This document shows, piece by piece, positions 1 through 64,000 of a DNA stretch of 64,000 bases; position 1 is the stretch's first letter, and each line of letters begins with the position of its first letter. Made by a program: the position numbers and the translations under genes. Under the pieces are notes generated by a model. That model searched no databases and was not told where the DNA came from. It worked only from the letters and a program-made list of their open reading frames with translations. The DNA lies in IMG/VR virus record IMGVR_UViG_3300020718_000007, positions 84,390 to 148,389 of that record. One strand, written 5' to 3'. This DNA comes from a virus. Taxonomy: Duplodnaviria; Heunggongvirae; Uroviricota; Caudoviricetes.

Positions 1-61
1 TTCACCTAGTTTCTTTAGTGTTGGAAGGGATCCAAGGTTCTTTACTCATGAATGGTATCTT

Positions 62-2812
62 TTGGAAACACCAAGATTAGATTCCCCAGATACTCTAGTT
101 CAGAATTCTTTGAGCTATTGCTCCTCTAAATTAGATCTAACAAATTTAACAAATTCTGATCCTAGTAACGAAGACTATTTTTCTCAGTATTTTACTATTG
201 ATGGATCGGATTTTTATAATAATTTAGGAAAATTTCAATCTTCCGAGGGAAATCCAATATCAGAAAAGTATACCATATTTGAATATAACACCGCAACTGG
301 ATATTCTGAAACCCTATTTAGGGGAATTAAAGTTATAGTTAAAGGTAGGACTGATTCTTCTATACAAACAGGAACCAGAGGTGTATTTAAAACAAACGAT
401 ACTACTTATGATGGATATAAATTTTCTTGTATTATTAGACCAATAAACGATCCAGATCCATATTCTCCTACCCCGCCCGTTACTTATAAGGTTTATGAAA
501 ATAATACATTCAAAACTATTACATTTGTAATTAGCATTATTAATAATGATTCCAGATTTGTTGATGGAAATCTATTTTGGGGTGAAATTAATAGCAGCCC
601 AGCAGTAATGGGGGCAAGCTGGAATTTTAATCCGACCAGGATTTATGGTGGATTGGATTATATGAGCTTATATTCTATTGAAGATAAGTTAATACTTAGT
701 CCTGCACCAGTAAGTCCAGCAACAGAATATATTTCGGTAGTTTCTGATATTAAATTAAGTGCAAGTCTAAACTTCAGTTTTGATACGGGTCCATTAGGAA
801 TAACTCCACTTTTTAATGGATCTACTATTAATGGAAGTGGAGTTATTCCCGCTATATTAAATAATGAATATAATACGGATTTAAGGGATGAAATAAATAG
901 CTTCTATTTACCTTCTACCCCTGTTTTTGGTGCAGGATCCCCTTATGATTTAACAACGTCTCCTCCATTAACAATTAATGGGACAAATGAGGATGGATTA
1001 TTTAGTTTCTATTCCCCGAATCAAATAACATCTGATAATTGGTTTACTTTACCATGGCCAGTAGGAGCAGGAAAAACACAAATTTACTTTAATCAGGTAG
1101 ATCCTGCTCCTGTAACTGGTTCATATATGCCTAATTTTACAAATGTTGGATTTCCTCCTCCTATTTTTGCATTAGCTCCAGTAAATGTTGACTATAATGG
1201 TATAGCAGCAAAAGCGGTTTATCAAAAAGACGGAGGAAGTAGCTATTGGAAAAAGTTATTAGAAAAGATTTCCTTTGCGGATATAGCATTATTGTTAAGT
1301 GGAGAAGATCCTTATGTAAAATATTATTCATATGATTGGAATACAACAACACAGACAACAGTAGAATATGATGAAACATTTGTTATTAATGTTTCTCAGC
1401 CATCTGCTTTTATCCAAAATACAAATCTTTATCCAATAGAGGATTTAAACAAGCCCCAATCATTGGCAAAAGTTATTGTTGGATATAATATGGCTACTAG
1501 TAATTCACAGAACGAATATTATAGATATGGCGGAGGATATAATCCTAAATTTAGAGATATTGTACCATTTTCCTCGTTTAAAAATGATAGATTAGAGGAC
1601 GAAGAATTAGTATTAGGAATTACAATTGTTGAAAAAACTACATTATCTGAATTTGCTCATATTGGTTCTGATTATGAAATAGCAATAGATGGAATTATTA
1701 GAAGAGATTTAAGGGTTGTTAGGGGATTAACGTATAGATTTAATTATGAAAACTTCTTTTCAAATGGATTTGGTCCATCTCCTTCTACTGAATTACAGGG
1801 TGATATAGCAATTACTTCGGTACAAAATGATGGAACAACAGATAGCCTATTTACAAAAGGAGTTTCATATGACTTATCATTGGGTATTTCTATGACTTTT
1901 ACCGTTCCTTATGATGCACCAGATACATTATATTATGAAATAAAAGGAAAAAGATTTGCAGGTGCTAGTATAGCTGTCGAGGAGAATCTTTCTTTTAAAA
2001 ATGCTAAATTTGGTATAGAAAAGAATAATTTTGGGATAATGAGAAATATATCATATAACAAATATGCACTAAGTAATCCATTTACTATAGATGCTAATTC
2101 TGGCTACCAAACAGTTTATCCGTTAATAGGGGAATCCCCGTTTGATGTTAGAAATATGTTTATATTTGAAAGTACTTGGGATCCGGGAAGATATAGGAAT
2201 TATATAGGAAAGACTACATTTGAATTAATTCCAGGTACAAGATCTATGTTAGAAGAGAAAAATTATTTCGGAAGTAAAGTTATGAAAACCCCTAGTAGTA
2301 TGTTAATACAAACTCAAGTATTATATCCTACTTCTATTACTGATGTATTTGATACAAGTATAGAATTATATCCTAATATTGAACTCCTATGGGAGGAAAC
2401 ATCGACCCAAATAATGGCAGTACTTCTCGTAGACAGGAGTTTAATAAATTATTTTGACAATAATGGGGTAGGAGCAACCTTTAATAGGCTTTTATTACCA
2501 GATTTTGGTACTGGTGATAATTTATCCTTAACTGATGATATTAATAGTTATTTATCTTTAAATATAGTACCAACATTTAAAGCAGACAAAATTAATGTTT
2601 ATATTAAGAAAACAAAAATAGGAACAATAAGTAGCCCATTACCTACAATAGTAAGTAATTTAAGTGACCATGACAAAATAAGAAATGGGTTTTATATATT
2701 AGACCAAGTAAAAGTAATAGAAACTAATCATTTAGAGTATGAATTTACACTAACTAAGGATCCGGGGTATAATTACCAGGTAGCTTTCTCTTATAATCTA
2801 TCTAAAATATAA
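62..2812 (+). CDS. large virion structural protein (tail-fibre/baseplate-like), possibly 5'-truncated by window edge
   Basis: 916-aa ORF rich in Asn/Ser/Thr/Gly/Tyr with no catalytic motifs; the frame stays open to window position 2, so the true start may lie upstream; it is immediately followed by a tail-fibre gene. Confidence 0.4.
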   Translation: METPRLDSPDTLVQNSLSYCSSKLDLTNLTNSDPSNEDYFSQYFTIDGSDFYNNLGKFQSSEGNPISEKYTIFEYNTATGYSETLFRGIKVIVKGRTDSSIQTGTRGVFKTNDTTYDGYKFSCIIRPINDPDPYSPTPPVTYKVYENNTFKTITFVISIINNDSRFVDGNLFWGEINSSPAVMGASWNFNPTRIYGGLDYMSLYSIEDKLILSPAPVSPATEYISVVSDIKLSASLNFSFDTGPLGITPLFNGSTINGSGVIPAILNNEYNTDLRDEINSFYLPSTPVFGAGSPYDLTTSPPLTINGTNEDGLFSFYSPNQITSDNWFTLPWPVGAGKTQIYFNQVDPAPVTGSYMPNFTNVGFPPPIFALAPVNVDYNGIAAKAVYQKDGGSSYWKKLLEKISFADIALLLSGEDPYVKYYSYDWNTTTQTTVEYDETFVINVSQPSAFIQNTNLYPIEDLNKPQSLAKVIVGYNMATSNSQNEYYRYGGGYNPKFRDIVPFSSFKNDRLEDEELVLGITIVEKTTLSEFAHIGSDYEIAIDGIIRRDLRVVRGLTYRFNYENFFSNGFGPSPSTELQGDIAITSVQNDGTTDSLFTKGVSYDLSLGISMTFTVPYDAPDTLYYEIKGKRFAGASIAVEENLSFKNAKFGIEKNNFGIMRNISYNKYALSNPFTIDANSGYQTVYPLIGESPFDVRNMFIFESTWDPGRYRNYIGKTTFELIPGTRSMLEEKNYFGSKVMKTPSSMLIQTQVLYPTSITDVFDTSIELYPNIELLWEETSTQIMAVLLVDRSLINYFDNNGVGATFNRLLLPDFGTGDNLSLTDDINSYLSLNIVPTFKADKINVYIKKTKIGTISSPLPTIVSNLSDHDKIRNGFYILDQVKVIETNHLEYEFTLTKDPGYNYQVAFSYNLSKI

Positions 2813-2830
2813 CAGGGGTAAGAAATTATT

Positions 2831-2847
2831 GATATATAAAAATAAAA
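2831..2847 (+). promoter_or_regulatory. GATATATAAAAATAAAA upstream motif (late-promoter-like)
   Basis: located 5 nt upstream of the tail-fibre ATG at 2852. Confidence 0.3.
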
Positions 2848-2851
2848 GAGA

Positions 2852-5470
2852 ATGCCTAAAATTAACTTATTAACCATCCAATCTGGAGATAGTCAGGCAA
2901 CATTGATTGATAAAATTAACTACAATTACGATCAATTATTAACTGCAGGTGGGGGACCACAAGGAATTCAGGGTAGAATTGGAATAACCGGCCCTGTTGG
3001 ACCTCAGGGTGAGATTGGTGTTGCGGGGCCTCAGGGGCAGGAGGGATCAAAGTGGTTTGTTTCTTCGCTTAGTCCAACGGGGGGTAGTCCATTAGGTATT
3101 CCTATTGCGGGTGATTACTGGCTGAGAGATGGGGATAAAGAAATCCTTATATTTGGACCTTCTGGAGCAGGATTGGATTGGGTTGATTCTGGATATAATT
3201 TAAGAGCGGATCAAATCTTTTCTGTTACAGGAAGCAACTGGAATACAACAACATCTAATTTTGATTCAGATGTTGCATATTATAGTCAAAATGATGTAGG
3301 TGATTTTTCTTTACTACTATCTGATTGGGGAATACAAGGAACTGGAACAAATTATGCTGGTGCAACATTATATGGTCTAAACTCAGAAAAGTCTAAATTT
3401 AAAATAGCTACATCATTAACAACAACTTATAGTAACCTTATATCTTTTGGTCGTTCTGATTTGGATAGCTCAAACTATGGGTCCCCGACATTTTCAAATA
3501 CACATAATCCTGTAATAAAATGGTCTACATCTCCTGGTATTGGTGCTACCGCAGGAACACCAAATATATGGGATATTAGATTTTATAATCCTATTGGTAA
3601 TTGGGATATGATAACAACTGGAGGAAATATTGGATTTAATTCTAATGGATTAAATAAAATAGAAACAACAGGTCTAACAGGGGGAACAATAGTTAATTTT
3701 TCATCTGGTGGATATTTTCAGGTTCTTCCTGGAGGATCAACTGGTTCTTCTTCGTCCCCATATTTTGGAGTAAATTCCATCGGAGCTGGTATAAAAACAA
3801 CAGCAGTTGCCAATACATTAGCAGTTAAGGGATCTGCATCATTTGCCCTTAATGATAGTTATAATTCTTTTGGGCTTTCTGGTGGATATGTTGGTGTTGA
3901 AAGGGGATTAAGAATAGCAGCAACCGGAGCAGCAGCTAATAATTTAACAGTAAAAGGTAGTGGATCTATAGGACAAACTGATTCCTATAATTCATTTTCT
4001 ATGCCAGCTGGATATTTTGGAATAGAAAATGGACTTAGAGTTGGTGCAACTGGATTTAATCCTTATGGAATACCGACAGGTACTGGCCCTGGTGCAACTG
4101 GATACTTACTTGGTGCAACAGAAGCTTATACTTATACAGGAGCTACTGGTACTTTTGTAACTCCAATGGCATTAATTTCAGGACAAGGAAACGGAGCAGT
4201 ATTCCAAGCAAGATTAGATAATCCTACTGGGCCCAATGCTATATTGTCTTGGGGTGATTCTACAATCTATCCATTTAATAACCCAATTATAAATAATCTA
4301 TCGCAGGAATATATTTCTTCAACAGGACCGATTCCTGTTGGGACATTCTTTGCTGGATATTATCATGGTGCTGGTAATTCTACTGGTGCAGGAAGTTATA
4401 GTAGCGCTTCTCTTTCTACGCCAGATCCAATTACTCAATTCCAAATCGTTTCTCAATATGGAATTGGAACACATGTTACAACATATGGACAAGGAGATAC
4501 ATTAAATTTATTTTCTAGATTATGGGGTCCCCAAACAACAAGTGCTAAAGTAGTACTCGGAGTAAATGGAATAGGGGTAGTACAGGCATTTCAAACCGGC
4601 GTTAGAATAAATGCTCAAAATTCTACTGTTCCTGATGGGCATACAAATTTAAGTGTAGAAGATGATTATGCTGGTCAAGGTTCATATTTTGGCCCAAGGG
4701 CAACAACAACAGCAGCTTGGCAAACACCAAGTGCATTAACTTATTGGCCTTATGGATGTCAACCAACACCAGCACCGATGGGTACAGTAAATAGGATTAA
4801 AGTTATTGGAAATAGCTCCGGTGACGGAATGAATGGTATAAATATTGCCCAGGAATTTGATAGTACTCCGTCAGGAATAAGTATCGGTGTAGTTGGATGT
4901 TTTGAAGGAAGTACTTCTTCTCCAAAAGCATTAACTATTACTGATTATGACCATTATACCCATATTGGTAATGTATATAGTACAATAACCTGGGATGGTA
5001 AAATGACTCTTGGGAAAAGATCCAATTTGGTAGGTACAACAATTACTAATATCTCCTTTGATTCATCCTTATCATCCTATGGGCCAGATACTGCTTCCTT
5101 GTTTACATATGGGGATATTAGCTGTAATGGTGTTGTTAGATCTGTAGGTGGATTTGCTTCTTCTGGATATTTTTATCCATCAAGTAGGAAATTAAAAGAT
5201 GACATACAGCCATTAACTTTAGGCCTAGATAAATTATTAAAATTAAATCCAGTTAGTTTTAATTGGAAAAAGAACGGAAAGCATGATATTGGTTTTATTG
5301 CAGAAGAAGTATTTGAAATTATTCCAGAGGCTGTATCTATAAATAGTGATGGCGAGGTAGAAGGATATGACCCAGGTAAAATAATTCCATTATTAACAAA
5401 AAGTATACAAGAACTAATATCTCAGGTAGCAGATCTTAGAAAAGAAATTGAAGTACTAAAACAAAAATAA
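2852..5470 (+). CDS. tail fibre/tail spike protein with N-terminal collagen-like Gly-X-Y repeats and C-terminal intramolecular-chaperone (peptidase S74-like) autoprocessing domain
   Basis: Gly-X-Y run GGGPQGIQGRIGITGPVGPQGEIGVAGPQGQEGSK (about nt 2948-3052); C-terminal ~95 aa YPSSRKLKDDIQPL...ISQVADLRKEIEVLKQK matches the Ser-Lys dyad chaperone domain of tail fibres and endosialidases (about nt 5170-5467). Confidence 0.7.
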   Translation: MPKINLLTIQSGDSQATLIDKINYNYDQLLTAGGGPQGIQGRIGITGPVGPQGEIGVAGPQGQEGSKWFVSSLSPTGGSPLGIPIAGDYWLRDGDKEILIFGPSGAGLDWVDSGYNLRADQIFSVTGSNWNTTTSNFDSDVAYYSQNDVGDFSLLLSDWGIQGTGTNYAGATLYGLNSEKSKFKIATSLTTTYSNLISFGRSDLDSSNYGSPTFSNTHNPVIKWSTSPGIGATAGTPNIWDIRFYNPIGNWDMITTGGNIGFNSNGLNKIETTGLTGGTIVNFSSGGYFQVLPGGSTGSSSSPYFGVNSIGAGIKTTAVANTLAVKGSASFALNDSYNSFGLSGGYVGVERGLRIAATGAAANNLTVKGSGSIGQTDSYNSFSMPAGYFGIENGLRVGATGFNPYGIPTGTGPGATGYLLGATEAYTYTGATGTFVTPMALISGQGNGAVFQARLDNPTGPNAILSWGDSTIYPFNNPIINNLSQEYISSTGPIPVGTFFAGYYHGAGNSTGAGSYSSASLSTPDPITQFQIVSQYGIGTHVTTYGQGDTLNLFSRLWGPQTTSAKVVLGVNGIGVVQAFQTGVRINAQNSTVPDGHTNLSVEDDYAGQGSYFGPRATTTAAWQTPSALTYWPYGCQPTPAPMGTVNRIKVIGNSSGDGMNGINIAQEFDSTPSGISIGVVGCFEGSTSSPKALTITDYDHYTHIGNVYSTITWDGKMTLGKRSNLVGTTITNISFDSSLSSYGPDTASLFTYGDISCNGVVRSVGGFASSGYFYPSSRKLKDDIQPLTLGLDKLLKLNPVSFNWKKNGKHDIGFIAEEVFEIIPEAVSINSDGEVEGYDPGKIIPLLTKSIQELISQVADLRKEIEVLKQK

Positions 5471-5757
5471 TGACGACCAACGAGAAAGCATTTGTTATAG
5501 CATTAATACAGGAATATACAAAAATCCATTCCAATATTGATTATTACGAGGATCAACTAGATAAATTACAAAGTAAGTTAAAGACTAGTGATTCTGAGAA
5601 AATCTATGAAATGGAATATGATATAAAGGTCGAGGTAGAAAGATTAGCAACTTTTAGAAATGTGGAATTGGAATTTTGGGACGAGATAGAAAAAAAATAT
5701 GGGCCCGGCGAATTTGATTCGAATACACTAGAATATAAGGTAAAGAAAAATGTTTAA
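5470..5757 (+). CDS. hypothetical protein
   Basis: 95-aa ORF; its ATG overlaps the preceding stop (TAATG) and it is co-oriented in the operon. Confidence 0.4.
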   Translation: MTTNEKAFVIALIQEYTKIHSNIDYYEDQLDKLQSKLKTSDSEKIYEMEYDIKVEVERLATFRNVELEFWDEIEKKYGPGEFDSNTLEYKVKKNV

Positions 5758-6502
5758 GAGTATAAATCTAGTATTTATTTTAATAGTAATAAGTTTAGGA
5801 TTATTATTCCTAAACTTAAAACAGTGTAACGATAAAAAAGATACTAAATTAAAAAATGAGATCTATCTCTCTAATCTACAGGCTTTAAAAGATACGGTTA
5901 GAATAGAAAAAGATAAAAGAGGGGAAACTGAATTTACTAAACAGGCATTAATAGCAGAAAATGGATCACTAAAAGATCTAAATAAAGGATTAAATGATGA
6001 GGCAAATAAACAAAAGGGTAAAGTAATTTATATAGAAAAAGCTAGCGGAAATATAACTAAAGATACAACTAAACCAATAGGGGGAACAATAAAGGAAATA
6101 AATGATACTACCTATGAAGTTTCTGATAGTCTAATCATTAATTATGATAGTAATAATTATAAGAAATTCTTGGTTATTACAACTATAAAAATAGAAAAGG
6201 ATAGAAATGCAACGATTTTAAAAACAAGATTAGTAAATGATGTAATAGGATTTAATATTGTAACAGGATTACAAGAAGAGGATAAGAAATTAAGGATATT
6301 TTTAAGATCTGATTATCCAGATCTAGCATTTACTAAAATAGATGGTTCTTTAATAGACCCAAAAAAGTCCGAGGCGATAAAATCTTTCTTTCCGAGAAAG
6401 AAATGGGGGATAGGAATACAGGGAGGATATGGTATAAATTCTCAAATAAAGACGGGATTCTATATAGGTTTTGGTATTCAATATAATCTTTGGTCCTGGT
6501 AA
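5750..6502 (+). CDS. hypothetical membrane-anchored protein
   Basis: N-terminal hydrophobic segment INLVFILIVISLGLLFL, Lys-rich middle, aromatic-rich C-terminus (GFYIGFGIQYNLWSW). Confidence 0.4.
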   Translation: MFKSINLVFILIVISLGLLFLNLKQCNDKKDTKLKNEIYLSNLQALKDTVRIEKDKRGETEFTKQALIAENGSLKDLNKGLNDEANKQKGKVIYIEKASGNITKDTTKPIGGTIKEINDTTYEVSDSLIINYDSNNYKKFLVITTIKIEKDRNATILKTRLVNDVIGFNIVTGLQEEDKKLRIFLRSDYPDLAFTKIDGSLIDPKKSEAIKSFFPRKKWGIGIQGGYGINSQIKTGFYIGFGIQYNLWSW

Positions 6503-6506
6503 ATAG

Positions 6507-6519
6507 GGATATATAAAAA
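6507..6519 (+). promoter_or_regulatory. GGATATATAAAAA upstream motif
   Basis: immediately abuts the ATG at 6520; spacing is inconsistent with a classical T4 late promoter, so its function is uncertain. Confidence 0.25.
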
Positions 6520-8778
6520 ATGGCGAGTTACACATCAACCAGTAAATTTATAAGCATACTTCCTTATGTATTAATGGAGTATCAATATACTACTCTACCT
6601 ACGATAGAAGAGTATCCGGTTAATTTTGGTCCAACTAATATTGGGTATGAAAAAATTAGTAATGGGTATTATGGTAATGTACAAATCCTAAATAGATTAC
6701 AAGATTTACCAGTAACTGGAAATACCAGACAAAGAAGTGTTGTCCAAATAGCGGATAGTACCTTTGTTGATTTGGATATAAATTATTTTACCCAATATCT
6801 AGATTATGATAGTAAATTAACACCAACTGCAAGCCTTCCAGTAGTATTCCCATCTAATATTGTTGTACAATATGATACAGTTAGATTCCACTTTTTAAGT
6901 GGTTATAATTTCCCAAATATAGATGGTGTAATATTTCAAATAAAGTATAAGGAAAATAGTGGTATAAAAAGTGTTATTTCTCAAATATTAGTAGAAAATA
7001 GTAATACCGATATTATTGTAATGAATTATAATCCTATTTATTATAATGGATCAATATTTGACAAGTATGTAGAAGTTAAAATACCAGCATTATCTGATAT
7101 GTGCTATCAATTTGATACACAGTCTGGATCCCCTTCCCAAACAGAGACATTAGCTGCTCTTATAAGTTCAAATGGGGGAGGATTTTCTACCGGTGTACCT
7201 TTTAATATTACTTCTTACGAGGTATCTACAACAACACAGGTTAATGGTTATTATAATTTCATAGCTAATCAAGTAAATACTGCTGTTCTAAACCCTCTTG
7301 ACGAGTATGCTTATCTTGCTGCTACTCTAGTAGAAAATACCTCACTAAATTATTGGGAATATTACCCAACATGGCAAGGTGAATTTATAGATCAATTTAT
7401 TTATACTGAAAACTCATTGGGTAATATTTATTATGTAATTAATGAAATTACAATATCAGAACAGATAGGACTAAAATTAGTAGAAACATCAAGGTTTCAG
7501 AGTATACAGACCTCTGGATTTGATGCACCTTTAGTATTTAGACCTATTGTAATGAATTCTAGAGCTACTTGTTTTGTTATAGATTATACAGTTAGTTTGG
7601 TTAATAAAATTAATAATACAAGCATAGTTAGAACTGCGAGTATTACCTCAAATGAGGTTGCATTATACGGAGCGGGATTAAATACAATTCAATTAAGAAA
7701 TGAGCCTTTTCCTTTGAAGGTTTACAATAAAGTTGTAGAATCCTCAAAAATAACAAGTGCTTATAATATTAATGTTAATCCAATAAATAGTATAGTTACA
7801 AAATACGTCCCAGCATTTTTCGAGTCTGAGAATATTAGTGTGTCTGAGCAAGATTTAACAATAACAAATATTGGTACTAATACATCTCAGACAACTTCAA
7901 TAGATTCTACTATAGCTTTTGGACAGGGTAAACTACAAATAATAGTAAATCCTTTTGATAACTATTATAAGTTTAAAATATTTAACTCAAATACTGGTGC
8001 AGAAAATACAATACTTGATCTTGGAAATAATTCTAATTATTTTTTGGTATTTAATGGAGATTCTGGAAATGAAATAAGAGTTGCCAGTTTAACAGACTCT
8101 ACTTTCCAAAATCCTAGTGTAGGTGAAGTTGGATTTAGAGTTGTAGAAGCTGATTCTAAAACGATCCAATCTTTCTCTAATAGGGATTTCCATATAACTT
8201 CTGTTTCTCCAAATGGAATAGAAACTTCTGTATATTATGGAACTTGGCTTCTCCCTAGTGAAAGGTCAGTAAAATCAGCAGGAACTACTAGTAGTTCGGG
8301 TCTTGCTACATCTTCGGAGTTTTTTGTCCCTACAGCAATACAGGCATCTCCAAATATTTCAGCAGTAGCTGCTACAAATAATAATTTATTAGCTACTGCA
8401 AATGTTAACGTACTTACTAGCGATATTAAGACCTCGTTTAACGTGGCAACAGACAGTATATTTAAAAATATCTCGCCCGTGAGCGCGGCCATAGCAGCGG
8501 GAAGCTCAGGAGCTAGCTCTGGAAGTGCAAGCACTGCACCTCCAACCCCAAGTATAGACATAGTTGCATTAGCAAATTCTATATCTGGCGATACCGCATT
8601 AGGTAAATCCTATGAGGATATAGCAGATTACTATACAATACCAGGAAGGCCAGGATATAATACTTATAAGGGTATAACAAAACAAATATTCTTAACTGCA
8701 GTTAGAAGAGTATATCCAGATACTAATGGTATCCAACAAACTCAATATTTGAATTATGCTACTTACTTAGGAATTTGA
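6520..8778 (+). CDS. hypothetical virion-associated protein (Ser/Thr/Asn-rich, Ala/Ser-rich C-terminus)
   Basis: 752-aa ORF in the structural module with low-complexity composition typical of fibre/baseplate proteins. Confidence 0.4.
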   Translation: MASYTSTSKFISILPYVLMEYQYTTLPTIEEYPVNFGPTNIGYEKISNGYYGNVQILNRLQDLPVTGNTRQRSVVQIADSTFVDLDINYFTQYLDYDSKLTPTASLPVVFPSNIVVQYDTVRFHFLSGYNFPNIDGVIFQIKYKENSGIKSVISQILVENSNTDIIVMNYNPIYYNGSIFDKYVEVKIPALSDMCYQFDTQSGSPSQTETLAALISSNGGGFSTGVPFNITSYEVSTTTQVNGYYNFIANQVNTAVLNPLDEYAYLAATLVENTSLNYWEYYPTWQGEFIDQFIYTENSLGNIYYVINEITISEQIGLKLVETSRFQSIQTSGFDAPLVFRPIVMNSRATCFVIDYTVSLVNKINNTSIVRTASITSNEVALYGAGLNTIQLRNEPFPLKVYNKVVESSKITSAYNINVNPINSIVTKYVPAFFESENISVSEQDLTITNIGTNTSQTTSIDSTIAFGQGKLQIIVNPFDNYYKFKIFNSNTGAENTILDLGNNSNYFLVFNGDSGNEIRVASLTDSTFQNPSVGEVGFRVVEADSKTIQSFSNRDFHITSVSPNGIETSVYYGTWLLPSERSVKSAGTTSSSGLATSSEFFVPTAIQASPNISAVAATNNNLLATANVNVLTSDIKTSFNVATDSIFKNISPVSAAIAAGSSGASSGSASTAPPTPSIDIVALANSISGDTALGKSYEDIADYYTIPGRPGYNTYKGITKQIFLTAVRRVYPDTNGIQQTQYLNYATYLGI

Positions 8779-8825
8779 CCAAATGCAGGAGCATCGGTGG
8801 GTACAGTATAAAATAAAATAAAGTT

Positions 8826-9377
8826 ATGTTAATAAACGCCAGACAAAATTCATTCTTTTTTCAGTTCCCAAAGGGATTTTTTAGTGATAAGTTAGAGCAA
8901 AAATATATTGGATATGTAAAAAGAATGCCTATACCTTATGATACATTAAGGGATTTTATGAATTCTACTATTCAACAAATTTCATTTCCCACTCTAACTG
9001 CAATTGATCATGTAGAACAAATAAGGCCTGGTGGATTTAAACAAAGCTATAAATCTGCTACAACCTTACAAAATTTAATAAAGAGGGATTATACTATATC
9101 CTTTAAATTGGGGGAAGGATTTATTAATTATTGGATTATGTACGATTGTATGGTTGAATTTCTAGATTTTCAAAATAGGAATGAATACTTACCAGATATG
9201 ATACTAAGATTGATGGATAATAATGGAGTTGTTATGGCTTCTAATACTTTCCAGCAATCAATATTTACCTCTCTATCAGAGGTTCAATTAAACTATTCTT
9301 CTACTACCCCAGAATTTTCTATTTTCCAAGTTGGTTTTCGCTGCAATTACATTCAGACAACATTAGAAATCGGCTGA
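8826..9377 (+). CDS. hypothetical protein
   Basis: 183-aa ORF, co-oriented. Confidence 0.35.
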   Translation: MLINARQNSFFFQFPKGFFSDKLEQKYIGYVKRMPIPYDTLRDFMNSTIQQISFPTLTAIDHVEQIRPGGFKQSYKSATTLQNLIKRDYTISFKLGEGFINYWIMYDCMVEFLDFQNRNEYLPDMILRLMDNNGVVMASNTFQQSIFTSLSEVQLNYSSTTPEFSIFQVGFRCNYIQTTLEIG

Positions 9378-9515
9378 TTTCATGGCAAATAAAAAAGAAT
9401 ATATGAAGGAATATTATGCTCGTGTTAAGGATACTCGGGCTAAAGAATATTTGGAAAATAAAGGGAGAAGAGAATTATAAATTAGATAACATAAGAAAAG
9501 GAAACAAGATCAATT

Positions 9516-10208
9516 ATGGATTATAATTTAAATGTGATTGGAATAGATTTTTCCCTAAATAGTGCTGCATTTTGTTCTTTAAGCTCATCGGATATTTATT
9601 TAGGTTCTTTATATAGGTCCTCTGATTCATTAGAAAAATTAATGAATAGGAAAGATAGGTCTATAAAGGATCTAGGTGGATTTAAAAATCTTGATCTAAA
9701 CATCATAGAAAAAACCCAGCCCTCTGGTGAATACCACGAAGTAGAAAGAACAAAAATAGAATCATTTATAGAAAGGGCTGATACCTTTTTTGGAATGATG
9801 AAGCCATATCTTAGCAAAGGAAGCTATGTTTTCATGGAGGGTATAAGTTTTGGTAGTACTGGTAATTCATTAATAGATATTTCCATGGCCACTGCCTTAT
9901 TGAGAGAAAGAATAATGGATATAGTACCAGCTAAAAACTTTTATGTTTTTTCTCCATCATCTATTAAAAAATTTGCTTTGAAAGGTAATGCAAAAAAGAA
10001 TGAATTGTATGAAACAATTCTGCTCAGGAATGATATAAGATTAAAGAACTTTCAAGGAATTTTGAGCGAGAATAAGAGTATGTGGATAAAGGGTAGTAAA
10101 GACGTAGTAGCTCCTTGTAATGACTTAATAGACTCTATTTGGATCTCTTTATTTGGTGAAGATTTTCTTCAAAAACTCGAAAAAAATGAGAAGAAAAAAG
10201 ATATATAG
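9516..10208 (+). CDS. RuvC-like Holliday-junction resolvase
   Basis: NVIGIDFSLNSAAF (first catalytic Asp region), FMEGISFG..GNSLIDISMATALLRE (Glu region), FSPSSIKKFALKGNAKKNELYETI and DLIDSIWISLFG align by eye with RuvC catalytic segments. Confidence 0.5.
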   Translation: MDYNLNVIGIDFSLNSAAFCSLSSSDIYLGSLYRSSDSLEKLMNRKDRSIKDLGGFKNLDLNIIEKTQPSGEYHEVERTKIESFIERADTFFGMMKPYLSKGSYVFMEGISFGSTGNSLIDISMATALLRERIMDIVPAKNFYVFSPSSIKKFALKGNAKKNELYETILLRNDIRLKNFQGILSENKSMWIKGSKDVVAPCNDLIDSIWISLFGEDFLQKLEKNEKKKDI

Positions 10209-10285
10209 AGTATAAATTAATTTGAAACTTTAAGTGCACTTTGAAGTATAATTTAAAACAATTTTAAAAAAACATTTAGAAAATT

Positions 10286-11245
10286 ATGGAAAACAATTTT
10301 GACATCTTCAATTTAGACCATGAAGAATTTTTGAACCCGGTAGTTGAAAAAGGTGGTGCAGATGAGAACATCTACAAGCCTTACCCAGAGTTAGGTAAAG
10401 ACGGCGTCTATAAAGCGTTAATACGCTTCGTCCCTAACGTCTTCAATCTGAAAAAATCCAAAATCCACAAGTATTACGTTTGGTTAAAAGATCCAGTCGA
10501 CAACAAGACTTTTGTTGCTGATTGTCCAACAACTGTGGGTAAAAAGTCCATCCTGAAGGACATTTATTGGAAGTTGAAAAACTCTCCATCTGCAAAGGAT
10601 CAGGAATTATCAAAATCCTTCTCTCGTAAAGAAGATTATTATGCACTTATTCAGGTGATAGAAGACAAAAATCACCAGGAGCTGGAAAACAAGATTATGA
10701 TTTTCAAGTTCGGTAAGAAAGTGAATGATATGATCGAGCAGCAGATCAAGCCAGAATTTGGCAAACCTTGCAGCCCGTTTGATCCAATCAACGGTAAGAA
10801 TTTCTTCTTACATGTTAGGAAGGTAGGAGATTGGAACAACTATGACCTTTGCCAATTCGTTGGAGAAAGGGAACCAGTGAAAGTAAATGGTAAAGCCATC
10901 GAAAAAACTGAGGAAGGTAGCACAATGTTTACTGATTACCTGAAAACAGGACCAAGTGATCTTACTAAGTATGATTACAAGGAATGGTCTGACGAAGATA
11001 GGGAAAAGATAATGTCTATCATCCGTAATCTTGTACCAGATGGACGTGTCATCTCAGACATCCTATCATCTGCAGGTATGAGTAACAAAACATCTTATTC
11101 TTCTAAGGAAGAAGTATCCACCTCAAGGGAAGATATTTTATCTGGTGCAGGACTTGATGAAACCTCATTTGAAGAAGCAGCTCCTGCTAAGAAAGGTAAA
11201 ACTGCACCAACTTCAAGTTTGGAAGACCTTTACGCTGACCTTTAA
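10286..11245 (+). CDS. gp32: single-stranded DNA-binding protein, T4 gp32 family
   Basis: ALIRFVPN and KIMIFKFGKKVNDMI resemble gp32 AVIRFLPS and KVFKYRFGKKIW; acidic Ser/Asp/Glu C-terminal tail; GC content and codon usage differ from neighbouring genes. Confidence 0.8.
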   Translation: MENNFDIFNLDHEEFLNPVVEKGGADENIYKPYPELGKDGVYKALIRFVPNVFNLKKSKIHKYYVWLKDPVDNKTFVADCPTTVGKKSILKDIYWKLKNSPSAKDQELSKSFSRKEDYYALIQVIEDKNHQELENKIMIFKFGKKVNDMIEQQIKPEFGKPCSPFDPINGKNFFLHVRKVGDWNNYDLCQFVGEREPVKVNGKAIEKTEEGSTMFTDYLKTGPSDLTKYDYKEWSDEDREKIMSIIRNLVPDGRVISDILSSAGMSNKTSYSSKEEVSTSREDILSGAGLDETSFEEAAPAKKGKTAPTSSLEDLYADL

Positions 11246-11272
11246 TTGTTAACAATTTAAAAAGTATGGTGT

Positions 11273-12322
11273 ATGAGTTTCTCAACAGAGGATTTGAAGG
11301 GAATGGTCAAAAGAGTTCTCGAGAATGCCTTTCCAGGTAATACTCAGAAACAAAAAATCTACACAAGTAGTGGCCGTTTAAATTTCTCTTGTCCATATTG
11401 CGGAGACTCAGCGGAGGCACGAAAAAAGAGAGGCAATCTTTATATAGAGAGCCTCTCTTTTAAGTGCTATAATGGTGGGTGTAGTGTTTTCCGAGACCTA
11501 TATAGTTTCTTAAAAGATTTCGAACTGGGTAATATTATTAGTCCAGACCAAATATCCGAAATTATAGAGATTGGAAAAACAAAACGTAACACCAAAAAGA
11601 ACGCTGGGAGCATAGATGTTTTCTTATTGGAAATGTATAAAGAAATAATTCCAACAAGAGAACTACTCAAGAAGAAATTGGGTTTAATTGAACTTCCCCT
11701 AGGAGCAAAAGAATATCTAAAGAAAAGGTATCAAGAACCGGATGAAAGGTTTTTGTGGGAGCCTAGAAAGAAGTCAATGTTTTTATTGAATTTGACCGCT
11801 AATGGAGAACATGTACTTGGGCTCCAAATTAAAAATATGAACAAAGGTGCCGTTAACAAGTACTATACATATAGGCTTAGCGGTATTTATAAAAACTTAT
11901 TTAAGGAAAGAGATGCAGCCATCATAGAAAAGGCTAGTGAACTCGATCCAGTTTCTTGCGTCTTTGGATTTTCCACTTTAAATTTGGAGGATCCAATTAC
12001 TATTTTTGAAGGTCCCTTCGATAGTTTCCTTTATCGAAATTCGGTAGGACTGTGTTCTATCAATAATACATTTCCTTTTGATGTAATAGATAAAAGATAT
12101 TTCTTGGATAGTGATAGTTCAGGAAGGGAAAAATCTCAAAAACTATTAACAGATGGAGAAAGTGTTTTTCTGTGGAAGAAATTCTTACAAGAAAATGGAT
12201 TCCCGGAAAGGGATAAATGGGATTTAAATGATGTAGTAGTTTATGCTCATGCGAATGGGCTGAAAATTAAAAATCTGGAAGGTTATTTTTCAAAAGATAA
12301 ATGGGATATGATCCATGTATAA
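11273..12322 (+). CDS. gp61: DNA primase, T4 gp61 family
   Basis: Zn ribbon RLNFSCPYCGDSAEARKKRGNLY (T4: RFRCPVCGDSKTDQNKARGWYY) and toprim-like IFEGPFDSFLYRNSVGL (T4: VLEGPIDSLFIENGIA). Confidence 0.75.
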   Translation: MSFSTEDLKGMVKRVLENAFPGNTQKQKIYTSSGRLNFSCPYCGDSAEARKKRGNLYIESLSFKCYNGGCSVFRDLYSFLKDFELGNIISPDQISEIIEIGKTKRNTKKNAGSIDVFLLEMYKEIIPTRELLKKKLGLIELPLGAKEYLKKRYQEPDERFLWEPRKKSMFLLNLTANGEHVLGLQIKNMNKGAVNKYYTYRLSGIYKNLFKERDAAIIEKASELDPVSCVFGFSTLNLEDPITIFEGPFDSFLYRNSVGLCSINNTFPFDVIDKRYFLDSDSSGREKSQKLLTDGESVFLWKKFLQENGFPERDKWDLNDVVVYAHANGLKIKNLEGYFSKDKWDMIHV

Positions 12323-12980
12323 TAGAATAAAAGTAGAGGATTATAAAAAAGAAGTATATCTGGTTAAATATGGATTTAAAGGCTCTCCCTATCCATATTC
12401 TGCCGAAGAACAAATGAAGGTAACGAAGGAAGCTGTGTTAACTTCTACTAAAGGATATTCTGATATAAGACACGAAAATCAAACCATCTTTAGTAATAGA
12501 GAATTTATCTTTATAAAAGAGGATGATAGGAAAGGAATATCGGTGGAATTAATTTATCCTTATTCTGCAACCATGCCGGACTCTTTTTTGGATGATCTTG
12601 TACATAGATTTCCCTCTAAATTTCCAGACAAAAGTAAATTTGGTGAGGAAAGGGGAAAATTAATAGCTCATTTATCAGAATGGGGATGGAATCCTATATT
12701 AGCATTAGAAAAAACCATTAGTAGTATGACAATATATGGTAAGGATAAAATAACATATTGGATAACCTTACCAAGTTTTATGTGGGAATTCTGGTACAAC
12801 TACAAAGAGATACATAATATTCCACTGCATTCTGTGGATGCGAATGGATATACAACAAATGAAGTATTTGAACACTACTGTAAATGGGGGAAGGAATTCC
12901 AAGAATCTCATCCGGAATTTAATTTTGAAACTTGGCAGAACCAAAAAGAAACTATTGAGCAATGGCAAAGTATAAAGTAG
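12315..12980 (+). CDS. hypothetical protein
   Basis: 221-aa ORF overlapping the primase stop by 8 nt. Confidence 0.4.
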   Translation: MYNRIKVEDYKKEVYLVKYGFKGSPYPYSAEEQMKVTKEAVLTSTKGYSDIRHENQTIFSNREFIFIKEDDRKGISVELIYPYSATMPDSFLDDLVHRFPSKFPDKSKFGEERGKLIAHLSEWGWNPILALEKTISSMTIYGKDKITYWITLPSFMWEFWYNYKEIHNIPLHSVDANGYTTNEVFEHYCKWGKEFQESHPEFNFETWQNQKETIEQWQSIK

Positions 12981-13198
12981 GAGGATTATCTCTAAACGGA
13001 GGTGAAGATAAAGCAGATAAAAAAACAGGTATGCTAAAAGGAGATATAAAATTCCATTTTGAGTCATCCCTTGAAAGTTTGTCTCTTGATGGAATATTTG
13101 AAACAGAACCTATTATGGTGAAGAAGAAAGATATTTCCAAGAAAGTAACAGAAACAAGTTTTAAGAAACCCAAGAAAAAAGGTAACGAATTAATATAA
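12962..13198 (+). CDS. hypothetical small Lys-rich protein
   Basis: 78-aa ORF that fills the gap between flanking genes. Confidence 0.3.
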   Translation: MAKYKVGGLSLNGGEDKADKKTGMLKGDIKFHFESSLESLSLDGIFETEPIMVKKKDISKKVTETSFKKPKKKGNELI

Positions 13199-13635
13199 TG
13201 GAACAGAAAGATTTTAAAGAGGTATTTGCTAATGAAGCTAAGACTTGGTCTGCGAGGATCCAGGAATTATCTATGAGGATGAGAAATATTCGTGAATTAC
13301 CAGAGGTACAAATAGATCTATTTTCCGACAGGCAAAGATTATTAGAGCATAATCATAAACTTGGTCAGGCCTTGGCAAAACTTACTATGGAATATAGAAA
13401 AAAGAAAAAAGACCAATTAGTCCAAAGGTCCGAAAAAGAAAATAAATTATATGGAGCAAATGAGAAAAATGTTTTAATCGATGGGGATCTAGCAGAATTA
13501 AAAGATTTAGTTGAAATGGTTGATAGACAAATTAGTTATATAAATGATACTATCAAAACTGTTGACCACTGTCTCTATGGACTAAAAGAAAGGATCAGAC
13601 TTGAAGAACATCTGAGAGGGGATTCTATGAAATAA
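13198..13635 (+). CDS. hypothetical coiled-coil protein
   Basis: 145-aa ORF, Glu/Lys/Arg-rich. Confidence 0.4.
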   Translation: MEQKDFKEVFANEAKTWSARIQELSMRMRNIRELPEVQIDLFSDRQRLLEHNHKLGQALAKLTMEYRKKKKDQLVQRSEKENKLYGANEKNVLIDGDLAELKDLVEMVDRQISYINDTIKTVDHCLYGLKERIRLEEHLRGDSMK

Positions 13636-13636
13636 A

Positions 13637-14407
13637 ATGACTATGAATATTTATAAAATTACTAATTTACTAAATGGTAAAATTTATATAGGACAGGAAA
13701 AAAGAGATAATCCAAAATATTTTGGTAGTGGTAATCTTATAAAAGAAGCTATTAAAAATGAAGGTATAGAAAATTTTCGGAAGGATATCATAGAAATTTG
13801 TAATAGCGTGAAAGATCTGAATGAACGAGAAATATTTTGGATAAAAGAATTAAAATCACAGAGCAAAGAAATTGGATATAATATAGCTCCTGGTGGATCC
13901 TTATTTGTTATGAACGAAGAAATTGCCAAAAAAGTTTCTGATACATTAAAAGGAAAATATGTTGGTAAAAAAGCATTTAGACATGGATTGAAATTATCTG
14001 ATGAACATAAAAGAGCTATTTCCCTTAAAAATAAGGGTCTAAGATTATCTGAAGTAACTAGAAGAAAACTATCACAATCACATAAAGGTAAAAAAGTTAC
14101 GGATCTAACTAAAGAAAAATTATCACTATCACATAGAGGAAAAAGATTAACAGAAAATCATAAAAGTAAGATAGGAATAGGACTTTTGGGGAACAAGCAT
14201 AGTGTAGAAACTAAAGAAAAAATAAAAAAATCTAATATAAATAAAAAACAGAAACATTCTGTCTCTCTCGATGCTATAAATATAAATACTAAAGAAATAT
14301 TATATTTTAATAATATTTCTCAAGCTTCGAGATTACTGGGTTGTACGAGATTTCGTATTAAAAATAATTTGGTTATTGGATGGAAAATAATACTGAATAA
14401 TATGTAA
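13637..14407 (+). mobile_element. GIY-YIG homing endonuclease gene (Seg/I-TevI-like) with NUMOD3-like repeats
   Basis: N-terminal IYKITNLLNGKIYIGQ ... ENFRK (GIY-YIG motif); repeated basic motifs KRAISLKNKG / RRKLSQSHKGK / KEKLSLSHRGK / HKSKIGIGLLGNKHS. Confidence 0.75.
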
Positions 14408-14578
14408 AATGTATGTTAAATTTAAGAGTATCAGAAGATTTACAAAATTTAATTTTGTATGATTACACTGACGAGATTGAAAGGAAGCAATTAGAAATTT
14501 CTTTAACAAGAAAAATTCATAATTCGCACTTTAATCCGTTAGTTAAAAAAAAAAATATGGGATGGTAGTATTTGTTTT

Positions 14579-15940
14579 GTGGATAAGAAATCTCCAATAT
14601 GGAAAATACCAATCGGACTTTGGTCCGAAGTAATGGCAATTGCCGAGAAGTATAAACTTGAATTAGAAATAGAGGGTTTAGATAGAATAATTGATAAGGA
14701 ATTAACGCTCGAGGATTTCACCGCCTGGGCTAATGAATTTTTTGCGGATAAGAAATTCAAGCCATATGATTACCAATTAAAAGCAGCTTGGAATATAATT
14801 AGATTTAAGTTTTCCGTCTTGGAGATAGCAACTTCTAGTGGTAAAACATTAATAGCTTTTATCGTTCTTGCTTATTTAAAAATGGTAAAAGGTATTAATA
14901 AATTCCTAATGATAGTTCCTAATACTACCTTGATTATGCAAGGAGCAGAGGATTTTGAGGAATATGGTTTAGAGGAAGTAATGGGATGTGATTTACAAAT
15001 GATCCATGGGGGAAATAAGAATAAAAAATCCTCTGGTTTAATGATAGGTACTTATCAATCATTAGTAAAACAAGATGAGAGCTTCTATGAAGGAGTTGAA
15101 GCAGTATTTGTTGATGAAACCCATCAGGCATCTAGTAAATCTATTAAAGATGTAGTTTCAAAATGTAAAGAAGCCAAATATAGATTTGGTTTATCTGGAA
15201 CACTTACAAATAGAAAAACTGCAGAGTACCTAACAATCCAACAATTTTTGGGACCATTAGTAATGGAGATTAGCCCAGAATTTCTATTCAAGAATAACTA
15301 TGCAACCCCGGTTGCTATTAAGGTTGTTAAAATGGATTGGCTGGAAGAGGATATTAAACAAAAATTAGCAGAGCTAAAAAAGAACAAAACTGAGGTAGAA
15401 GGAAATGATGTTTTTAATATTGAAAGGAAATTAGTTGTTAGTTCTGATAAAAGACTAAATTTCGTGGTTAATTTTATCAAGAAGACCAGTAAAAATTCAC
15501 TAGTCCTATTTCAGTCAGTTGCAGACGGATATGGAAAAAGAATATATGAACAATTAAGAGAGGTACAAAACGAAAAAGAGGTTTATTATATTGATGGAGA
15601 TACCGATGCTAATCATAGGGATTATGTAAAGGGATTAATGGAGTCTGGGGAAAATAAGATATTAGTTGCTTCTTTTGGAACTCTTTCTACCGGGGTATCT
15701 ATTAAGAACTTACATAACATCTTTTTATGTGAATCTTATAAATCAGAGGTACTGATTAAACAAAGTTTAGGCAGGGGTATGAGAAAATTAGAAGGTAAGG
15801 AAAAAGTTAATATTATTGACTTTGTTGATGATTTTTCTTGGGGTAATACCATGAATTATCTTCTAAAACACTCCTTTGAACGTATAGAAATCTATAGAAG
15901 GGAGAGATTTGACTTCAAGATTTTTGAGGTCAAGTTTTAG
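14579..15940 (+). CDS. SF2 DNA helicase, UvsW-like (DExH)
   Basis: Walker A ATSSGKTLIAF, DExH box VFVDETHQAS, helicase C motifs (QSLGRGMR); GTG start as given by the ORF track. Confidence 0.55.
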   Translation: MDKKSPIWKIPIGLWSEVMAIAEKYKLELEIEGLDRIIDKELTLEDFTAWANEFFADKKFKPYDYQLKAAWNIIRFKFSVLEIATSSGKTLIAFIVLAYLKMVKGINKFLMIVPNTTLIMQGAEDFEEYGLEEVMGCDLQMIHGGNKNKKSSGLMIGTYQSLVKQDESFYEGVEAVFVDETHQASSKSIKDVVSKCKEAKYRFGLSGTLTNRKTAEYLTIQQFLGPLVMEISPEFLFKNNYATPVAIKVVKMDWLEEDIKQKLAELKKNKTEVEGNDVFNIERKLVVSSDKRLNFVVNFIKKTSKNSLVLFQSVADGYGKRIYEQLREVQNEKEVYYIDGDTDANHRDYVKGLMESGENKILVASFGTLSTGVSIKNLHNIFLCESYKSEVLIKQSLGRGMRKLEGKEKVNIIDFVDDFSWGNTMNYLLKHSFERIEIYRRERFDFKIFEVKF

Positions 15941-15949
15941 TAATTTGGT

Positions 15950-15966
15950 GATATATAAATAAAAAA
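15950..15966 (+). promoter_or_regulatory. recurrent upstream motif GATATATAAATAAAAAA (T4 late-promoter-like TATAAATA core)
   Basis: one of at least six similar ATATATAAA-containing elements just upstream of start codons. Confidence 0.3.
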
Positions 15967-15969
15967 CCA

Positions 15970-16671
15970 ATGAAGCACCTTGTATCATATCGTTTATTTG
16001 AAAAATCAACATCCACCTCTGGAACTACCCCTAAAATTGATGTTGATGCTATAGCACCGGCTACTGGTAAAAGAGTAAATCCAGATGCAAAAGATAAAGT
16101 GGAAAGTTATATGGGTGGTTGGTTTCAAAGTTTAGGCGATACTATAGAAAAATTGGGAGGTGATCTAATTAAGGACCCATCAAAATGGAAAGACGATTAT
16201 AAAAAAGAATTACCAGGTTATACCGTAACAAGTGCTGGTGGAAAAACGACTAAAATGAGGACAGACGCCGGATTTTCTGATATAGTAGGATTAGGTGTTA
16301 GTGCGACCAAAGGAATTTTGAGTAAGATGTTTGGTGGTCCTAGTGAAGCACCCCCAATAGATGAAGCTAATCCAGATATAACACCAGAGCACCAAAGAAT
16401 TTTTGTAAGCAAAAATAGGGATGAATTGGCTCATTATAAGTCACAGGATGATGTTAATAAGTGGGCTATTAATAAGTATAAGGATGCGGGATTAAAGCCG
16501 GGTGAAAATCAAGGATTTGATAGAAGCATACAGGCTTCTGAATTTGATTGGTTAAGTGGAAGTGGGGGTTCATCAGCAATTAGTGGTGCTGGAGAAGCTG
16601 TTACTGGAGTAGAAGCTGCAGAAGGTGGCGCAGGACTTGGTGAACTTGCTGAATTGGCTTTAGTTTTATAA
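15970..16671 (+). CDS. hypothetical protein (Gly/Ala/Glu-rich C-terminus)
   Basis: 233-aa ORF preceded by the TATAAATA-like motif. Confidence 0.4.
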   Translation: MKHLVSYRLFEKSTSTSGTTPKIDVDAIAPATGKRVNPDAKDKVESYMGGWFQSLGDTIEKLGGDLIKDPSKWKDDYKKELPGYTVTSAGGKTTKMRTDAGFSDIVGLGVSATKGILSKMFGGPSEAPPIDEANPDITPEHQRIFVSKNRDELAHYKSQDDVNKWAINKYKDAGLKPGENQGFDRSIQASEFDWLSGSGGSSAISGAGEAVTGVEAAEGGAGLGELAELALVL

Positions 16672-16679
16672 TAAACTTT

Positions 16680-17114
16680 TTGAATATGGACAGGAGCGAC
16701 GTAATGGTTCCGATGATAGAATACTATATAGGTTGTCCTGTAGATTCTATCGAAACAGTAGATTCAATTGTATTTTTTTCTTCTAGTGACGGAATAGGAA
16801 GAATATACCAAAATGAATACGGCGACTGGGAGGTGTACATGAATGAGCAGAAAGTAACCGAAATAGAGGGTAAAGTATTTAAAACTATCCTGGATTCTAG
16901 AGAATGTCTTGATTTTGAAAAATACTACATCGATTTAAGAGGTATGTTACAAGAAGGATTAACAAAAAGGAGTAGTCGTTTGATAAGAGATATAATGGGT
17001 TCACTAGAATATCTCTTATTAAATGAGGATGTTAAAATTAAGAATCCAATAAATATTGGGTCCTATTTTATTTTCTCTTTAGATAAAGGAAAGGAAATTA
17101 TTTGTTTAAATTAA
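16680..17114 (+). CDS. hypothetical protein
   Basis: 144-aa ORF. Confidence 0.4.
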   Translation: MNMDRSDVMVPMIEYYIGCPVDSIETVDSIVFFSSSDGIGRIYQNEYGDWEVYMNEQKVTEIEGKVFKTILDSRECLDFEKYYIDLRGMLQEGLTKRSSRLIRDIMGSLEYLLLNEDVKIKNPINIGSYFIFSLDKGKEIICLN

Positions 17115-17118
17115 GTAT

Positions 17119-19005
17119 ATGGCAGGGATAAAGTATCTAACGGACATTTATAGGAAGCAGGGTAAGGAATTTTTAGATAACCTTTTCAAGAAAACAGTGG
17201 TAATAACAGAAATGTTAAATGGATCCTCTTTTTCATTTGAAAGGAATATTAATGATGGAGAAATATCTTTTTATAAAAGGGACCAATTAAACCCCATAAC
17301 AAAAATCGATAGGACCTTAATGAGGTATTATGAACCACCAATTAGGTTCATAAATAATCTTCCTAACGAATTAAAAGATGAAATACCATTAGGGTGGAGA
17401 TTTGGAATGGAATATTTTATAAACAGTAATCCAATTTCTATAACTTATGATAGATTACCTAAAAATAATCTAGTACTAACCTATATCCTAGTTAAGGATG
17501 ATTTTGGAGAAGTAGAAAGGACCATTGTAGACAAAAAAGAGCTAGACCATTGGGCAGAACTCCTAGGTATAGAAAAACCACCAATTATCTTCCAGGGGAA
17601 GATGAACGACGAGCAGAAAGTTAAGATACAAGAGTTCTTAAGTGTGCCATTTGACACTTTAAGCTATCAATACGGCACGAATTCCTTTGCCAAATACATT
17701 ATATCAATACTTAATCCTGCGCTTAAAAAAACAACGTTAAACGACGATTTAGATAAGCCCATAGAAGGGATAGTATTTAAGTTTGGATCTTTAGATGGGC
17801 AGGGAGAAACAGTAAGTGCTAAAATGGTAGATCCTGTTTTTGCCGAGATTGCAAAAGAAAATGAGGTTAAGAGTGAAGGATTTTTCCCTAATGATATTTA
17901 TGGAATTACTGTACTAAATGTTATGAATTTCATTCTTGAAAAAGGATTGGAGCATTTTGAATATACTGGCGATGAAATAGAGGATAGGTATATCTCTTTT
18001 ATTTGTAATGTTTTTGAAAAATTTGTAGATGAGTATGGAGAGGATTATAGAGGAGTAGATTTTGAAGAACCCTCTTATTTAAAGGGTGAAGGATTCCAGG
18101 CTAATATAGATAACATATCTTCTGAAAAAACCAGAAAATTAGTCCAGGAAGAAGAAAGCTACGAATCTTTATTTAAACTAATACTATCTGCATTTAGAAA
18201 ACTAAAGAAAAAGACTGGTGGATTTTTTAATAGTGGATCAATCCAACAATTCAATATATTAGTTCGTGAAATAGCGGATTATTTGAATAACCTGCAAGAA
18301 GTAGTAGAAAGTGGCATACCAACATTTGGCGAATTTAGAAAGGAAAGCAAGAATATTCTTATTGAGGAAAGTGAAGAACCAGAAGAAGAGCCGGGTGATA
18401 ATGATGATGCTACTGATTTAATGGACCAAATTAAGGGAAGTATAGAAACCCCATTAGATAATAAGGATCCTGATGATAAAACAACTCATCATGACGAGAA
18501 AAAGATGGTCAATTTAGTAATAGGAGATTTCCAACCATTTAATAATGGTGATTTAAAAATAATCCAAAGAACTAAACAAGAGAACCATTTACCTATCGTA
18601 CTAGCAGTAGTAGAACCTCAAGAAGGTTCAAAGAAATATCTATTAGATTTAGATACTTTAAAGAAAAGTATGGTATCCGTAGCAACAGAATTCCAAGATC
18701 TGATAGAAGATGTTGTATACATCCCGAATAATTTATTGTCTACTGCATTAGATGCTTTAGGAGAAAAGTATAATGTGGTCGGATTAACTACCCAGAAGGA
18801 TGCTTTTGAAAACTATGTTCTACAGAAGAAAAGTTTAATTAAGAAGGGAAAGTTAACCCCTGAATTCCACATATATTCTACCCCCCAATGGAATAACTCT
18901 ACTGAAATTCGTGAGTTAATAAATCGTCAGGATTTTGTTAATTTCAAGAAAAATGCACCTAAATCTATTGTGTATCTTTGGCAGGAATTCATTAAATTTG
19001 CTTAA
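17119..19005 (+). CDS. hypothetical protein with Rnl1-like N-terminal region (motif-I Lys replaced by Met) and degenerate cytidylyltransferase/NMNAT-like C-terminal motif
   Basis: VVITEMLNGSSFSF versus T4 Rnl1 ILTKEDGSLVSTY; EGIVFKFGS resembles ligase motif IV EGYVAV; C-terminal VIGDFQPFNNGDLKII resembles the G.F.PFH.GH motif with both His residues replaced; acidic linker. Confidence 0.35.
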   Translation: MAGIKYLTDIYRKQGKEFLDNLFKKTVVITEMLNGSSFSFERNINDGEISFYKRDQLNPITKIDRTLMRYYEPPIRFINNLPNELKDEIPLGWRFGMEYFINSNPISITYDRLPKNNLVLTYILVKDDFGEVERTIVDKKELDHWAELLGIEKPPIIFQGKMNDEQKVKIQEFLSVPFDTLSYQYGTNSFAKYIISILNPALKKTTLNDDLDKPIEGIVFKFGSLDGQGETVSAKMVDPVFAEIAKENEVKSEGFFPNDIYGITVLNVMNFILEKGLEHFEYTGDEIEDRYISFICNVFEKFVDEYGEDYRGVDFEEPSYLKGEGFQANIDNISSEKTRKLVQEEESYESLFKLILSAFRKLKKKTGGFFNSGSIQQFNILVREIADYLNNLQEVVESGIPTFGEFRKESKNILIEESEEPEEEPGDNDDATDLMDQIKGSIETPLDNKDPDDKTTHHDEKKMVNLVIGDFQPFNNGDLKIIQRTKQENHLPIVLAVVEPQEGSKKYLLDLDTLKKSMVSVATEFQDLIEDVVYIPNNLLSTALDALGEKYNVVGLTTQKDAFENYVLQKKSLIKKGKLTPEFHIYSTPQWNNSTEIRELINRQDFVNFKKNAPKSIVYLWQEFIKFA

Positions 19006-19154
19006 TGGTAAACATCATTAAATATATTTAACGTTTTCTTAACAATATGAAATTTTTTAGTCAGAACTTTTTATGTACCTTTACATATATTTTCAATTAT
19101 ATATTATAGTGAGTGAATTCCTAATGTAACTATAATTTCACAAATATTTTCTAA

Positions 19155-20474
19155 ATGAGTCAAACCGTTCCGGTCAAAACAAAACAGCAGCTCCAAGAAG
19201 AAGAATGGAACTCCGTATCAGCACGGGCTGGTAGAAAAATGATGAGATGCAAGGTTCAACTTGGTAACAAGCAGCCATTTTTTGGTAATCTTATAATGCA
19301 CCTTAAGGTAGAAGAAAAACTTGGTCTTAAATATAAGACTATGGCTACCGATGGTAGACACTTATTTTATGATCCTGACTTTGTGATTTCCAAAACAGAG
19401 GAGGAAATAAAATGGGTAATCTGTCATGAAGTAATGCATTGTGTACTCAAACATTTTATGAGGAGACAGGCAAATCCAGATTATTGGAATGCTGCTGCAG
19501 ACTATGCCTTAAATCAATTAATTTCCGATCTTCCAGATGATTGTGGAAAAATGCCAGAAGAGGCATTATTGGAAAAGAAATACGAAGGTTGGACTGCAGA
19601 AATGATTTATCAATACCTTCTACAAAATAATATTGACTTACCGCCTGATTATGTTACTGGAAAAGGTAATTGTACATGGAGGCTTGGTGAAGTAGAAGAT
19701 CCGCCACCCCCGCCACCTGGTACTGAACCAGCGGAGGGCGAAGGAGAACCCGAAGAAGGAGATATGAAGGTTATTGAAAGTGATCTTAGTGACCCTGAAA
19801 AATTAGGGGATTACTGGGATGACGCATTAAAGGATAGTCTTAATAAGAATGCTGGTAATATGCCCGAAAATTTCCGGAGGAAATTGTTGAAATTATTACA
19901 GCCACAAATTGACTGGAAGAATGCACTGAGGAGGTTCATTATATCCCTCGGGGAAAAACACAAATATGATATTCCTCACAGGAGGTTTATTGGGAATGAT
20001 GATATTCAGTGGACAAGGACACCAACAAAATCAACCTTTGATAGTTTTGTATTGATAGCAGATACATCAGGATCAATAGGTCAAAAGGAATTAACCGGAA
20101 TGGTTAGTGAGGCATATGAAATAGTTAAAAATTTCAAGCCAAAACATATACATCTAATGTGGTGTGATGCTACTCTTCATTTACCAGTTGATGTTGTAAC
20201 TCCAAAAACCATGCATTTACTCCATGCACCAAAAGGCGGCGGAGGAACAGATTTTAGACCTCCATTTAAATGGATTAAAGAAAATCTCCTTGGTAAGAAA
20301 ACTTTAGGTCCAATAATATACTTTACCGATGGATTTGGTCCATTTCCAACAGAAAAGGAATTTGGTATCCCAATGTACAAGGACAAAGTAATTTGGGTAA
20401 TTGTAGGAACACAAGGATACATGAATGATAGTGTCAAAATACCATTTGGAACCAGACTTAATTTAATTTTGTAA
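19155..20474 (+). CDS. VWA-domain protein with N-terminal HExxH metallopeptidase-like domain (DUF2201/VWA type), MoxR partner
   Basis: HEVMH zinc-binding motif; C-terminal MIDAS-like FVLIADTSGSIG; followed by a MoxR ATPase gene. Confidence 0.6.
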   Translation: MSQTVPVKTKQQLQEEEWNSVSARAGRKMMRCKVQLGNKQPFFGNLIMHLKVEEKLGLKYKTMATDGRHLFYDPDFVISKTEEEIKWVICHEVMHCVLKHFMRRQANPDYWNAAADYALNQLISDLPDDCGKMPEEALLEKKYEGWTAEMIYQYLLQNNIDLPPDYVTGKGNCTWRLGEVEDPPPPPPGTEPAEGEGEPEEGDMKVIESDLSDPEKLGDYWDDALKDSLNKNAGNMPENFRRKLLKLLQPQIDWKNALRRFIISLGEKHKYDIPHRRFIGNDDIQWTRTPTKSTFDSFVLIADTSGSIGQKELTGMVSEAYEIVKNFKPKHIHLMWCDATLHLPVDVVTPKTMHLLHAPKGGGGTDFRPPFKWIKENLLGKKTLGPIIYFTDGFGPFPTEKEFGIPMYKDKVIWVIVGTQGYMNDSVKIPFGTRLNLIL

Positions 20475-20495
20475 TTTTTAAACACCCAAATAGAA

Positions 20496-21818
20496 ATGGC
20501 TAAAACCACGAACGAAGCAAAAACAACAGATGGATTAGGCGATCAAAAACTACTCGCCCATCTACGAAGCCCATGGAAAAGTGTACCAGACTTATCCGCG
20601 GAAGAAATCATGCAAGATCTAATGGATGATTATTCCATCTTAGTTGATACGGGATGGCAAAAACCTATGTTCATTTATGGTGCACCTGGTATTGGTAAGA
20701 CCGAGCTGGTTGCACAGGTCTGTGAAAAATTAGGAATCGGCTTTATGCCAGTAGAACTAAGATATTCACAACCGGTAGACCTTATCGGAGTACCTAAAGT
20801 AATTGAATCTGCTACTTCTAAGTCAGCTCATGGTAGTGGCGTAACAAGGTCAAATCCTCCTACCTTCTGGCCAAGAAGTAACTGGCCTGGTGGAATTATA
20901 CCAGAAGGAAAAACGGAGGAAGAAGGTCCGGGTGGAGCTATATTCTTTGATGAATTTAACCGTGCCGATCCATATGTTATGGATTCACTAATGCAATTCG
21001 TACAAACAAGAACACTTCCTGGTACTGATTATGTTCTTCCTTCCCGTTGGATGGTAGTAGCAGCCGGTAACAGACCGAAAGATGATCGTGCAGAAAAAAT
21101 CAGGGATTTAGGTTCAGCGATGATTGACCGGTTTACACTTGTAAACTATGTAGCTACACCAGAAGGCTTGTTAAGGCACATCGAAACTTATCCTAAGAAA
21201 ATAATGTATGATAAATGCCTTGGACAATTAGTAATTCCCGAACTTATCACATTTATCAAACATATGCCAGAATTTTTCCACGGCGCATTTAACGAGGATT
21301 CTGACGATATGGGTAATTTTACTCCACGTGGTTGGATTGATGCTTCTAAAAAGCTCGAAGGCTATCTTCAGCAGAGGATTAAGGATAAGAAAAAGAGGGT
21401 GATAACAGAAGACCAGCTTCGTAAAATCTTTACAAAAGAAATAGGAACAGCAGCTTCTAATGCCTTTTTGGAATATTATCAGCTTGCCCAGGAATTCTCA
21501 TTTGACGATATAGGCAAAGTATTTAAGGACCCTCAAAATGCACCTACTCCTGGTAAGAAAGGAAATAGCTTCATTCCTAATAGGATGTGGGCGTGGACAG
21601 CAGCAATTGTTAACCATGCAGAGAAATTAACTGCTGATCTTACACCGGAAGAATGGGCAAACTTCATCAAGTATTGGATAATGATTGATGCAGCCGATTA
21701 TGCCACTGCTGCCATGTCTATGATGCTTGTTCATGTACCTTATATCAGGAAGAAAAAGGTATACTACGAACAATTATCTCTTTGGGAGAAGCATTATAAG
21801 AAAATGATGCAGGAATAA
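20496..21818 (+). CDS. MoxR/CbbQ-type AAA+ ATPase (AAA_5)
   Basis: Walker A YGAPGIGKTEL; Walker B/sensor AIFFDEFNRADP; VGVPKV and AAGNRP segments typical of the MoxR family. Confidence 0.7.
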   Translation: MAKTTNEAKTTDGLGDQKLLAHLRSPWKSVPDLSAEEIMQDLMDDYSILVDTGWQKPMFIYGAPGIGKTELVAQVCEKLGIGFMPVELRYSQPVDLIGVPKVIESATSKSAHGSGVTRSNPPTFWPRSNWPGGIIPEGKTEEEGPGGAIFFDEFNRADPYVMDSLMQFVQTRTLPGTDYVLPSRWMVVAAGNRPKDDRAEKIRDLGSAMIDRFTLVNYVATPEGLLRHIETYPKKIMYDKCLGQLVIPELITFIKHMPEFFHGAFNEDSDDMGNFTPRGWIDASKKLEGYLQQRIKDKKKRVITEDQLRKIFTKEIGTAASNAFLEYYQLAQEFSFDDIGKVFKDPQNAPTPGKKGNSFIPNRMWAWTAAIVNHAEKLTADLTPEEWANFIKYWIMIDAADYATAAMSMMLVHVPYIRKKKVYYEQLSLWEKHYKKMMQE

Positions 21819-21836
21819 CAAATTTAGCCATTATAT

Positions 21837-21866
21837 AAAATCCTCGAGAAATCGAGGATTTTTTAG
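21837..21866 (+). terminator. rho-independent terminator
   Basis: 8-bp stem ATCCTCGA/TCGAGGAT with GAAA tetraloop followed by TTTTTT. Confidence 0.5.
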
Positions 21867-21886
21867 TGGGAATTTCTAAATAATGG

Positions 21887-21898
21887 AATATATAAAAG
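21887..21898 (+). promoter_or_regulatory. ATATATAAAAG upstream motif (late-promoter-like)
   Basis: GGAATATATAAAAGAAAAAAG lies 10 nt upstream of the ATG at 21908. Confidence 0.25.
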
Positions 21899-21907
21899 AA
21901 AAAAGTT

Positions 21908-22450
21908 ATGGAATTTTTAAAGTATTTCAAAGCCTATATGTTGAACGAGGAAGAAGGACTTGGTAATAACTATTTCCATGTAAAGAAAATGGACAAGTCT
22001 TATGATTACTTCTTTAAGATAGGTGATAAAAGTGAGCATGAAAGGGCATTTATAATCAAAATAGGTAAGTTTTCTAAAAACGATATTATAAATGATACCG
22101 AACAATCTTATGCTGTCCTTTCTATTGAGGAAATATCTCCAGAATCTATGGATGCTTTTCTGATAGACGAAGCACCATTTAAGTCAACTGAAAATGAGAT
22201 GATTAGTGTTACAATGGATGAACTAACTAAGATTTCGAATATTTTAGAAAGGGCATTGGATGATTATTTAGAGAAAAGTCCTAAAGTTACTAAAATTTAT
22301 GACGAATTTCTAGAAAATATTGAGATAGGAACAGAGGAATATGTTAATTTTACTAAGAACACAATAAGCATTTGGTCAAAAGGAAGATGGAATACTCAAA
22401 GCGGTTCTAATCCTAAGTCTATCCTACATACTAAGTTATCCCATAATTAA
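21908..22450 (+). CDS. hypothetical protein
   Basis: 180-aa ORF. Confidence 0.4.
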   Translation: MEFLKYFKAYMLNEEEGLGNNYFHVKKMDKSYDYFFKIGDKSEHERAFIIKIGKFSKNDIINDTEQSYAVLSIEEISPESMDAFLIDEAPFKSTENEMISVTMDELTKISNILERALDDYLEKSPKVTKIYDEFLENIEIGTEEYVNFTKNTISIWSKGRWNTQSGSNPKSILHTKLSHN

Positions 22451-22523
22451 TCCTTGTAATTCTTTAACGAAACAAAAAGCAGGGGTTTGTGTATAATAAT
22501 AAATTAAAAACACAAAATCAAAT

Positions 22524-22700
22524 ATGGAGACTTACAACAAAATTGCAGAATTAGTGCAATCAATGAAATCAGAAGCAGACAAATTTTTTGGAAGGGGAAA
22601 TAAGGCAGCAGGAACAAGACTTCGGGCTCAGTGTCAGGAACTTAAAGAATTAACCCAGTCATTAAGGGTGGAAGTACAAGAAGCCAAAAAATTAGAATAA
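22524..22700 (+). CDS. small basic histone-H1-like DNA-binding protein (Bacteroidota type)
   Basis: 58-aa ORF absent from the ORF track: METYNKIAELVQSMKSEADKFFGRGNKAAGTRLRAQCQELKELTQSLRVEVQEAKKLE; the GNKAAGTRLRA core resembles Bacteroides histone-H1-like proteins. Confidence 0.5.
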   Translation: METYNKIAELVQSMKSEADKFFGRGNKAAGTRLRAQCQELKELTQSLRVEVQEAKKLE

Positions 22701-22730
22701 GTATATTTTTAATCATCCAAAATAGGAAAA

Positions 22731-22946
22731 ATGAGCTATTATCTTTGTAAAATTACCTTCGATTCTGGAGAGGTAAGTAAATCCGGTAAACCAATAGTAA
22801 CTAAGACACAGATCTTAGTAGAAGCAGAGAGTGTAACCCATGCGGAAGCATTAGCAACCGAACATGTAGGAACTGGTATTTCTACCGCAGAAGTCACCTC
22901 GATAAACAAGTCACAGATAGAATCTGTCTTGAAATTGAATGACTAA
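22731..22946 (+). CDS. hypothetical protein
   Basis: 71-aa ORF. Confidence 0.35.
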   Translation: MSYYLCKITFDSGEVSKSGKPIVTKTQILVEAESVTHAEALATEHVGTGISTAEVTSINKSQIESVLKLND

Positions 22947-22949
22947 ACT

Positions 22950-23186
22950 ATGAAAAAGGCAAAAAAAAGCAAAGGTGCAGATATAAGTAACTATACTCCT
23001 CCTGATAATTCTGTAAAAATACAGGACGGGGACACCGGTTTTGCTTTAGTTAAGAAAAATTATCACAGATTTATCTGGACTTGGAATGATTACGCCAAGA
23101 AAGGTAAAAAGAAATAAACAATTTGTTTGTTTGTTTACATTGTGTGGCCCCGAGGTTTCTACCTTGGGGTTTTTTCTATTTATCTG
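22950..23186 (+). CDS. possible small ORF (Lys-rich N-terminus, hydrophobic C-terminus)
   Basis: 78 codons by manual translation; not in the supplied track; its 3' part reads through a terminator hairpin, so it is doubtful. Confidence 0.2.
23147..23175 (+). terminator. rho-independent terminator
   Basis: stem CCCCGAGG/CCTTGGGG with loop TTTCTA followed by TTTTTTC. Confidence 0.55.
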
Positions 23187-23200
23187 ATATATAGATATAA

Positions 23201-23410
23201 ATGAGGTCAAGAAGGATAAATAGATTGCGTATTAGTAAAGGCCCAGGTAATCTTGGTTCTAATTATACATATTTACCAACTGGGAAGAAGAAAAGGATTA
23301 ATACTATTACCAATATTTTAGATCCAGAATCATTATATGATCCATCTAGAAAGAAAGGTAGAACCCTTCAGAACCTAGTAGATTATAGGGAATTTATAAA
23401 AAGGAAATAA
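23201..23410 (+). CDS. hypothetical Arg/Lys-rich protein
   Basis: 69-aa ORF. Confidence 0.35.
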   Translation: MRSRRINRLRISKGPGNLGSNYTYLPTGKKKRINTITNILDPESLYDPSRKKGRTLQNLVDYREFIKRK

Positions 23411-23411
23411 T

Positions 23412-23915
23412 ATGAAAATCAAGAGACTAAACGAAGATTGCGGATGTGGCGGTAAAGCAGGTTCTGAACCCGTGAATAGACCAGTATCTAAGAATATTAG
23501 TGATCCTAATGTAGGTAAGGTAGCAACTCTGTTTGATGGTAGACAAGCATTAGTTGATGATTCTATTAGAAATTCCGATGGACAAACAATAGGCTATGTA
23601 TTGAATAGTGGTAAAATGGCTTTTAGGGTTTTTAAGGATAAAATCCAAAATTTCTCTGAGAGCGAAGGTGGCCTTTCCTCTTTGGATGCTACTAATGGAA
23701 TGGGAAATGTATCTTTTCCTACTGCAAACCATGATGGTTCCGGTGATATGTTCCCTACTATTGGTGGTGGGGTCGAAGGAAGAGGGGGTGTATCTAAAAA
23801 GAAAACTGCTGCTGGTAAAAAGAAAAATCAATTTACATATCAGTTAATGGGCTTTATGGATTTCGCAAAGACCATGAAAGGATTTCAGCAACCTGACAAA
23901 ACAAATAAGAAATAA
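23412..23915 (+). CDS. hypothetical protein
   Basis: 167-aa ORF. Confidence 0.35.
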   Translation: MKIKRLNEDCGCGGKAGSEPVNRPVSKNISDPNVGKVATLFDGRQALVDDSIRNSDGQTIGYVLNSGKMAFRVFKDKIQNFSESEGGLSSLDATNGMGNVSFPTANHDGSGDMFPTIGGGVEGRGGVSKKKTAAGKKKNQFTYQLMGFMDFAKTMKGFQQPDKTNKK

Positions 23916-23967
23916 TAAATTATTTTATAGTCGAAACACTTACTGCCGTAGCATCATATAATTTAAT

Positions 23968-25386
23968 ATGATAATCGACATTGAAAATTTAGGAGAATCG
24001 CTAAGAGTTTCCCATTATACGACAGAAGGGGATGTTGCTTTCTTAGATCTTCCAATCCCAGAGAGAGACCGATATGTTTGGAAAAGAGCATCTCCCGGAG
24101 ATAGAGGAGTTATTAAGGATTGGAAAACCTGGGATAAACAACCAGTAAAAGTCCAAAAGACACAAAAATATGATAAGTTTAGAATTACAGAAATTCTGGA
24201 ACAGTATGACAAAAAGGTAACCAAACCTTTATGGGAATATCAGACTCCACGAAAATATTGGGTGGATATAGAAGTTGAAGTTACCGATAATAAAGCGGAT
24301 TCCCTAGATACTTCAAAGGCAGCAAACAAAATACTAACATTAGCTATTGCATCTTCCTCTGGAAAGATACTTGCCTTAGGTTTAAAGAAATTAGAGCCCG
24401 ACCAAATCCTAAAAATAGAAAAGAAAGTAAACGAGCATTTCAAAAAATTTGATGCTAAGTGGACTTTTAATTATAGGAGTTTTGATAGCGAGTTTGATAT
24501 GATCTATACCTTCATGTCAAAACTAATGCACAAGATGCCATTAATAAGTGGATGGAACTGGTTTGGATATGACTGGCCTTATTTATTATCCAGAGCAAAA
24601 AGGTTAGGTATAGATCCTAAGATTTGTTCTCCAAGCGGAGTATTGTTAACTAAGCAACAAATCCCAATGCATGGTCTTATGGTCGATTACATGGAGATCT
24701 ATAAGAAATGGGATAGGGTAATAAAAGTTAGAGAAGCAAACTCTCTGGAATATGTTAGCCAAGCAGCATTCGGAGTAGGTAAAGTAAAATATAATGGTAA
24801 TTTAAAATCTCTTTATGAGGATGATTTTGAAAACTATGTATTCTATAATGCAGTTGACTCCTGCCTCTTAGATTATATTGACCACAAACTAAATACATTA
24901 TCAACTTTCTTTAAAATAGCATTGGTAACTGGTGTAGAAATTAATAGGGCACTATCTCCTGTATGGACAACAGAGGTTCTAATGTTAAGAGAATTCTTAT
25001 CCAGAAAGAGAGTTATTCTATACGAACAAAAGGACGAAGATACAAGAAAATTTGAAGGAGCGATTGTTAAAAATCCAATCAAAGGATTACATGAATGGAT
25101 TTCTCTTTATGACTATGCTTCTCTGTATCCAAATGCAATGATCCAGTTTGGTATCTCTCCTGAAATCTATATCGGCAAGGATTTAGAAAATCCGCCACCA
25201 GGATCATGGAAAACAGCATCCGGAGCATATTTCTGTCCAGAACCAGGTGAAGAGCCTGTATTGAGAAAAGTATTACAGACCTTATATGGTATGCGTAAAA
25301 CTACCAAAAGTAAGTATATGGATTGCGAAATGAAAATTGAAGAACTAAACAAAATATTAAAAAATAAAAAAACTCAAGTAGTATGA
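23968..25386 (+). CDS. gp43-N: family-B DNA polymerase, N-terminal fragment (3'-5' exonuclease motifs plus polymerase motif A), T4 gp43-like
   Basis: Exo I region DIEVEV, Exo II region FYNAVDSCLLDYID (T4: ISYNIIDVESVQAID), motif A LYDYASLYPNAMIQ (T4: FDLTSLYPSIIRQ); the ORF stops about 70 aa after motif A, with no motif B or C. Confidence 0.8.
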   Translation: MIIDIENLGESLRVSHYTTEGDVAFLDLPIPERDRYVWKRASPGDRGVIKDWKTWDKQPVKVQKTQKYDKFRITEILEQYDKKVTKPLWEYQTPRKYWVDIEVEVTDNKADSLDTSKAANKILTLAIASSSGKILALGLKKLEPDQILKIEKKVNEHFKKFDAKWTFNYRSFDSEFDMIYTFMSKLMHKMPLISGWNWFGYDWPYLLSRAKRLGIDPKICSPSGVLLTKQQIPMHGLMVDYMEIYKKWDRVIKVREANSLEYVSQAAFGVGKVKYNGNLKSLYEDDFENYVFYNAVDSCLLDYIDHKLNTLSTFFKIALVTGVEINRALSPVWTTEVLMLREFLSRKRVILYEQKDEDTRKFEGAIVKNPIKGLHEWISLYDYASLYPNAMIQFGISPEIYIGKDLENPPPGSWKTASGAYFCPEPGEEPVLRKVLQTLYGMRKTTKSKYMDCEMKIEELNKILKNKKTQVV

Positions 25387-25883
25387 AATCAGGAAATTTG
25401 TATTTTACAAAAACAAGAACAGTTAAAACACCGGCAAGGGGAACATCATCGTCGGCAGGAATAGATTTTTATGTACCAGAGGACTTTATCGAAGTTATGT
25501 TAGGTCCAGGTGATGATGTTTTAATTCCTTCTGGAATTAGAGTTAGAATTCCTGGAGGCTGCGTATTAACAGCATTTAATAAATCAGGAATAGCTACAAA
25601 AAAGAAATTGATTGTTGGTGCATGTGTAATAGATGAGGACTACACTGGCGAAATCCATTTACACTTAATAAACGCAGGAAAGGGAAATGTATCAATAAAG
25701 GCCAATGATAAAATAGCTCAGTTTATTTTGTCTCCTGTATTTTATACAGAACCAGAAGAAATTAATCAGGAGTCATATGAGTCTTTTGGTGAAACTTCTA
25801 GAGGAGCTGGTGGATTTGGTTCTACTGATAATGCCCCAACACTAAGTGGAGTTTCTGGGGTTTGTGGTTATCAAGGAACTTAA
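25383..25883 (+). CDS. dut: dUTPase
   Basis: SAGIDFYVP, RVRIPGGCVLTAFNKSGIA, GACVIDEDYTGEIHLHLIN and C-terminal RGAGGFGSTD match dUTPase motifs I-V; ATGA overlap with the polymerase fragment. Confidence 0.8.
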   Translation: MKSGNLYFTKTRTVKTPARGTSSSAGIDFYVPEDFIEVMLGPGDDVLIPSGIRVRIPGGCVLTAFNKSGIATKKKLIVGACVIDEDYTGEIHLHLINAGKGNVSIKANDKIAQFILSPVFYTEPEEINQESYESFGETSRGAGGFGSTDNAPTLSGVSGVCGYQGT

Positions 25884-25905
25884 AATAATCCTTTACTAAT
25901 CATTA

Positions 25906-25933
25906 AAAAGGCACCTTTTGGTGCCTTTTTTTA
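25906..25933 (+). terminator. rho-independent terminator
   Basis: AAAAGGCACC-TTTT-GGTGCCTTTTTTT. Confidence 0.55.
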
Positions 25934-25955
25934 TTACTCCTATGTAACTTAATTT

Positions 25956-28900
25956 GTGGATTATTCTATAATCAGTATAAATAAGCAGGTAATGAAGAAG
26001 AAAATAATTTATATTGCTCCTCACCTCTCTACTGGAGGACTTCCCCAATATCTTTTCAAAAAAATCGACCTATTAAAGGATAAACTTGAAATATATTGTG
26101 TGGAATATAACGATATAACAGGAGGACAACTTGTAGTACAAAAGAATAGGATTCAGTCTATATTGGATGGTAAACATTTTATTACACTTGGCAGTGATAA
26201 GAATGAACTTATTAGACTAATAGAAAGGATTAAACCTGATTATGTCCATCTGGAAGAAATTCCAGAGGATGGTGGATGGGGTTGGGCGAAGGGTACGTTG
26301 GAAAAAATATATTCTCTGGATAGAACTTATAAAATATTTGAAACTAGCCACGATTCATCATTTGAACCAGACACAAGAAAAATATATTTTCCCGACGCAT
26401 TTTTCTTTGTTAGTAAATGGCAAATAGATCAGTATAAGAATATTAATGTTCCTAAGTATTTGGCAGAATATCCTATAGAATATAGGGAAAGACCAGATAG
26501 GAATTCTTCACTAATTAGCCTGGGATTAGACCCATCCAAAAAACACATTCTTAATGTTGGCCTATTTACACCAAGAAAAAACCAGGGTGAAATATTTGAA
26601 ATTGCTAGATCTTTTGGAGAAGATGTACAATTTCATTTTCTTGGAAACCAGGCAGGTAATTTTGAATCTTATTGGAAACCTTTAATGGCAAATATACCAA
26701 AAAACTGTAAATGGTGGGGTGAAAGAAATGATGCAGATAGATTCTATTCCTGTATGGATCTTTTCTTGTTTACCTCGGAAGGTAATCCAGGAAACAAAGA
26801 AACAATGCCATTAGTTCTAAGGGAAGCCATAGGATGGAAAATGCAAATCCTATTGTATAATCTTGATGTGTATCAGAATTATTTCAATAGATTTAATAAT
26901 GTTACCTATTTAAATGAAGGAAATAAAAAAGCTAATGTAGAGCTTGTTAAAAAAATGATAAGCTCTAATTATATAGAATTTGTAGAAATTGAGGAGGGGC
27001 CAAACGTAAAATATTTTTCTGGTAATTATGACAGGGAGAAAAATATAATTTACTTTGAGGTAATAAATGAGCATCCAACTTTAAAAAAATTCAATTATCG
27101 GCTTAGAGATTTTGTTAATGGATTAACATTTCAACCAATTGGAAGAGATTATGATTTCAAAAAAGGTATAACATTTAATGTTGGCCCTAATGCTCGTAAT
27201 GATGACCATAATGGGCTTATCCTAGAATTGTTTGATGGTAATGAAAATATTATTGAAACCCATACATACGAATCTTGGGGTAAAGTTAAAGGAAGTTGGG
27301 ACCCTTTAAGATACCCCAAAACAGAATTATGGATTAACGATAAACTCGTGAAGCTACATAGTCATCCAAATGATCATTCATCTTTTTGGAGCTATTACGA
27401 ATGTGTTCTTCGTGGGGATTATAAGGGCATAGAATCTGGTGATATAATAGTTGATGTTGGTGCAAATCTCGGATTTTTCAGCCTTAGCGCAATTAAGCAA
27501 GGTGCTTCTAAAGTATATGCTATAGAACCTTTTCCAGAAACATTCGATTATTTAACTAAAAACATAGAGGGATTACCTATAATCCCATTAAATTATGGAA
27601 TAGGAGATTCAGAAAAAGAAGCTGTATTTGTTGGAGGTGAAGTTACTTCTATCACACGTCTAGCCGAACTGGAAGAAAAACAAAATGATGGATTTTATGG
27701 AATTAATAAAACACTTACAAAAGTAAAATTAAAGCCATTTAACCAAATTATAAAAGAACAAAATATACAATTTATTGATTATCTAAAGATAGATTGTGAA
27801 GGAGGTGAAGAAGCTTTATTTAATACGATAGATCCTGAATATTTAAAATATAGGATTAAAAAAATAACAGGAGAATTACATTTACGATTAATTGGTGTTG
27901 ATGTGTATAATAAAATAAAATCTCAGCTTATCGAAGCTGGATTTGATTACAATGACGATTATACTCAGAATAAAGATATGGTTATCTTTTATGCAGAAAG
28001 GAAGCCAAAAATTAAATTAGTTCATATAATAAATAATCCAGAAGGGGAAAGAGAAAAATTATCTACTAAATCCTTATCTGAATTAACCAAATATGGAATA
28101 GAATATGAAAGACATATCACTCCATTATACACAAAAACTCCGCCTGCTGAAAATTGTAATAGACCATCCCAAGTTTCTCCTGTTCCCGGTGATTATTTAT
28201 TATCTCCTGGACATTATGGATGCTATTTAGGACATAAGGATGCAGTTTGCAATACCTTCGGTGATTTTGATGGATTATTAGTTTCTGAATGTGATGCTAT
28301 AATACAAATTCCTGCTAAGGAAATGGCAGAAAAAATAAAACAAACCTATTTCGATAATATTAAAAACGATCTAATACTTACAAGTTATGGAAAGTCTCTT
28401 CCTGGTTATCCTCATACTCATGTCACTGAGGATCTTTTCTGTTCGCAGAAAATAGTAGAAGCTCATTTGTATTTAATCTCTAGGCCTCATTTAGATACTC
28501 TAAAAGAATTATTTGCAACTAAGCCATGGGATGTATCAGATCTATGGTATGATACGTTCCTTTCTTCTTATAAAAGAGGAATTTATAAAAAACCATATGC
28601 TCTTCAGGCTAGAGGAGAATCATATTTGGATAAAACATACAAGGATGGCTATATAATCCATGACCATAGTGTTATTTATGATCCAAATTTTATCGATAAC
28701 GATATAACCGTTATTATTCAGACCTGTGATAAGTATAGAAATTTTTGGAATGGCTGGTATTTGGCATGGAAAAATAATTGGAATTGGGATTTGAAATGGC
28801 CAGTCGTATTTTGTAATGAGGAAATGGATTTACCTTTTAATGATCCAAGGATAGGTCAAATAAAATCCCCTGTTTCGAAAGATAAGAATGGATTTTCAAA

Positions 28901-29402
28901 TAGACTGAGTGATATTTTAGAAAAGGTTAAAACAAAGTATGTTCTTTATATTCAGGATGATATGTGGCTTACAAATAGTGTTAATTTTTCTACATTTAAG
29001 GAAGCACTTTATAAGGTAAGATATAATGATTGGAATTGTTTAAGATTACATGAAAAGATTTGGTTAAATTATACATTGGAAAAAACTAGGCATTTTGTAA
29101 ACGAGAAAAGAGTATTGAAAATGAAGAGTACTAGTGAATGGTTACTTACTCATAATGCGGCTATTTGGAATAAACAATTTTTAATGGAATCTATATTACC
29201 TGATGAGGACCCTTGGACAAATGAAGTAGAAGGTGGAGTCAGGATTTCTAAAAAATATACTGATCCTAAAATTTATCATCTCAATGAGAGATGGTATTAT
29301 CAACCAGGAGCATCCCAGAATGGTATCATAAATTCATTTATGGAACAATATCAAAGGTACCTGCAATACGCAGAAGATTTAAAACAAGAAATGGACATAT
29401 AA
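25956..29402 (+). CDS. giant multi-domain glycosyltransferase (GT4-like, FkbM-type methyltransferase, GT25-like, C-terminal unknown domain)
   Basis: GT4-type E..G..EA.A.G motif (NPGNKETMPLVLREAIGWKMQ); FkbM methyltransferase motif DVGANLGFFSLSAIKQGASKVYAIEPFPETF; GT25-like HYGCYLGHKDA; 1148 aa. The TATAAATA at 25975 suggests the real start may be the internal Met at 25992. Confidence 0.6.
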   Translation: MDYSIISINKQVMKKKIIYIAPHLSTGGLPQYLFKKIDLLKDKLEIYCVEYNDITGGQLVVQKNRIQSILDGKHFITLGSDKNELIRLIERIKPDYVHLEEIPEDGGWGWAKGTLEKIYSLDRTYKIFETSHDSSFEPDTRKIYFPDAFFFVSKWQIDQYKNINVPKYLAEYPIEYRERPDRNSSLISLGLDPSKKHILNVGLFTPRKNQGEIFEIARSFGEDVQFHFLGNQAGNFESYWKPLMANIPKNCKWWGERNDADRFYSCMDLFLFTSEGNPGNKETMPLVLREAIGWKMQILLYNLDVYQNYFNRFNNVTYLNEGNKKANVELVKKMISSNYIEFVEIEEGPNVKYFSGNYDREKNIIYFEVINEHPTLKKFNYRLRDFVNGLTFQPIGRDYDFKKGITFNVGPNARNDDHNGLILELFDGNENIIETHTYESWGKVKGSWDPLRYPKTELWINDKLVKLHSHPNDHSSFWSYYECVLRGDYKGIESGDIIVDVGANLGFFSLSAIKQGASKVYAIEPFPETFDYLTKNIEGLPIIPLNYGIGDSEKEAVFVGGEVTSITRLAELEEKQNDGFYGINKTLTKVKLKPFNQIIKEQNIQFIDYLKIDCEGGEEALFNTIDPEYLKYRIKKITGELHLRLIGVDVYNKIKSQLIEAGFDYNDDYTQNKDMVIFYAERKPKIKLVHIINNPEGEREKLSTKSLSELTKYGIEYERHITPLYTKTPPAENCNRPSQVSPVPGDYLLSPGHYGCYLGHKDAVCNTFGDFDGLLVSECDAIIQIPAKEMAEKIKQTYFDNIKNDLILTSYGKSLPGYPHTHVTEDLFCSQKIVEAHLYLISRPHLDTLKELFATKPWDVSDLWYDTFLSSYKRGIYKKPYALQARGESYLDKTYKDGYIIHDHSVIYDPNFIDNDITVIIQTCDKYRNFWNGWYLAWKNNWNWDLKWPVVFCNEEMDLPFNDPRIGQIKSPVSKDKNGFSNRLSDILEKVKTKYVLYIQDDMWLTNSVNFSTFKEALYKVRYNDWNCLRLHEKIWLNYTLEKTRHFVNEKRVLKMKSTSEWLLTHNAAIWNKQFLMESILPDEDPWTNEVEGGVRISKKYTDPKIYHLNERWYYQPGASQNGIINSFMEQYQRYLQYAEDLKQEMDI

Positions 29403-29403
29403 T

Positions 29404-32400
29404 ATGGTAACGAAAGATAATTTACTGATTTGCTCTGTTAGGTGGAGCGAAGATTCACCTGGATTTAAGAACGCATTCTATACTCCAATTGAGCAATATA
29501 ATAATACAGGCTTAACCTATAAAATTTTCCAATACGAAAAGGAGCCTGAAATGGAAGCTCTATTTATTCAACGATATGGTTGGTTGGGTGAATATATTTA
29601 TTATAGGGTTTTTAAGTTATACGAATCTTTAAGGAAAGAGATAAAGGAAAATAATTATGACTATATCTTATTTATAGATTATAATGATACTATGTTTGTT
29701 GGTAATGCCAGAGAATTACTAATGAAGCTCAATCAGGTTAAAGCTGCCACCCTTCTGGGTGGAGAAATAACTAAATTTCCAGATGAGAAGATAACAGACC
29801 TTTGGCCAAATCCTATAACATTTGGTGAAGGTCCACATCTAAATGCTGGTATGCTATTTTCTAAATCATTAGACCTATTAATAATACTTAGAGATGCTAA
29901 AGAATTAATCGAAAAGCAACATATCCCATATACTAGTTGTCAAGGAGTATGGCAAATAATGTACCATTCTAATAAGTACGATATTCAAATTGATGAGAAT
30001 AATGAAATATTTTATAATTTGTATGGTAGAGAATTGAATAGGGATTATGGAATAATGAAAAATCATAGATTGGTTGTTTCTAATTCTACGATATGTCCAT
30101 TATTTATACATCAAAATGGTTGGCCCCATACGAGAGGATTAATAGATTTATTTGGTGAACCATTTAAAGAATATAATGAGTCCAGAAAGAAATTATCCTC
30201 CACAAAATTATCCATCGTAACTTCTTATTATAATTGTGAGAAATTCATAGAGGAACAAGCAAAATCTATATTGAGCCAAACATATACTAATTGGGAATGG
30301 ATTATTTGTGACGATTTTTCAACAGATGGTACTAAGAAAAAACTAATAGAGCTTGCTAAATCTGATTCCCGAATTAAATTAGTGGAGCAGAAACACAAGA
30401 AAGAGGTTTGGTGGAATCCACAAATTCATGCAACTGGTTCTATAGTATGTCCGATAGATGGTGATGATAAGATATTACCCAAGACTTTTGAAAAGATAGT
30501 CTATTATTTTAACAAATTTCCTGATATTGTATTACTACATTTCAATGCCAATAAATATAATGATGTCCTTCCACAGAGAAAAGAAGACATTATAGACAAA
30601 TTCCTTGATAATGTTTATATTTCAAGGGACAATATTTCTTTCTTGGATGCTTTTGAAAGGTTATGGCATCAAAGGTCTTGTATTTTTGGATATTTACGTA
30701 TTTTTAGAAATTTACCAGGATTAAATTTCAAAGTTCATCCTGATGGTGATGCCTGTTCGTCTAATGATGGTCAGTGGCTTTTATATTTAGAAGAAAGGGG
30801 AAAATGCTTGGCTATACCCAGAACTACTTATATAGCTAGGAATCATGGAAACTCTGAGAACTATCGAAATTGGAACATTAGGGGTGAGGCTAATCTAGTT
30901 ACTGATACGCAAAAAAGAAGGCAAGGAATGGACCTAGAAATGCCTAGAATCAGTGATTATTTCAATGAGGTATATGTAGCTGCAGAATCTACATATCTGA
31001 GCCAATTGAATTGGGAATCCGAGAGTAAAAAGATTTGTTTCTTTAACTATCAATACTCCGAAAGACAAAAGTTAAAGTTGAAAGAATTGTTCTTCGACCA
31101 TGAAATTTTCTTTGATGGAAATGATAAAATGTATGATTATTGCTTTATTCGGATAAGGCAAGATAGTGTTGAATCCGAGATAATGGAAATAATGGAACGT
31201 GTTTCGGGAAGAGTTAATCTTTATTGTGATAATGTTCATTTGCACCAGAATAATAGAACTGGTAAAAATACGCTCAATGAGATCAGGGATTCATTGGCTA
31301 AGAAATATAATTTCTATTGGAACATTCAAGAGAATAGAGGGATAATCTATGTTTTTGATAGTATTAAAGGAGATAAAATAGATAAGAAGATAATGGATGA
31401 TGTTTTATTAAAAGGGTATGAAGAAACTCCACTAGTAGTTAAAGAAACTAAAGAAGTAGGAAATGAGTGCTTCTTTACTTTTATTGATGGACCAAAAGTA
31501 ACAATCAATGGACCAAAGGATGCTGAATATTTGGTAAAATTTATAGACCTAGATACCCAAAAAGAAGTCTTCACTTCAATAATTAGGAACAACCACTGGA
31601 CAGCATGTTCGGTTAAGTATTGTATGCCTTGGGTGATAGAAGTATATGAAAATAATATCCTCTGGCAAACTCATAAATTTGACCCCAAGGGTAAGAGAGT
31701 CTATATACATTTAGATTCTAATTCTCTCGGGGATACACTTGCATGGGCACCATATGCAGAAGAGTTTAGAAAAAAATGGGATTGTAATGTTATTTTTTCT
31801 ACTCATCGTAACTATTTCTTTGAAGGACAATATCCGGAAATAGAAATGGTTAAACCTGGCACGATTGTTAATAACCTTTATGCAAGTTTTGGCATAGGTT
31901 GGTATTATGATCAAGCAGGTAATGTAGAAAGATATAAAAATCCTTATGATTTTAAAAGCTATCCCCTACAACAGACTGCTACTGATATTCTAAATATGGA
32001 TTTTGAAGAAGTCAAACCAAAACTTAAGATTAAGGATAAAGGTAGAAAAGTTCCTGGTAAAAGGCCATATGTTTGTATAGCTCCCCATGCATCGGCACTA
32101 GCAAAATATTGGAATCTACCGAATGGATGGCAAGGCCTAGTTAATCATTTAAGGAATGAGGGATATGATGTTGTTATGATTACTCAGGAAAAATTGGGTA
32201 ATCCATGGGATGATGGAAAAATAGGTGGAAAACTAACAGGGGTAATAGATAAAACTGGGGATCGCCCATTAGAGGAAAGGATTAATGATATTAAACATGC
32301 CGCTGCTTTTATTGGTGTTGGTAGTGGATTAAGTTGGTTAGCATGGGCAATAGATACCCCAGTATTAATGATTTCAGGATTTAGCGAAGAATGGACAGAG

Positions 32401-32601
32401 TTTACAAAAAATTGTGTTAGAGTAATTAATGAAACTGGTTGTAGAGGATGCTTTAATCGTGCAAGGTTAGATGCTGCAGATTGGAGGTGGTGTCCTGACC
32501 ATAAGGATACGGATAGACAATTTGAATGCACTAAATTAATATCATTGGAACAAGTTATAAATTCATTTAATAAACTAGAAATCAAAAGAAATGAGCAATA
32601 A
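29404..32601 (+). CDS. giant multi-domain glycosyltransferase (GT2 domain plus GT9 heptosyltransferase-like C-terminal domain)
   Basis: GT2 signature LSIVTSYYNCEKFIEEQAKSILSQTYTNWEWIICDDFSTDGT; C-terminal CIAPHASALAKYW...IGVGSGLSWLAWAIDTPVLMISG resembles GT9; 1065 aa. Confidence 0.6.
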   Translation: MVTKDNLLICSVRWSEDSPGFKNAFYTPIEQYNNTGLTYKIFQYEKEPEMEALFIQRYGWLGEYIYYRVFKLYESLRKEIKENNYDYILFIDYNDTMFVGNARELLMKLNQVKAATLLGGEITKFPDEKITDLWPNPITFGEGPHLNAGMLFSKSLDLLIILRDAKELIEKQHIPYTSCQGVWQIMYHSNKYDIQIDENNEIFYNLYGRELNRDYGIMKNHRLVVSNSTICPLFIHQNGWPHTRGLIDLFGEPFKEYNESRKKLSSTKLSIVTSYYNCEKFIEEQAKSILSQTYTNWEWIICDDFSTDGTKKKLIELAKSDSRIKLVEQKHKKEVWWNPQIHATGSIVCPIDGDDKILPKTFEKIVYYFNKFPDIVLLHFNANKYNDVLPQRKEDIIDKFLDNVYISRDNISFLDAFERLWHQRSCIFGYLRIFRNLPGLNFKVHPDGDACSSNDGQWLLYLEERGKCLAIPRTTYIARNHGNSENYRNWNIRGEANLVTDTQKRRQGMDLEMPRISDYFNEVYVAAESTYLSQLNWESESKKICFFNYQYSERQKLKLKELFFDHEIFFDGNDKMYDYCFIRIRQDSVESEIMEIMERVSGRVNLYCDNVHLHQNNRTGKNTLNEIRDSLAKKYNFYWNIQENRGIIYVFDSIKGDKIDKKIMDDVLLKGYEETPLVVKETKEVGNECFFTFIDGPKVTINGPKDAEYLVKFIDLDTQKEVFTSIIRNNHWTACSVKYCMPWVIEVYENNILWQTHKFDPKGKRVYIHLDSNSLGDTLAWAPYAEEFRKKWDCNVIFSTHRNYFFEGQYPEIEMVKPGTIVNNLYASFGIGWYYDQAGNVERYKNPYDFKSYPLQQTATDILNMDFEEVKPKLKIKDKGRKVPGKRPYVCIAPHASALAKYWNLPNGWQGLVNHLRNEGYDVVMITQEKLGNPWDDGKIGGKLTGVIDKTGDRPLEERINDIKHAAAFIGVGSGLSWLAWAIDTPVLMISGFSEEWTEFTKNCVRVINETGCRGCFNRARLDAADWRWCPDHKDTDRQFECTKLISLEQVINSFNKLEIKRNEQ

Positions 32602-33190
32602 GGATTGGATAGGAGATCAAAGAAGTATTTATACAACACTAGGAGCTAGTAACCACGTAGAACATGATAGGGAAACAAATGACTATTATGCAACAGAGCC
32701 AAAAGCTACGGAATTGTTAATGGGATTGGAAAAATTTTCTGATAATATATTGGAGCCTGCATGTGGATCTGGTCACATGTCAAAAGTTTTAGAAGCTAAT
32801 GGCTATAATGTAACTAGTACTGATTTAATTGATAGGGGATATGGAAAGGATTTTGGGGATTTCCTATTAAGAGAAGAACCTTTTGATGGTGACATTATAA
32901 CCAATCCTCCTTATAAATTTGCACAGGAATTTATAGAAAAATCACTCGAATTAGTAAAGGATGGTAGTAAAGTAGCTATGTTTTTAAAAATCCAATTCTT
33001 AGAAGGACAGAAAAGAAAGAAGTTATTTAAAAAATATCCTCCAAAAGTAATATACGTTTCCAGCTCCCGATTACTCTGTGCAATAAATGGAAATTTTGAT
33101 AGCATTAACGGTAGTGGTGCAGTTTCTTATGCGTGGTATATTTGGGAAAAAGGATTTACTGGTGATACAATAATTAAATGGTTCAATTAA
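32591..33190 (+). CDS. small amino-methyltransferase (N6-adenine/N4-cytosine type, NPPY motif)
   Basis: motif I ILEPACGSGHM followed by motif IV DIITNPPYKF; 199 aa; overlaps the preceding gene by 11 nt. Confidence 0.5.
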   Translation: MSNKDWIGDQRSIYTTLGASNHVEHDRETNDYYATEPKATELLMGLEKFSDNILEPACGSGHMSKVLEANGYNVTSTDLIDRGYGKDFGDFLLREEPFDGDIITNPPYKFAQEFIEKSLELVKDGSKVAMFLKIQFLEGQKRKKLFKKYPPKVIYVSSSRLLCAINGNFDSINGSGAVSYAWYIWEKGFTGDTIIKWFN

Positions 33191-33777
33191 TGGAAAATAA
33201 AGAAAAGAAACCCTGCGTTATTATAGCAGGTCCTCCGGGAAGTGGAAAAGGTACACAATCTTCCTACATTAAAAAACAAACTGGATTTGTTCATATCTCA
33301 ACAGGAGATATAATTAGGAATTCTGGTAATAAAAAGTTAATGGATACAGCAGCTAGTGGAACGTTTATTTCTGATGAGGATGCTATTGTATTAGTTGATG
33401 AGTTTATTAAAAATAATAGTGATGCCAAAGGATTTATTTGGGATGGGTATCCACGTTCAGTTTCCCAGATTAAAGGATTTAATAAAGTTCTAAAAGAGAA
33501 TAATTTAGATCCAACTACTCTAATAATCTTAGAGGCAGACCAAAAACTTCTAATGGGAAGAATATTGGAAAGGGCCAAGAAGGAAAAAAGGCAAGATGAT
33601 GAGATAGAAAAAATTAAAAAAAGGTTTGAAATTTATAAAAATCAAACCGAGCCCTGCTTGGATAAGCTATCCATTATGATGATTGAGAAGACAATTTTTA
33701 CAGTGGAAACTAATGGAGGGATAGATAAAATAAATTCTGAAATCCACAAAATTTTGGATGAAATCAATCTTCTGTAG
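33178..33777 (+). CDS. adk: adenylate kinase family NMP kinase
   Basis: P-loop IIAGPPGSGKGTQ, NMP-binding HISTGDIIRN, GFIWDGYPRSVSQ, RQDDEIEKIKKRFEIY. Confidence 0.8.
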   Translation: MVQLMENKEKKPCVIIAGPPGSGKGTQSSYIKKQTGFVHISTGDIIRNSGNKKLMDTAASGTFISDEDAIVLVDEFIKNNSDAKGFIWDGYPRSVSQIKGFNKVLKENNLDPTTLIILEADQKLLMGRILERAKKEKRQDDEIEKIKKRFEIYKNQTEPCLDKLSIMMIEKTIFTVETNGGIDKINSEIHKILDEINLL

Positions 33778-33805
33778 TTCGCTATAAGAATAAAATACAA
33801 AATTT

Positions 33806-34024
33806 ATGGGGCAAGAAACAAAACTATACCAAGAAGACGAGGATATATTTCAACGTGTTGATAAGTTCGAAAAATACGTGGATTATTTAAGTCAATCCTT
33901 AGAACAAACTATAGCCTACGCAGAGTACTTAGCATCTAAAATGGATCCGGTTTATATGGTATTAATAAAAGCTGGATATGAGCTTCCGAGTGATAAAAAT
34001 AAAATAGAAGATGAACGAAAATAA
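33806..34024 (+). CDS. hypothetical protein
   Basis: 72-aa ORF. Confidence 0.3.
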   Translation: MGQETKLYQEDEDIFQRVDKFEKYVDYLSQSLEQTIAYAEYLASKMDPVYMVLIKAGYELPSDKNKIEDERK

Positions 34025-35237
34025 AAATAGTAAGCCCAGTATTTGTCTGGTGATGATAGTTAAGAATGAGTCGGAAGTAATCCGTAGATGTTTGGATTCA
34101 GTTTCAAAGTATATTGATTATTGGGTAATCGTAGATACTGGTTCTACTGACGGAACACAGGATATTATTAAGACTCATATGAATGATCTGGGAATTCCTG
34201 GATCTTTATATGAAAGGCCTTGGCAGGACTATGGAACTAATAGAACAGAAAGCTTACAATTAGCAGCTGGTAAATGTGACTATAGATTAGTTATAGATGC
34301 GGATGATGTATTGGAGGTCAAAGATCCTGAAGTGTTTAATAATTTAACAGCCGATGCTTATAGGGTAGGAATTATATTAGGCGATATTACCTATTTTAGA
34401 ATTCAACTTGTCAAGTCTTCCCAAAAATGGAAATATGTAGGAGTACTACATGAGTATATTAGTTATGATGGAGAAGGAACTAATACAGAAGATGATCTAC
34501 ATGGTGTAATGATGATTGCAGGGGTTAGTGGAGATAAGAGAGATTTAAAAGGTGCAGAAAAATATTACAATGACGCACTAATTTTTGAAAGGGAACTTAT
34601 CAATAATAAAACCCTAGAGGAAGGATTAATAAGCAGATATTGGTTCTATTGTGCTCAAAGTTATAAAGATGCAGGAATGTATGAAAGAGCATTAGTAGCA
34701 TATCAGAAAAGGGTAGATCTTGGGGGATGGCCAGAGGAAGTTTATGTTTCTCTTTTCAATATAGCTAAAATGAAAGGGGCTCTTCAGAAACCAATAGAAG
34801 AAATTGAAAGGTCCCTTTTAAATGCTTGGGAATATAGACCTGTTAGGTTGGAAGCTGCGTACGAATTAATACGTATCTTGATTCACCAAAAGAGGTTTTT
34901 CCTGGCATTTTCTATTGGAAATATCTGTTTGAGAATGGGCGGATGCGTCGACGTTCTATTTGTAGAACATGATATATGGAAATGGAAATTTATTTATGCT
35001 TATTCCATAACATGTTTCAATACAGGAAACCTAGATGAGGCTTTAAGGTGTAGTAAATCGTTAATAGCATCTCCAGAATGGGATAATATTCCAGAAAAGG
35101 ATAGGGAAGGTATTAAAGCTAATAATGATGTATTCCAAAAAGCTGTTGATGAAAGGGACAAAAATTCTCAAGAGGAAGGAGATCAGCCAATTCAACCACC
35201 AGTTGATAATGACCTTCCAAAATTAGGTGATATATAA
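34011..35237 (+). CDS. GT2-family glycosyltransferase with C-terminal TPR-like helical region
   Basis: PSICLVMIVKNESEVIRRCLDSVSKYIDYWVIVDTGSTDGT (GT2 N-terminal signature). Confidence 0.6.
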   Translation: MNENKNSKPSICLVMIVKNESEVIRRCLDSVSKYIDYWVIVDTGSTDGTQDIIKTHMNDLGIPGSLYERPWQDYGTNRTESLQLAAGKCDYRLVIDADDVLEVKDPEVFNNLTADAYRVGIILGDITYFRIQLVKSSQKWKYVGVLHEYISYDGEGTNTEDDLHGVMMIAGVSGDKRDLKGAEKYYNDALIFERELINNKTLEEGLISRYWFYCAQSYKDAGMYERALVAYQKRVDLGGWPEEVYVSLFNIAKMKGALQKPIEEIERSLLNAWEYRPVRLEAAYELIRILIHQKRFFLAFSIGNICLRMGGCVDVLFVEHDIWKWKFIYAYSITCFNTGNLDEALRCSKSLIASPEWDNIPEKDREGIKANNDVFQKAVDERDKNSQEEGDQPIQPPVDNDLPKLGDI

Positions 35238-35240
35238 CTT

Positions 35241-35618
35241 ATGATTTCAAAGTACGTAAAAAACTATAATGATTTTTTCGGGAATGGTGATACTGTTCCC
35301 GTTAATATCATGGATCATATGTTTAAAATGGAAATTTGTAAAGTACCATCGGAGGGATTGATTGGAAGAGATATAAAGTATGATGGTATGATATTTCAAT
35401 TTGAGAAAGCTCAACCATTATCGTTTCATACGAAAGGTTGTATAACATCTATAGATATAGTATTTATTTTAAATGGCCAAATAGTAAAGATAGAAGAGAA
35501 CTGTGAGCCAAATACACCAAATAATTTTGAGTGTATAAAGGCCGATACTGTTTTGGAATTTCCTGCTGGAACTTGTAAAAAATTGGGGATTGAAACTGGC
35601 TTATTTTGTAATATTTAA
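35241..35618 (+). CDS. hypothetical protein
   Basis: 125-aa ORF. Confidence 0.35.
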   Translation: MISKYVKNYNDFFGNGDTVPVNIMDHMFKMEICKVPSEGLIGRDIKYDGMIFQFEKAQPLSFHTKGCITSIDIVFILNGQIVKIEENCEPNTPNNFECIKADTVLEFPAGTCKKLGIETGLFCNI

Positions 35619-35741
35619 TAAAATAATAAATATATGATTAATGTATATTTAAAAGATACTAATAGAATGAGGAATTTAGGGAATCTTAAAATTGCATTGG
35701 ATGGATGTAATATACAAGACCAATTTAATAGAATTAAATAA

Positions 35742-36992
35742 TTATAATATTTTTAAATTTTCCTTATTATCAAATATCCAAAATTCAAACAATAATCCTT
35801 TATTGATACAAGAATCTCTTTTAATTAAATTTATTTCTAAATTTCTAATAAGTGTAAACTCTGATTTAACTTCTATAACTTTATTATCGGGTATTATATA
35901 AATATCTATTAGATATTGTCTTTCCTTATTCTCGTATTTATCGAAGTATGTAATTTTACCTATTTTATTTCTTATTTCTTTATCTATAATAAGTAAATCT
36001 TCTTCTTTATAAGTTTTTAAAAGGATATCCAGAGCATAATTTTCATACCCTTGTATTTTAACAATTCTACCAGATGGTAATACATAATCTTTATATTTTC
36101 CATGAAATGGATATTCAATACTCCATTTTTCGAGCATAAATTTTATGTGTTCTTTTGATCCTAAATAGGATTTAAATTGATATCTATCCATACAGGTATT
36201 CTCCCTTCTTATTTTAACACCTTCATTAGAAGAAGGATATTCTGTCCCATACTTTAATAATGAGTAATCTTTGAATTTTCTTTTAAATTCCTCTGTTTCT
36301 GTATACCAATCTTTATTATATCTTTCTTTTATTGTATTTGATATTTTTTCTCTAACACTAGGATTTTTAAATTGATGATCAACTCCATACTTTTTTAAGT
36401 TAGTTTCTTTTAATTTATCTTTAAATGCTTGAGATTGTGTTACGTGTTCTACTCCGTATTTTTCTAATGATGTGGATTTTATTTTATCTCTAAATTCTTG
36501 TGTTTGTGAGTAACTTTCTACCCCATACCTTTCCAAATTTAATTTCTTACAATGTTTTTTAAATTCTTTAGATTGAGTATTATACTCAACCCCAATATTT
36601 TTTAAATTAGTTTCTTTAATTTTTTCTTTAATTGTTTCACTTTGATATACATTTTCTACCCCATATCTTTCTAAATTGGTAGTTATGGTTTTAATAGATC
36701 TTTCCGGATGATTAGCTCCACATTTAATTGAACATGTTTTATTATAACCCCATTTATTAGGATTAAATTTTAACTTATTTGTATTGCAGATTGAACAAAT
36801 AGGAGTAGAAAGTAAGTTATTAATTATATGAAATATTCTCTCTGAATATGTTTCATTATCTATTAAATAATTTGTTTCTAATAAAATAAAATTCTGGATT
36901 ACTTTTGAATTTCTTATACTAGCATTCAATGATGATCTACCTTTATTATCTAATATTTTAGTAGCCCAATTTTTTAATTCGCATCTATTCAT
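35742..36992 (-). mobile_element. putative homing-type endonuclease gene (N-terminal Zn finger, four to five ~35-aa tandem repeats, C-terminal PD-(D/E)XK-like motif)
   Basis: the only sizeable minus-strand gene in a + strand block; CSICN...CSIKCG zinc finger; repeats LERYGVENVYQSE / LERYGVESYSQTQ / LEKYGVEHVTQSQ / LKKYGVDHQFKNP; C-terminal IDIYIIPDNKVIEVKSEF (PD...EVK). Confidence 0.4.
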
Positions 36993-37131
36993 AATACTTT
37001 TTTATATTATATTATTTGTTTTAGGAAAGTTCCTATTTATATTGTTGATCCTTATTTTATATATCTGATTAAATTTACATTTTGAAACTTTTTTTTGGTT
37101 TTATCTAAAATATACATAATTTGTAACAAAC

Positions 37132-38931
37132 ATGAAAGAAAACAACAAAGAAATAGAGGTGTTATCGGAGCGGGACCACATCAGGCTCAGACCAACGGTG
37201 TATGTTGGCAGCGTAAGACCTACCGAAGAGAAAATACCAATCATTAAAGACTGTAGAATATTTATAGAGCCAAAGACTATTTCTGTTGGCCTCTATAAAC
37301 TTTTTGATGAGGTGTTTTCCAATTCCTTAGATGAAGCAAAAAGGATGAAAGGTAAGATGAAATCTATAACTGTAAGTATAGATTCCAAAAAGAATTCCGT
37401 TACAGTAAAGGATACTGGTAATGGATTTTATAAGGGTAGTTCAAAAAATAAAGTATCTGGGCTTTCCAATATTGAAACTGCAGTTTCTCAATTAAGAGCA
37501 GGAACAAATTTTAAAAATGGCGAAGTTGAAGAAGCATTAGTTGGAACTAATGGTATGGGAGTAAGTCTTGTTAACGTACTCTCCAGAAAATTTTCAATAG
37601 TAACTACAAACGTTGAACATAAGTATGAACAACATTGGGATGATTACGAAAGGAGAGAGCCAATAATAACAAAGAATGAGGGTAATATTCCATTAGGAAC
37701 AGAGGTTACATTTGAACCTATAACAGATGCAAGTGTTTTTGGTAGGTCTAAATGGGATATGGAAATTATAAAAACCCAGCTTATTTTTAAATTACGCTTA
37801 ATCAAAAAAGATCCGGTTATTAATAATTTAAGTATAGATTTTTATTGGGATGGTATTAAAATACCTCTTGATATTTCTCTATATCCCAAAGGTTCGTTTT
37901 CATTAGAAACACCAATTGGAGAAGTAATTATTTGGGAAAAATATGAAGGTAGCGGTTCTATAAGTTTTGTTAACTCTGCGATGTGTACTGGTATACATCA
38001 AAGGATAGTAAATGAATTTATTAATGCTAAATTGGAAGATAGTTTAGGTCATCACTTTTATGATACCTTTATTTCTTTAAATCTTCAACCTAAACTAGTT
38101 CATTTTGGGGATCAAAATAAGACCAAGTTTATAACACCAAGGGAAGAAGTAGAACCAACTATATCCAGAACGATTCTTAGTAAGTTAGGAGCATTTTTCA
38201 AAACCGAATTATTTGCTTCTATACAAACAAAGGTAGAAGAAAGGAGAACAGAAGGACATGTTAAGAAATTAAGGGCAGAAAAGAGAAAGGTTAATGTTAA
38301 AAATTCTCATAAGTATTTCCCAGCAGGAAAGAATAATGCAGAAAACTTATTTATAGTGGAAGGATTATCAGCGATGGGCTCAATACTTCAAAAGAGGGAT
38401 CCAGATAGAGATGGCATCTATGCACTAAAAGGTAAGATTAAGAATTGTAGGAACCTTGGGGATCTTTCCGAAAACAAGGAAATTTTGGAGCTAATGCAAA
38501 TTCTTAATTTGGATCCTACACTTAAAACAGTCCACAGCATTTCCGGGTATAGAAGGGTGATAATAGCAACAGATGCTGACCCTGATGGTGCACACATTAC
38601 TTCGCTATTGATAAATATGTTCTTTAAATGGTTTCCTGGAGTAATTTCTTATGGTCAATTAAATACCTTAAGGACCCCTCTTGTTTCTGTAGGAGATAAG
38701 GCAAAAAGGAAGTATTTCTTTGAGCTGGATGATTTTAAGAAAGCTAAACCAGCTGGAAATGTTAGATACTTAAAAGGTCTTGGTTCATTGGATATTGCCG
38801 ACTGGGAATATGTAATGGCAAATAAGGATTTAGCAGTAATAACCTATGATCCTAAAGCAAAAGAATATTTGGATATGGCATTCGGAGATTCATCAGATCT
38901 ACGTAAAAAATGGTTAGCAGGTAAAATATAG
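37132..38931 (+). CDS. gp39: DNA topoisomerase II large subunit (GyrB-like ATPase plus toprim; T4 gp39/gp60 equivalents in one gene)
   Basis: GHKL ATPase region; toprim motifs VEGLSAMGS and ATDADPDGAHI. Confidence 0.8.
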   Translation: MKENNKEIEVLSERDHIRLRPTVYVGSVRPTEEKIPIIKDCRIFIEPKTISVGLYKLFDEVFSNSLDEAKRMKGKMKSITVSIDSKKNSVTVKDTGNGFYKGSSKNKVSGLSNIETAVSQLRAGTNFKNGEVEEALVGTNGMGVSLVNVLSRKFSIVTTNVEHKYEQHWDDYERREPIITKNEGNIPLGTEVTFEPITDASVFGRSKWDMEIIKTQLIFKLRLIKKDPVINNLSIDFYWDGIKIPLDISLYPKGSFSLETPIGEVIIWEKYEGSGSISFVNSAMCTGIHQRIVNEFINAKLEDSLGHHFYDTFISLNLQPKLVHFGDQNKTKFITPREEVEPTISRTILSKLGAFFKTELFASIQTKVEERRTEGHVKKLRAEKRKVNVKNSHKYFPAGKNNAENLFIVEGLSAMGSILQKRDPDRDGIYALKGKIKNCRNLGDLSENKEILELMQILNLDPTLKTVHSISGYRRVIIATDADPDGAHITSLLINMFFKWFPGVISYGQLNTLRTPLVSVGDKAKRKYFFELDDFKKAKPAGNVRYLKGLGSLDIADWEYVMANKDLAVITYDPKAKEYLDMAFGDSSDLRKKWLAGKI

Positions 38932-38934
38932 AAT

Positions 38935-39186
38935 ATGAAATGTGTATGTATACAAGCCTCTAGATGGTATAATATTGTAGAATCCCAAAATTTTGGAGGT
39001 GGATCATCTGGAGCATATGAATTTATACCAGGAGAGGTATATGAGGTCGTAATTGAGAGGGATGGGTTTTGGGGTGACTATTATGTGGTTAAAAATCCTC
39101 CACACCAGACATCTTTTGGCGTTAAAGACCATGAAAATACTCCTCCTGGAAGGGCATTTTCTGACTTTTTTCGAATAATAAGTTAG
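38935..39186 (+). CDS. hypothetical protein
   Basis: 83-aa ORF. Confidence 0.3.
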   Translation: MKCVCIQASRWYNIVESQNFGGGSSGAYEFIPGEVYEVVIERDGFWGDYYVVKNPPHQTSFGVKDHENTPPGRAFSDFFRIIS

Positions 39187-39243
39187 AACTATGTTAAATT
39201 CTTTAAACCCACGAAAACAATTGGGGTGGTTGTCATATAAAGA

Positions 39244-40002
39244 ATGACCGATAAATCGAAGATATATAAACAAATGATAACTAGACTATCCGAGTATTTG
39301 TTCGAAGGGGAGGAAGATATAGCAGCCATACCTAGTAAGAAGCTCCATATTAAATGGGCAAAACCTGACTTGGGCGGAGAAATTCTCCATTACGATGCGG
39401 CAGCTAAACTAGAATTCTATCAGCATAACATCGATATTACCAATAAAGATATAGGTAAAGTCGAAGCTAAGTCTACTAAATTCTATAAATACCTATTTAA
39501 GCCCTTCAATAAAGGGGAATTAATAGATTTACCACTTACTTCTTCGGAGGATGAATTCCAAGTTACCAGAATTCAGAACCTGGATTCATACGAATACGAG
39601 AATATTGTAGCAGGAGCATATGGTAGAGGCTATGGTGATATTCTAATAGAAGTTACCAAAGCATTAAAAAAGAATGGTAGTTTAACATTACCAGCACCAA
39701 TTATAATTAGGTTCATCAATTTTGGTGAAACTAGAAGAAGTTCAGAGTCTAGTTACTTTCTATTTTCTGGAAATAGAAGAATTAATCTAGCACTACACTA
39801 TGGAATACCAATTAAAGCGTGGGTAGTGGATTTAATTCCATCTAGAAGAGACGTTAGAGATTTCGCAGAGAAAAATGGAGTACTAAGAAAGGGTGAATCT
39901 TTCTTTAGAGACCTTATACACAAAACTGTTGGAAAGGATAATCTGGAAGAATTAAGTGCCAGGGAACGTTTTAAAATTATACAAGCAATAAAGAACTCTT
40001 AA
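39244..40002 (+). CDS. hypothetical protein
   Basis: 252-aa ORF. Confidence 0.35.
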   Translation: MTDKSKIYKQMITRLSEYLFEGEEDIAAIPSKKLHIKWAKPDLGGEILHYDAAAKLEFYQHNIDITNKDIGKVEAKSTKFYKYLFKPFNKGELIDLPLTSSEDEFQVTRIQNLDSYEYENIVAGAYGRGYGDILIEVTKALKKNGSLTLPAPIIIRFINFGETRRSSESSYFLFSGNRRINLALHYGIPIKAWVVDLIPSRRDVRDFAEKNGVLRKGESFFRDLIHKTVGKDNLEELSARERFKIIQAIKNS

Positions 40003-40012
40003 ACTCAATAAA

Positions 40013-40213
40013 ATGGAAGAGAATAACACGTATCCAAAAAGCTATAGCTTGGATTACGAATTGAAATCTAAAATAGCGTACGAAGCCCTCTGTGAAAATT
40101 ATTCCAAACAACTTATTAATGACTTGATGAGTTATCTTCATATAGAAATAGAGGACCTTGCCGATGAGGAAGTAGTTAAAAAGATTTTAGGACTTTTTAA
40201 AATTAATAATTGA
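40013..40213 (+). CDS. hypothetical protein
   Basis: 66-aa ORF. Confidence 0.3.
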   Translation: MEENNTYPKSYSLDYELKSKIAYEALCENYSKQLINDLMSYLHIEIEDLADEEVVKKILGLFKINN

Positions 40214-40377
40214 TAATTTATGTTTAGTAAATTTTTTAAAGTAATAGGGGAGCTCCTCTATATGGTTGTTCTTTTAACAGGAACAACACTTGTAGTAATA
40301 CTTTCTGGTATATTTGTATTAAGTTTAATGGCAAGGGACAGATTTTATAAGCTCATAGGTAAAAACAAAAAAAAGTA

Positions 40378-41538
40378 ATGGCGGCAGCAACGACTAAAAA
40401 CTACTATACCGCTCTTGGTGTAGAAAAAAATGCTAGTCTAGATGAGATTAAAAAAGCTTATAGAAAATTAGCAATGGAGTTACATCCGGATAGAAATCCT
40501 GGTGATAAAAAATCTGAAGAGAAATTTAAAGAAGTAGCAGAGGCTTATGAAACCTTATCTGATATAGATAAGAAAAGTAAATATGATAAGTCTTGGTCCC
40601 CTGGCTATGGATATGGAACACCACCGTCACCGCCAAAACCAGAATCTCCCTATGACGAATACGTAAGAAGGTCAGGTAAAAGGGAATCATATAATCCAAA
40701 TCCTTTCGGAGGTGGATGGGATGATCCTTTTAGTGATTTTGATACTTTCTTTAATGCCAGAACCTCTAAACAACCACCTCCAAAGAAAAAGAAAGGTCAG
40801 GGAATATCTATTAATATTCCTATAACTGTTGCTGAGATGGTAACTGGTGTACAAAAGAAAATCAAACTGAAACGTAATGTTAAGTGTGGACCATGTAAAG
40901 GTACAGGAGCGCAGGATGGAAAATCATTCCAGAAATGTGGACGTTGCGGTGGATCTGGTTGGGTAAGAAGAATAGAGGATTTTAGTTATGGTGGAAGTGG
41001 AAAACAAACCAGATGTGATCAGTGTAATGGAGAAGGAAAAGTAGTACTTGAATCTTGCCATGTATGTAATGGAGGAAAAACAGAACTAAAAGAGGATATT
41101 ATTGATATCAATATACCAGCAGGTTCTATTGCTGGTATGCAATTTATTATTGCAGGAAAAGGACATGAAGAAAATGGAGCAGCGGAACCAGGAGATTTAA
41201 TAGTTTTTATTAAGGAACTTAATGAAGATGAGTTTATTAGATCTGGAACAAATCTAAGAGTTATACACGAAATACCTTTATTAGATGCTATATTAGGTTG
41301 TAAGATCAAAGTGAAAATGCCAATGGGGGAAATAATACAAACTATTGTAGAGCCTGGTACTACCCATGGAACTATTTTACAATTTCCGGGTAAAGGAATA
41401 CCTGATATAGGTGCAGGAACTAAGGGTGACTTTTTGGTAGAAGTTCGTATTAAAATTCCTATACCAAAAACTAAAGAAGACTATGATTTATTAAGTGACT
41501 TGAAAAAGACTAAATTGTTTGGAAATGATAATGACTAA
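40378..41538 (+). CDS. dnaJ: DnaJ (Hsp40) co-chaperone, type I
   Basis: J domain [35 protein letters not shown] (HPD motif); Gly/Pro-rich linker; four CxxCxGxG Zn-finger repeats ([31 protein letters not shown]); C-terminal substrate-binding domains. Confidence 0.8.
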
Positions 41539-41833
41539 TTTAATTTTATTTATTCTAGCCTCTTGGGGGCTTACCCACATCTTAGTATCCGGTAAAATTT
41601 TCGAAACCCCTCGCAACTGGATCATTATAAAAAACGAATTTCTTGGTGGAATACTTACATGCTATCAATGTACTGGATTTTGGTCTGGTATGTTTATAGC
41701 AGGATGTTTTACAAGAAATTATTTTTACATATTCCTATTAGGTCTTATAGCATCCGGAACATGCTCCTTTCTAAACTCTATCTATGTTGCTATTAGCACC
41801 TATATCAGAAAAAACCAAGATAATATATCTTAA
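41519..41833 (+). CDS. hypothetical integral membrane protein
   Basis: 104 aa with three hydrophobic segments. Confidence 0.35.
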
Positions 41834-41891
41834 AAAATCACAGAAATAAAACCTGTGGTTTATTCTATAATACTTAGAATATCAATCGTTT

Positions 41892-43319
41892 ATGAGCACA
41901 AAGAAAACAATCACAATCCCTGAACAAATCAATCAGGACTATCGAAAGTATGCCTTGTACGTAATACAAAGTAGGGGTATACCAAATTTTTATGACTGTA
42001 TAACTCCTGTACAACGACTCATTTTACAAAATGCACCATCTACGTTTTCAAAAACTCCTGGTGTAATTGGTAGTGTATTTAGTACTGGATTATATCACCA
42101 CGGAGATTCCTCGTTGGCTTCCGCAATTTCTAAGTTGGCTAGACCATTTGGATGTTCGGAACAGATAATGGAGGGTGACGGATTCTTCGGAACTCCAGTA
42201 AATCCTAGACCAGCAAGTGCAAGGTATACCATGGTGAAAATTGTTCCTAAATATAGAAATATGTTAGAGGAATATAAGGATCTAAATATGCCCAATGAAG
42301 AAGGTGGATATGATTGGCTTAATGTAACATATCCGATTGGATTATCAACACATATTGTTGGTATTGCAGTAGGATATAGTTCTAACATCCTTCCAAGAAA
42401 ACAGGAAGAGGTAGAAGCTTATTTACAAGGAGATACTACTAAGAAATTAAAACCTTACTTCAAAGGATTTAGGGGTAAAATATCAAAGATAGAAGGACTT
42501 AAATCTTCCTGGTTAATAGAAGGAGAATTCTCGGTTAATAAGCCAAACAAAACTATTCAAATAATGAGCCTTTCTCCATTAGCTCGTTATGATAGTTTTA
42601 TTACTAAGATAGGTTTACTTCTTGATAATAAAGGTGTAGATTATCGTATAGAGAATAGATCAAAAGATGAAGTAGAAGTAACCATTAAATTAAAATGTTC
42701 CGATACCGAATTTGATGAAATTGCTACTAGAATCCAAAGAGAAACACAAAAAATAGTAACGGAAAATATAGTTTTTGTTAAAGATGGGTTAGTAATGGAA
42801 TATGAAAGTATCCAAGAATACTTAGACCAATTTAGAGTTCATAGAGAAGAAGTTACTTATAAAAGGTTAGTAAAGGATCTTTATTATAATGATAGGGAAT
42901 TAGCATTTCAGGAAGCTAAATTAAAGTTTCTGGTATTCATGCAAGCTAAGAAAAGGCTTAATGATGAAATAATGGAATTTCTAAAGCCTTATGATACCTG
43001 GATAAAATCACGATTGGAAGCTATTACGTTAGTTAAGTTGTCCGAGAAGGAAATAGAAATAACAAAACTAAAGATAGAAGAATTAAAAGCCACTGCTCTT
43101 GAAATTAAGGCAGCTATGAAGAATCAGGCTAATAAATGGGCAGCGATTAAAAAGGCATGGGAACAAGCAGCAAAATCTAAACCTAAACAATCTACTTTAA
43201 TGTTAGAAACAGCAGGTGAGGCTTTTGATGGTATTGAAATTTGGAATCCAGAAGAAGCAATGATACCAGAAGAAGATGAAGCAAGTATTCTTGATGACGA
43301 AGAAGGAATAGAAAACTAA
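41892..43319 (+). CDS. gp52: DNA topoisomerase II medium subunit (GyrA-like breakage-reunion domain), T4 gp52 family
   Basis: active-site Tyr context PASARYTMVKI (GyrA: AMRYTE); winged-helix region ITPVQRLIL. Confidence 0.75.
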   Translation: MSTKKTITIPEQINQDYRKYALYVIQSRGIPNFYDCITPVQRLILQNAPSTFSKTPGVIGSVFSTGLYHHGDSSLASAISKLARPFGCSEQIMEGDGFFGTPVNPRPASARYTMVKIVPKYRNMLEEYKDLNMPNEEGGYDWLNVTYPIGLSTHIVGIAVGYSSNILPRKQEEVEAYLQGDTTKKLKPYFKGFRGKISKIEGLKSSWLIEGEFSVNKPNKTIQIMSLSPLARYDSFITKIGLLLDNKGVDYRIENRSKDEVEVTIKLKCSDTEFDEIATRIQRETQKIVTENIVFVKDGLVMEYESIQEYLDQFRVHREEVTYKRLVKDLYYNDRELAFQEAKLKFLVFMQAKKRLNDEIMEFLKPYDTWIKSRLEAITLVKLSEKEIEITKLKIEELKATALEIKAAMKNQANKWAAIKKAWEQAAKSKPKQSTLMLETAGEAFDGIEIWNPEEAMIPEEDEASILDDEEGIEN

Positions 43320-43346
43320 AACTAAAATAACAAAACAAATTCAGAG

Positions 43347-44117
43347 ATGAAAAATAACGAAACCAAATTGAAATTTAGAATTACTAATTCTGGTAATTTA
43401 ATATCATTCCTAAACAAAATAAAGTCTGTAGACAAATCTGTTATTTTGGAATTAGATGGAACACAATTTTTTGCAAAGGTTAGAACTGCAGATAAATCGG
43501 TTATTAAATATGTTAGTATTGATACTTCAGACTTCATGGAAGGAGAAGTTCCTAAGGGTAGAGTAAAAATCGGAATTATGGAACTCAATAAGATTATTAA
43601 TGCGTTCAAATATTTTGGACCAGAGGAGGAATCTTATATTGAGCTAACAGTAGAACCGGTTGACAAAAATATATTGGCAACTTCTATGAAGATTTTCTCT
43701 AAGTCTATCAAGATTAATATTCGATGTGCTGATATAGACTTACTAACCTACATGGATGATAATATCCAGAAAACAATTCATTCCACAGAAGGATATTTAA
43801 TAGGATTTCCAGTTACCAAGGAAGCCTTTACAAAAATAGTTTCTTTAAGTGGGATGGAAAACAATTCGGAGGAGTTGTTAAATTTTGATGTTTATAGCAA
43901 TAGGCTAGTTGTTAGGGGTAATTCGTTTGAATATAACCTAATAAGGGAGCAAGATATACAAGGCTATAAAGAGGATGGAACTTATACAATTTATAAGAAC
44001 CAGTTTTCCAGTATTGACCAAGAAAATTCTATGTTCTATATCCACGAAAATAGAGTAATAGTTTTATCACAAGAGTCCGAGTCACAAATAGCAATTGGAC
44101 GTGTAGAAATGGAGTAA
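43347..44117 (+). CDS. hypothetical protein, possibly sliding clamp (gp45-like) by position and size
   Basis: 256 aa; sits immediately upstream of the polymerase C-fragment as gp45 sits near gene 43 in T4; only weak N-terminal resemblance. Confidence 0.25.
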   Translation: MKNNETKLKFRITNSGNLISFLNKIKSVDKSVILELDGTQFFAKVRTADKSVIKYVSIDTSDFMEGEVPKGRVKIGIMELNKIINAFKYFGPEEESYIELTVEPVDKNILATSMKIFSKSIKINIRCADIDLLTYMDDNIQKTIHSTEGYLIGFPVTKEAFTKIVSLSGMENNSEELLNFDVYSNRLVVRGNSFEYNLIREQDIQGYKEDGTYTIYKNQFSSIDQENSMFYIHENRVIVLSQESESQIAIGRVEME

Positions 44118-44119
44118 TT

Positions 44120-45286
44120 ATGAATCAAGACTATAATAACCTTTCCATAGAGGAAATTGAAGCAGAAATAGCTAGGTTACAGGCACTTTCTAAAGACTAC
44201 AAAAATGAGGAACAAGGAATTAAATTAACCCTTAACTCAATATATGGAGCGCTTGGAAATCAATGGTTTGCATTATTTAACCTAGAAGTAGCAGAAGCTG
44301 TAACAATGCAAGGCCAGGATCTATGGAAATATGCAGAAAAAATCATTAACAGGTATTTCCACCAACACTGGCACCTGGATACAGAGCTACACGAAAAGTT
44401 AGGACTTAAAAATGTCAAACCAATAACAGTAGATATGGTTATCTACGGAGATACCGATAGTAACTATGTGAATATTGGTGCAGCATTAGATTCCTGTGAT
44501 TTTGAAGGTAATCCTTTGGACTTTGTATTGAAATTAGATGAATATAGGCTAAGGGGCTATATTAAGAAATGTTTGGACTTATATGCAGAAAAATGGAATA
44601 CTCAGAATTATCAGGATTTTGAATTAGAAAGTATTTCCAAAAATGGTATATTTCTTGGTAAAAAGAAAAACGTATTAAATGTTGCATGGGAATCTTCAGG
44701 ACATGACCAATTAGAAGATTTAAGTAAGGTAAAATATACAGGAGTAGAAATGGTAGTCGGCGGAACTGCACCCTTCGCCAGACTTCACTTAAAAAGTCTT
44801 GTAAACCACTTCTTTAAAAGGGGTAAGTCTTTTGACCTTCGGGAATTTGTGAAAATGCTAAGAGTAATCAAGTCGGATTTTAAATTACAAAAACCAGAAG
44901 ATATTTCAGTATCCATGAACGTAAATAATATGGAACAATATATCCTTTGTGATACATCCAGATTTGAAGTGGCTTCTAAATGTCCAATGCACGTAAGAGC
45001 TGCAGGGTATCATAATTTTATCCTAAACAACTCTAAATACAAGCAAAAATACACGCTAATTCGTTCTACAGATAAGATTAAGTTTTATTACGTAAAGGTC
45101 GGTAGCAAGCTCGAAAACAATGTTTTCGGTTATCTTGTAGGGGCTTATCCTTACGAGTATGCTCTGCCAATTGATATGGAGGAACAATTTAATCGTACAA
45201 TTTTGGACCCTATTAATAGGTTTTTAGAAGCTATGGGTTATCCCCCATTGAATTCAAATCTACTATTAGTGCATGCTTTATTTTAA
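44120..45286 (+). CDS. gp43-C: family-B DNA polymerase, C-terminal fragment (motifs B and C plus thumb), T4 gp43-like
   Basis: motif B KLTLNSIYGALGN (T4: KILINSLYGALGN), motif C IYGDTDSNYV; the ORF begins about 35 aa before motif B. Confidence 0.8.
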   Translation: MNQDYNNLSIEEIEAEIARLQALSKDYKNEEQGIKLTLNSIYGALGNQWFALFNLEVAEAVTMQGQDLWKYAEKIINRYFHQHWHLDTELHEKLGLKNVKPITVDMVIYGDTDSNYVNIGAALDSCDFEGNPLDFVLKLDEYRLRGYIKKCLDLYAEKWNTQNYQDFELESISKNGIFLGKKKNVLNVAWESSGHDQLEDLSKVKYTGVEMVVGGTAPFARLHLKSLVNHFFKRGKSFDLREFVKMLRVIKSDFKLQKPEDISVSMNVNNMEQYILCDTSRFEVASKCPMHVRAAGYHNFILNNSKYKQKYTLIRSTDKIKFYYVKVGSKLENNVFGYLVGAYPYEYALPIDMEEQFNRTILDPINRFLEAMGYPPLNSNLLLVHALF

Positions 45287-45297
45287 TGGAATGAAGT

Positions 45298-45310
45298 GGA
45301 TATATAATAC
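45298..45310 (+). promoter_or_regulatory. GGATATATAATAC upstream motif (weaker copy of the recurrent ATATATAAA element)
   Basis: located 24 nt upstream of the ATG at 45334. Confidence 0.2.
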
Positions 45311-45333
45311 AATATATTATCCCGTTTCTCTTC

Positions 45334-45933
45334 ATGAAAAATTTTAACGAATATAGGAAAATTAAATCTGGCAGTGGCTTAATTACAGAACAACAGTTCA
45401 TGTCTGATAAAGGCCCGGAAAATTTAGAGGTGGAATTAGTAGGCCCGGACGAGCAACCAATTGGTGCACCGACTACGATTCCACTTTCTCCTGTTAAGTT
45501 GAAGAAGCCAAGTGATATGGGAGCTGGGGTAGCACCTGCACCAGAGCAAGCTTTAATAGAAGCACCAGAAGGTGAGGTAACACAGGATTCATTCATTACT
45601 AAATTAATGAATGCACAGGTCCAATTGAGAATAGTCCATTTTGGAACAGAAGAATATCCTTTACATGTTGCGAGTGGAGTAACATATGAAGCATTGGATG
45701 AATTAATGGACAAATTTGTTGAAACCTATCAGGGATATTTTCCAAGGGTTAAGTTTTGTGATTGTTTCAATATTAGAAATGTATGCGATTTGGTAATAGA
45801 AGAATGGATTTGTTCCGTAGAAGGGGATATTGATAGTTTAAGGAGTATGTGTCCACAAACAGATCTCCAAAACATTTTAGATGAAATTAAAGGATTATTT
45901 GGAAAATTAAAATACCTACTTACCCTAAAATAA
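45334..45933 (+). CDS. hypothetical protein
   Basis: 199-aa ORF. Confidence 0.35.
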   Translation: MKNFNEYRKIKSGSGLITEQQFMSDKGPENLEVELVGPDEQPIGAPTTIPLSPVKLKKPSDMGAGVAPAPEQALIEAPEGEVTQDSFITKLMNAQVQLRIVHFGTEEYPLHVASGVTYEALDELMDKFVETYQGYFPRVKFCDCFNIRNVCDLVIEEWICSVEGDIDSLRSMCPQTDLQNILDEIKGLFGKLKYLLTLK

Positions 45934-45946
45934 CTCATATGGTTTC

Positions 45947-46333
45947 ATGTCATTTCACAAAAGATTTCTTAGCTTAGGTTTAATAGTTGCTGCAGCAAAG
46001 AGTTCAGGAGATTTTCCTGTCTTTGAAAAATTTATGACGAATATTGCAGTTTATACATATCTAGACGAGGAAGCTAAATCTATACATGAAATGTTTGGAC
46101 AAAAAGAAGAACTAAGGAGAAATCTTTGGTTAATTCTAGGAACCCAAGAATTTAAAAATTACCACCCTTCTATAGCAGTAAAAGCCCTTTGCAAATGTTG
46201 GAATGTTATAAATAACAAATCCAACGAGGATAAGCACCTAACAGGAATTACTAATTATGCCCATCTAGTGGAAAAATGCGAGCCAAAATATAAAGTGGTT
46301 CTTTCAGAAATTGTTCAAGCCATCATAAACTAA
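45947..46333 (+). CDS. hypothetical protein
   Basis: 128-aa ORF. Confidence 0.35.
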   Translation: MSFHKRFLSLGLIVAAAKSSGDFPVFEKFMTNIAVYTYLDEEAKSIHEMFGQKEELRRNLWLILGTQEFKNYHPSIAVKALCKCWNVINNKSNEDKHLTGITNYAHLVEKCEPKYKVVLSEIVQAIIN

Positions 46334-46394
46334 ATTTTTTTATTCAGAAACTTATCTTTACATTTGTGTATAAAGTGAGTTATAACTCAATTCT

Positions 46395-46736
46395 ATGAAT
46401 AAAGAGGAAACAAAAAAATCAATAGACGACTTTATAAAGGAGTGGGAAGACTATAAAAACGAGTCAGAGGATGGCAAATTGAGGTTTTTCAAAAGTTATT
46501 GGTTTATAACGGATTATAGTAAACCAGCACCCAATATTGAATCTTTGGGCTCTACTGGTGAATCAGATCCGACAATAGATTATTTTACTTGGGCTATGAA
46601 AAAACAGTCCAAAATACCATTTAAACAATTTAAAAATGAGTTACGTAGTAGTGGACTGCGAGAGCGATGGTCCAATTCCTGGAAAATATTCCTTGGTAAG
46701 CTTTGGTGCGGTAATAGTAGAAAAAAGCTTAACTAA
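46395..46736 (+). CDS. hypothetical protein (its 3' 100 nt overlap the next gene in another frame)
   Basis: 113-aa ORF; the unusually long overlap suggests a frameshift or fusion with the exonuclease gene. Confidence 0.3.
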   Translation: MNKEETKKSIDDFIKEWEDYKNESEDGKLRFFKSYWFITDYSKPAPNIESLGSTGESDPTIDYFTWAMKKQSKIPFKQFKNELRSSGLRERWSNSWKIFLGKLWCGNSRKKLN

Positions 46737-47154
46737 GACATTTTATGCCGAAACTAAACCGATTTCGGATATTTGGATACCAGAAGCATTAGCAATATCT
46801 GGATTTACCAGAGAGCAACATTTAGCATTTCCTGAGCCCAAGGAAGCAATGATACGATTTAAAAAGTGGCTGCAAGAAAATAGTAAAGGACATCCCGTCT
46901 TTATCTCCGACAATTTGGCATACGACTGGCAATGGATTAATTGGTATTTCCATACTTATTTAGAGGAAACCCCCCTTGGCTTTTCTGGTAGAAGAATTGG
47001 TGATATTTATTGTGGCCTCGTTAGTGATTCTCGAGCAAAATGGAAACATTTAAGGAAAACATATCATGATCATAATCCGGTCAATGATGCTAAAGGTAAT
47101 GCAGAAGCTCTTTTACGGATGCAAGAAATGGGCTTAAAAATTAAATTTGAGTGA
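46636..47154 (+). CDS. DEDDh 3'-5' exonuclease (DnaQ/RNase T-like)
   Basis: Exo I VVVDCESDGP, Exo II ISDNLAYDW, Exo III HDHNPVNDAKGNAEAL. Confidence 0.6.
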   Translation: MSYVVVDCESDGPIPGKYSLVSFGAVIVEKSLTKTFYAETKPISDIWIPEALAISGFTREQHLAFPEPKEAMIRFKKWLQENSKGHPVFISDNLAYDWQWINWYFHTYLEETPLGFSGRRIGDIYCGLVSDSRAKWKHLRKTYHDHNPVNDAKGNAEALLRMQEMGLKIKFE

Positions 47155-47228
47155 GATCTATTATAATTTTAATAGGATTCCGGTATTTAATGGTTTGAAG
47201 AATAAATAGATGTATAAAATACTATTCT

Positions 47229-47600
47229 ATGAAACTGACTAAGACCTTTAACCTAAAAATGTATGAGCTGGATATAAAATTTATTATTTGTCCAGATATG
47301 CAGGCAGAATTTGATCGTATTTCTAAAAAGAAAAAAGAAAATGGGAAATTTAATATTACCTTTCGCGGTGATGCTGGTGGACTAGCATTTTCTTCAAGTA
47401 TACATGAATGTTATATTATATTAAAGGATGATTCGATAGCTCATTCATATATAGCGCATGAAATTTTACATACAGTGGAAAAAATAACACGAGATAGAGG
47501 AATAAAGGACGAGGAAGCAAGGGCTTATTTATGTGGACATATTACTAAAATGATTTACCAGTATTTAGAAAAAAGAAAAGTAGAGATTTATAATGGATAA
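47229..47600 (+). CDS. hypothetical protein (contains an HEILH motif)
   Basis: 123-aa ORF; the HExxH may be coincidental. Confidence 0.35.
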   Translation: MKLTKTFNLKMYELDIKFIICPDMQAEFDRISKKKKENGKFNITFRGDAGGLAFSSSIHECYIILKDDSIAHSYIAHEILHTVEKITRDRGIKDEEARAYLCGHITKMIYQYLEKRKVEIYNG

Positions 47601-47835
47601 AAAGAAACCCAAAATTAAAGTAGAAACCAATTATAATTCTTTAAGGATATTTATAAATGGGATCTTACATTTATCCATAAAAAAGAATGAGCTAATCTCC
47701 GTACAATCTTGGCTTATTGAAAACCTTTATATAATAGAATACACAACAAAAGATACCGAAATATTAACAGAATATGTTGATAGGGAAACATGGGAAACAA
47801 TATTAAAGGGCTTAGTAGAAACAAATATTATATAA
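47593..47835 (+). CDS. hypothetical protein
   Basis: 80-aa ORF. Confidence 0.3.
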   Translation: MDKKKPKIKVETNYNSLRIFINGILHLSIKKNELISVQSWLIENLYIIEYTTKDTEILTEYVDRETWETILKGLVETNII

Positions 47836-48057
47836 TAATTAAAAATGTTCTTAAAAGTCAAAAATAAATTTTTTTAGTCTGAAATCTTTTATTACATTTG
47901 CTGTATAAATAACAAATAATAAATTCTTAACGAGATATATATAACAACAATGAGACAGGTATTCTTTATATTCGATGTAGTCGTGGCAGAGGAAGTAGTT
48001 TTCTGGGCGGATGAAAATTGGACATAAGAATTCTGGACTTAATAACCTTTTATAAAA

Positions 48058-48086
48058 GGAGCTTCCAGATAACTGGAAGCTTTTTT
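48058..48086 (+). terminator. rho-independent terminator
   Basis: GAGCTTCCAG-ATAA-CTGGAAGC followed by TTTTTT. Confidence 0.5.
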
Positions 48087-48095
48087 AATTTATAT

Positions 48096-48124
48096 CGTTA
48101 ATGATCTTTAACAAGTCATTAACG
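48096..48124 (+). other. 9-bp inverted repeat hairpin upstream of the tRNA cluster
   Basis: CGTTAATGA ... TCATTAACG with an 11-nt loop. Confidence 0.3.
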
Positions 48125-48145
48125 AAAAAATCAGAAACGATTTAT

Positions 48146-48153
48146 TATTTTTG
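48146..48153 (+). promoter_or_regulatory. TATTTTTG, resembles the Bacteroidota sigma-A -7 element (TAnnTTTG), upstream of the tRNA cluster
   Basis: sequence match only; about 60 nt upstream of the first tRNA. Confidence 0.2.
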
Positions 48154-48212
48154 TAAATATAACAATGAGTGATAACTCAAAGAAATGGTCTTTGAAATAT
48201 TGGATTTTAATT

Positions 48213-48285
48213 GGTGAGGTAGCTCAGTTGGTAGAGCGCAGCCCTGAAGAGGCTGGCGTCGGGGGTTCGAGTCCCTCCTTCACCA
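48213..48285 (+). tRNA. tRNA-Phe (anticodon GAA)
   Basis: manual cloverleaf: acceptor GGTGAGG/CTTCACC, D arm GCTC-AGTTGGTA-GAGC, anticodon stem CAGCC/GGCTG with loop CTGAAGA, T arm GGGGG-TTCGAGT-CCCTC. Confidence 0.8.
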
Positions 48286-48326
48286 CTCAAGACGGGAAAA
48301 GTACTGATACCCGCCGTGAACAAAGT

Positions 48327-48345
48327 CCTCGGTTCGTAACCGAGG
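48327..48345 (+). other. inter-tRNA spacer hairpin
   Basis: CCTCGGTT-CGT-AACCGAGG, 8-bp stem. Confidence 0.3.
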
Positions 48346-48351
48346 CAAACT

Positions 48352-48422
48352 ACGGGCGTAGTTCAATGGTAGAATATCGGTCTCCAAAACCGCAGATGGG
48401 GGTTCGAGTCCTTTCGCCCGTG
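48352..48422 (+). tRNA. tRNA-Trp (anticodon CCA)
   Basis: acceptor ACGGGCG/CGCCCGT, anticodon stem CGGT/ACCG with loop CTCCAAA, T arm GGGGG-TTCGAGT-CCTTT. Confidence 0.7.
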
Positions 48423-48430
48423 CCGCGAAA

Positions 48431-48470
48431 CTTTTGCACTTTTCTTGGATATATAGAATAAAACACTATT
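48431..48470 (+). repeat. direct repeat copy 1 (~40 nt, CTTTTGCACTTTTCTTGGATATATAGAATAAAACACTATT) upstream of the GIY-YIG gene
   Basis: near-identical copy at 49769-49809; contains an ATATATAgAATAAAA late-promoter-like core. Confidence 0.7.
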
Positions 48471-49109
48471 ATGCCAAGGGAAAGAAAAGTTTACAAATAT
48501 CATTTTATTTATAAAACTACAAACATTAAGAATGGTAAATTTTATATTGGAATGCACTCCACTGATAACTTAGATGATGGTTATTTAGGAAGTGGAGAAA
48601 AATTAAGAAGTTCTATAAGACATTATGGAAAAGAGAATCATCATAGGGAAATATTAGAATTTTTACCTAATAGGAAAGAATTATCTAATAGAGAAGAGGA
48701 AATAATAAATGAGAAATTTTTGGAAAATCCTCTTTGTTTAAATTTAGCAATTGGAGGCGAAGGATCAGGTGATAGCTTTAATTATGTTAATAGTATCTAT
48801 TGGAAATTACCAGAAAACAAAGAAAGAATTAGCAAATTAGTTAGTGAATTTAATATCAAAAATTGGAATAATTTAGATTCTAATAAAAAGAAGGAGAGAT
48901 TAAAAAATCTTAATTTTTCTAATAAAAGTCATACTAAAGAAGCTAAAGAACAGATAGGTAAGAGTAATTCAATAAAACAAAAAGGAGAGAAAAATTCCCA
49001 ATTTGGTAAAATTTGGATTACTAAAGAAAATGAAGAGAAGAAAATTATCCAATCAGAATTTGAAAATTATTCTAAGATAGGTTGGATAAGAGGAAGAAGG
49101 GGGAGGTAG
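48471..49109 (+). mobile_element. GIY-YIG homing endonuclease gene (copy A) inserted between tRNA genes
   Basis: KYHFIYKTTNIKNGKFYIGMHST...DGYLGSG; the stop codon (49107-49109) lies inside the 5' acceptor/D region of the following tRNA-like gene. Confidence 0.7.
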
Positions 49110-49185
49110 CTCAGTTGGTTAGAGCATGTAATGTTCCGGGATCCTGGACTTACGCCGGTCGCTGGTTCGAGTCCAGCCCTCCCCA
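49100..49185 (+). tRNA. 86-nt tRNA-like gene with canonical acceptor, D and T arms but an 18-nt segment in place of the 7-nt anticodon loop (isotype unassigned)
   Basis: acceptor GGGGAGG/CCTCCCC, D arm GCTC-AGTTGGTTA-GAGC, T arm GCTGG-TTCGAGT-CCAGC; anticodon stem TGTAA/TTACG encloses TGTTCCGGGATCCTGGAC, which folds into a further 4-bp helix with a 9-nt loop; no U33 register available. Confidence 0.4.
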
Positions 49186-49277
49186 CTAGGAAATTGAAGA
49201 TCCAGGTGAGCACTCTTGGTGTGTTTGAAAGAGTAACACAAAGCATGGTTTGCATAATGCGTCAGTTTCCTTAAATC

Positions 49278-49361
49278 GGTAATGTAGCTGAGTTGGTTGC
49301 GAAAGCATATAGCGCTTGGTCTGAAAAACCAGAGACGTCGGTTCGATCCCGATCATTACCA
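49278..49361 (+). tRNA. 84-nt tRNA-like gene with a Phe-type anticodon arm (GAA) and a ~12-nt GNRA-hairpin insertion in the D loop
   Basis: acceptor GGTAATG/CATTACC, anticodon stem TTGGT/ACCAG with loop CTGAAAA, T arm GTCGG-TTCGATC-CCGAT; the D region GCTG-AGTTGGTTGCGAAAGCATA-TAGC contains the mini-hairpin TGC-GAAA-GCA. Confidence 0.4.
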
Positions 49362-49366
49362 CATAT

Positions 49367-49439
49367 TCTCCTTTAGCTCAGTTGGTAGAGTGGAGGCACT
49401 ACAAGCCTTAGGTCGTTGGTTCGAGTCCAGCAGGGAGAA
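49367..49439 (+). tRNA. tRNA with anticodon UAC (Val-like) and noncanonical C33
   Basis: acceptor TCTCCTT/AGGGAGA, anticodon stem GAGGC/GCCTT with loop ACTACAA, T arm GTTGG-TTCGAGT-CCAGC. Confidence 0.5.
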
Positions 49440-49447
49440 CATTAAAA

Positions 49448-49522
49448 GCACCTTTAGCTCAGTTGGTTCAGAGCAACGCCCTTACAAGGCGTGGGTCACT
49501 GGTTCGAATCCAGTAAGGTGCA
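49448..49522 (+). tRNA. tRNA-Val (anticodon UAC)
   Basis: acceptor GCACCTT/AAGGTGC, D arm GCTC-AGTTGGTTCA-GAGC, anticodon stem ACGCC/GGCGT with loop CTTACAA, T arm ACTGG-TTCGAAT-CCAGT. Confidence 0.8.
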
Positions 49523-49528
49523 CAATAA

Positions 49529-49601
49529 GGTCCGGTGGACAAGCGAGCAAGTCGTTTCCCTTTCACGGAAAAGATCACGGGTTTGAATCCCGTCCGGATC
49601 A
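49529..49601 (+). tRNA. tRNA-Glu (anticodon UUC)
   Basis: acceptor GGTCCGG/CCGGATC, anticodon stem TTTCC/GGAAA with loop CTTTCAC, T arm ACGGG-TTTGAAT-CCCGT. Confidence 0.75.
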
Positions 49602-49608
49602 CAAATAA

Positions 49609-49680
49609 CACCCATTGGACAAGTGGTTAAGTCGTCTCCCTTTCACGGAGGAGACAGGGGTTCGAATCCCCTATGGGTGA
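49609..49680 (+). tRNA. tRNA-Glu (anticodon UUC), second divergent copy
   Basis: acceptor CACCCAT/ATGGGTG, anticodon stem TCTCC/GGAGG with loop CTTTCAC, T arm AGGGG-TTCGAAT-CCCCT. Confidence 0.7.
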
Positions 49681-49690
49681 CAATTAAAAA

Positions 49691-49762
49691 GGTACCGTAT
49701 TTCAGCGGTAGAATGGCAGCTTGTCAAGCTGCAGGTCACGGGCTCGAATCCCGTCGGTACCT
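49691..49762 (+). tRNA. tRNA-Asp (anticodon GUC)
   Basis: acceptor GGTACCG/CGGTACC, anticodon stem GCAGC/GCTGC with loop TTGTCAA, T arm ACGGG-CTCGAAT-CCCGT. Confidence 0.75.
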
Positions 49763-49768
49763 CGCTAC

Positions 49769-49809
49769 GATTTCGTACTTTTTCTTGGATATATAGAATA
49801 AAACACTAT
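49769..49809 (+). repeat. direct repeat copy 2 (GATTTCGTACTTTTTCTTGGATATATAGAATAAAACACTAT) upstream of the second GIY-YIG gene
   Basis: matches 48431-48470 with a few substitutions; the homology continues into both ORF starts (ATGCCAAG). Confidence 0.7.
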
Positions 49810-50466
49810 ATGCCAAGAAAAAAACACGAATATCATTATATTTACAAAACTACAAACATCCTAAATAACCGATATTATATAGGAATGCACTCTACCTCTA
49901 ATTTAGAGGATGGGTATTTAGGATCTGGTAGGAGAATAAGGGATTCAATAAATAAGTATGGTAAAGATAATCATATTAAGGAGATTTTGGAATTTTTACC
50001 AAATAGGAAGTTCTTAACTTTACGGGAGGAAGAAATAGTAAATAATGAATTATTAATTGATCCGTTATGTATGAACCTTAGAATAGGAGGAGATCCAGGA
50101 GCTACTGAATGGACGATAGAACAAAGAATATTGGGAGGTAAAAATGGTGGATTTAATACAGCTAAGAGTGAAAAGGAAAATCCGGTAATAGCTAAAAATC
50201 AATGGAATAATAGGTCTTTAATTATGAAAGAATGCCATCGTTTAGGTAAAATAAAATATGATACTTTTACTGGTAAAAAACATAACGAAGAATCTAAGAA
50301 ATTGATAGGAACTAAAAATTCAAATAAACAAAAAGGAATAAAAAATTCTCAATATGGAACAATTTGGATTAACAAAGATGGTATTGATAAAAAAGTAAAA
50401 AAAGAATACTTCTCTAATTATTTAGAAGAAGGATGGGTAAAAGGAAGAAATAAAAAGGTCTTGTAG
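49810..50466 (+). mobile_element. GIY-YIG homing endonuclease gene (copy B, paralog of 48471-49109)
   Basis: EYHYIYKTTNILNNRYYIGMHST...DGYLGSG; same N-terminal and C-terminal architecture as copy A; its stop codon (50464-50466) lies inside the 5' end of the following tRNA-Asp. Confidence 0.7.
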
Positions 50467-50531
50467 GGGAGTTGGCCGTCCCCGTCGCCCTGTCACGGCG
50501 AAGATCGCGGGTTCAAATCCCGTCGAGACCG
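50457..50531 (+). tRNA. tRNA-Asp (anticodon GUC), second divergent copy
   Basis: acceptor GGTCTTG/CGAGACC, D arm GGGG-AGTTGGCCGT-CCCC, anticodon stem TCGCC/GGCGA with loop CTGTCAC, T arm GCGGG-TTCAAAT-CCCGT. Confidence 0.7.
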
Positions 50532-50539
50532 CTAAATTT

Positions 50540-50610
50540 GGAGTGTTAGTTTAATTGGCTCGAATACCCTTGCGATCGGGGGAGATGAGGTTCAAGTCCT
50601 CTACATTCCG
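50540..50610 (+). tRNA. tRNA-like element (good acceptor and T arm; D and anticodon arms do not fold canonically; isotype unassigned)
   Basis: acceptor GGAGTGT/ACATTCC, T arm GAGG-TTCAAGT-CCTC; a possible loop TTGCGAT (GCG) lacks a proper stem. Confidence 0.3.
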
Positions 50611-50840
50611 CAAATAGAGTAGAAATGGCAAAGATTATTTTCCAAAAGAAAAAGGCATAGAAATTATTAGAAGATAAGAAATCTAGATTTTCTCTATTCG
50701 TTAAGAAGAATAACGAATTAAAGACTTTGGGAAGGGACTACATAGAAGGTGAAGTAGAAGAACTATATGTATTTTTCCAAAGCGGAATAGACCCAGAATG
50801 GGAGGGAAGGATGGGGACATTATTATAATAAGGTTAGTCA

Positions 50841-50872
50841 TCGCACGCGTGCGCTCACGCACACGCTCGCAC
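50841..50872 (+). repeat. GC-rich palindromic element TCGCACGCGTGCGCTCACGCACACGCTCGCAC
   Basis: 12-nt perfect palindrome CGCACGCGTGCG plus CGCAC-type repeats in an AT-rich intergenic region 26 nt upstream of the 50899 gene. Confidence 0.5.
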
Positions 50873-50898
50873 TTCTTATTATTATACAAAAATAAAAA

Positions 50899-51498
50899 AT
50901 GCCGGTAGGGAACTTCAAATGTAGTTATTGTAATAAACTATTCAATAATGGAAAATCCTTAGGAGGACATAAAACTTGGTGTGAAAGTAATCCTTTAAAT
51001 AAAGAAACCAGGAAAAAATTATCAGATATAGCAAAAAACCAAACTTGGACTAAAGAAAGTAGAGAAAAAGCATCTATAAAAAGAATTACTGTTATTGAAA
51101 AATCTGGTATAATTGGAGGATTCAAAGGTATAAAATGCTTTAATGTTAAATGTGAATCCACTGGAATTAATTATATAGTTAGAGGAACTTGGGAATTAAG
51201 AGTTGCAATGTTTTTGAATAGAAATGGTATAATTTGGGAAAATAAAAATAGAATCAGTTATAACGATAACGGAATACTCAGAAATTATTTACCTGATTTT
51301 TATTTACCTTTTGAGAAAATATATTTGGAAGTAAAAGGATACTTTAAGATTAAAGATAAAATTAAAATGAACTTAGTTAAGGAACAAACAAATTTAAATA
51401 TCTATATTATTGATAAGTATATTATATCAAAAATAGAAAATACTAATAATTTAGAATCCATATTAACTAAAAAATATCAGGGGAATGGGACTGCATAG
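50899..51498 (+). mobile_element. putative endonuclease gene with N-terminal C2H2-like Zn finger and C-terminal PD-(D/E)XK-like motif (paralogous C-terminus to the 35742-36992 gene)
   Basis: CSYCNKLFNNGKSLGGHKTWC zinc finger; LPDFYLPFEKIYLEVKGYF matches IDIYIIPDNKVIEVKSEF in the minus-strand gene. Confidence 0.4.
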
Positions 51499-51932
51499 GA
51501 GTGGTCACCTCACTTGCACTGAGGAAAACAGAGGGAATCGTTCTCCCTATTCTCCACCAAAAATAACTCAATATGAGAGAACTAACACCAGAAATACTAA
51601 TTGAATTAGGTTATAAAAGATGGAACAATGGTAGTCCATATAACGTTGGCACTAGGGAAAACAAAAAAGAAAACCGACAAATAAAAAACCAATACAATGG
51701 AACAGAATAAAGGAGGGACCACGCCGGTCGCACAAAAGACCAGAAATTAAAAGAGATTTCTGGTCGTGTAGGAACAAGACACCAGAGGAAACTAAGGAAG
51801 TACTCTGAAGGATTTAATGAGAAATTCCATTTCTTTTTTAAGTCATATCGAACAGGCATTTTAACTTTCTGTGGAGAAGCAGTAGAACCCCAATTCAATA
51901 TTAATGAGGTTAATGCAAAAGAAGGCTTTAGA

Positions 51933-52280
51933 TTGTACGATGATGGACATTACAGTATGGGTAAGAATAAAATGGTTACCTGCCATCCAAATGTACTTAA
52001 AGCGGTAGTAACAGGCAAAAAAGCTTGGGGACTTTGGCTTGATCAATGGACAGATGGAATAGTAGAATGGAGTTTTACCGTAGAAGAAATTCTTGGTGAA
52101 TTTAAAATCCAGGGAATTAAAATTCCAGAATCGTTTTTAAAAGATTTCCATAATAGACTACAAAAGAAGAAGGATAAAAGAGACCTAGCTTACTTAGATC
52201 AACTAAGAAAAGAAAGAATAGGAAAGGTCTACGAATATCCAGGATGCAATTGTAGAGTAAAAATAAAATCATTGAAATGA
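51933..52280 (+). CDS. hypothetical protein
   Basis: 115-aa ORF. Confidence 0.3.
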   Translation: MYDDGHYSMGKNKMVTCHPNVLKAVVTGKKAWGLWLDQWTDGIVEWSFTVEEILGEFKIQGIKIPESFLKDFHNRLQKKKDKRDLAYLDQLRKERIGKVYEYPGCNCRVKIKSLK

Positions 52281-52455
52281 GCAACAGATCAAACAGAGAA
52301 ATAGCCGACATCGATACCCTGTTAAGTACCGGTCACCTATTAAGTAAGTACATTGAAAAAATGAATGCTATTAAAAAACTAGCTGCAGATTATCCAAATG
52401 ATTTAGAATTTGGAACTAAAGTAAGGGCTTTGATAGAAGGTAAAATTATCCAATA

Positions 52456-52653
52456 ATGACAAAGGAAGAATTTCTCTCGCTTAAAAAAGGTGAGTCCGTA
52501 TTTTACTGCGGATCCTCCTATACTATTTTTGATTTACATCCAAGGTGTAATACCATTGTATTATTTCAGAAATGCTATAGGAGGAAGAAAGGATTTCACA
52601 ATATGGAGGTTAAATACACATTTTGTAATAGATTCGGTAGCTCAGTTGGTTAG
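52456..52653 (+). CDS. hypothetical small protein whose 3' end overlaps tRNA-Val
   Basis: 65-aa ORF; its last 23 nt overlap the tRNA 5' end. Confidence 0.3.
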   Translation: MTKEEFLSLKKGESVFYCGSSYTIFDLHPRCNTIVLFQKCYRRKKGFHNMEVKYTFCNRFGSSVG

Positions 52654-52704
52654 AGTATTACCATGACAAGGTAAGGGTCGGGAGTTCGAATCTCCCCTGG
52701 ATCA
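52631..52704 (+). tRNA. tRNA-Val (anticodon GAC)
   Basis: acceptor GATTCGG/CTGGATC (two G-U pairs), D arm GCTC-AGTTGGTTA-GAGT, anticodon stem TTACC/GGTAA with loop ATGACAA, T arm GGGAG-TTCGAAT-CTCCC. Confidence 0.7.
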
Positions 52705-52723
52705 CATTAATAAAACAATTTTT

Positions 52724-53047
52724 ATGAGTAACAGTAGAAGATATTATGTCTATATGAAGAGCGGAAGGAAATTCTGCGTAGAAGAATATGGTGATCCTCA
52801 TATAAAATGGGGTAATATTGATCCTGCTACAAAGAGGCTGGAAATAGTTAAATCCAAGGATGATGAGATTATAGACAAAACTAATACTTTCATTACCAAA
52901 GAAAATGGTTTCCGTAATATTTGTATGTTGGAAATGGGAACATCGCCAATGGCTTATATTGAAGCCTTAGATGACAGTGGAGTGGAAAGGTTCGAAGGAG
53001 CCGATTTTGTAACTTATGAAGATCCAATATTAATAGGAGAGGGATAA
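52724..53047 (+). CDS. hypothetical protein
   Basis: 107-aa ORF. Confidence 0.35.
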   Translation: MSNSRRYYVYMKSGRKFCVEEYGDPHIKWGNIDPATKRLEIVKSKDDEIIDKTNTFITKENGFRNICMLEMGTSPMAYIEALDDSGVERFEGADFVTYEDPILIGEG

Positions 53048-53054
53048 ATATAGC

Positions 53055-53525
53055 ATGTGCTTAAATCCATCTAATAAATATTGTCCTCTTTGTAAAAAAG
53101 ATCTGGATATATCAAATTTCAAAATAAGAAAACAATATGGTAAAAATCATTATAACTCATATTGTAATACTTGTAAGAGAGATAAATTAACCAATTACAA
53201 GAATAATAAAAGATCTACAAAGGAAGGAATTTTATATTACAATTTATCCAATTATAAAAATACAGATAAGAGGAGAGGATTTAACTTTGATTTAGATTTG
53301 AAATTTCTTATTGAACTTTGTAGTAAACCATGTATATATTGCGGGGATACAGAAAAAATAGGAGCGGATAGAATTGATAATAATAAAGGGCACACGAAAG
53401 ATAATGTAGTTCCCTGTTGTTTTAGTTGTAATAAAACTAGATTAGACCTTTATTCATTTGAGGAGATGCTAATTTTAGGAAAGGCAATACGGGAAATTAA
53501 ACTTAGAAGAAGATGTACTACTTAA
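53055..53525 (+). mobile_element. HNH homing endonuclease gene
   Basis: N-terminal CxxC...CxxC Zn ribbon; HNH core CIYCGDTEKIGADRIDNNKGHTKDNVVPCCFSCNK. Confidence 0.65.
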
Positions 53526-54289
53526 TACAAAAAAACACCTGGGGAGAAAGGAACTACGATCGAATGATCGAAGGCCTCGAAAGGTTGGGTATGGGGTACG
53601 AAATCTGTAGATTTATACCTTTCATACACGAAGTTGAATTTGAAACTGACAGAAAGGACATTTGGTGTTTTGGTGCATATTCTATGACCAATACGGCACA
53701 GAAGTACGGATGGACTCCTGGTACTATGGCTAATGAAAATCATGACCTTGAAGTATATGGACCTAAGTATGGAGAGCATATGTTGAACCACGAAGGTATT
53801 TGTATGGAATTTACAGATCCTTTGCCAGATAGCGAAGAGTATGATATGTTTTTTGCTCGTCCAACAAAGGACACTAAAATGTTTTCTGGTCAAGTATTTA
53901 TGAGAGATGCTTGGGATGCTTATGTAGCAAAAACCAAAGCTAATGATACCAGTGCCCTAATCTCTGCCGAAAGTAGGATTTTGATAAGCCCACTGAAAAA
54001 TATCCACCAGGAAATTCGTTGTTGGGTAGTAAATGGAAAGGTAATTACTATTAGTCAATATAAATTAGGCTATAGAGTTACTTATCAAAATTTGGACCAT
54101 GACGAAGAAGCAATGGCATTCGCACAAAAGATGGTTGATATATTTCAACCAGCAAAAGCATTTGTTATTGATATTTGTAGGACAAGTGAAGGAATGAAAG
54201 TCGTAGAAGTTAACTGTATTAATAGTGCAGGATTTTATGATATGAATTTCCAAAAACTGATAATGGCATTGGAAGAAGAATTTAATTAG
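53513..54289 (+). CDS. ATP-grasp-fold protein (phage R2K-like clade?)
   Basis: C-terminal EIRCWVVNGKVITISQY ... AFVIDICRTSEGMKVVEVNCINSAGF fits the ATP-grasp catalytic strands. Confidence 0.4.
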   Translation: MYYLIQKNTWGERNYDRMIEGLERLGMGYEICRFIPFIHEVEFETDRKDIWCFGAYSMTNTAQKYGWTPGTMANENHDLEVYGPKYGEHMLNHEGICMEFTDPLPDSEEYDMFFARPTKDTKMFSGQVFMRDAWDAYVAKTKANDTSALISAESRILISPLKNIHQEIRCWVVNGKVITISQYKLGYRVTYQNLDHDEEAMAFAQKMVDIFQPAKAFVIDICRTSEGMKVVEVNCINSAGFYDMNFQKLIMALEEEFN

Positions 54290-54510
54290 TATGGGACCAG
54301 GAACACGAGTTAAAATGTCAAAGAAGTTAAAAAGATGCTACGTTCTAATGGCTCTGGTGATCACGTAAAAGAGTTTGGAAGGTGCGAAGGAATTGTAGGA
54401 GAGCATCTCTCACACAATGGAATAGATTGGCCAGAAGTAAATGTAAAATGGGAACCATCTGGACTTAGATACGGGTATTTACCAGAGTACTTAGAAGTAG
54501 TAAAATAAAT

Positions 54511-54583
54511 ACCCTGTTGGTGCAACGGCTAAACATAACGGCTTCCAACCCCGCAGATACAAGTTCGAATCTTGTACAGGGTT
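54511..54583 (+). tRNA. degenerate tRNA-like element (Gly-UCC-type loop CTTCCAA, weak anticodon and D stems)
   Basis: perfect acceptor ACCCTGT/ACAGGGT and T arm ACAAG-TTCGAAT-CTTGT; internal direct repeat AACGGCT x2; alternative pairing GTTGG/CCAAC. Confidence 0.35.
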
Positions 54584-54599
54584 CAATTATAAACAAACT

Positions 54600-54740
54600 A
54601 AAAGTCTACAGGAACTTTACCCTGTGTGCAGTAGAGATTAACTAGATAGGATTAACCAGGCTGGGCTTGATAAGCCGGCATTCCGGGTGCAAACCCCAGG
54701 CGTCCCCCGAAACATGATGCGGATGTAATGGTAATAGTTA
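54600..54740 (+). ncRNA. GC-rich structured non-coding region, candidate small stable RNA (analogous to the T4 species 1 and 2 RNAs in its tRNA region)
   Basis: no ORF; composition departs from the AT-rich background; nested helices CTGGG...CCCAG enclosing GCCGG-CATT-CCGGG. Confidence 0.25.
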
Positions 54741-54777
54741 ATCGGCAGTATTATTAAGTGAACTAAACTTTTTAATT

Positions 54778-54927
54778 ATGTGTAAGATCAGACCCGGAAA
54801 CAAGATCAACTCCTGGCTAAATGGAGAATGGGCAAAACATGGCAAACCTTTTGGAAAGAAAAAGGCAGCCAGTAAAAGAAGAATGCTGGATAAGAAAATT
54901 ATCCGGGATTCTCTGCAGGAAGAATAA
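54778..54927 (+). CDS. possible small basic protein (49 aa)
   Basis: MCKIRPGNKINSWLNGEWAKHGKPFGKKKAASKRRMLDKKIIRDSLQEE; below the ORF-track size cut-off. Confidence 0.25.
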   Translation: MCKIRPGNKINSWLNGEWAKHGKPFGKKKAASKRRMLDKKIIRDSLQEE

Positions 54928-54931
54928 AATT

Positions 54932-55016
54932 ACGGGGATAGCTTAATTGGTAGAGCGGCCTCTCGCAAAGGGGTAGGTGTTTAAGCTGCAGCTTGGTTCG
55001 AATCCGTCTCCCCGTG
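54932..55016 (+). tRNA. 85-nt tRNA-like element (Cys-type loop TCGCAAA with C33; palindromic insert AAGCTGCAGCTT; T stem only 3 bp), possible pseudogene
   Basis: acceptor ACGGGGA/TCCCCGT, D arm GCTT-AATTGGTA-GAGC, anticodon stem GCCTC/GGGGT; T loop TTCGAAT present but poorly paired. Confidence 0.3.
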
Positions 55017-55033
55017 CTATTAAATAAACAAAA

Positions 55034-55507
55034 ATGGAAAACACAACGACTCCTTCAATCAAGGATTTAATTAAAAACAACACTGCATCATTCTCACACA
55101 TGTTGGCAGCACATGACATATTAGTTTACAAATTAAACTATATGGGATTTACGTATGAATTTGGTATTCCTGTTTCCGACCTAGGAGAAGCAACCGTTTC
55201 CCGCGAGGAAAAAGCCATTACTCTTATGAGGTATCTCCGTAAGGCTATGGAAAAAGACCAGCTTACAAAACATACGGCTTGTTTTCCTGGTGGATATGAG
55301 CCTACATCATATGCGATCTATTCACATTATCGTGCAGGTGTTTTATATTACCAAATTAACGAAGATGGAAAGAATTATAGCTTTCCCATTCGTAAGGAGG
55401 ATCTCGCCGAAATAGGAGAAGATAAACTTTACTGGAATGAAAGTAAGGATATACTATCAAATGTTATTAAAAAGGCCAAAGAGGCTAATGAATTCCACCT
55501 ATGTTAA
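55034..55507 (+). CDS. hypothetical protein
   Basis: 157-aa ORF. Confidence 0.35.
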   Translation: MENTTTPSIKDLIKNNTASFSHMLAAHDILVYKLNYMGFTYEFGIPVSDLGEATVSREEKAITLMRYLRKAMEKDQLTKHTACFPGGYEPTSYAIYSHYRAGVLYYQINEDGKNYSFPIRKEDLAEIGEDKLYWNESKDILSNVIKKAKEANEFHLC

Positions 55508-55582
55508 TTATTCGCAAGAGTTAAAAAACGGGCAGAATTTTTTAATCTGGTTTTTCATATAATTATAAATCAAAATTCCAAA

Positions 55583-56002
55583 ATGTACAATTTATTCTTG
55601 GATGATATTAGAACCCAGCATATGTGTGAATATATGCCAAATGCTTCTTTCTATCGAAAGACTGACTGGGTTATTGTTAGGGATTATCCACAATTTTGTG
55701 AGGTAATTACTAAGAAATGGCACGAAGAAAAAGAATGGCCAGAGGTTGTTTCTTTTGACCATGATCTGGGTGTTAGTCATTACAAAGATTCCTTCATTAC
55801 AGAGGAACAATATGATGAACACTATGTTGGTTTAGAAGAAAAGACTGGTATGGATTGTGCAAAATGGCTGGCAAATTTCTGTATGGAAAATGGATTAGTG
55901 TTACCTCGTTGCATGGTGCATAGTCAAAATACAGTTGGTGCAAAAAATATCCAGAGTTTCTTAGAAAGCTTTATGAGACACCAAACAAGTGAAAAATTAT
56001 AA
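55583..56002 (+). CDS. hypothetical protein with conserved DDxR / DHDLG / TGxDxAKWL / HSxN motif pattern
   Basis: 139-aa ORF; the motif pattern suggests a small enzyme, but I cannot identify the family. Confidence 0.35.
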   Translation: MYNLFLDDIRTQHMCEYMPNASFYRKTDWVIVRDYPQFCEVITKKWHEEKEWPEVVSFDHDLGVSHYKDSFITEEQYDEHYVGLEEKTGMDCAKWLANFCMENGLVLPRCMVHSQNTVGAKNIQSFLESFMRHQTSEKL

Positions 56003-56097
56003 ACCATTCATATTCAAAAAACAAATATTCATCAAAGGATTTTTTAATCAGATTTTTTTCTTTATATTTGTAATGTGAAAATTTATTTAATAACGAA

Positions 56098-57165
56098 ATG
56101 AACTTACGGGAACTAGAAAATAGCGGGCATATAATATTTGAAGGCGTAGTAGGATCTCAGGCTTATGGGATTTCTACTCCTACTTCAGATATTGATACTA
56201 AAGGAGTCTTCATACAACCAATTGAAGATATTCTTGGTTTTGGATATGTGGAGCAAGTAAGTGATGCAAAGAATGATAGGACATTTTTTGAAATTCGTAG
56301 GTTCTTACAATTGTTACAAACAGCTAATCCTACAATGCTTGAACTCCTGAACCTTCCTGATGATTGTATCCGATATAAACATCCAATTATGGATCTTGTA
56401 ATGGTACACAAGGAAAGGTTCATTACAAAAGTTTGCAGGAATAGTTACGGTGGATATGCAGTAGAGCAAATCAAAAAAGCCCGTGGGTTGAATAAGAAGA
56501 TAGTAGAGGTGGGTGAAAAAATACCAGTTCGCAAAACCGTATTAGATTTTTGTTTCACCATAGAAAATTCCAGAAGTATTCCTTTAATGTTATTTTTGGA
56601 TAATAAAGGTTTGGACGTAAATAAATGCGGGCTTGCTAAAATTCCACATGGACATGATTTATACTCTTTATACTATTCAGAAGAACATACTTATAGGGGT
56701 ATTGCAGATGAAGATTCTGACGAGGTTAGATTAACATCTATACCAAAAGGAGAAGTACCGATTGCTAGCTTGAACTTCAACAAGGATGCTTATAGCAAGC
56801 ATTGTAAACAATATAAGGAAGAAGTAGAATGGATTGAAAATCGTAATCCTGCTCGATTTGCAGACAATCTGCTACATGGCAAAGGTTATGATGGTAAAAA
56901 TCTTGCACACTGCCACAGATTACTGGACATGGCTACAGAGATTGGAGAAGGAAAGGGAGTAGTAGTAAGAAGGCCCAACCGAGAACAACTATTAAGCATC
57001 CGTAGGGGTGAATATGATTATGACCAGTTAGTAACAGAAGCAGAGGATAAGATAAAGAGAATGGATGAGATCTTTGAAAAATCGGAGCTTCCGGGTGCAT
57101 TAGATAGGGAATTCGTAGACGAGTTGCTTATCAAAATGAGGAAGCAATATTATGGATTAGGCTAA
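56098..57165 (+). CDS. Pol-beta-superfamily nucleotidyltransferase (NTP_transf_2/Cid1-like GS...SDxD motif)
   Basis: GVVGSQAYGISTPTSDIDTKGV matches the hG[GS]x9-13DhD NTase signature; 355 aa, much larger than MNT antitoxins. Confidence 0.5.
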   Translation: MNLRELENSGHIIFEGVVGSQAYGISTPTSDIDTKGVFIQPIEDILGFGYVEQVSDAKNDRTFFEIRRFLQLLQTANPTMLELLNLPDDCIRYKHPIMDLVMVHKERFITKVCRNSYGGYAVEQIKKARGLNKKIVEVGEKIPVRKTVLDFCFTIENSRSIPLMLFLDNKGLDVNKCGLAKIPHGHDLYSLYYSEEHTYRGIADEDSDEVRLTSIPKGEVPIASLNFNKDAYSKHCKQYKEEVEWIENRNPARFADNLLHGKGYDGKNLAHCHRLLDMATEIGEGKGVVVRRPNREQLLSIRRGEYDYDQLVTEAEDKIKRMDEIFEKSELPGALDREFVDELLIKMRKQYYGLG

Positions 57166-57226
57166 GCGTAAACGCTAAGTCTATATAGGCTAAGGAAATG
57201 TATTAACTCATAAATTTATAACTTGT

Positions 57227-57481
57227 ATGGCATTAGTTAAAGAAAGGCTAAAGAGACTGGAAGACATTAAATCAGGAGAACGCACCTTGTTACAAGAAGC
57301 TCATGAAATGGTAGTCAACGAGGATTACCCGGATATTCCAGAAGCACTGGATTCCATTACAGATCAGGAGAATGTGGATTCTCTGATGCACTTGATGATA
57401 GAAGAAGAAAACTATGAACGATGTGCAGAAATTTTAAGGGAAAAAGAAGAGATCTTAACGACCATCGATGATGACGAGTAG
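57227..57481 (+). CDS. hypothetical acidic protein
   Basis: 84-aa ORF. Confidence 0.3.
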   Translation: MALVKERLKRLEDIKSGERTLLQEAHEMVVNEDYPDIPEALDSITDQENVDSLMHLMIEEENYERCAEILREKEEILTTIDDDE

Positions 57482-57525
57482 GTAAACCGATTTTTTAACA
57501 CAATCTAAACAACAAAGCAAAGCAA

Positions 57526-58119
57526 ATGGGACTAAATTTCTTACAGAGACTATTTTTTAAAGAGGTGCCAGAAAAGCCGGCACCTAAACAAAATGTAGTT
57601 ATTCCGAGCAGACAATCTGTACCAGCTCCAACATTACGGCCAGGGGCTACATTGAATAAATCGCCTCAACCGAGCGCGAGTAATTTAGTAACATCTAAAC
57701 CGAGAAGGGCGTTTGGTAACGACCTACGTAAGAAATACCGGTACAGAGGAAGAAATTATAGCTATAACGCTGCCGGATCATTAATAGACGATCTTGGGGA
57801 TCTGATTACGGACCTTGTTCTTTTGGATGATATTTTTGGTAATGGTCAAATGTATTACGATGATGGAATCGATCCAAATGTAATTCAACAGGATCAGCCA
57901 GTATATCAGGACCAGCCAGTGCAGCAGCCGGATCCAGTAGAAAACATTATAGAGCAAGCTTATACTACTGCTCCTACTGAAACATATACTTATACTGCAC
58001 CGGAGCCCGAAGCAGAAATATACAGTGCACCGGAGCCATCATATAGTTATAATAGCAATAGCAATAGCAACGATAATAATGATGATGATTCAGATGATTC
58101 AGATGATTCAGATGATTAA
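57526..58119 (+). CDS. hypothetical low-complexity protein (Pro/Gln-rich, Ser/Asn/Asp-repeat C-terminus)
   Basis: 197-aa ORF ending SNSNSNDNNDDDSDDSDDSDD. Confidence 0.35.
   Translation: MGLNFLQRLFFKEVPEKPAPKQNVVIPSRQSVPAPTLRPGATLNKSPQPSASNLVTSKPRRAFGNDLRKKYRYRGRNYSYNAAGSLIDDLGDLITDLVLLDDIFGNGQMYYDDGIDPNVIQQDQPVYQDQPVQQPDPVENIIEQAYTTAPTETYTYTAPEPEAEIYSAPEPSYSYNSNSNSNDNNDDDSDDSDDSDD
58036..58116 (+). repeat. short tandem codon repeats (AGCAAT x3; GATGATTCA x3)
   Basis: agcaatagcaatagcaac ... gatgattcagatgattcagatgattca. Confidence 0.5.
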
Positions 58120-58148
58120 TAATAATTGGTTATACATTCAATATTATT

Positions 58149-58180
58149 TAAGGAAGCTATTATTACACATAGCTTCCTTA
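58149..58180 (+). other. 11-bp perfect hairpin after the low-complexity gene (terminator-like, no U tract)
   Basis: AAGGAAGCTAT-TATTACAC-ATAGCTTCCTT. Confidence 0.35.
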
Positions 58181-58310
58181 AATAGTAGGGATACAAAATT
58201 GGTAGAGTAAAAACCCGAAAATACGATGAGTGTAGCACATTACGGTGGGACAACTAGGATAACATTGACCATTAATATGGTATGAAGATAACTTTTAAAC
58301 AAACAGCTCA

Positions 58311-59024
58311 ATGAACACAGAAATTATCAGTACTAAAGATTATAGTGTTTTTAAAACACTCAAGGGAAATCGTATTATTAACCAAAAGAATCTTCGTAGG
58401 ATTATAGCATCTATGCGAAAGAAAGTTCATCGATCCCCCATCCAGGTAAACGAAAGAATGGAAATTATTGACGGGCAACATCGATTGGAAGCTAGAAAAG
58501 AATTGGGTTTACCTGTTGAATACTATATTTCTAAGGGTGCCGATTTAACTACTGTTCAGGATTTAAATACCAATACAGAAAATTGGAAAATTGACGATTA
58601 TCTTAATAGCTACATTGAAAAGGGTCTTAAGGATTATATTATATACAAACAATTTCTAGATGCTTATAAATTTAATCATAGGATTACGATGTATTTGTTA
58701 ACAGGAGATACGCGAATTAATGAAGCAATCTTTAAAGAAGGTACATTTAAAATAAAAGACATCCAGCAAGCCTCAGAAATAGCTTCCAAAATAAATTTAG
58801 TTGGGGCTTATTATGACGGATATAAAAGAAGGACATTCTGTTATGCCTTCGTTGGTTGTTTAAAAAACAAAAAGTTTGTTTTTGAGGAATTCCTCAATAA
58901 ACTTTCTTACCAAAGGTCGAAACTGTTTGATTGTGCCAGAGTAGATCAATATCTGGAAATAATTGAAGAAATTTATAACTATAAACGATCTGCTAAAGAC
59001 AAGATCGTTTTAAGAAACCTATAA
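58311..59024 (+). CDS. ParB-like nuclease-domain protein
   Basis: IQVNERMEIIDGQHRLEARKELGL (ParB/sulfiredoxin-fold GxxR...DGxHR motif). Confidence 0.6.
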   Translation: MNTEIISTKDYSVFKTLKGNRIINQKNLRRIIASMRKKVHRSPIQVNERMEIIDGQHRLEARKELGLPVEYYISKGADLTTVQDLNTNTENWKIDDYLNSYIEKGLKDYIIYKQFLDAYKFNHRITMYLLTGDTRINEAIFKEGTFKIKDIQQASEIASKINLVGAYYDGYKRRTFCYAFVGCLKNKKFVFEEFLNKLSYQRSKLFDCARVDQYLEIIEEIYNYKRSAKDKIVLRNL

Positions 59025-59051
59025 TAGGGGGAATAGCCTATTAACTATTTT

Positions 59052-59375
59052 ATGGAAGATTTACAGGATTTTTTGCCACTTATAGTGGGCATCGCAATTG
59101 GTATAGTGATAATAGGTTTTGTTCTGCGAGGTACCATGCGAAAATTAAAGGGTAGTAGTCCGGTGCTTCCCATAGAAGAGGCAATGCATGGTCTATATGA
59201 TCAAATATCGTGGATAAAGGATATAGTCGGTATTCATAAAGAAGGTGGAGATATAGTGGTATATCTTGAATACTACCCGAATGTTGATAAGTTATCATTC
59301 ATACCCTTAATCTACGAAGGGTATAAAGTACAAATCAAACTTTTTGATGAAGTAGAATCAATAAGATTAAAATAA
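59052..59375 (+). CDS. hypothetical membrane-anchored protein
   Basis: N-terminal TM LPLIVGIAIGIVIIGFVL; 107 aa. Confidence 0.35.
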   Translation: MEDLQDFLPLIVGIAIGIVIIGFVLRGTMRKLKGSSPVLPIEEAMHGLYDQISWIKDIVGIHKEGGDIVVYLEYYPNVDKLSFIPLIYEGYKVQIKLFDEVESIRLK

Positions 59376-59387
59376 GAAATTAGTTAT

Positions 59388-60719
59388 ATGTATCAGGCAT
59401 CAGTGCTTAAAATTAAGAATGTAAGAGTACACACAAACGCGGATAAAGTATTATTAGGTACATGTCAGGGGAATCAGGTGGTCGTAGGTCTCGACACAAA
59501 GGAAGACGACTTAGGGGTTTATTTTCCATCTGATGGTGTTTTGAGTGCAGAATTTTGTAAAAATAATAACCTGTACAGGCACCCAGAATTAAATAAAAAT
59601 CCTGACGCTAAACCTGGAATGTTTGATTCCAATGGTAGGGTTCGTGCACAAAAGTTCAGAGGCGAAATATCTGATGGTTTTTTCGTACCATTTAGTTATT
59701 TCAGTTTCTTAAAAAGGAGCGAACAGGAACTTTTGAAAGAAGGTTTTGATTTCGATACTCTTGGTAAAACAGAAATTTGTTCTAAATATATTAACAAGGA
59801 AACTGCAAGAATTCTTAGAGAAACCAAAGCTAAGAAAACCAAAACTGCTAAATCCTCTGTAATGTTTAAGGAGCACTTTGATACCTCTCACTTTGGTGCA
59901 AATGTCCACAAATTTGGTAAGGGACAGTGGTTAATTGAAACCGAAAAGGTTCACGGAACTAGCTTCAGAGTTGGACACGTTCAAACAGACAGAAGGCTTA
60001 AGTGGTATGAAAAGTTCTTAACAACTATGGGTGTTAAGATCGACGCAAAAACTTGGGAATACCTAAATGGTACACGTAGGGTTGTAATAGAAGAAAGTTC
60101 TGGAAAACAATTCCATGATCCTACAATCCGTGAAAAGGCTTTCTTACTTTTCAAAGATAACCTAAGAAAAGGTGAAACTATCTACGGGGAAATTGTAGGA
60201 TTCGAATCAACGGGTGCACATATCATGCCACCAGCGGATACAACCAAAATGAAGGATAAGGCTTTCACTAAACAATATGGTGAAGTTATGGCTTACTCAT
60301 ATGGCTGTGCACCTGCCCAAAGTGATGTCTACGTTTATAGGATTACTTTTACAAACGAAGATGGACATTCTATTGATTATTCATGGGATGACGTTGTTAG
60401 ACGTTGTGCAGAACTTGGGGTTAAAACAGTTCCATTAATCAGAAAAATTACCTTTGAAGAATTAGCATTGAAGGGTATTCTTGAAACAGGAAAAGAAACT
60501 GTTGATGATAGGGATACTCAAGCAGCTTTTGTAAAAATGGTAGAAGAAGATGCTAAAGGAGCATCTGTAATAGATCCACGTCATATTAAGGAAGGTGTGT
60601 GTGTAAGAATTGAAGGTGGATTAAATAACCAGACTTTTAAATTTAAGAGTTTCGAGTTTAAGTTCTTAGAAGGTATTATTAAAGATTCTGGTGTAGTTGA
60701 TATGGAAGAATCAAGTTAA
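59388..60719 (+). CDS. ATP-dependent RNA ligase, Rnl2-like
   Basis: motif I IETEKVHGTSFRVG (KxHGxxF), motif III ETIYGEIVGF, motif IV EGVCVRIEGG, motif V FKFKSFEFK. Confidence 0.6.
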   Translation: MYQASVLKIKNVRVHTNADKVLLGTCQGNQVVVGLDTKEDDLGVYFPSDGVLSAEFCKNNNLYRHPELNKNPDAKPGMFDSNGRVRAQKFRGEISDGFFVPFSYFSFLKRSEQELLKEGFDFDTLGKTEICSKYINKETARILRETKAKKTKTAKSSVMFKEHFDTSHFGANVHKFGKGQWLIETEKVHGTSFRVGHVQTDRRLKWYEKFLTTMGVKIDAKTWEYLNGTRRVVIEESSGKQFHDPTIREKAFLLFKDNLRKGETIYGEIVGFESTGAHIMPPADTTKMKDKAFTKQYGEVMAYSYGCAPAQSDVYVYRITFTNEDGHSIDYSWDDVVRRCAELGVKTVPLIRKITFEELALKGILETGKETVDDRDTQAAFVKMVEEDAKGASVIDPRHIKEGVCVRIEGGLNNQTFKFKSFEFKFLEGIIKDSGVVDMEESS

Positions 60720-60725
60720 AGACAT

Positions 60726-61070
60726 ATGGAAAATAATGGTTTAAGTAACGAGGAAATCGACGTAGTAAATCAGTTAACGAATATTCCCGAGGAATATAGA
60801 AACTCTTTACTCGCTTGTAAGACTCATGAAGAGTTTACTCAAAAACTTGACGAAATTACGAAAGTGGGGGAAAACCTTCTACGAGCATCTCTGAATCAAT
60901 TTAAAGCGACCAGAAATGAAATTCGTAGAAGGTTATCTTTGATGGGTCTGACTGAAGAGGATCTAATAAATAAACTCGCAGAGGAAGAAAATTACGAGGC
61001 TGCGGATAAGTTTGTTAAGGCAAACGATTTAATAAAAAGAACCGAAGAATTATTAAAAAAGGAAAACTAA
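60726..61070 (+). CDS. hypothetical coiled-coil protein
   Basis: 114-aa ORF. Confidence 0.35.
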   Translation: MENNGLSNEEIDVVNQLTNIPEEYRNSLLACKTHEEFTQKLDEITKVGENLLRASLNQFKATRNEIRRRLSLMGLTEEDLINKLAEEENYEAADKFVKANDLIKRTEELLKKEN

Positions 61071-61186
61071 CTGTTTAGTAGCTCCTGTACCCTTGTATGG
61101 CCTAGCCAGAAACTCGGATAAGTTCAGCAGGATGCGACGAATAAAAGGGTAAAAATAAGTTGGGCAGTTGGTATAAAGATAATAGT

Positions 61187-61387
61187 ATGGAAGAATCTGT
61201 TAATGAGAAGAATTCAAGAATGATGCGGGAATTATTGGAGGCTAAGAAGATAGCAACCAAAATGGATAATAAATTTGCTAAAAATAACAAAAACAAAAAA
61301 CCCAGCACTATAAAAAAATTAAATAAACAAATAACAAAAGCTGCCCATAAATCTGAAGATGGTTCTGATATATGGGGGATGCTATAA
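61187..61387 (+). CDS. hypothetical Lys-rich small protein
   Basis: ATG at 61187 inside the track ORF 61160-61387 (which has a TTG start); the antisense hydrophobic ORF is rejected. Confidence 0.3.
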   Translation: MEESVNEKNSRMMRELLEAKKIATKMDNKFAKNNKNKKPSTIKKLNKQITKAAHKSEDGSDIWGML

Positions 61388-61397
61388 AATACTAAAT

Positions 61398-61652
61398 ATG
61401 CCAAGAAAGTACACACAGCCAAAATTAGAAAAAGGAACTTCCCACATCAAAAAATTTACGGAAGAAGATTTGATGGAAATCTATAACAAGAAAAGTTGGC
61501 CTTATAAGGTCAAGATTCTTGAAAAGGCTTTAAAGGAGGCATTATTGGGTCAAAGAGATCCACTGATTCAATTCTTAGCCAATGCTATGGATTACGAATA
61601 CGCATCCGGTGAAGATGAAACAACTAAATGGACAAAAAAACAAACCAAATAA
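61398..61652 (+). CDS. hypothetical protein (IYNKK..KVKILEK domain, paralog of 61815-62348)
   Basis: internal Met of track ORF 61359-61652 chosen to avoid overlap; shares EIYNKKSWPYKVKILEKALKE with the downstream gene. Confidence 0.35.
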   Translation: MPRKYTQPKLEKGTSHIKKFTEEDLMEIYNKKSWPYKVKILEKALKEALLGQRDPLIQFLANAMDYEYASGEDETTKWTKKQTK

Positions 61653-61653
61653 A

Positions 61654-61818
61654 ATGGCAAAGATAGAAAAACCAAAAATCAGGATTACATTCGTTCCGAA
61701 CGGAAAAGTTATTTGTGAATCCTATGAAAGGACAGATAATGGTATCCATTGGGTAAATGGTACTATTCATGGGTATTGTACCCATGAATTGATTAAGAAA
61801 ATCGAAGAAAATATATGA
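61654..61818 (+). CDS. hypothetical small protein
   Basis: MAKIEKPKIRITF...; this start immediately follows the preceding stop. Confidence 0.3.
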   Translation: MAKIEKPKIRITFVPNGKVICESYERTDNGIHWVNGTIHGYCTHELIKKIEENI

Positions 61819-62348
61819 GGTTAGAAAAGAAATATTTAGGCGAGCCTGTATTAAAAACAGTTACTTACTTAGCTCCCTGGCAACGGAATGAAGAAAGGCC
61901 TCTATCTGATCCTGAGGTCTACACCAAATTCTTCAGGAAAAAGATTAAGATTCAACATTACCATAAACCCTATGAATGGAATTTTTATGTCTATTTTATA
62001 GACGAGTCGAAAGGTAATATTGCATCCAATCGGATTATTTGGTATGGATATAATTTTATTAGTGATAGGAAAATGTCCAATGAACAAAAATCCTATAATG
62101 ATAAATTTCGCAGGAAGCCAAAGAAAGTAGTTACTTCTTCTAAAATTGTTTGGCCAAAACATTACAACGAAAAGGAAATAATGGGGATCTATAATAAGAA
62201 AACTCCTGAACAAAAAGTAAAGATACTCGAAAAGTCAATGGAAGTAAAAGGTGCAAAGGTTCACAAACTTGCAGTGGCCATGGGATATTACTATACCGAT
62301 GATTATGACGAATTAACCTGGGTAAAAAATAAATTGGAAATAAGATGA
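61815..62348 (+). CDS. hypothetical protein (C-terminal IYNKK..KVKILEK domain)
   Basis: EIMGIYNKKTPEQKVKILEKSMEVKG...LTWVKNK parallels 61398-61652. Confidence 0.35.
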   Translation: MRLEKKYLGEPVLKTVTYLAPWQRNEERPLSDPEVYTKFFRKKIKIQHYHKPYEWNFYVYFIDESKGNIASNRIIWYGYNFISDRKMSNEQKSYNDKFRRKPKKVVTSSKIVWPKHYNEKEIMGIYNKKTPEQKVKILEKSMEVKGAKVHKLAVAMGYYYTDDYDELTWVKNKLEIR

Positions 62349-62477
62349 TTTTATTAAAACCGACAACCGCTCTAATACATAAAGTAATTATTAGAGACGC
62401 GCGCGTAGACACAACCAAAATATTTAAACTAATTAAAGATTAACCTTTCGGTGCAGGTCAACCGATATAACAAACAA

Positions 62478-64000
62478 ATGGTAGCACATATCTTGAGTTA
62501 CTGGTGGCTGATAGTCCCACTATTATTAATTGTACTGTACAAGTTTACCTTGCGGGTACTACTAGGAATGATCATCGTTCCTGAAGACAAAATTGGTCTG
62601 GTGACCAAAAAATTCGTTCTGTTAGGTGCAAACCGAACACTCCCCGAAGGACGAATAGTAGCATTAAATGGGGAAGCAGGATATCAGGTAGATCCTCTAG
62701 CACCTGGTATCTATTGGGGTTACTGGGTCTGGCAGTATACCGTCAATTATGAAATCTTTACCGAGGTGCCAATTGGGCAGGTAGGATTGATAGAAGCAAA
62801 GGACGGAGCAACTTTACCAACCGGTGCGATGTTAGCACAAAGCGTAGAGTGTAACAATTTCCAGGATGGAAGATTATTCCTAAACAACGGCGGACAAAAA
62901 GGTAAGCAGAGACGCTACATTACCGCTGGTAAATATAGGATTAATACCCTTCTGTTCAAAGTTTCGATGGATGATATACAGGTTGTCCCTGCCGGTCAAA
63001 TCGGTATTATTACTGCACTGGATGGAGCACCATTAACACCAGGACAAATTGCGGGTGAGGAAGTAACTGGTCATAATAACTACCAGGATTTCGATGCTTT
63101 TATTAAGGCTGGCGGACAAAGGGGTTTACAAATTCAGCCAATTCTTTCCGGCTCCTATTCCCTTAACAAGTGGGCAGTAAAGGTTGATTTGGATAATATG
63201 ACTGAAGTGCCGATTGGCCACGTAGGTGTTGTTATCTCTTATGTCGGTAAAGATGGAGTAGATACTTCCGGTGTTGGATTTAAACACGGTAATATAGTAT
63301 CTCCTGGCGAAAAGGGTGTATCTAGCAAAGGATTTGATCCGGGTCTTTATGCTATCAATAAAAGGACGCATAAGGTTCAAAATATCCCGACTACAAACAT
63401 TGTCCTTAACTGGGCAGATGCTAAAAACGAAAGCCACAATTTAGATAAGAACCTTTCAACAATTACTGTTCGTTCTTCCGAAGGATTTCCCTTCAATTTG
63501 GATGTTGCACAAATCATCCATATTCCAGCAGATCAGGCGCCATATGTTACTGCACGTTTCGGATCGGTAGAAAACCTTGTAAGCCAGGTGTTAGAGCCTA
63601 CGATCGGTAACTACTTCCGTAACTCGGCTCAAAAATCTGGGGTTATTGACTTTCTTAATTCCCGTGTCGACAGGCAGAATGAAGCGAAAGCTACTATCTC
63701 TGAAGCCCTGAAGGAGTACAACGTAAATGCAGTGGATACCTTGATTGGTGACATCGTTCCGCCTCCTGAATTAATGAAACCTTTGACCGATCGTAAGATA
63801 GCGAAGGAGCAGGAAATAACCTATGATAGCGAAATGAAAGCCCAGAAAATCAGACAACAACTGGAAAGTGAAACTGCGTTGGCCAACATGCAGGGACAAA
63901 TCGTTACTGCTGATCAATCGGTTAATATAGCAGCCAAGAAAGCGGATGCAGCGGTTAAGGAAGCAGACGGTAAGGCGAAATCAGTAGTATTGGCAGCGGA
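62478..64000 (+). CDS. SPFH/band-7 (flotillin-like) membrane protein, 3'-partial at window end
   Basis: ORF open to the window end (not in the track); N-terminal TM ILSYWWLIVPLLLIVLY; SPFH-like segments QVVPAGQIGIITALDG and VPIGHVGVVISYVGKDG; C-terminal Ala/Glu/Lys-rich coiled coil typical of flotillins; GC content visibly higher than upstream. Confidence 0.55.
   Translation, partial: MVAHILSYWWLIVPLLLIVLYKFTLRVLLGMIIVPEDKIGLVTKKFVLLGANRTLPEGRIVALNGEAGYQVDPLAPGIYWGYWVWQYTVNYEIFTEVPIGQVGLIEAKDGATLPTGAMLAQSVECNNFQDGRLFLNNGGQKGKQRRYITAGKYRINTLLFKVSMDDIQVVPAGQIGIITALDGAPLTPGQIAGEEVTGHNNYQDFDAFIKAGGQRGLQIQPILSGSYSLNKWAVKVDLDNMTEVPIGHVGVVISYVGKDGVDTSGVGFKHGNIVSPGEKGVSSKGFDPGLYAINKRTHKVQNIPTTNIVLNWADAKNESHNLDKNLSTITVRSSEGFPFNLDVAQIIHIPADQAPYVTARFGSVENLVSQVLEPTIGNYFRNSAQKSGVIDFLNSRVDRQNEAKATISEALKEYNVNAVDTLIGDIVPPPELMKPLTDRKIAKEQEITYDSEMKAQKIRQQLESETALANMQGQIVTADQSVNIAAKKADAAVKEADGKAKSVVLAA

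Follow-up and report, generated by a model that had tools for sequence, protein, structure and literature searches.

A zincin-VWA gene and a MoxR-class ATPase gene adjoin in the window

The 64,000-nucleotide stretch of phage DNA analysed here (the window) carries two open reading frames, 19155-20474 and 20496-21818, that lie on the same strand and are separated by 21 bp. Both frames are as given in an earlier sequence-only reading, and the motifs quoted there (HEVMH and DTSGS, GAPGIGKT and FFDEFNRA) are present. Its assignment of DUF2201 and MoxR domains was borne out as well, with Pfam DUF2201_N, DUF2201, AAA_5 and AAA_3 all scoring above their cut-offs. The features of the locus are as follows.

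19006..19154, + strand: AT-rich gap of 149 bp upstream of the pair, with one sigma-70-like match (19080-19107); possible promoter region
19155..20474, + strand: DUF2201-type protein, N4 gp25-like, 439 aa, with N-terminal zincin metallopeptidase, acidic disordered linker and C-terminal VWA domain
19212..19634, + strand: zincin peptidase domain (aa ~20-160), with HEVMHCVLKH at nt 19425-19454 and the conserved Asp116 of AADY at nt 19494-19505
19626..19796, + strand: acidic, Pro/Gly-rich disordered linker (aa ~158-214), net charge -12
20016..20471, + strand: VWA domain with complete MIDAS, formed by D303-x-S305-x-S307 (nt 20061-20075), T365 of GGGGT (20235-20249) and D392 of FTDG (20322-20333)
20496..21818, + strand: MoxR-class AAA+ ATPase, N4 gp24-like, 440 aa, with AAA+ core (aa ~30-260) and helical C-terminal domain
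20679..21335, + strand: ATPase motifs, with Walker A GAPGIGKT at 20679-20702 (aa 62-69), Walker B/MoxR signature FFDEFNRA at 20943-20966 (aa 150-157), sensor 1 AAGN at 21060-21071, Arg finger IDRF at 21123-21134 and sensor 2 TPRGW at 21321-21335
21908..22450, + strand: conserved ORF, 180 aa, directly 3' of the pair; 9 loci from the window's clade have it at the equivalent place

The product of ORF 19155-20474 matches DUF2201_N (E = 8.7e-31, 108 bits against a cut-off of 23.2), the VWA-like DUF2201 family (E = 2.3e-13, 50.8 bits, cut-off 26.4) and phrog_1314 (E = 1e-75); no match to the PDB was found by sequence. The HEVMH motif occupies aa 91-95 (nt 19425-19439) and conforms to the zincin pattern HEVMHx4H. 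Residues H95, H100, R103 and D116 are invariant (89/89 sequences), while H91 is kept in 87 and the catalytic E92 in 85 of the 89. Both the HExxH motif and the MIDAS hold on profile alignment, as had been proposed. The zincin-domain profile matches M48 (PDB 3c37, E = 0.008) and the minigluzincin MJ1213 weakly, and the Pfam families SprT-like and Peptidase_M48 are each weakly matched in 16 of 21 N-domain members (best E = 1.2e-5 and 4e-5, respectively). As judged from these profiles, the similarity to SprT-like is no stronger than that to M48 and reflects the shared zincin core only. Many database records label the DUF2201 protein 'HNH endonuclease'.

In the predicted structure the linker has pLDDT values of 50-61; among 89 homologues it is 20 to 110 aa long and rich in G, D, P, S, Q and E. 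The C-terminal domain, which was modelled with confidence, adopts a VWA fold near those of the Midasin MIDAS domain, BchD and NorD. Its MIDAS (DxSxS...T...D), to which the DTSGS motif at aa 303-307 (nt 20061-20075) contributes, is complete in the window protein and never lost among the homologues. Directly before the VWA core lies a conserved R276-R277 segment, which is only a candidate for a pore-inserted VWA element.

For the product of ORF 20496-21818, Pfam reports AAA_5 (E = 4.8e-9, 36.8 bits, cut-off 22) and AAA_3 (28.3 bits, cut-off 27), and PHROG reports phrog_1297 (E = 2e-41). Residues G62, P64, G65, G67, K68, D152, E153, N155, G191, N192, R212, P277 and W280 are invariant across 93 homologues. 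Searching the PDB by sequence returned P-loop-level matches only, none below E = 0.05; the best structural matches of the confident model are NorQ and CbbQ, with RFC structures ranking below the MoxR proteins. On its sequence motifs, the window ATPase is of the MoxR class and catalytically intact. A clamp loader of the T4 gp44 type, the alternative set beforehand against this assignment, was rejected, as the SRC motif is absent, phrog_168 (8.5e-6) matches on the P-loop region only, and NorQ and CbbQ outrank RFC and other clamp loaders structurally. A CobS/CobT cobaltochelatase was likewise rejected, as the match to phrog_249 (CobS-like, E = 2e-9) spans aa 45-105 only, around the P-loop, and the partner is a DUF2201 protein, not CobT.

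The pair lies in a replication block of a probable huge-phage relative

Upstream of the pair are a ResIII/DEAD helicase gene (14579-15940) and an RNA-ligase-like ORF (17119-19005; a weak match of 26.2 bits against a cut-off of 27), and downstream is a histone-like Hc1 gene (22524-22700, E = 4e-20), in agreement with the neighbours originally described. With gp32, PolB and dUTPase, the helicase and RNA-ligase-like genes make up the replication and nucleotide genes around the pair, and the replication block in which it sits is syntenic down to 41% identity among relatives. The promoter call in the 149-bp gap is weak, because the promoter and terminator scan of the region gave match counts not above shuffled expectation and the sigma-70 type may not be that of the host. 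The first terminator-like site 3' of the pair, from the same scan with counts not above shuffled, is at 23146-23171. The 180-aa ORF between the pair and the Hc1 gene has no Pfam, PHROG, PADLOC or NCBIfam match; it is probably co-transcribed with the pair and is a putative, as yet unproven, member of the module.

The window contains T4-type replication genes (gp32, a UvsW-like helicase, a split PolB and topo II subunits), and the original description of its carrier as a T4-like phage stands as far as this replication module is concerned. By PolB, however, the nearest relatives are huge phages known from metagenomes, 460-735 kb in size and 31-36% identical, and Lak megaphages. Close homologues of the pair occur on contigs of up to 474 kb, and a megablast of the pair against isolate phages gave no nucleotide-level match. 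On these genes, the host phage appears to be a huge-phage relative carrying a T4-type replication module rather than a T4-like phage in the classical sense.

The two genes are widely conserved and strictly coupled

The quoted motifs of both genes are kept in homologues down to 20-26% identity, and are thus far beyond chance. The DUF2201 family comprises ~25,000 clusters at 50% identity, and an ATPase gene lies within 4-5 kb of the DUF2201 gene on the same strand in 68 of the 70 viral and 69 of the 73 cellular-genome loci that were evaluable. The pair is retained in N4-like, Asteriusvirus, PA5oct, V5-like and huge phages, and in many prophages too. Few phage gene pairs that lack an assigned function are conserved as widely. 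The pair is already recognised: it corresponds to N4 gp24/gp25 and has been described in jumbo phages.

In the window's clade the DUF2201 gene precedes the ATPase gene, whereas elsewhere the ATPase gene comes first; the order is inverted in this clade by a lineage-specific rearrangement. In a sister clade the DUF2201 gene is split at the linker, so that peptidase and VWA domain are separate adjoining ORFs, followed by the ATPase gene. A possible third component, a ~285-aa protein encoded between ATPase and DUF2201 genes in 86 other loci, belongs to no Pfam family and has no counterpart in the window by HMM or hhalign searches; neither the 180-aa downstream ORF nor the N-terminal extension of the relatives' ATPases is related to it.

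A homologous pair in phage Bas54 may help to overcome host defence

The only functional data for the family come from a HIDEN-SEQ preprint on the V5-like coliphage (Vequintavirus) Bas54 (bioRxiv 10.1101/2025.11.20.689424). On E. coli K-12 both genes are non-essential, with 60/64 and 81/86 TA sites hit, whereas on the clinical strain CFE311 the MoxR gene is depleted with a log2FC of -7.23 (q about 0) and the metallopeptidase-VWA gene with a log2FC of -2.20 (q = 0.009; 10.1101/2025.11.20.689424, supplementary file 9). Loss of the Bas54 MoxR gene specifically sensitises the phage to DS-28, a cloned defence system, and a further 99-aa gene, bas54_0140, is also required. Only the ATPase was validated; the partner, whose effect is much weaker, is not discussed in the preprint (10.1101/2025.11.20.689424). 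The statement in the sequence-only reading that the function in infection is unknown therefore largely holds, but this 2025 preprint provides a first hint, of an anti-defence role.

The Bas54 genes bas54_0063 (MoxR, anti-DS-28) and bas54_0055 (metallopeptidase) belong to the window's two families, as established through orthologues in the close relative Bas57: its MoxR protein matches the window family profile (hhalign 99.9%, E = 2e-35) and its metallopeptidase consists of DUF2201_N and DUF2201. The comparison spans considerable distance, however. The Bas54 genes are ~3.6 kb apart on divergent strands, whereas the window genes adjoin on the + strand, and the ATPases share ~26% identity over aa 55-318, with Bas54 being of another phage family and infecting E. 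coli, a host of another phylum. A literature search on the essentiality of N4 gp24/25 found no report, and the transposon studies in the phiKZ paper and a second preprint covered no carriers of the pair.

Proposed machine and role

Beyond what is observed here, namely which domains the proteins have, that the catalytic motifs are intact and that the genes are strictly coupled in genomes, we tentatively favour the reading that the pair encodes an ATP-driven, MIDAS-targeted protease or remodeller with an accessory role in host interaction or counter-defence. The two genes would specify one two-protein machine. By analogy with NorQ, CbbQ and RavA, the ATPase may form a hexameric ring, onto which the VWA domain of the partner, as adaptor and effector, would dock. 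The MIDAS metal ion would grip an acidic residue of the target protein, ATP hydrolysis would pull or twist the flexible acidic linker of the adaptor, and the N-terminal zinc peptidase would then presumably cleave either the gripped target or a protein next to it. The core activity may be other than proteolysis, because the catalytic Glu is lost in 4 of 89 sequences and the MIDAS in none. The pair is probably co-transcribed within the block of replication genes, and would therefore act before late morphogenesis.

The likeliest role would be an accessory one, in which the machine modifies or destroys a host protein, plausibly a defence or abortive-infection factor; a core function in replication or capsid assembly is less likely. 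The accessory role is preferred on the basis of the Bas54 results, the sole functional data on the family. Two observations point the other way: as part of the core gene set across whole phage families, with ~25,000 clusters, the pair is unusually conserved for a counter-defence gene, and the ATPase is detected by mass spectrometry in phAPEC6 and PA5oct virions, which fits a function in assembly. Extending the proposal to all pairs of the N4 gp24/gp25 type, in podo-, myo-, jumbo and huge phages as well as in prophages, as a widespread counter-defence machine is doubtful. There, a MoxR ring with its MIDAS adaptor would capture a host protein of immunity or abortive infection, which the tethered zincin would inactivate. 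The Bas54 data lean in this direction, with the ATPase validated against DS-28 and the partner co-depleted in CFE311; the preprint authors linked neither the two genes nor the family.

That the pair is instead a virion-assembly chaperone-protease, which folds or assembles a structural protein that the fused zincin processes (Iyer et al. 2021), seems unlikely to us. The proposal was made for this pair as it occurs in jumbo phages of group 2.2 (PMC7824862), and the MoxR-VWA pair of Acidianus two-tailed virus is reported, in the accounts cited below, to act in tail development. The MoxR ATPase gp265c was detected in purified phAPEC6 virions (ESI-MS/MS, 6 peptides, 19% coverage), the PA5oct virion ATPase, a homologue by hhalign (E = 1e-44), is flagged 'ESI-MS/MS', roseophage RPP1 has a second structural module near its gp24/25 homologues (PMC4193335), and one prophage (L175) has the pair beside terminase, portal and capsid genes. 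The VWA-peptidase partner, however, is not among the proteins detected in either virion proteome, and carry-over of the ATPase is plausible, since thymidylate synthase is on the phAPEC6 list and 7 'virion-unrelated enzymes' are counted in the PA5oct paper. In Bas54 both genes take insertions at ~94% of TA sites and are non-essential on K-12, so the pair is not required there for infective virions. Moreover, both in the window and in its relatives the pair lies within the replication block, a long way from the tail-fibre genes; in N4, gp24/25 belong to the middle genes; and the tail types of the carriers are unrelated (podo-, myo-, prophage-like). Another reading is that of a replication-linked machine that extracts and cleaves proteins stuck on phage or host DNA (trapped topoisomerase, DNA-protein crosslinks, nucleoid proteins), by analogy with SprT/Wss1-type proteases working with the AAA+ protein Cdc48. 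The pair is consistently found in replication and nucleotide-metabolism modules: beside the gp32, helicase, RNA-ligase-like, PolB and dUTPase genes of the window, with dCTP deaminase and thymidylate synthase in N4-like phages and Asteriusvirus, and with PolA, SNF2 helicase, PDDEXK, RNase H, Gp157 and Nmad5 in other viral and cellular loci. The weak SprT-like matches (16/21 N-domain sequences, best E = 1.2e-5) point the same way, but are no stronger than those to M48 (4e-5) and reflect the zincin core only; in addition, a DNA-binding domain was looked for and not found, Bas54 can do without the genes on K-12, and some contexts (L173, L175) are not replication-related. We consider this function rather improbable.

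The structural kinship of the ATPase raises a further reading, of a chaperone for metal-cofactor insertion or enzyme activation of the NorQD, CbbQO or CobST type, with an auxiliary metabolic function on a metalloenzyme of phage or host. Among solved structures, those of NorQ and CbbQ come closest to the ATPase, the NorD and BchD VWA domains are among the partner's matches, and phrog_249 (CobS-like, E = 2e-9) is matched in part. That match is limited to aa 45-105 around the P-loop, though, and the N-domain of the partner is of the zincin type, its catalytic Glu being conserved; with no NOR, Rubisco or chelatase gene nearby in the window or in 160 related loci, such a chaperone is very improbable. 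The sequence-only reading had also drawn a link to bacterial vWA-MoxR conflict systems, and a phage-carried defence system of this type, acting for example in superinfection exclusion, would accord with the MoxR-vWA cores of bacterial ternary conflict systems (PMC7159879) and with one chromosomal homologue (L173) in a toxin-antitoxin- or defence-island-like region. The link found no support: PADLOC gave no match for the VWA-peptidase protein and P-loop-level noise only for the ATPase, the bpMoxR profile scores 18.7 bits (cut-off 27), no VMAP, iSTAND or effector gene accompanies the pair as a third component, and the neighbours are replication genes. Furthermore, the polarity is reversed in Bas54, where the phage needs its ATPase against a host defence. 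Since neither NCBIfam, in which the pair had no meaningful match, nor PADLOC lent it anything, this reading was rejected and retains very little credence.

For the window itself, the consequence is mostly a correct annotation and a lineage-specific rearrangement. Should the Bas54 result generalise, a counter-defence or host-remodelling protease would be encoded by a gene pair that is very common and often mis-annotated, and this would bear on phage-therapy host range and on finding the defence systems that are targeted. Were the counter-defence proposal true of the family as a whole, it would define a class of ATP-dependent 'anti-defence protease' so far unrecognised as such.

Comparison with known MoxR-VWA systems

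The likeness to NorQ/NorD and CbbQ/CbbO is at the superfamily level only. The N-domain of the window partner is a zincin peptidase, unlike the NorD-, CbbO- or CobT-type domain, and neither the window nor the set of genes that recur beside the pair in 160 related loci includes a NOR or Rubisco target gene. In the NorQ-NorD couple, a finger of the VWA domain plugs the pore of the hexamer, the linker of NorD is remodelled by NorQ, and the target must have surface carboxylates, a binding mode that its authors propose as general for MoxR/VWA couples (PMC9976466, PMC13036017); the window partner shares the NorD layout of N-domain, acidic disordered linker and C-terminal VWA. Acidianus two-tailed virus also has a viral MoxR and VWA couple, reported to act in tail development; as it is described in the work cited in PMC7824862 and PMC7159879, on which the likeness rests, this archaeal-virus pair is without a peptidase domain.

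Among jumbo phages, Iyer et al. 2021 described a MoxR-vWA(metallopeptidase) 'chaperone-cochaperone pair' in group 2.2 (PMC7824862). The pairs of this group (Asteriusvirus phAPEC6 gp265c/gp264c, and PA5oct) have the same architecture and families as that of the window, and Asteriusviruses provide the best isolate-phage matches of the window DUF2201 protein (~30% identity). They differ in belonging to another lineage than the window phage and in their opposite gene order, and in PA5oct four genes, including a homing endonuclease, lie between the ATPase and DUF2201 genes.

N4 gp24 (AAA ATPase) and gp25 (vWFA protein), of the Schitoviridae, represent the same two families with the same same-strand adjacency as in the window; they are core genes of N4-like phages (PMC4193335, PMC2784036) and middle genes (PMC4193335). 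In the N4-like phage Moo19, the ATPase is followed by a DUF2201_N + DUF2201 protein (Pfam 2e-64 and 1e-35) that shares 26% identity with the window protein and keeps every motif. Relative to the N4-like pair, the order in the window is inverted, the proteins are longer (439 and 440 aa compared with 376 and 351 aa), and the carrier is a huge phage rather than a 70-kb podovirus.

Two adjacent genes encode a zincin–VWA protein and a MoxR-class ATPase

The pair consists of two ORFs on the same strand, separated by a 21-bp spacer:

19155–20474, plus strand: DUF2201 protein, 439 aa
20496–21818, plus strand: MoxR-class AAA+ ATPase, 440 aa

Pfam assigns DUF2201_N ('putative metallopeptidase', E 8.7e-31) and DUF2201 ('VWA-like', E 2.3e-13) to the first ORF and, in each case above the curated cut-off, AAA_5 (E 4.8e-9) and AAA_3 to the second. 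These profiles confirm the sequence-only reading, which had described a MoxR ATPase gene beside that of a VWA/HExxH-metallopeptidase partner; every motif it quoted lies where it had been placed, and Pfam likewise recovers the neighbors it named (a ResIII/DEAD helicase, a weak RNA-ligase-like ORF and a 58-aa Hc1 histone-like protein). The ATPase belongs to phrog_1297 ('ATPase', E 2e-41) and the DUF2201 protein to phrog_1314 (E 1e-75). The latter carries the label 'HNH endonuclease', evidently in error; the VWA-metallopeptidase protein has no detected HNH domain. Many GenBank records of DUF2201-protein homologues repeat this label or give 'putative anti-sigma factor'.

The DUF2201 protein was aligned with 34 and with 89 homologues, with identities down to 26% and with N4-like, Asteriusvirus and huge-phage members included. 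H95, H100, R103 and D116 are invariant, as are all five MIDAS residues (D303, S305, S307, T365 and D392); H91 is present in 87/89 homologues and the catalytic E92 in 85/89, so both the HExxH and the MIDAS motifs are kept on alignment. The N-terminal domain, with weak profile matches to M48, the minigluzincin MJ1213 and SprT-like proteins, could be classed no more closely than as a small zincin. It is joined to the VWA domain by a disordered, acidic, Pro/Gly-rich linker (net charge −12), the length of which varies from 20 to 110 aa in the family. Walker A, Walker B with the MoxR-typical DExNRA, the sensor 1 Asn, the DRF arginine and the sensor 2 PR are kept in 93 ATPase homologues; no SRC motif was found on inspection of the ATPase sequence, and the MoxR assignment holds against that of a clamp loader. 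Most ATPase homologues of ~500–590 aa (P0126 and P0128–P0210 in alignments A2 and A4) carry a ~100-aa N-terminal extension (consensus start M..RIKKF..FVNE.Y), which the window ATPase and its closest relatives lack.

The pair is widespread and its gene order is inverted in the window's clade

A tblastn search with the DUF2201 protein returned 385 isolate-phage records, including N4-like podoviruses, Asteriusvirus, PA5oct and V5-like phages, and an exhaustive profile search gave 25,160 clusters at 50% identity (E ≤ 1e-10). An ATPase of the same family lies immediately 5′ of the DUF2201 gene in N4-like Moo19, Asteriusvirus Ecwhy_1 and the 462-kb phage LR756500. According to the literature, the N4-like homologues are gp24 (AAA ATPase) and gp25 (vWFA), middle genes that make up 2 of the 14 N4-like core genes (PMC4193335, PMC2784036). 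Iyer et al. (2021) had reported the MoxR–vWA-metallopeptidase couple from jumbo phages as well (PMC7824862). The presence of the pair in the window would not surprise a specialist; with at most ~30% identity to any isolate-phage homologue, it is a new, divergent member of an already published kind of phage gene pair, in a huge-phage lineage with inverted order.

Gene coupling was surveyed with HMMs built from our own alignments and run on six-frame ORFs of related loci (80 viral, 80 cellular). A same-strand ATPase is present at 68/80 loci on viral contigs, where 10 of the remaining 12 have no upstream flank (68/70 evaluable), and at 69/80 loci in cellular genomes, where 7 of the remaining 11 are truncated upstream (69/73 evaluable). 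Among the surveyed loci the ATPase gene precedes the DUF2201 gene everywhere but in the window's clade (the window and loci L004–L010 and L024), in which DUF2201 comes first. This clade keeps the entire block in synteny down to 41% identity, in the order gp32, helicase, RNA-ligase-like ORF, DUF2201, AAA, a 180-aa ORF, Hc1, DUF4494, the PolB N-terminal half and dUTPase. A sister clade has the DUF2201 gene broken at the linker: at L010:4001–5753 and L024:3875–5713, one ORF of 270–285 aa encodes the peptidase only, and a separate VWA ORF of 309–323 aa covers the rest, linker included. Many database proteins fit these sizes, at ~261 aa (with PF13203 only) and ~300 aa.

At 86 loci (36 viral and 50 cellular; for example L011:3163–4008, L172:7300–8124 and L175:8114–8977), the MoxR and DUF2201 genes flank one for a ~285-aa protein with the motifs AGRYNK, TLPW.D.G.R.LP and DFRV and with no Pfam family. 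This protein, a possible third part of the module, has no counterpart in the window's clade, the N4-likes or Asteriusvirus. Many of the 'cellular' loci, having RNase H, Gp157 and PolA close by, resemble prophage replication modules; one locus lies beside terminase and portal genes and another in a region with a toxin–antitoxin pair that looks like a defence island.

The surrounding genome is only loosely T4-like

Features of the window around the pair; the DUF7487 ORF is its sole large minus-strand ORF.
13637–14407: GIY-YIG/NUMOD3 (SegE-like) homing endonuclease ORF, just 5′ of the helicase gene
17119–19005: RNA-ligase-like ORF, 628 aa; weak RNA-ligase N-terminal match, under the Pfam cut-off
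22524–22700: Hc1, chlamydial-type histone H1-like protein, 58 aa (E 4e-20)
22731–22946: DUF4494 protein, directly after Hc1
23968–25386: family-B DNA polymerase, N-terminal ORF, 472 aa; exonuclease and start of polymerase domain
25956–29402: giant ORF, 1148 aa; glycosyltransferase 1 and FkbM methyltransferase
29404–32601: giant ORF, 1065 aa; GT2, GT9 and PLOD-type glycosyltransferase
35742–36992, minus strand: DUF7487 protein (E 5e-61)
37132–38931: topoisomerase II subunit
40378–41538: full-length DnaJ (J, Zn-finger and C-terminal domains), between the topoisomerase II subunit genes
41892–43319: topoisomerase II subunit
44120–45286: family-B DNA polymerase, C-terminal ORF, 388 aa

No nucleotide-level match to any isolate phage was found. 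The sequence-only description of a T4-like phage fits the replication set (gp32, UvsW-like helicase, topoisomerase II subunits and a family-B polymerase split in two ORFs), but for the PolB N-terminal half the nearest sequences are from 460–735 kb metagenomic huge phages (31–36% identity) and Lak megaphages (30%), and contigs of 206 kb and 474 kb carry close homologues of the pair; the description is thus only loosely right. The PolB halves are ~18.7 kb apart, with dUTPase, the giant glycosyltransferases, the topoisomerase II subunits and DnaJ in between, and relatives have an N-terminal-half ORF of like size (468–472 aa) in the same place. Outside the T4-type set are DnaJ, Hc1, DUF4494 and the two giant ORFs; the giant ORFs together suggest elaborate glycan modification. 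Hc1 and DUF4494 keep their position in every relative examined, and from them, the absent Shine–Dalgarno and the nature of the relatives we infer a Bacteroidota host. An ORF of the RNA-ligase-like type is always immediately 5′ of the pair in the window's clade (9 loci); in the window it also has a faint nucleotidyltransferase-like (CoaD) match at aa 466–561. The DUF7487 ORF sits in a locally AT-rich stretch with GC skew near zero.

Transposon data from a V5-like phage favor a host-specific role

The HIDEN-SEQ transposon preprint on V5-like phage Bas54 reports that overcoming DS-28, which is predicted to be a defence system in E. coli CFE311, specifically requires the MoxR ATPase bas54_0063 and a small gene, bas54_0140 (bioRxiv 10.1101/2025.11.20.689424). 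Judged from the proteins of Bas57, checked by profile, V5-like phages carry this same pair: the Bas57 'putative metallopeptidase' combines DUF2201_N with DUF2201, the phage's MoxR gives an hhalign match of 99.9% to the window family profile, and the two genes lie ~3.6 kb apart on divergent strands. In the supplementary tables of the preprint, the Bas54 MoxR and metallopeptidase–VWA genes are non-essential on K-12 (TA sites hit 60/64 and 81/86, respectively), and both are depleted in the K-12 versus CFE311 comparison (MoxR, log2FC −7.23, q ~0; metallopeptidase–VWA, log2FC −2.20, p 0.0009, q 0.009). The authors make no remark on the partner. In supplementary file 9, one TRANSIT command (BW vs 311) appears in both Data S6 (labelled K-12 vs CFE303) and Data S7 (K-12 vs CFE311), and the values do not differ between the two; it seems that a duplicate of the CFE311 table stands in for that of CFE303.

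These data favor a host-specific accessory role, and host interaction or counter-defence is, tentatively, part of our best explanation, at somewhat below even odds. A chaperone–protease for virion assembly, as proposed by Iyer et al. by analogy with Acidianus two-tailed virus (PMC7824862), is unlikely; virion mass spectrometry detected the MoxR ATPase in phAPEC6 (gp265c) and PA5oct but not the VWA-peptidase partner, and the virion lists include non-structural enzymes such as thymidylate synthase. Removal of proteins during replication is a slightly weaker candidate still, and the Bas54 data argue against an indispensable part in either process, at least in V5-like phages. That the pair is itself a phage-borne defence system is very improbable: defence-system profiles gave no match to it, which also leaves the lead to conflict systems in the sequence-only reading unsupported. 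We give as little credence to a chaperone for cofactor insertion.

Comparison with known MoxR–VWA systems

The window encodes two intact predicted enzymes, with MoxR and MIDAS–VWA folds, in tight genomic coupling. The NorQ–NorD couple needs carboxylates on its target; in it the pore is plugged by a finger of the VWA domain, and the linker of NorD undergoes remodelling by NorQ (PMC9976466, PMC13036017). By analogy, the phage ATPase would form a hexamer on which a single adaptor, the DUF2201 protein, would dock via its VWA domain, with the MIDAS site gripping an acidic residue of the target; ATP-driven force on the acidic linker could then position or activate the zincin, which would cut the target. 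The MIDAS is lost in no homologue, whereas the catalytic Glu is lost in ~4%, which points to binding and remodelling as the core activity, with proteolysis as the usual output.

The main value of the analysis lies in synthesis: the anti-defence MoxR of Bas54, the one validated member, falls within the N4 gp24/gp25 family, a very large one, and on the same host (CFE311) the gene for its VWA-peptidase partner is depleted along with it, so a long-standing 'conserved unknown' is now directly testable.

Follow-up and report, generated by a model that had tools for sequence, protein, structure and literature searches.

The replicative family B DNA polymerase (T4 gp43-type) encoded in this stretch of huge-phage DNA very probably consists of two separately encoded polypeptides that associate non-covalently. 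The window, meaning the whole stretch of 64,000 nucleotides that was analyzed (positions 84,390 to 148,389 of IMG/VR record IMGVR_UViG_3300020718_000007), carries an N-terminal half-gene and, 18,733 nt downstream on the same strand, a gene for the missing C-terminal half. The preliminary description had proposed either a two-subunit enzyme assembling in trans or a recent rearrangement, and comparative sequence evidence supports the former. This type of split is already known; here it is conserved across a large huge-phage lineage.

Two half-genes that tile gp43

The N-half comprises an N-terminal domain, a 3'-5' exonuclease, the palm segment with motif A and the first finger helix. It matches the Pfam families DNA_pol_B_exo1 (2.5e-9) and DNA_pol_B (2.1e-11, profile positions 16–145 of 453). 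All three exonuclease segments are present: VDIEVE (residues 99–104) with the Exo I residues D100 and E102, GWNWFGYDWPY (195–205) with the Exo II residue D202, and YNAVDSCL (293–300) with the Exo III residues Y293 and D297. Motif A, YDYASLYPNAM, spans residues 381–391 and its aspartate is D382. The first finger helix (R443, K447) follows, and the protein then ends in a K/E-rich helical tail. The N-half had been described as carrying Exo segments and motif A, with motifs B and C in another ORF, and this is the case. It does end soon after motif A; however, the distance is 90 residues from the aspartate and 79 from the end of the motif rather than the "about 70" first given.

The C-half, also as first described, is a separate downstream ORF with motif B and YGDTDS. 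It consists of a helical head, the second finger helix with motif B, motif C, a KKK segment, the thumb and a C-terminal tail, and its DNA_pol_B match (7e-16, profile positions 150–237) is consecutive to that of the N-half. The motif B stretch KLTLNSIYGALGN corresponds to residues 35–47 (K35, N39, Y42, G43) and motif C to residues 109–114, with aspartates D111 and D113. KKK occupies residues 181–183 in the equivalent of the primer-binding motif KKRY, which reads GKKKN in the window and GKKKY in 20 of 22 relatives; the lysines are invariant, Lys stands in place of Arg, and the window protein lacks the Tyr. The hydrophobic tail (...NLLLVHALF; conserved pattern NLLLV-x-A-L-F) resembles the T4 tail ...SLDFLFG. 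The gene has its own ATG, preceded 6 nt upstream by GGAG.

Table 1 Polymerase half-genes and associated features of the window.
Feature	Coordinates	Strand	Evidence or remark
Polymerase N-half, 43A-like, 472 aa	23968–25386	+	Pfam, PHROG, alignment, motif residues
dUTPase	25383–25883	+	Pfam dUTPase 1.4e-23; same N-half junction on independent contigs
Terminator-like G+C hairpin and T-run	25905–25930	+	11-bp stem, 5 G-C pairs; after dUTPase
Free-standing homing endonuclease, DUF7487 / phrog_3339	35742–36992	-	Low G+C
Topoisomerase II ATPase/Toprim subunit	37132–38931	+	Replication module between the halves; upstream of C-half in 49/55 clade loci
Topoisomerase II A (cleavage) subunit	41892–43319	+	phrog_551 2.9e-58; DNA_topoisoIV in relatives; 52/55 clade loci
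PCNA-fold sliding clamp, 256 aa	43347–44117	+	2 nt upstream of C-half
Polymerase C-half, 43B-like, 388 aa	44120–45286	+	Pfam, PHROG, alignment, motif residues

Alignment to RB69 gp43, for which a structure is available, places the N-half at residues 188–432 and the C-half at residues 537–812; with the T4 enzyme the N-half alignment extends to residue 501. The two halves cover positions 70–501 and 492–839 of the full-length family phrog_262. A T4 gp43 search of the window hit two places only, corresponding to residues 185–500 and 557–884, and returned no second copy of either half. The MAFFT alignment positions the break at T4 residues ~514/515, at the fingertip between the antiparallel finger helices. 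The halves thus tile one gp43 without overlap and are not complete, independent paralogs, and the break lies in the fingers region, as had been suggested. PHROGs already separates the two halves into half-length families, phrog_2062 and phrog_1918. Matches to phrog_2062 include 43A of Aeromonas phage 25 (5e-221), gp105 of Sphingomonas phage PAU (1e-130) and the window N-half (2.4e-64).

An AF2 model of the two halves, joined by forced fusion, is of moderate confidence (mean pLDDT 68, pTM 0.52). Its junction is flanked by helices 431–473 and 482–519, and the top 50 Foldseek matches in the PDB are all RB69 or T4 gp43 (E 3e-26, TM 0.53). The palm around motifs A and C falls below pLDDT 50, and the fusion model is therefore no test of the interface.

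The interval and the sliding clamp

The interval contains 13 ORFs of at least 110 aa. The gap was first put at 19 kb, the exact value being the 18,733 nt given above. The interval genes first listed (dUTPase, a glycosyltransferase island made up of glycosyltransferase/methyltransferase giants, adenylate kinase, both topoisomerase subunits and DnaJ) are all there, but the homing endonuclease and the sliding clamp had been missed. The ATG of the dUTPase gene overlaps the N-half stop codon (ATGA), which makes translational coupling likely. The hairpin that follows suggests that the N-half transcription unit ends there, apart from the C-half unit; separate transcription would rest on this one consensus terminator match. 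Sigma-70 promoter matches were fewer than in shuffled sequences and were uninformative.

Among the interval genes, only the homing endonuclease lies on the minus strand. It is missing from the DUF192/topoisomerase junction of an 87%-identical relative whose polymerase is likewise split, and it is a recent insertion unrelated to the polymerase break. With the exception of this gene, the G+C content of the gap equals that of its flanks. A repeat search of positions 23000–46500 yielded no repeats joining the break points, only short AT-rich matches, and no sign of terminal repeats or recombination scars; at gathering thresholds, Rfam detected neither an intron nor any other RNA in the interval. 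Of the remnants that had been proposed for checking, neither intein nor repeat traces were found at the break points, and introns were likewise missing there. Downstream of the interval, Rfam identifies a tRNA array.

The gene directly ahead of the C-half encodes a protein with the two-domain PCNA protomer fold, which comprises about 250 aa. Its AF2 model is of high quality (pLDDT 92.7, pTM 0.88), its top 50 Foldseek matches in the PDB are all PCNA (TM 0.57–0.72, E about 1e-11), and a profile of the family identifies Sulfolobus PCNA at E 6e-5. Comparison by hhalign with the T4-type gp45 of phage 25 revealed no similarity, and by sequence the clamp is PCNA-like rather than gp45-like. Its gene adjoins that of the C-half in 53 of the 55 loci of the clade, as it does in more distant relatives, and the two stay paired across the split lineage. 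"Sliding clamp" is a suitable annotation for this conserved 250-aa gene. The hydrophobic C-half tail may bind this clamp.

Conservation of the split and comparison with known split polymerases

In IMG/VR, relatives were recovered with an alignment as query, whereas the C-half sequence by itself recovered none. In all 31 IMG/VR contigs with both halves the genes lie on one strand, N upstream of C. Gaps range from 12.8 to 22 kb (median 18.3 kb), with a gap of 1.9 kb in one distant relative. Two ENA contigs have the same layout with gaps of 15.4 kb and 23.5 kb, and gap content differs among close relatives (18.7 kb vs 23.5 kb). Distant relatives are likewise split, with gaps of 1.9–5.8 kb, and the split persists down to relatives at 27–36% identity. 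In the megaphages (Lak and others) 13 to ~280 kb separate the halves, and five of six genomes inspected have them on opposite strands. Homolog clusters are all of half-gene length, more than 120 of them at 449–480 aa for the N-half and more than 120 at 366–392 aa for the C-half. No active-site residue of either the exonuclease or the polymerase varies across the representatives of 28 N-half and 22 C-half clusters. Relative to the 87%-identical relative, dN/dS is 0.063 for the N-half and 0.060 for the C-half, which shows purifying selection on both, although the values are approximate because dS (1.1–1.5) is near saturation.

The search for an intact gene 43 in related genomes, which had been proposed as a check, returned no fused gene among 182 related loci or among the best 120 clusters listed for each half. 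The split is old and common to every relative sampled in a deep lineage. This lineage includes phage PAU, numerous contigs of huge phages in IMG/VR (the longest about 480 kb), the uncultured phages LR756500-504 and LR745206 (462–735 kb) and the Prevotella Lak megaphages. The rarity implied for a dispersed split was therefore overstated, the dispersed layout being the norm in the whole huge-phage lineage. Within the literature searched, no report of a dispersed split PolB in Lak or other huge phages was found. The Lak paper does not mention a DNA polymerase, a survey of jumbo phages reports that Pol III alpha can be split but says nothing of this for PolB, and the Jug-phage paper describes endonuclease insertions that split polymerase genes, which is a different situation.

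The closest known systems are the 43A/43B polymerases of Aeromonas phages 44RR, 25, 31 and 65 and Acinetobacter phage 133 (Petrov et al. 2006 J Mol Biol 361:46 and 2010 J Mol Biol 395:457, as cited in PMC3061061 and PMC2988022). There, as in the window, each of the two ORFs is bounded by a start and a stop codon of its own, the domains are divided in the same way, no intein is present, and the break falls in the loop between the finger helices (T4 residues 510/511 in phage 25, 514/515 in the window). Both N-halves belong to phrog_2062. Phage 25 43A and 43B co-purify and are active (PMC2988022). The known halves had been called adjacent; they are indeed close, but not strictly adjacent, since 2 bp to about 3 kb separate them (PMC3061061). 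The 43A/43B genes occupy one locus, sometimes with a homing endonuclease in between, whereas 18,733 nt separate the halves in the window, with a terminator-like hairpin after the N-half and dUTPase, and 12.8–23.5 kb in its clade. The distant relatives and PAU (1.9–5.8 kb) come near the 43A/43B spacing. In addition, every sampled member of the window's lineage is split. Phage 25 43A is far nearer to unsplit T4 gp43 (49% identity, 486 bits) than to the window N-half (23%, 82 bits), and on these pairwise scores the Aeromonas and window splits probably originated independently.

Phage PAU (JQ362498) belongs to the same split lineage. Its gp105 (487 aa, N-half) and gp110 (404 aa, C-half, matching phrog_1918) are encoded on the same strand, break at the same site and share 26–28% identity with the window proteins; the 2.4 kb gap holds four small genes. 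The GenBank note 'DNA polymerase' is attached to gp110 only, and the literature searched contained no publication on the PAU split.

Two further systems provide parallels for assembly without an intein. The Methanothermobacter thermautotrophicus PolB is encoded by two genes 85 kb apart (Kelman et al. 1999 J Biol Chem 274:28751, as cited in PMC3061061). However, this enzyme is interrupted in the palm, downstream of motif B and some 83 residues C-terminal to the fingertip position, whereas the break of the window is upstream of motif B, and the enzyme is archaeal, cellular and of an unrelated lineage. Pfu polymerase engineered with a break close to the fingertip retains full activity, and its C-fragment requires the N-fragment for folding (PMC3061061). 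The mechanism sets a precedent for complementation without a covalent bond, although the split is artificial, cuts within helix alpha-O rather than in a loop and concerns a thermophilic archaeal enzyme.

The fingertip-split gp43, previously recognized in a few Aeromonas and Acinetobacter phages, thus extends to a deep and widespread huge-phage lineage. Annotators of huge phages should expect two polymerase ORFs, or three where a split intein interrupts motif C, and the half-ORFs should not be called truncated or pseudogenes.

A proposed two-subunit polymerase and its alternatives

In the proposed enzyme the N-subunit would supply the N-terminal domain, the proofreading exonuclease, the palm strand with motif A and the first finger helix. 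The C-subunit would supply the second finger helix with motif B, the palm hairpin with motif C, the thumb and a clamp-binding tail. The active site would combine the motif A aspartate of one subunit with the motif C aspartates of the other, and the dNTP-binding fingers would likewise be shared; being built from both subunits, these two elements would exist only in the heterodimer. Because the break falls in the loop of the two-helix fingers hairpin, each subunit would end or begin with one long helix, and these flanking helices would pack antiparallel. Physical assembly and activity are inferred from this geometry and from the comparative evidence. The halves would belong to different transcription units, the N-half with the dUTPase and the C-half behind the clamp in the topoisomerase II module.

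The gap has grown from about 2–6 kb, occupied by RNR genes and the clamp, to 13–23 kb in the window's clade, and in the megaphages the halves have moved to distances of 13 to ~280 kb, mostly onto opposite strands. The split was kept even as the distance between the genes rose from about 2 kb to hundreds of kb and their strands came to differ, which suggests that a family B polymerase can work stably as a heterodimer whose genes are unlinked. Such dispersed halves match the hypothetical last step ('dislocation') of the gene-breaking model of Dassa et al., which moves the two parts to separate loci (PMC2677866).

It is doubtful whether the split is itself under selection rather than a tolerated scar, either as a lineage-wide obligate heterodimer with regulated assembly, stoichiometry or timing, or as a fingertip that alters nucleotide selectivity. 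If it were, the N-half would be expressed with nucleotide-metabolism genes and the C-half translationally coupled to the PCNA-like clamp. The open fingertip might then change selectivity, for example by tolerating modified dNTPs, as happens with the engineered Pfu split, and Lak-type megaphages would have a three-piece enzyme with one non-covalent and one split-intein junction.

Each half could instead act independently, the N-half as a lone proofreading or repair exonuclease and the C-half with another partner or as an inactive protein. The N-half contains an entire exonuclease domain, the two genes belong to separate modules and probably to separate transcription units, and an isolated N-terminal fragment of the T4 enzyme (388 aa) crystallized alone (1noy). 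Nonetheless, the motif A aspartate, the first finger helix and motifs B and C are all invariant, which is expected only if the halves still build one polymerase site. The halves also always co-occur, and the window holds a single copy of each. Independent functions are thus unlikely, although the N-half may have an additional stand-alone exonuclease role.

Covalent rejoining of the products by a split intein, or of the transcripts, is very unlikely. Split inteins are common in phage PolB genes (PMC6892783, PMC11923092), and replicative PolB in pieces, as in the window, is known from Nanoarchaeum equitans, Pseudomonas phage MIJ3/PA5oct and Aeromonas phage Aes123, where the origin of such 'fractured genes' is linked to mobile elements (PMC2677866, PMC6892783, PMC11923092). 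In those systems IntN and IntC are present on the pieces and protein trans-splicing ligates them, whereas the break in the window lacks an intein. Even within the split lineage, the C-half of LR756500 and Lak-A2 is itself broken by a split intein; however, the relatives' split inteins sit only at motif C and not at the fingertip. The Intein_splicing domain, which is easily recognized in the pieces from LR756500 and Lak-A2 (39.8 and 38.1 bits), is absent from both window halves at E <= 0.01, and neither blocks A/B nor F/G are visible in them. The ~25 helical residues past the finger helix in the N-half are too short for an IntN (about 100 aa), as are the ~30 residues before motif B in the C-half for an IntC, which spans about 35 aa and has HN at its end. 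Rfam identified no intron anywhere in the window. A programmed bypass or genome rearrangement joining the halves was considered and rejected, given their 18.7 kb separation, the lack of repeats and the opposite strands in five of six megaphages.

A recent rearrangement or decay, in which an intact gene 43 was newly broken and one or both halves are non-functional remnants, would accord with the homing endonuclease in the interval and with the variable gap content of close relatives. It is nevertheless extremely improbable and is rejected. The junctions recur, the split and gene order are retained in 31 of 31 contigs and in relatives down to 27–36% identity, both halves evolve at a dN/dS of 0.06 with all catalytic residues invariant, and a close relative is split alike without the endonuclease. 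The gap, moreover, matches its flanks in G+C outside that gene, and the related loci and clusters include no fused homolog.

The probability that the separation reflects a chimeric join in a contig of metagenome type is negligible, since each junction recurs on seven contigs with an identical protein, from several samples, and related phages on 31 IMG/VR and two ENA contigs share the layout. The N-half is followed by dUTPase and glycosyltransferase genes in all four places shown (JGI 3300021139, JGI 3300020716, Logan SRR4029378 and ENA ERZ27271912), with three further contigs similar; for the junction of topoisomerase A, clamp, C-half and DUF5856, one place is shown and five are similar. Both half-ORFs have proper start and stop codons and are packed tightly against their neighbors.

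Two genes that together match gp43

The preliminary description proposed a T4-type DNA polymerase encoded as two genes 19 kb apart. Both ORFs were confirmed, coordinates included, and the account was correct overall; the first ORF, however, ends 79–90 residues past motif A rather than about 70. In searches against solved structures, the N-terminal half (N-half) covers residues 188–432 of RB69 gp43 (E = 2e-25) and its T4 gp43 alignment reaches residue 501, while the C-terminal half (C-half) covers RB69 residues 537–812 (E = 5e-15). In phrog_262, a full-length PHROG family of 856 positions, the N-half covers positions 70–501 and the C-half 492–839. T4 gp43 as the query matched two places only in the window, the two halves, with residues 185–500 and 557–884. 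MAFFT alignment of the joined halves with T4 gp43 places the last N-half and first C-half residues at T4 514/515, in the loop joining two long helices of the fingers domain. By alignment, which had been suggested as a check, the halves thus tile the known full-length enzymes.

Features of the polymerase region (window positions)
Feature	Position	Strand	Basis or remarks
Polymerase N-half, 472 aa	23968–25386	+	Pfam DNA_pol_B_exo1 and DNA_pol_B profile positions 16–145 of 453 (first third)
Terminator-like hairpin after dUTPase	25905–25930
Giant multi-domain protein, 1148 aa	25956–29402	+
Giant multi-domain protein, 1065 aa	29404–32601	+
Free-standing homing endonuclease	35742–36992	−	DUF7487 / phrog_3339; only minus-strand gene of the interval
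Tandem repeat in endonuclease, 4 × 69 nt	36379–36693
PCNA-fold sliding clamp gene, 256 aa	43347–44117	+	Profile, AF2 model, Foldseek
Polymerase C-half, 388 aa	44120–45286	+	Following DNA_pol_B segment, profile positions 150–237
KKRY-equivalent motif, C-half residues 181–184	44660–44671
14-tRNA array, ~3 kb downstream of C-half	48213–55017	+

With this partition the catalytic aspartates lie apart, that of motif A in the N-subunit and those of motif C in the C-subunit, and each subunit carries one of the two finger helices between which the incoming dNTP is held, such that neither product should be able to polymerise alone. The AlphaFold2 model of the joined sequences (unpaired alignment, 28 N-half and 22 C-half homologs) is of moderate confidence only (pLDDT 68, pTM 0.52). 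The top 50 PDB matches of the whole model are all RB69/T4 gp43 (TM 0.53, E = 3e-26). Its junction is a short loop between helices 431–473 and 482–519, with pLDDT of about 80. The model, a forced fusion and not a binding test, is consistent with two antiparallel finger helices supplied in trans. A mechanistic precedent for a two-piece enzyme is the engineered Pfu split, which had full activity and whose C-fragment was insoluble unless refolded with the N-fragment (PMC3061061).

Conservation of the split

The exact N-half protein occurs on seven contigs, the longest of 473,921 bp, and the order N-half, dUTPase, glycosyltransferase was found in each of the four places shown, which come from two samples of JGI, one Logan run and one ENA assembly. 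The exact C-half also occurs on seven contigs, in the order topoisomerase A, 256-aa ORF, C-half, DUF5856. This recurrence with like neighbours rejects an assembly artefact, which the preliminary description had named as what would refute it. The best 120 homolog clusters are all 449–480 aa for the N-half (53–87% identity) and 366–392 aa for the C-half (59–83% identity). Pairing of IMG/VR loci by contig yielded 31 contigs with both halves, in every case on a single strand and with N upstream of C. Thirty of them have gaps of 12.8–22.0 kb and one, a distant relative, has a gap of 1.9 kb (median over all 31, 18.3 kb); two ENA contigs have gaps of 15.4 kb (62–65% identity) and 23.5 kb (87–91% identity). 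Comparison with related phages for an intact gene 43 found no fused polymerase gene among 182 loci examined.

Among 28 N-half cluster representatives, Exo I D100/E102, Exo II D202, Exo III Y293/D297, motif A D382 and finger residues R443/K447 are invariant. Among 22 C-half representatives, motif B K35/N39/Y42/G43, motif C D111/D113, the KKK triplet and the penultimate Leu of the C-terminal L-F end are invariant; 19 of them close with F and 3 with Y. In the window protein the KKRY-equivalent motif is KKKN, compared with KKKY in 20 of 22 related representatives. Comparison with an 87–91%-identical relative gave dN/dS values of 0.063 (N-half), 0.060 (C-half) and 0.034 (256-aa gene), ratios that are approximate because dS is 1.1–1.5. 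The conserved split, dN/dS of ~0.06 and invariant catalytic residues reject the alternative of a recent rearrangement. Together with the tiling of gp43, the conservation and invariant residues make a two-subunit polymerase assembling in trans, the reading first offered, well supported by sequence.

In seven IMG/VR loci of the window's clade, C-half matches either cover about 500 extra nt or begin only at residue 80, 113 or 134, which suggests introns or inteins inside the C-half of some clade members; the window copy is uninterrupted.

Junctions, intervening genes and the clamp

A Pfam search found no intein domain in either half. The N-half ends in a K/E-rich helix (…EMKIEELNKILKNKKTQVV) about 25 residues past the conserved finger R/K residues, and the C-half has about 30 helical residues ahead of motif B; both are far too short for split-intein parts. 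No repeat linking the break points was found, and an Rfam search of the window returned tRNAs only. The search for intein or repeat remnants thus came back empty at the break points, and the endonuclease in the interval is unrelated. At both junctions the genes are packed tightly: the stop codon of the N-half overlaps the dUTPase ATG (ATGA), and the 256-aa gene is followed by the C-half as TAA-tt-ATG, with GGAG 6 nt upstream of the C-half start.

The 18,733-nt gap encodes, in order, dUTPase, two giant glycosyltransferase/methyltransferase proteins, a protein resembling methyltransferase family phrog_799, adenylate kinase, a GT2 protein, a DUF192 protein, the homing endonuclease, the topoisomerase II ATPase/Toprim subunit, an unknown ORF, DnaJ, the topoisomerase II A subunit and the 256-aa ORF. 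The preliminary description had listed genes between the halves correctly but overlooked the homing endonuclease and the 256-aa gene. The G+C content of the gap (0.30–0.35) equals that of its flanks, except in the endonuclease (0.25–0.27; 25–27% versus 31–35% around it). The endonuclease is absent from the matching DUF192/topoisomerase junction of an 87%-identical relative and is thus a late arrival, unrelated to the break. The giant proteins combine GT1, FkbM-type methyltransferase, GT2, GT9 and PLOD-type GT domains. In the 87%-identical relative the glycosyltransferase island has extra genes, and its halves lie 23.5 kb apart versus 18.7 kb. The tRNA array comprises Phe, Trp ×2, Gly, Tyr, Val ×3, Glu ×2, Asp ×2, Ser and Cys.

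Pfam and PHROG searches gave no match for the 256-aa ORF. A profile built from 19 homologs matches Sulfolobus PCNA (E = 6e-5), and the top 50 Foldseek matches of its confident AF2 model (pLDDT 92.7, pTM 0.88) in the PDB are all PCNA (TM 0.57–0.72). By profile and model, the product is a PCNA-fold sliding clamp. The gene immediately precedes the C-half in 53 of 55 clade loci, and does so in distant relatives too. The C-half ends in a conserved hydrophobic tail (…L-L-V-x-A-L-F) that parallels the clamp-binding tails of T4/RB69 gp43 and by this analogy would bind the clamp. The pairing of the clamp gene with a putative clamp-binding subunit is therefore the most conserved linkage of the system. 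The protein collection holds more than 460 clamp homologs, none with a Pfam domain; those with a source name, among 120 listed, are called hypothetical protein.

Wider lineage and known splits

The nearest GenBank phage relatives are uncultured LR756500–LR756504 and LR745206 (462–735 kb) and the Prevotella Lak megaphages (30–39% identity over full-length matches), followed by Sphingomonas phage PAU (26–28%). All are split at the window's break site, with N-half ORFs of 472–514 aa ending in a K/E-rich helix and C-half ORFs opening with a helical head. The halves lie on the same strand in PAU (gp105/gp110, 2.4 kb, four small genes between) and LR756500 (about 13 kb), and on opposite strands in LR745206 (about 100 kb), LR756501 (about 116 kb if circular), LR756502 (about 130 kb), Lak-A2 (about 220 kb) and LR756504 (about 280 kb). 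IMG/VR relatives at 34–43% identity have gaps of 1.9–5.8 kb, which in several hold ribonucleotide reductase subunits, then the 250-aa clamp gene. Gap sizes and contents therefore form a series, from a small gap with the reductase genes and clamp, through 13–23 kb in the window's clade, where topoisomerase II, DnaJ, adenylate kinase and glycosyltransferases have joined, to full dispersal in megaphages. This series matches the step termed 'dislocation' in the gene-breaking model that Dassa et al. proposed (PMC2677866).

Petrov, Karam and co-workers described fingertip splits of gp43 (43A/43B) in phages 44RR, 25, 31, 65 and 133, with the genes 2 bp to about 3 kb apart; phage 25 43A and 43B co-purify and are active (PMC2988022, PMC3061061, PMC2677866). 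The phage 25 record has the order 43A, homing endonuclease, 43B, and its break, at T4 510/511, lies in the same loop as the window's. The half-length family phrog_2062 matches phage 25 43A (5e-221), PAU gp105 (1e-130) and the window N-half (2.4e-64), and phrog_1918 matches C-halves. Phage 25 43A scores 486 bits (49% identity) against unsplit T4 gp43 versus 82 bits (23%) against the window N-half, whereas N-halves of the window, IMG/VR, megaphages and PAU score 135–462 bits among themselves and 79–137 bits against T4. Because 43A is nearer T4 and the window-lineage N-halves nearer each other, we infer that at least two fingertip splits probably arose independently. That of the window's lineage is old and has become fixed. 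A fingertip-split gp43 lacking an intein is already known, as are widely separated split PolB genes in Methanothermobacter. New are the separation of 13–23 kb, reaching ~280 kb in megaphages, its fixation across a large huge-phage lineage and the conserved clamp/C-half pairing; within the literature library searched, no paper on a dispersed split polymerase in Lak or other huge phages was found.

A split intein interrupts the C-half itself at motif C in LR756500 and Lak-A2. These two megaphages therefore encode the polymerase as three pieces, of which one junction is non-covalent and the other a trans-splicing junction; this is the layout that Dassa et al. 2009 describe as a 'fractured gene'. 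The pieces lie at locus positions 416–1186 and 2875–3816 (LR756500.1 245786–252598, reverse complement) and 2968–3780 and 4136–5110 (Lak-A2 MK250019.1 342508–350614). An Intein_splicing N part ends the middle piece (39.8 bits in LR756500, 38.1 in Lak-A2) and the C part (…VYDIEVDD.THTF.ANDIL.HNS) starts the last. A DUF7487 homing endonuclease gene lies between the LR756500 pieces, and homologs of the window's endonuclease directly follow the N-half in both genomes. The C-half ORFs of LR756502, LR756501 and LR745206 (474–566 aa total) carry an in-frame ~85-aa insertion just past motif C.

Follow-up and report, generated by a model that had tools for sequence, protein, structure and literature searches.

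Gene content and layout of the island

The window, a 64,000-nucleotide stretch of a phage genome of about 474 kb (473,921 bp), contains an island in which three proteins carry seven glycosyltransferase-type (GT) domains (two GT-B and five GT-A) and one FkbM methyltransferase domain. The features are as follows:

25905..25930, + strand: terminator-like hairpin, an 11-bp stem and then a T run, between the dUTPase gene and ORF1
25992..29402, + strand: ORF1, 1136 aa, five-domain soluble enzyme with no transmembrane segment
25992..26981, + strand: ORF1 aa 1-330, GT4-type GT-B domain with a conserved E-x7-E motif
26982..27431, + strand: ORF1 aa 331-480, conserved middle domain
27432..27986, + strand: ORF1 aa 481-665, FkbM-family SAM-dependent methyltransferase domain (Pfam, NCBIfam)
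27987..28706, + strand: ORF1 aa 666-905, GT25-like GT-A domain
28707..29399, + strand: ORF1 aa 906-1136, second GT-A-fold domain with a YIQDDMW (DxD-like) motif
29404..32601, + strand: ORF2, 1065 aa, four-module soluble enzyme, beginning 1 nt past the ORF1 stop
29404..30189, + strand: ORF2 aa 1-262, LH3/PLOD-type GT-A domain (PF25342) with a D-Y-N-D motif
30190..30993, + strand: ORF2 aa 263-530, GT2 GT-A domain (Pfam)
30994..31443, + strand: ORF2 aa 531-680, conserved alpha/beta linker domain
31444..32598, + strand: ORF2 aa 681-1065, BAHT (TibC/AAH-type) protein O-heptosyltransferase module
32591..33190, + strand: putative amino (DNA N6-adenine-type) methyltransferase, 199 aa, with EPACGSG and TNPPY motifs
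33178..33777, + strand: adenylate kinase (Pfam/NCBIfam), a conserved neighbor
Between ORF2 and ORF5: 72-codon ORF
34011..35237, + strand: ORF5, 408 aa, GT2 GT-A domain and TPR-like helical repeat region
35241..35618, + strand: DUF192 protein, a downstream neighbor conserved in all relatives

The initial annotation had placed three consecutive genes at 25956-29402, 29404-32601, and 34011-35237. ORFs were found at exactly these positions, but the first is merely open from 25956, where a GTG provides a mechanical upstream in-frame start; the most likely start of ORF1 is the ATG at 25992, which is used in all gene calls and homologs, including the 100% identical P0084. Nor are the genes consecutive, since the methyltransferase gene, the adenylate kinase gene, and the 72-codon ORF separate ORF2 from ORF5. 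The methyltransferase gene is missing from the relatives L005, L006, and L180 and probably lies outside the glycosylation system. The adenylate kinase gene follows ribonucleotide reductase in L182 and was therefore assigned to the nucleotide-metabolism module rather than to the glycosylation system. Spacing within the island is tight, with gaps of 1 to 3 nt or overlaps of 11 to 14 nt, and the upstream hairpin indicates that a separate transcription unit begins with ORF1.

The GT families in the island, like BAHT, are most familiar as bacterial enzymes, and such a block could arise if bacterial DNA were fused to phage DNA during assembly, a host chimera of the kind the initial annotation had named. 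Independent assemblies ruled this out with a negligible residual chance: an identical ORF1 protein occurs on seven contigs from several samples, each with the same phage neighbors, the island G+C content (0.31 to 0.34) equals that of the flanks, and the gene order is kept in relatives 50 to 92% identical. In addition, the closest bacterial BAHT homologs are no more than 49% identical. The block is therefore genuine phage DNA.

The surroundings constitute a replication/nucleotide-metabolism module (PolB-exo, dUTPase, adenylate kinase, and topoisomerase) without structural genes around the island, and the window contains no nucleotide-sugar synthesis genes. Flanking by DNA polymerase/dUTPase genes on one side and adenylate kinase/topoisomerase genes on the other would suit DNA hypermodification, in which the GTs decorate modified phage bases against restriction, as with the hydroxymethyl-pyrimidines of T4; phage GTs are classically DNA modifying (PMC12619734). 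This explanation is nevertheless very improbable, given that the window showed neither a hydroxymethylase gene nor any other gene for base modification, that the family of the key domain is specific for proteins, and that the FkbM domain, the tandem GT-A domains, and the collagen-like neighbors described below are without counterpart in known DNA glycosylation systems.

Domain architecture of the three enzymes

Pfam and NCBIfam searches bore out nearly all of the domains noted initially, although one GT-A domain had been overlooked in each of ORF1 and ORF2. ORF1 combines a GT4 domain with two GT-A domains; ORF2 has an LH3-like GT-A domain, a GT2 domain, and the BAHT module; and ORF5 is a GT2-TPR protein. 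No transmembrane-like segment was found in any island protein (maximum KD19, <1.5).

In ORF1, the GT4 domain scored 34.6 bits (Glycos_transf_1/GT4; cutoff, 26.4), the motif residues E270 and E278 are invariant, and the domain is 46 to 59% identical to the GT4 gene that precedes BAHT in each of the 21 viral loci with a complete upstream flank. The FkbM domain scored 56.1 bits (cutoff, 22.7) and 65.2 bits on TIGR01444, and family searches gave no match to the middle domain. The GT25 call for aa 666-905 fared less well: the window sequence itself did not match PF01755, and support was weak and indirect, coming from weak matches in 8 of 18 homologs (best E value, 2e-4) and from an AF2 model (pLDDT, 91) whose top Foldseek match was the human GT25 enzyme COLGALT1 (E value, 1e-11). 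The overlooked domain at aa 906-1136 had no match in a sequence-family search and is missing from the ~890-aa marine versions of the protein.

The overlooked domain of ORF2 lies at its N terminus, which scored 41.7 bits on PF25342 (PLOD-GT; cutoff, 27); this domain is confined to the closest huge-phage relatives, and the AF2 model has low confidence over aa 1-262. The adjacent GT2 domain scored 72.1 bits. Among the best fold matches of the tandem GT-A domains of ORF1 and ORF2 were COLGALT1, LH3, and Mimivirus R699; because these were the top matches, the resemblance to giant viruses proposed initially is structurally apt, but as an analogy and not as homology of the system.

The C-terminal module of ORF2 had been called a GT9 heptosyltransferase-like domain within an LPS/glycan-type toolkit. 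It does match GT9 (46.2 bits), but more specifically it is of the BAHT/TibC type: aa 682-1057 scored 323.8 bits (cutoff, 200) on TIGR04414, the NCBIfam equivalog "autotransporter strand-loop-strand O-heptosyltransferase," whereas the LPS heptosyltransferase models WaaC and WaaQ gave only 22 to 29 bits, so that the LPS label is misleading for this domain. The module contains an N-terminal beta-barrel, a GT-B core, and a four-Cys iron finger, and a phmmer comparison with TibC (PDB 4rap) gave an E value of 2e-61 spanning TibC residues 22 to 391. Of the functional residues defined in TibC (PMC4358343), the catalytic D110, K230, W305, R286, F368, and all four iron-finger cysteines (Cys339/342/358/370) are conserved, as are the ADP-heptose contacts; T226 is Ser in ORF2. 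The thumb tip F265/V266, which TibC needs for its dodecamer, is K/I; with this change and the fusion behind 680 residues, the TibC ring mechanism may not apply. By these sequence features, the module is a bona fide full-length member of the BAHT protein O-heptosyltransferase family.

This assignment bears on the possibility that, during infection, the island remodels the host surface (LPS core, O-antigen, or capsule), one conceivable purpose being superinfection exclusion. GT2, GT4, GT9, and GT25 families are common in LPS and polysaccharide synthesis, tailoring genes for sugar nucleotides like those of the relatives are typical of O-antigen clusters, and marine T4-like phages have GTs in their host-recognition region for which this role has been proposed (PMC7029224). 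It is unlikely here: the GT9-type module scored 324 bits on a protein-specific equivalog against 22 to 29 bits on WaaC/WaaQ, its beta-barrel and iron finger are features of BAHT only, there are no membrane segments and no flippase, polymerase, or ligase genes, and the pairing of BAHT with collagen-like genes, including bacterial two-gene units, would be left unexplained.

The GT2 call for ORF5 was upheld (50.5 bits), while its TPR region fell below the threshold (TPR_2, 23 bits versus 27) but also matched designed-TPR PDB entries. Among proteins of solved structure, its GT domain is most closely related to GmaR (E value, 7e-11) and SunS (E value, 3.5e-7), matched over only ~120 residues, and the SunS equivalog model gave 43.8 against a cutoff of 350. 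ORF5 is thus closest to protein- and peptide-glycosylating enzymes (GmaR and SunS/ThuS), and its only link to the ORF1/ORF2 system is proximity.

Collagen-like genes beside the enzymes

The comparison across related phages that the initial annotation had proposed showed a pairing of these enzymes with collagen-like genes. BAHT relatives occurred on at least 581 IMG/VR viral contigs, and the neighbors of the best 80 were surveyed. Ser/Thr-rich Gly-X-Y repeats were present in 32 of these 80 loci, always upstream and on the same strand, and none of the 80 had a collagen-like gene downstream, with 381 kb searched upstream and 504 kb downstream. Where at least 9 kb of upstream sequence was available, 19 of 21 loci had an upstream, same-strand Ser/Thr-rich collagen-like (Gly-X-Y)n gene, and in 21/21 full-flank loci an ORF1-type GT4 domain separated the BAHT gene from the collagen-like gene. 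Ser/Thr-rich Gly-X-Y genes adjoin the enzymes in L005 (ORF2 92% identical), L006/L007 (69%), L182 (60%), and L184/L185 (50%), in the 735-kb phage LR756501, and in the cultured Microcystis phage Mel-JY01; L180/L181, L008, and L009 have no adjacent collagen-like gene. The repeats are proline-poor (Gly-Ser/Thr-Ser/Thr)n sequences with few Lys. Relatives also have genes for nucleotide-sugar tailoring inserted between the two giant genes, either an epimerase, an RmlD-like protein, and a methyltransferase or DegT and an acetyltransferase.

A similar pairing was found in bacteria, in which 22 of the 29 closest BAHT loci, but 1 of 51 more distant loci, had Ser/Thr-rich collagen-like repeats. The repeat gene directly adjoins the BAHT gene in those loci examined, and Methylobacter luteus has its BAHT gene together with one for a secreted 287-aa (GTA/GTS)n protein, the two making up a unit of their own with housekeeping genes around it. 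These bacterial pairs offer independent support for the linkage to collagen-like genes.

The enzymes might instead serve takeover or exclusion by glycosylating host proteins, candidates being flagellin, adhesins, and collagen-like proteins of the cell surface. Methylobacter and Polaromonas, kin of plausible freshwater hosts, pair secreted (GTS)n proteins with their own BAHT, the window phage lacks an adjacent fiber target, and the nearest solved relative of ORF5 modifies flagellin. Modification of host proteins is nonetheless improbable, and slightly more so than remodeling of host glycans: the collagen-like gene is phage encoded and in the same cassette in most phage loci, the collagen-like protein heading the cassette ends in a Peptidase_S74 tail-fiber chaperone domain in L075, and in L061 a single 650-aa ORF separates the cassette from the tail sheath gene downstream.

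No Ser/Thr-rich collagen-like gene was present in the window or ~7 kb on either side (about 78 kb), and tblastn with the nonrepeat domains of the relatives' fibers gave no match in this searched DNA. One gene in the window is a speculative candidate:

2852..5470, + strand: candidate target tail fiber (speculative), 872 aa, with a C-terminal Peptidase_S74 chaperone domain

Its body is rich in Ser, Thr, and Gly, 11 Gly-X-Y triplets occupy 2954-3052, and its domain plan matches that of the collagen-S74 fiber of L075. The target may be encoded elsewhere in the genome or, speculatively, may be this fiber.

Proposed function and known systems

The initial annotation had offered glycosylation of virion proteins or of a host glycan. 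The former is better supported because of the BAHT membership, the kinship of ORF5, and the pairing with fiber genes in relatives, though this phage's own virion target was not found in the window. On this evidence, all of it computational, the reading we favor, at a probability of about 0.58, is that the enzymes of 25992-35237 are soluble, work in the cytoplasm during infection, and add methylated O-glycans to phage fiber proteins, with BAHT making the first attachment. With host ADP-heptose as the donor, the BAHT module would attach heptose to hydroxyl groups of Ser, and possibly of Thr, in a phage structural protein that has yet to fold or trimerize, much as TibC and AAH act on autotransporter passengers. 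The fused GT2, LH3-like, GT4, and GT25-like domains would then extend or branch the glycan, the FkbM domain would O-methylate one of its sugars, as fits the methylated oligosaccharide suggested initially, and ORF5 would glycosylate the same or another protein directly. The likely target class is a fiber protein, represented in relatives by the adjacent (Gly-Ser/Thr-Ser/Thr)n fiber. Counting against this reading, TibC modifies Ser in beta-helix loops and not collagen repeats, the island is placed apart from structural genes, nucleotide-sugar synthesis genes are lacking in the window, and no Ser/Thr-rich collagen-like gene adjoins the enzymes in this phage. If the proposal is correct, dense O-glycosylation would stabilize and hydrate the triple helix and shield the fiber, as proposed for BclA. 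BAHT beside such fiber genes would represent an apparently undescribed route to sugar-coating viral fibers.

The closest known systems are TibC/TibA and AAH/AIDA-I, to which ORF2 aa 681-1065 is homologous over its full length (beta-barrel, GT-B core, Asp, ADP-heptose contacts, and iron finger). The enzyme is likewise cytoplasmic, and in relatives its gene adjoins that of a repetitive Ser-rich presumed substrate. ORF2 differs in being phage encoded, in having BAHT at the end of a 1065-aa protein, preceded by two GT-A domains plus a linker, and in its nonconserved dodecamer thumb tip; no autotransporter is present, and the linked genes of relatives encode collagen-like (Gly-X-Y)n fibers, not beta-helix passengers. 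The six further GT domains and the methyltransferase beside BAHT imply an oligosaccharide, unlike the single heptoses of TibC/AAH.

BclA of Bacillus/Clostridioides spores is also a prokaryotic O-glycosylated collagen-like protein. Its glycans include methylated sugars, and its enzymes are unrelated rhamnosyl-type transferases, not BAHT. BclA belongs to the spore surface rather than the virion, and its repeats contain Pro (GPT), unlike those of the phage relatives. The BclA collagen-like region that is O-glycosylated is Thr rich, and its glycans have been proposed to contribute to stability and hydration (PMC8968730).

Mimivirus also encodes a toolkit, for collagen/fibril glycosylation (L230 and R699), and the likeness to Mimivirus, LH3, and COLGALT1 lies in the tandem GT-A folds and in the ORF2 N terminus, which passes the Pfam PLOD-GT model. 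TM-scores to COLGALT1, LH3, and R699 are low (0.2 to 0.3) because domain orientations differ. Unlike Mimivirus L230/LH3-type systems, no lysyl hydroxylase domain was found; the relatives' repeats are rich in Ser/Thr with few Lys, so the acceptor chemistry would be Ser/Thr-O, differing from the hydroxylysine-O of LH3/COLGALT1.

The enzymes most similar to the N-terminal GT2 domain of ORF5 are GmaR, the Listeria flagellin O-GlcNAc transferase, and the peptide S-glycosyltransferases SunS/ThuS. GmaR has the same plan as ORF5, a GT2 domain followed by TPR repeats, but ORF5 lacks a RiPP precursor or flagellin context.

Mycobacteriophage GTs O-glycosylate their own structural proteins in the cytoplasm (Freeman et al. 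2023, as cited in PMC12619734); as summarized there, one or two small GTs act on the C termini of capsid and tail-tube subunits in Actinobacteria phages (PMC12619734), whereas the window phage has giant multidomain enzymes, a BAHT initiator, and presumed fiber targets. Pelagimyophages are similar in that a marine T4-like contig (L009) carries an ORF1-like and ORF2-like pair. Their GTs, rfaE, and collagen-repeat proteins lie near tail-fiber genes, and the GT/rfaE genes have been interpreted as modifying the host O-chain (PMC7029224); that study identified no BAHT domain and did not tie the GTs to the collagen-like proteins.

The glycosylation island and its setting

The open reading frames (ORFs) were found exactly where the initial annotation had placed them, and its calls of GT4 and FkbM domains in the first large gene (ORF1), GT2 and GT9 domains in the second (ORF2), and a GT2 domain in ORF5 were confirmed by Pfam and NCBIfam. 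ORF1 starts at the ATG at 25992 in the gene calls and in all homologues and encodes 1,136 amino acids (aa). The genes are not three consecutive ones, as had been described; an NPPY-motif methyltransferase gene (ORF3), an adenylate kinase gene, and a 72-codon ORF separate ORF2 from ORF5. In total, the island from ORF1 to ORF5 contains seven GT-type domains (two GT-B and five GT-A) and one FkbM methyltransferase, and none of its proteins has a membrane-like segment. The features of the region are as follows.

2852-5470, plus: 872-aa tail fibre
13637-14407, plus: GIY-YIG/NUMOD3 (SegE-like) homing endonuclease gene
19155-21818, plus: gene pair, DUF2201/VWA-like protein and MoxR-type AAA_5 ATPase
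23968-25386, plus: exonuclease/N-terminal part of family-B DNA polymerase
25905-25930: strong terminator-like hairpin
25992-29402, plus: ORF1
29404-32601, plus: ORF2
32591-33190, plus: ORF3
33178-33777, plus: adenylate kinase gene
34011-35237, plus: ORF5
35742-36992, minus: DUF7487 gene
44120-45286, plus: polymerase domain of family-B DNA polymerase
48213-55017, plus: 14 tRNA genes with small ORFs among them

The hairpin lies just upstream of ORF1, and the genes from ORF1 to the DUF192 gene are spaced by 1 to 3 nt or overlap by 11 to 14 nt, except for a 28-nt gap after the adenylate kinase gene, a spacing that fits one operon; a promoter scan was uninformative (59 sites versus 67 expected). 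The island enzymes are soluble and, in appearance, co-transcribed. The gene order PolB-exo, dUTPase, ORF1, ORF2, [adenylate kinase], GT2, DUF192, topoisomerase is shared by relatives with 60 to 92% identity.

The window has a G+C content of ~33%, carries nearly all of its genes on the plus strand, and includes a split family-B DNA polymerase, topoisomerase II subunits, a gp32-like protein, tail-fibre genes, and the 14 tRNAs. Among GenBank phages, its proteins matched only the uncultured huge phages LR756500-504 (460 to 735 kb), and a megablast search of GenBank phages with the island gave no match. A protein 100% identical to ORF1 was found on a 473,921-bp metagenomic contig (ena:ERZ27271905:k141_26427), indicating that the window phage is a huge phage; the window matches ~92.6 to 156.6 kb of that contig in reverse orientation. 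A chimeric assembly containing host DNA had been considered; the identical protein occurs with the same neighbours on seven contigs from several samples, and the region is not chimeric.

The 199-aa ORF3 overlaps ORF2 and the adenylate kinase gene by 11 to 13 nt each and has the motifs EPACGSG and TNPPY, as is usual for N6-adenine/amino methyltransferases. All contigs of the window phage carry it, the relatives L005, L006, and L180 lack it, and it therefore looks like a recent insertion; its NPPY-type motifs and its absence from relatives spoke against a second sugar methyltransferase, and that reading was discarded. The DUF7487 gene (416 aa), the sole sizeable minus-strand gene of the region, occupies a stretch of 26% G+C in which the skew is reversed and is missing from L005 and L006, where DUF192 adjoins the topoisomerase gene; it was probably inserted as a mobile or homing-type element. 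The two polymerase genes are ~19 kb apart, and the island and topoisomerase genes lie between them. The GIY-YIG gene is located inside the replication module, and a second one lies directly upstream of the window (upstream extension L094, 25-765). The DUF2201/VWA-like gene and its ATPase partner are upstream of the polymerase gene, and the former is labelled "HNH endonuclease" in PHROGs. Faint or partial intein/HINT matches in the topoisomerase subunit genes of L180 (16015-17157 and 20694-22068) were not seen in the window's copies. In the tRNA cluster, the Val, Glu, Asp, and Trp genes are duplicated, and ARAGORN called a tRNA-Tyr with anticodon ATA.

Domains of the island enzymes

The GT9 domain of ORF2, first described as heptosyltransferase-like, is not a generic lipopolysaccharide (LPS) heptosyltransferase: aa 682 to 1057 scored 323.8 bits (cutoff, 200) over positions 5 to 373 of the 374 in NCBIfam TIGR04414, the equivalog for "autotransporter strand-loop-strand O-heptosyltransferase", versus 22 to 29 bits for the WaaC, WaaQ, and heptosyltransferase III models. 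The module thus resembles TibC/AAH-type protein O-heptosyltransferases (BAHT), whose family features were defined by Yao et al. (PMC4358343). It aligned with TibC residues 22 to 391 (phmmer, E = 2e-61); the N-terminal beta-barrel of TibC comprises residues 1 to 97 (PMC4358343), and the sequence alignment runs through it from residue 22, pointing to such a barrel before the GT-B core. The catalytic base D110, the sugar-donor contacts K230, R286, and W305, and residue F368 of TibC are conserved in ORF2, with T226, another donor contact, replaced by Ser and P300 by Gly. Equivalents of D110, K230, and W305 were invariant in 16 of 16 homologues, as were the four iron-finger cysteines (339, 342, 358, and 370), all present in ORF2; the R286 equivalent was kept in 4 of the 16, in the window's clade only. 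Judged by these residues the active site is intact, and by sequence and active site the module belongs to the BAHT family. The thumb tip F265/V266, on a hydrophobic beta-hairpin required for the TibC dodecamer (PMC4358343), is K/I in ORF2, in a loop 3 residues longer and at a position variable in homologues. Because this tip is not conserved, the oligomeric state of ORF2 is uncertain, and its quaternary mechanism may differ from that of TibC.

Upstream of the BAHT module, ORF2 has an N-terminal PLOD/LH3 GT domain (PF25342, 41.7 to 45.7 bits; threshold, 27) and a GT2 domain (PF00535, 72.1 bits; threshold, 23.3). LH3 uses a DxxD metal motif, and the LH3-type domain contains the sequence D-Y-N-D in a part where AF2 confidence is low. 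The linker was confidently modelled as an alpha/beta domain and in isolation had no Pfam match. The model of aa 1 to 700 matched the tandem-GT-A enzymes K4CP, heparosan synthase, R699, and LH3.

ORF1 comprises five blocks in an alignment of 25 homologues. Its retaining GT-B domain (GT4, PF00534) scored 34.6 bits (gathering threshold, 26.4) and has the E-x7-E motif, with E270 and E278 invariant in the 25 homologues. The FkbM domain scored 56.1 bits on PF05050 (threshold, 22.7) and 65.2 bits on TIGR01444 (threshold, 37.7); its substrate is inferred to be a sugar hydroxyl. Isolated sub-regions (middle, GT25-like, and C-terminal domains) had no Pfam match, and profile searches with the two C-terminal domains against PDB sequences returned chance matches only, so structure prediction was needed. 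The C-terminal 472 residues were predicted to form two tandem GT-A domains (pLDDT, 91), for which Foldseek ranked other double-GT-A enzymes best: human GT25 enzyme COLGALT1 first (E = 1e-11 but TM = 0.25), LH3, and Mimivirus R699. PF01755 (GT25) did not match ORF1 of the window even at an E value of 5 and matched 8 of 18 homologues below threshold (best E = 2e-4); the initial "GT25-like" label for aa 666 to 905 is therefore plausible, not proven.

Of the GT2-TPR architecture ascribed to ORF5, the GT2 domain stood (PF00535, 50.5 bits; threshold, 23.3), and the TPR matches in the C-terminal half were below threshold (TPR_2, 23 versus 27 bits; TPR_14, 19.6 versus 23.5), with designed consensus-TPR PDB chains also matching there (E = 1e-4). 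The GT domain was closest to GmaR (7e-11) and SunS (3.5e-7), two enzymes whose direct substrates are proteins or peptides. With 43.8 bits on the SunS equivalog TIGR04195 (cutoff, 350), ORF5 resembles the SunS-family peptide S-glycosyltransferases and, by this score, is not a member.

Collagen-like genes beside BAHT genes

Neither the window nor its relatives contain an autotransporter gene; the relatives have collagen-like genes, with Ser/Thr-rich Gly-X-Y repeats, instead. In L006, dUTPase and the island are separated by a gene (1394-4132) for a 912-aa protein consisting largely of (Gly-Ser/Thr-Ser/Thr)n collagen-like repeats, and L005, whose ORF2 is 92% identical, has a gene of the same kind broken by an assembly gap. 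Collagen-like genes were also present in L182, L184/L185, the 735-kb phage LR756501, and Microcystis phage Mel-JY01.

A BAHT relative was detected in at least 581 IMG/VR contigs, and the best 80 of these loci were scanned for repeats of 8 or more Gly-X-Y triplets in which Ser+Thr made up 30% or more. Repeats were found in 32 of the 80, all upstream and on the strand of the BAHT gene, and in 19 of the 21 with at least 9 kb of upstream sequence; downstream flanks had them in 0 of 80 (504 kb searched downstream versus 381 kb upstream). Between the collagen-like gene and BAHT, an ORF1-type GT4 domain (46 to 59% identical) was found in all 21 full-flank loci examined and a GT25-like domain in most of them. 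The L075 collagen-like protein ends in a Peptidase_S74 (S74) tail-fibre chaperone domain, and in L061 a single 650-aa ORF separates the cassette from the tail sheath gene downstream of it. As a control, viral contigs were scanned with a topoisomerase subunit, which returned no relatives; the downstream flanks and distant bacterial BAHT loci served as controls.

Bacterial genomes support the linkage independently: repeats were found in 22 of the 29 closest BAHT loci (40 to 49% identity; Methylobacter, Methylomicrobium, Polaromonas, and others), directly adjoining the BAHT gene in loci examined individually, and in 1 of 51 more distant loci. Methylobacter luteus (NZ_KE386569.1; L099 8935-11137, ~835.7 to 837.9 kb) has a two-gene unit, surrounded by housekeeping genes (queA, mfd, csiV, and glycolate-oxidase-like genes), in which BAHT follows a secreted 287-aa protein with a signal peptide and two collagen-like (GTA/GTS)n stretches, each followed by a repeated ~90-aa domain. 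This unit may be an undescribed bacterial glycoprotein system.

ORF1-type (~890 to 1,135 aa) and ORF2-type proteins (GT2-BAHT, ~800 aa, and longer GT4-GT2-BAHT fusions) are abundant in metagenomes. The two genes are adjacent on L009, a marine T4-like contig, and are separated by sugar-nucleotide tailoring genes on the long freshwater contigs L008, L182, and L184. The BAHT module was detected in just four of ~50,700 GenBank phage records, those of Mel-JY01 and three huge phages, and the Mel-JY01 protein is annotated merely as "methyltransferase FkbM". The FkbM-BAHT gene of Mel-JY01 (PP395634.1) has Ser/Thr-rich Gly-X-Y repeats on its flanks. There, L010 1-2298 was deposited as two minus-strand "hypothetical protein" CDSs; as many as 149 Ser/Thr-rich Gly-X-Y triplets run without interruption on its plus strand, and the annotated strand may be wrong. 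A literature search with incomplete coverage turned up no report that connects BAHT or heptosyltransferases with phages or with collagen-like proteins. The association is widespread and apparently undescribed, and the island is best seen as a variant of protein O-glycosylation systems.

Candidate target and proposed role

With the window extended ~7 kb on each side by exact-protein look-ups, no Ser/Thr-rich collagen-like gene was found over the span from ~-7 to +71 kb (window coordinates), and the relatives L180 and L181 likewise lack a local one. The domains outside the repeats in the L005 and L006 fibres had no tblastn match in the window and extensions, and a large protein search with the L005 fibre N-terminus, aimed at an orthologue on the 474-kb source contig, gave no hits. 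The sole candidate target in the window is the 872-aa fibre, with 11 Gly-X-Y triplets, an S74 domain, and a body of 20% Ser+Thr and 14% Gly. The relatives' collagen-like fibre had no significant similarity to this ORF or to ORF 62-2812, except for the S74 domain shared with the L075 fibre. ORF 62-2812 (plus), the first of the window, encodes the C-terminal 916 aa of a 1,877-aa protein (L094 4328-9961), upstream of which lies a 1,180-aa protein; neither matched a family, and both, lying immediately upstream of the tail fibre, are presumably structural.

The BAHT module is predicted to O-heptosylate Ser with ADP-heptose, which E. coli makes, as donor. In the proposed mechanism, it would heptosylate Ser/Thr residues of a fibre protein in the cytoplasm, before trimerisation, because collagen chains cannot be modified after helix formation (PMC8968730). 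The fused GT domains would lengthen the glycan, FkbM would methylate it, and ORF5 would put sugars directly on a protein. As has been proposed for BclA (PMC8968730), a triple helix poor in proline would be hydrated and stabilised by the glycans, which would also shield the fibre. An adenylate kinase acting as an "ADP-recycling" BAHT partner was considered and dropped; in L182 that gene comes after ribonucleotide reductase.

GT genes of aquatic and huge phages are routinely classed as DNA or host-LPS modification, and phage virion protein glycosylation has, to our knowledge, been documented experimentally almost only in mycobacteriophages. Remodelling of host LPS or of the host surface is the published reading for similar genes, given for those of pelagimyophages (PMC7029224), but it leaves the BAHT-specific features and the collagen pairing unexplained. 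Modification of a host protein by the island enzymes is possible, and glycosylation of DNA is unlikely. We give slightly less than even odds (about 45%) to a joint reading in which a large unrecognised BAHT branch O-glycosylates proline-poor, Ser/Thr-rich collagen-like proteins, not autotransporters, in hundreds of contigs from phages (huge ones, aquatic T4-like ones, and a Microcystis phage in culture) and in the genomes of methanotrophs and Burkholderiales; the phage cassette of fibre gene, GT4/GT25-like, and BAHT would coat virion fibres, with glycans replacing hydroxyproline in triple-helix stabilisation.

If so, many "LPS-type auxiliary genes" of aquatic phages would be virion-glycosylation genes, and a BAHT-type heptosyltransferase wired to collagen-like fibre genes would offer a concrete hypothesis for how glycosylated phage fibres are built. 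Such fibres could influence host range, stability, and interactions with mucus or the immune system. The BAHT family, known only from pathogen adhesins, would gain a new substrate class. The enzymes would suggest themselves for glyco-engineering of collagen-like biomaterials. The pairing of BAHT and collagen-like genes follows the same logic as tibC-tibA and aah-aidA, which speaks for enzymes paired with their substrates and against a chance meeting of genes in a variable region of phage genomes.
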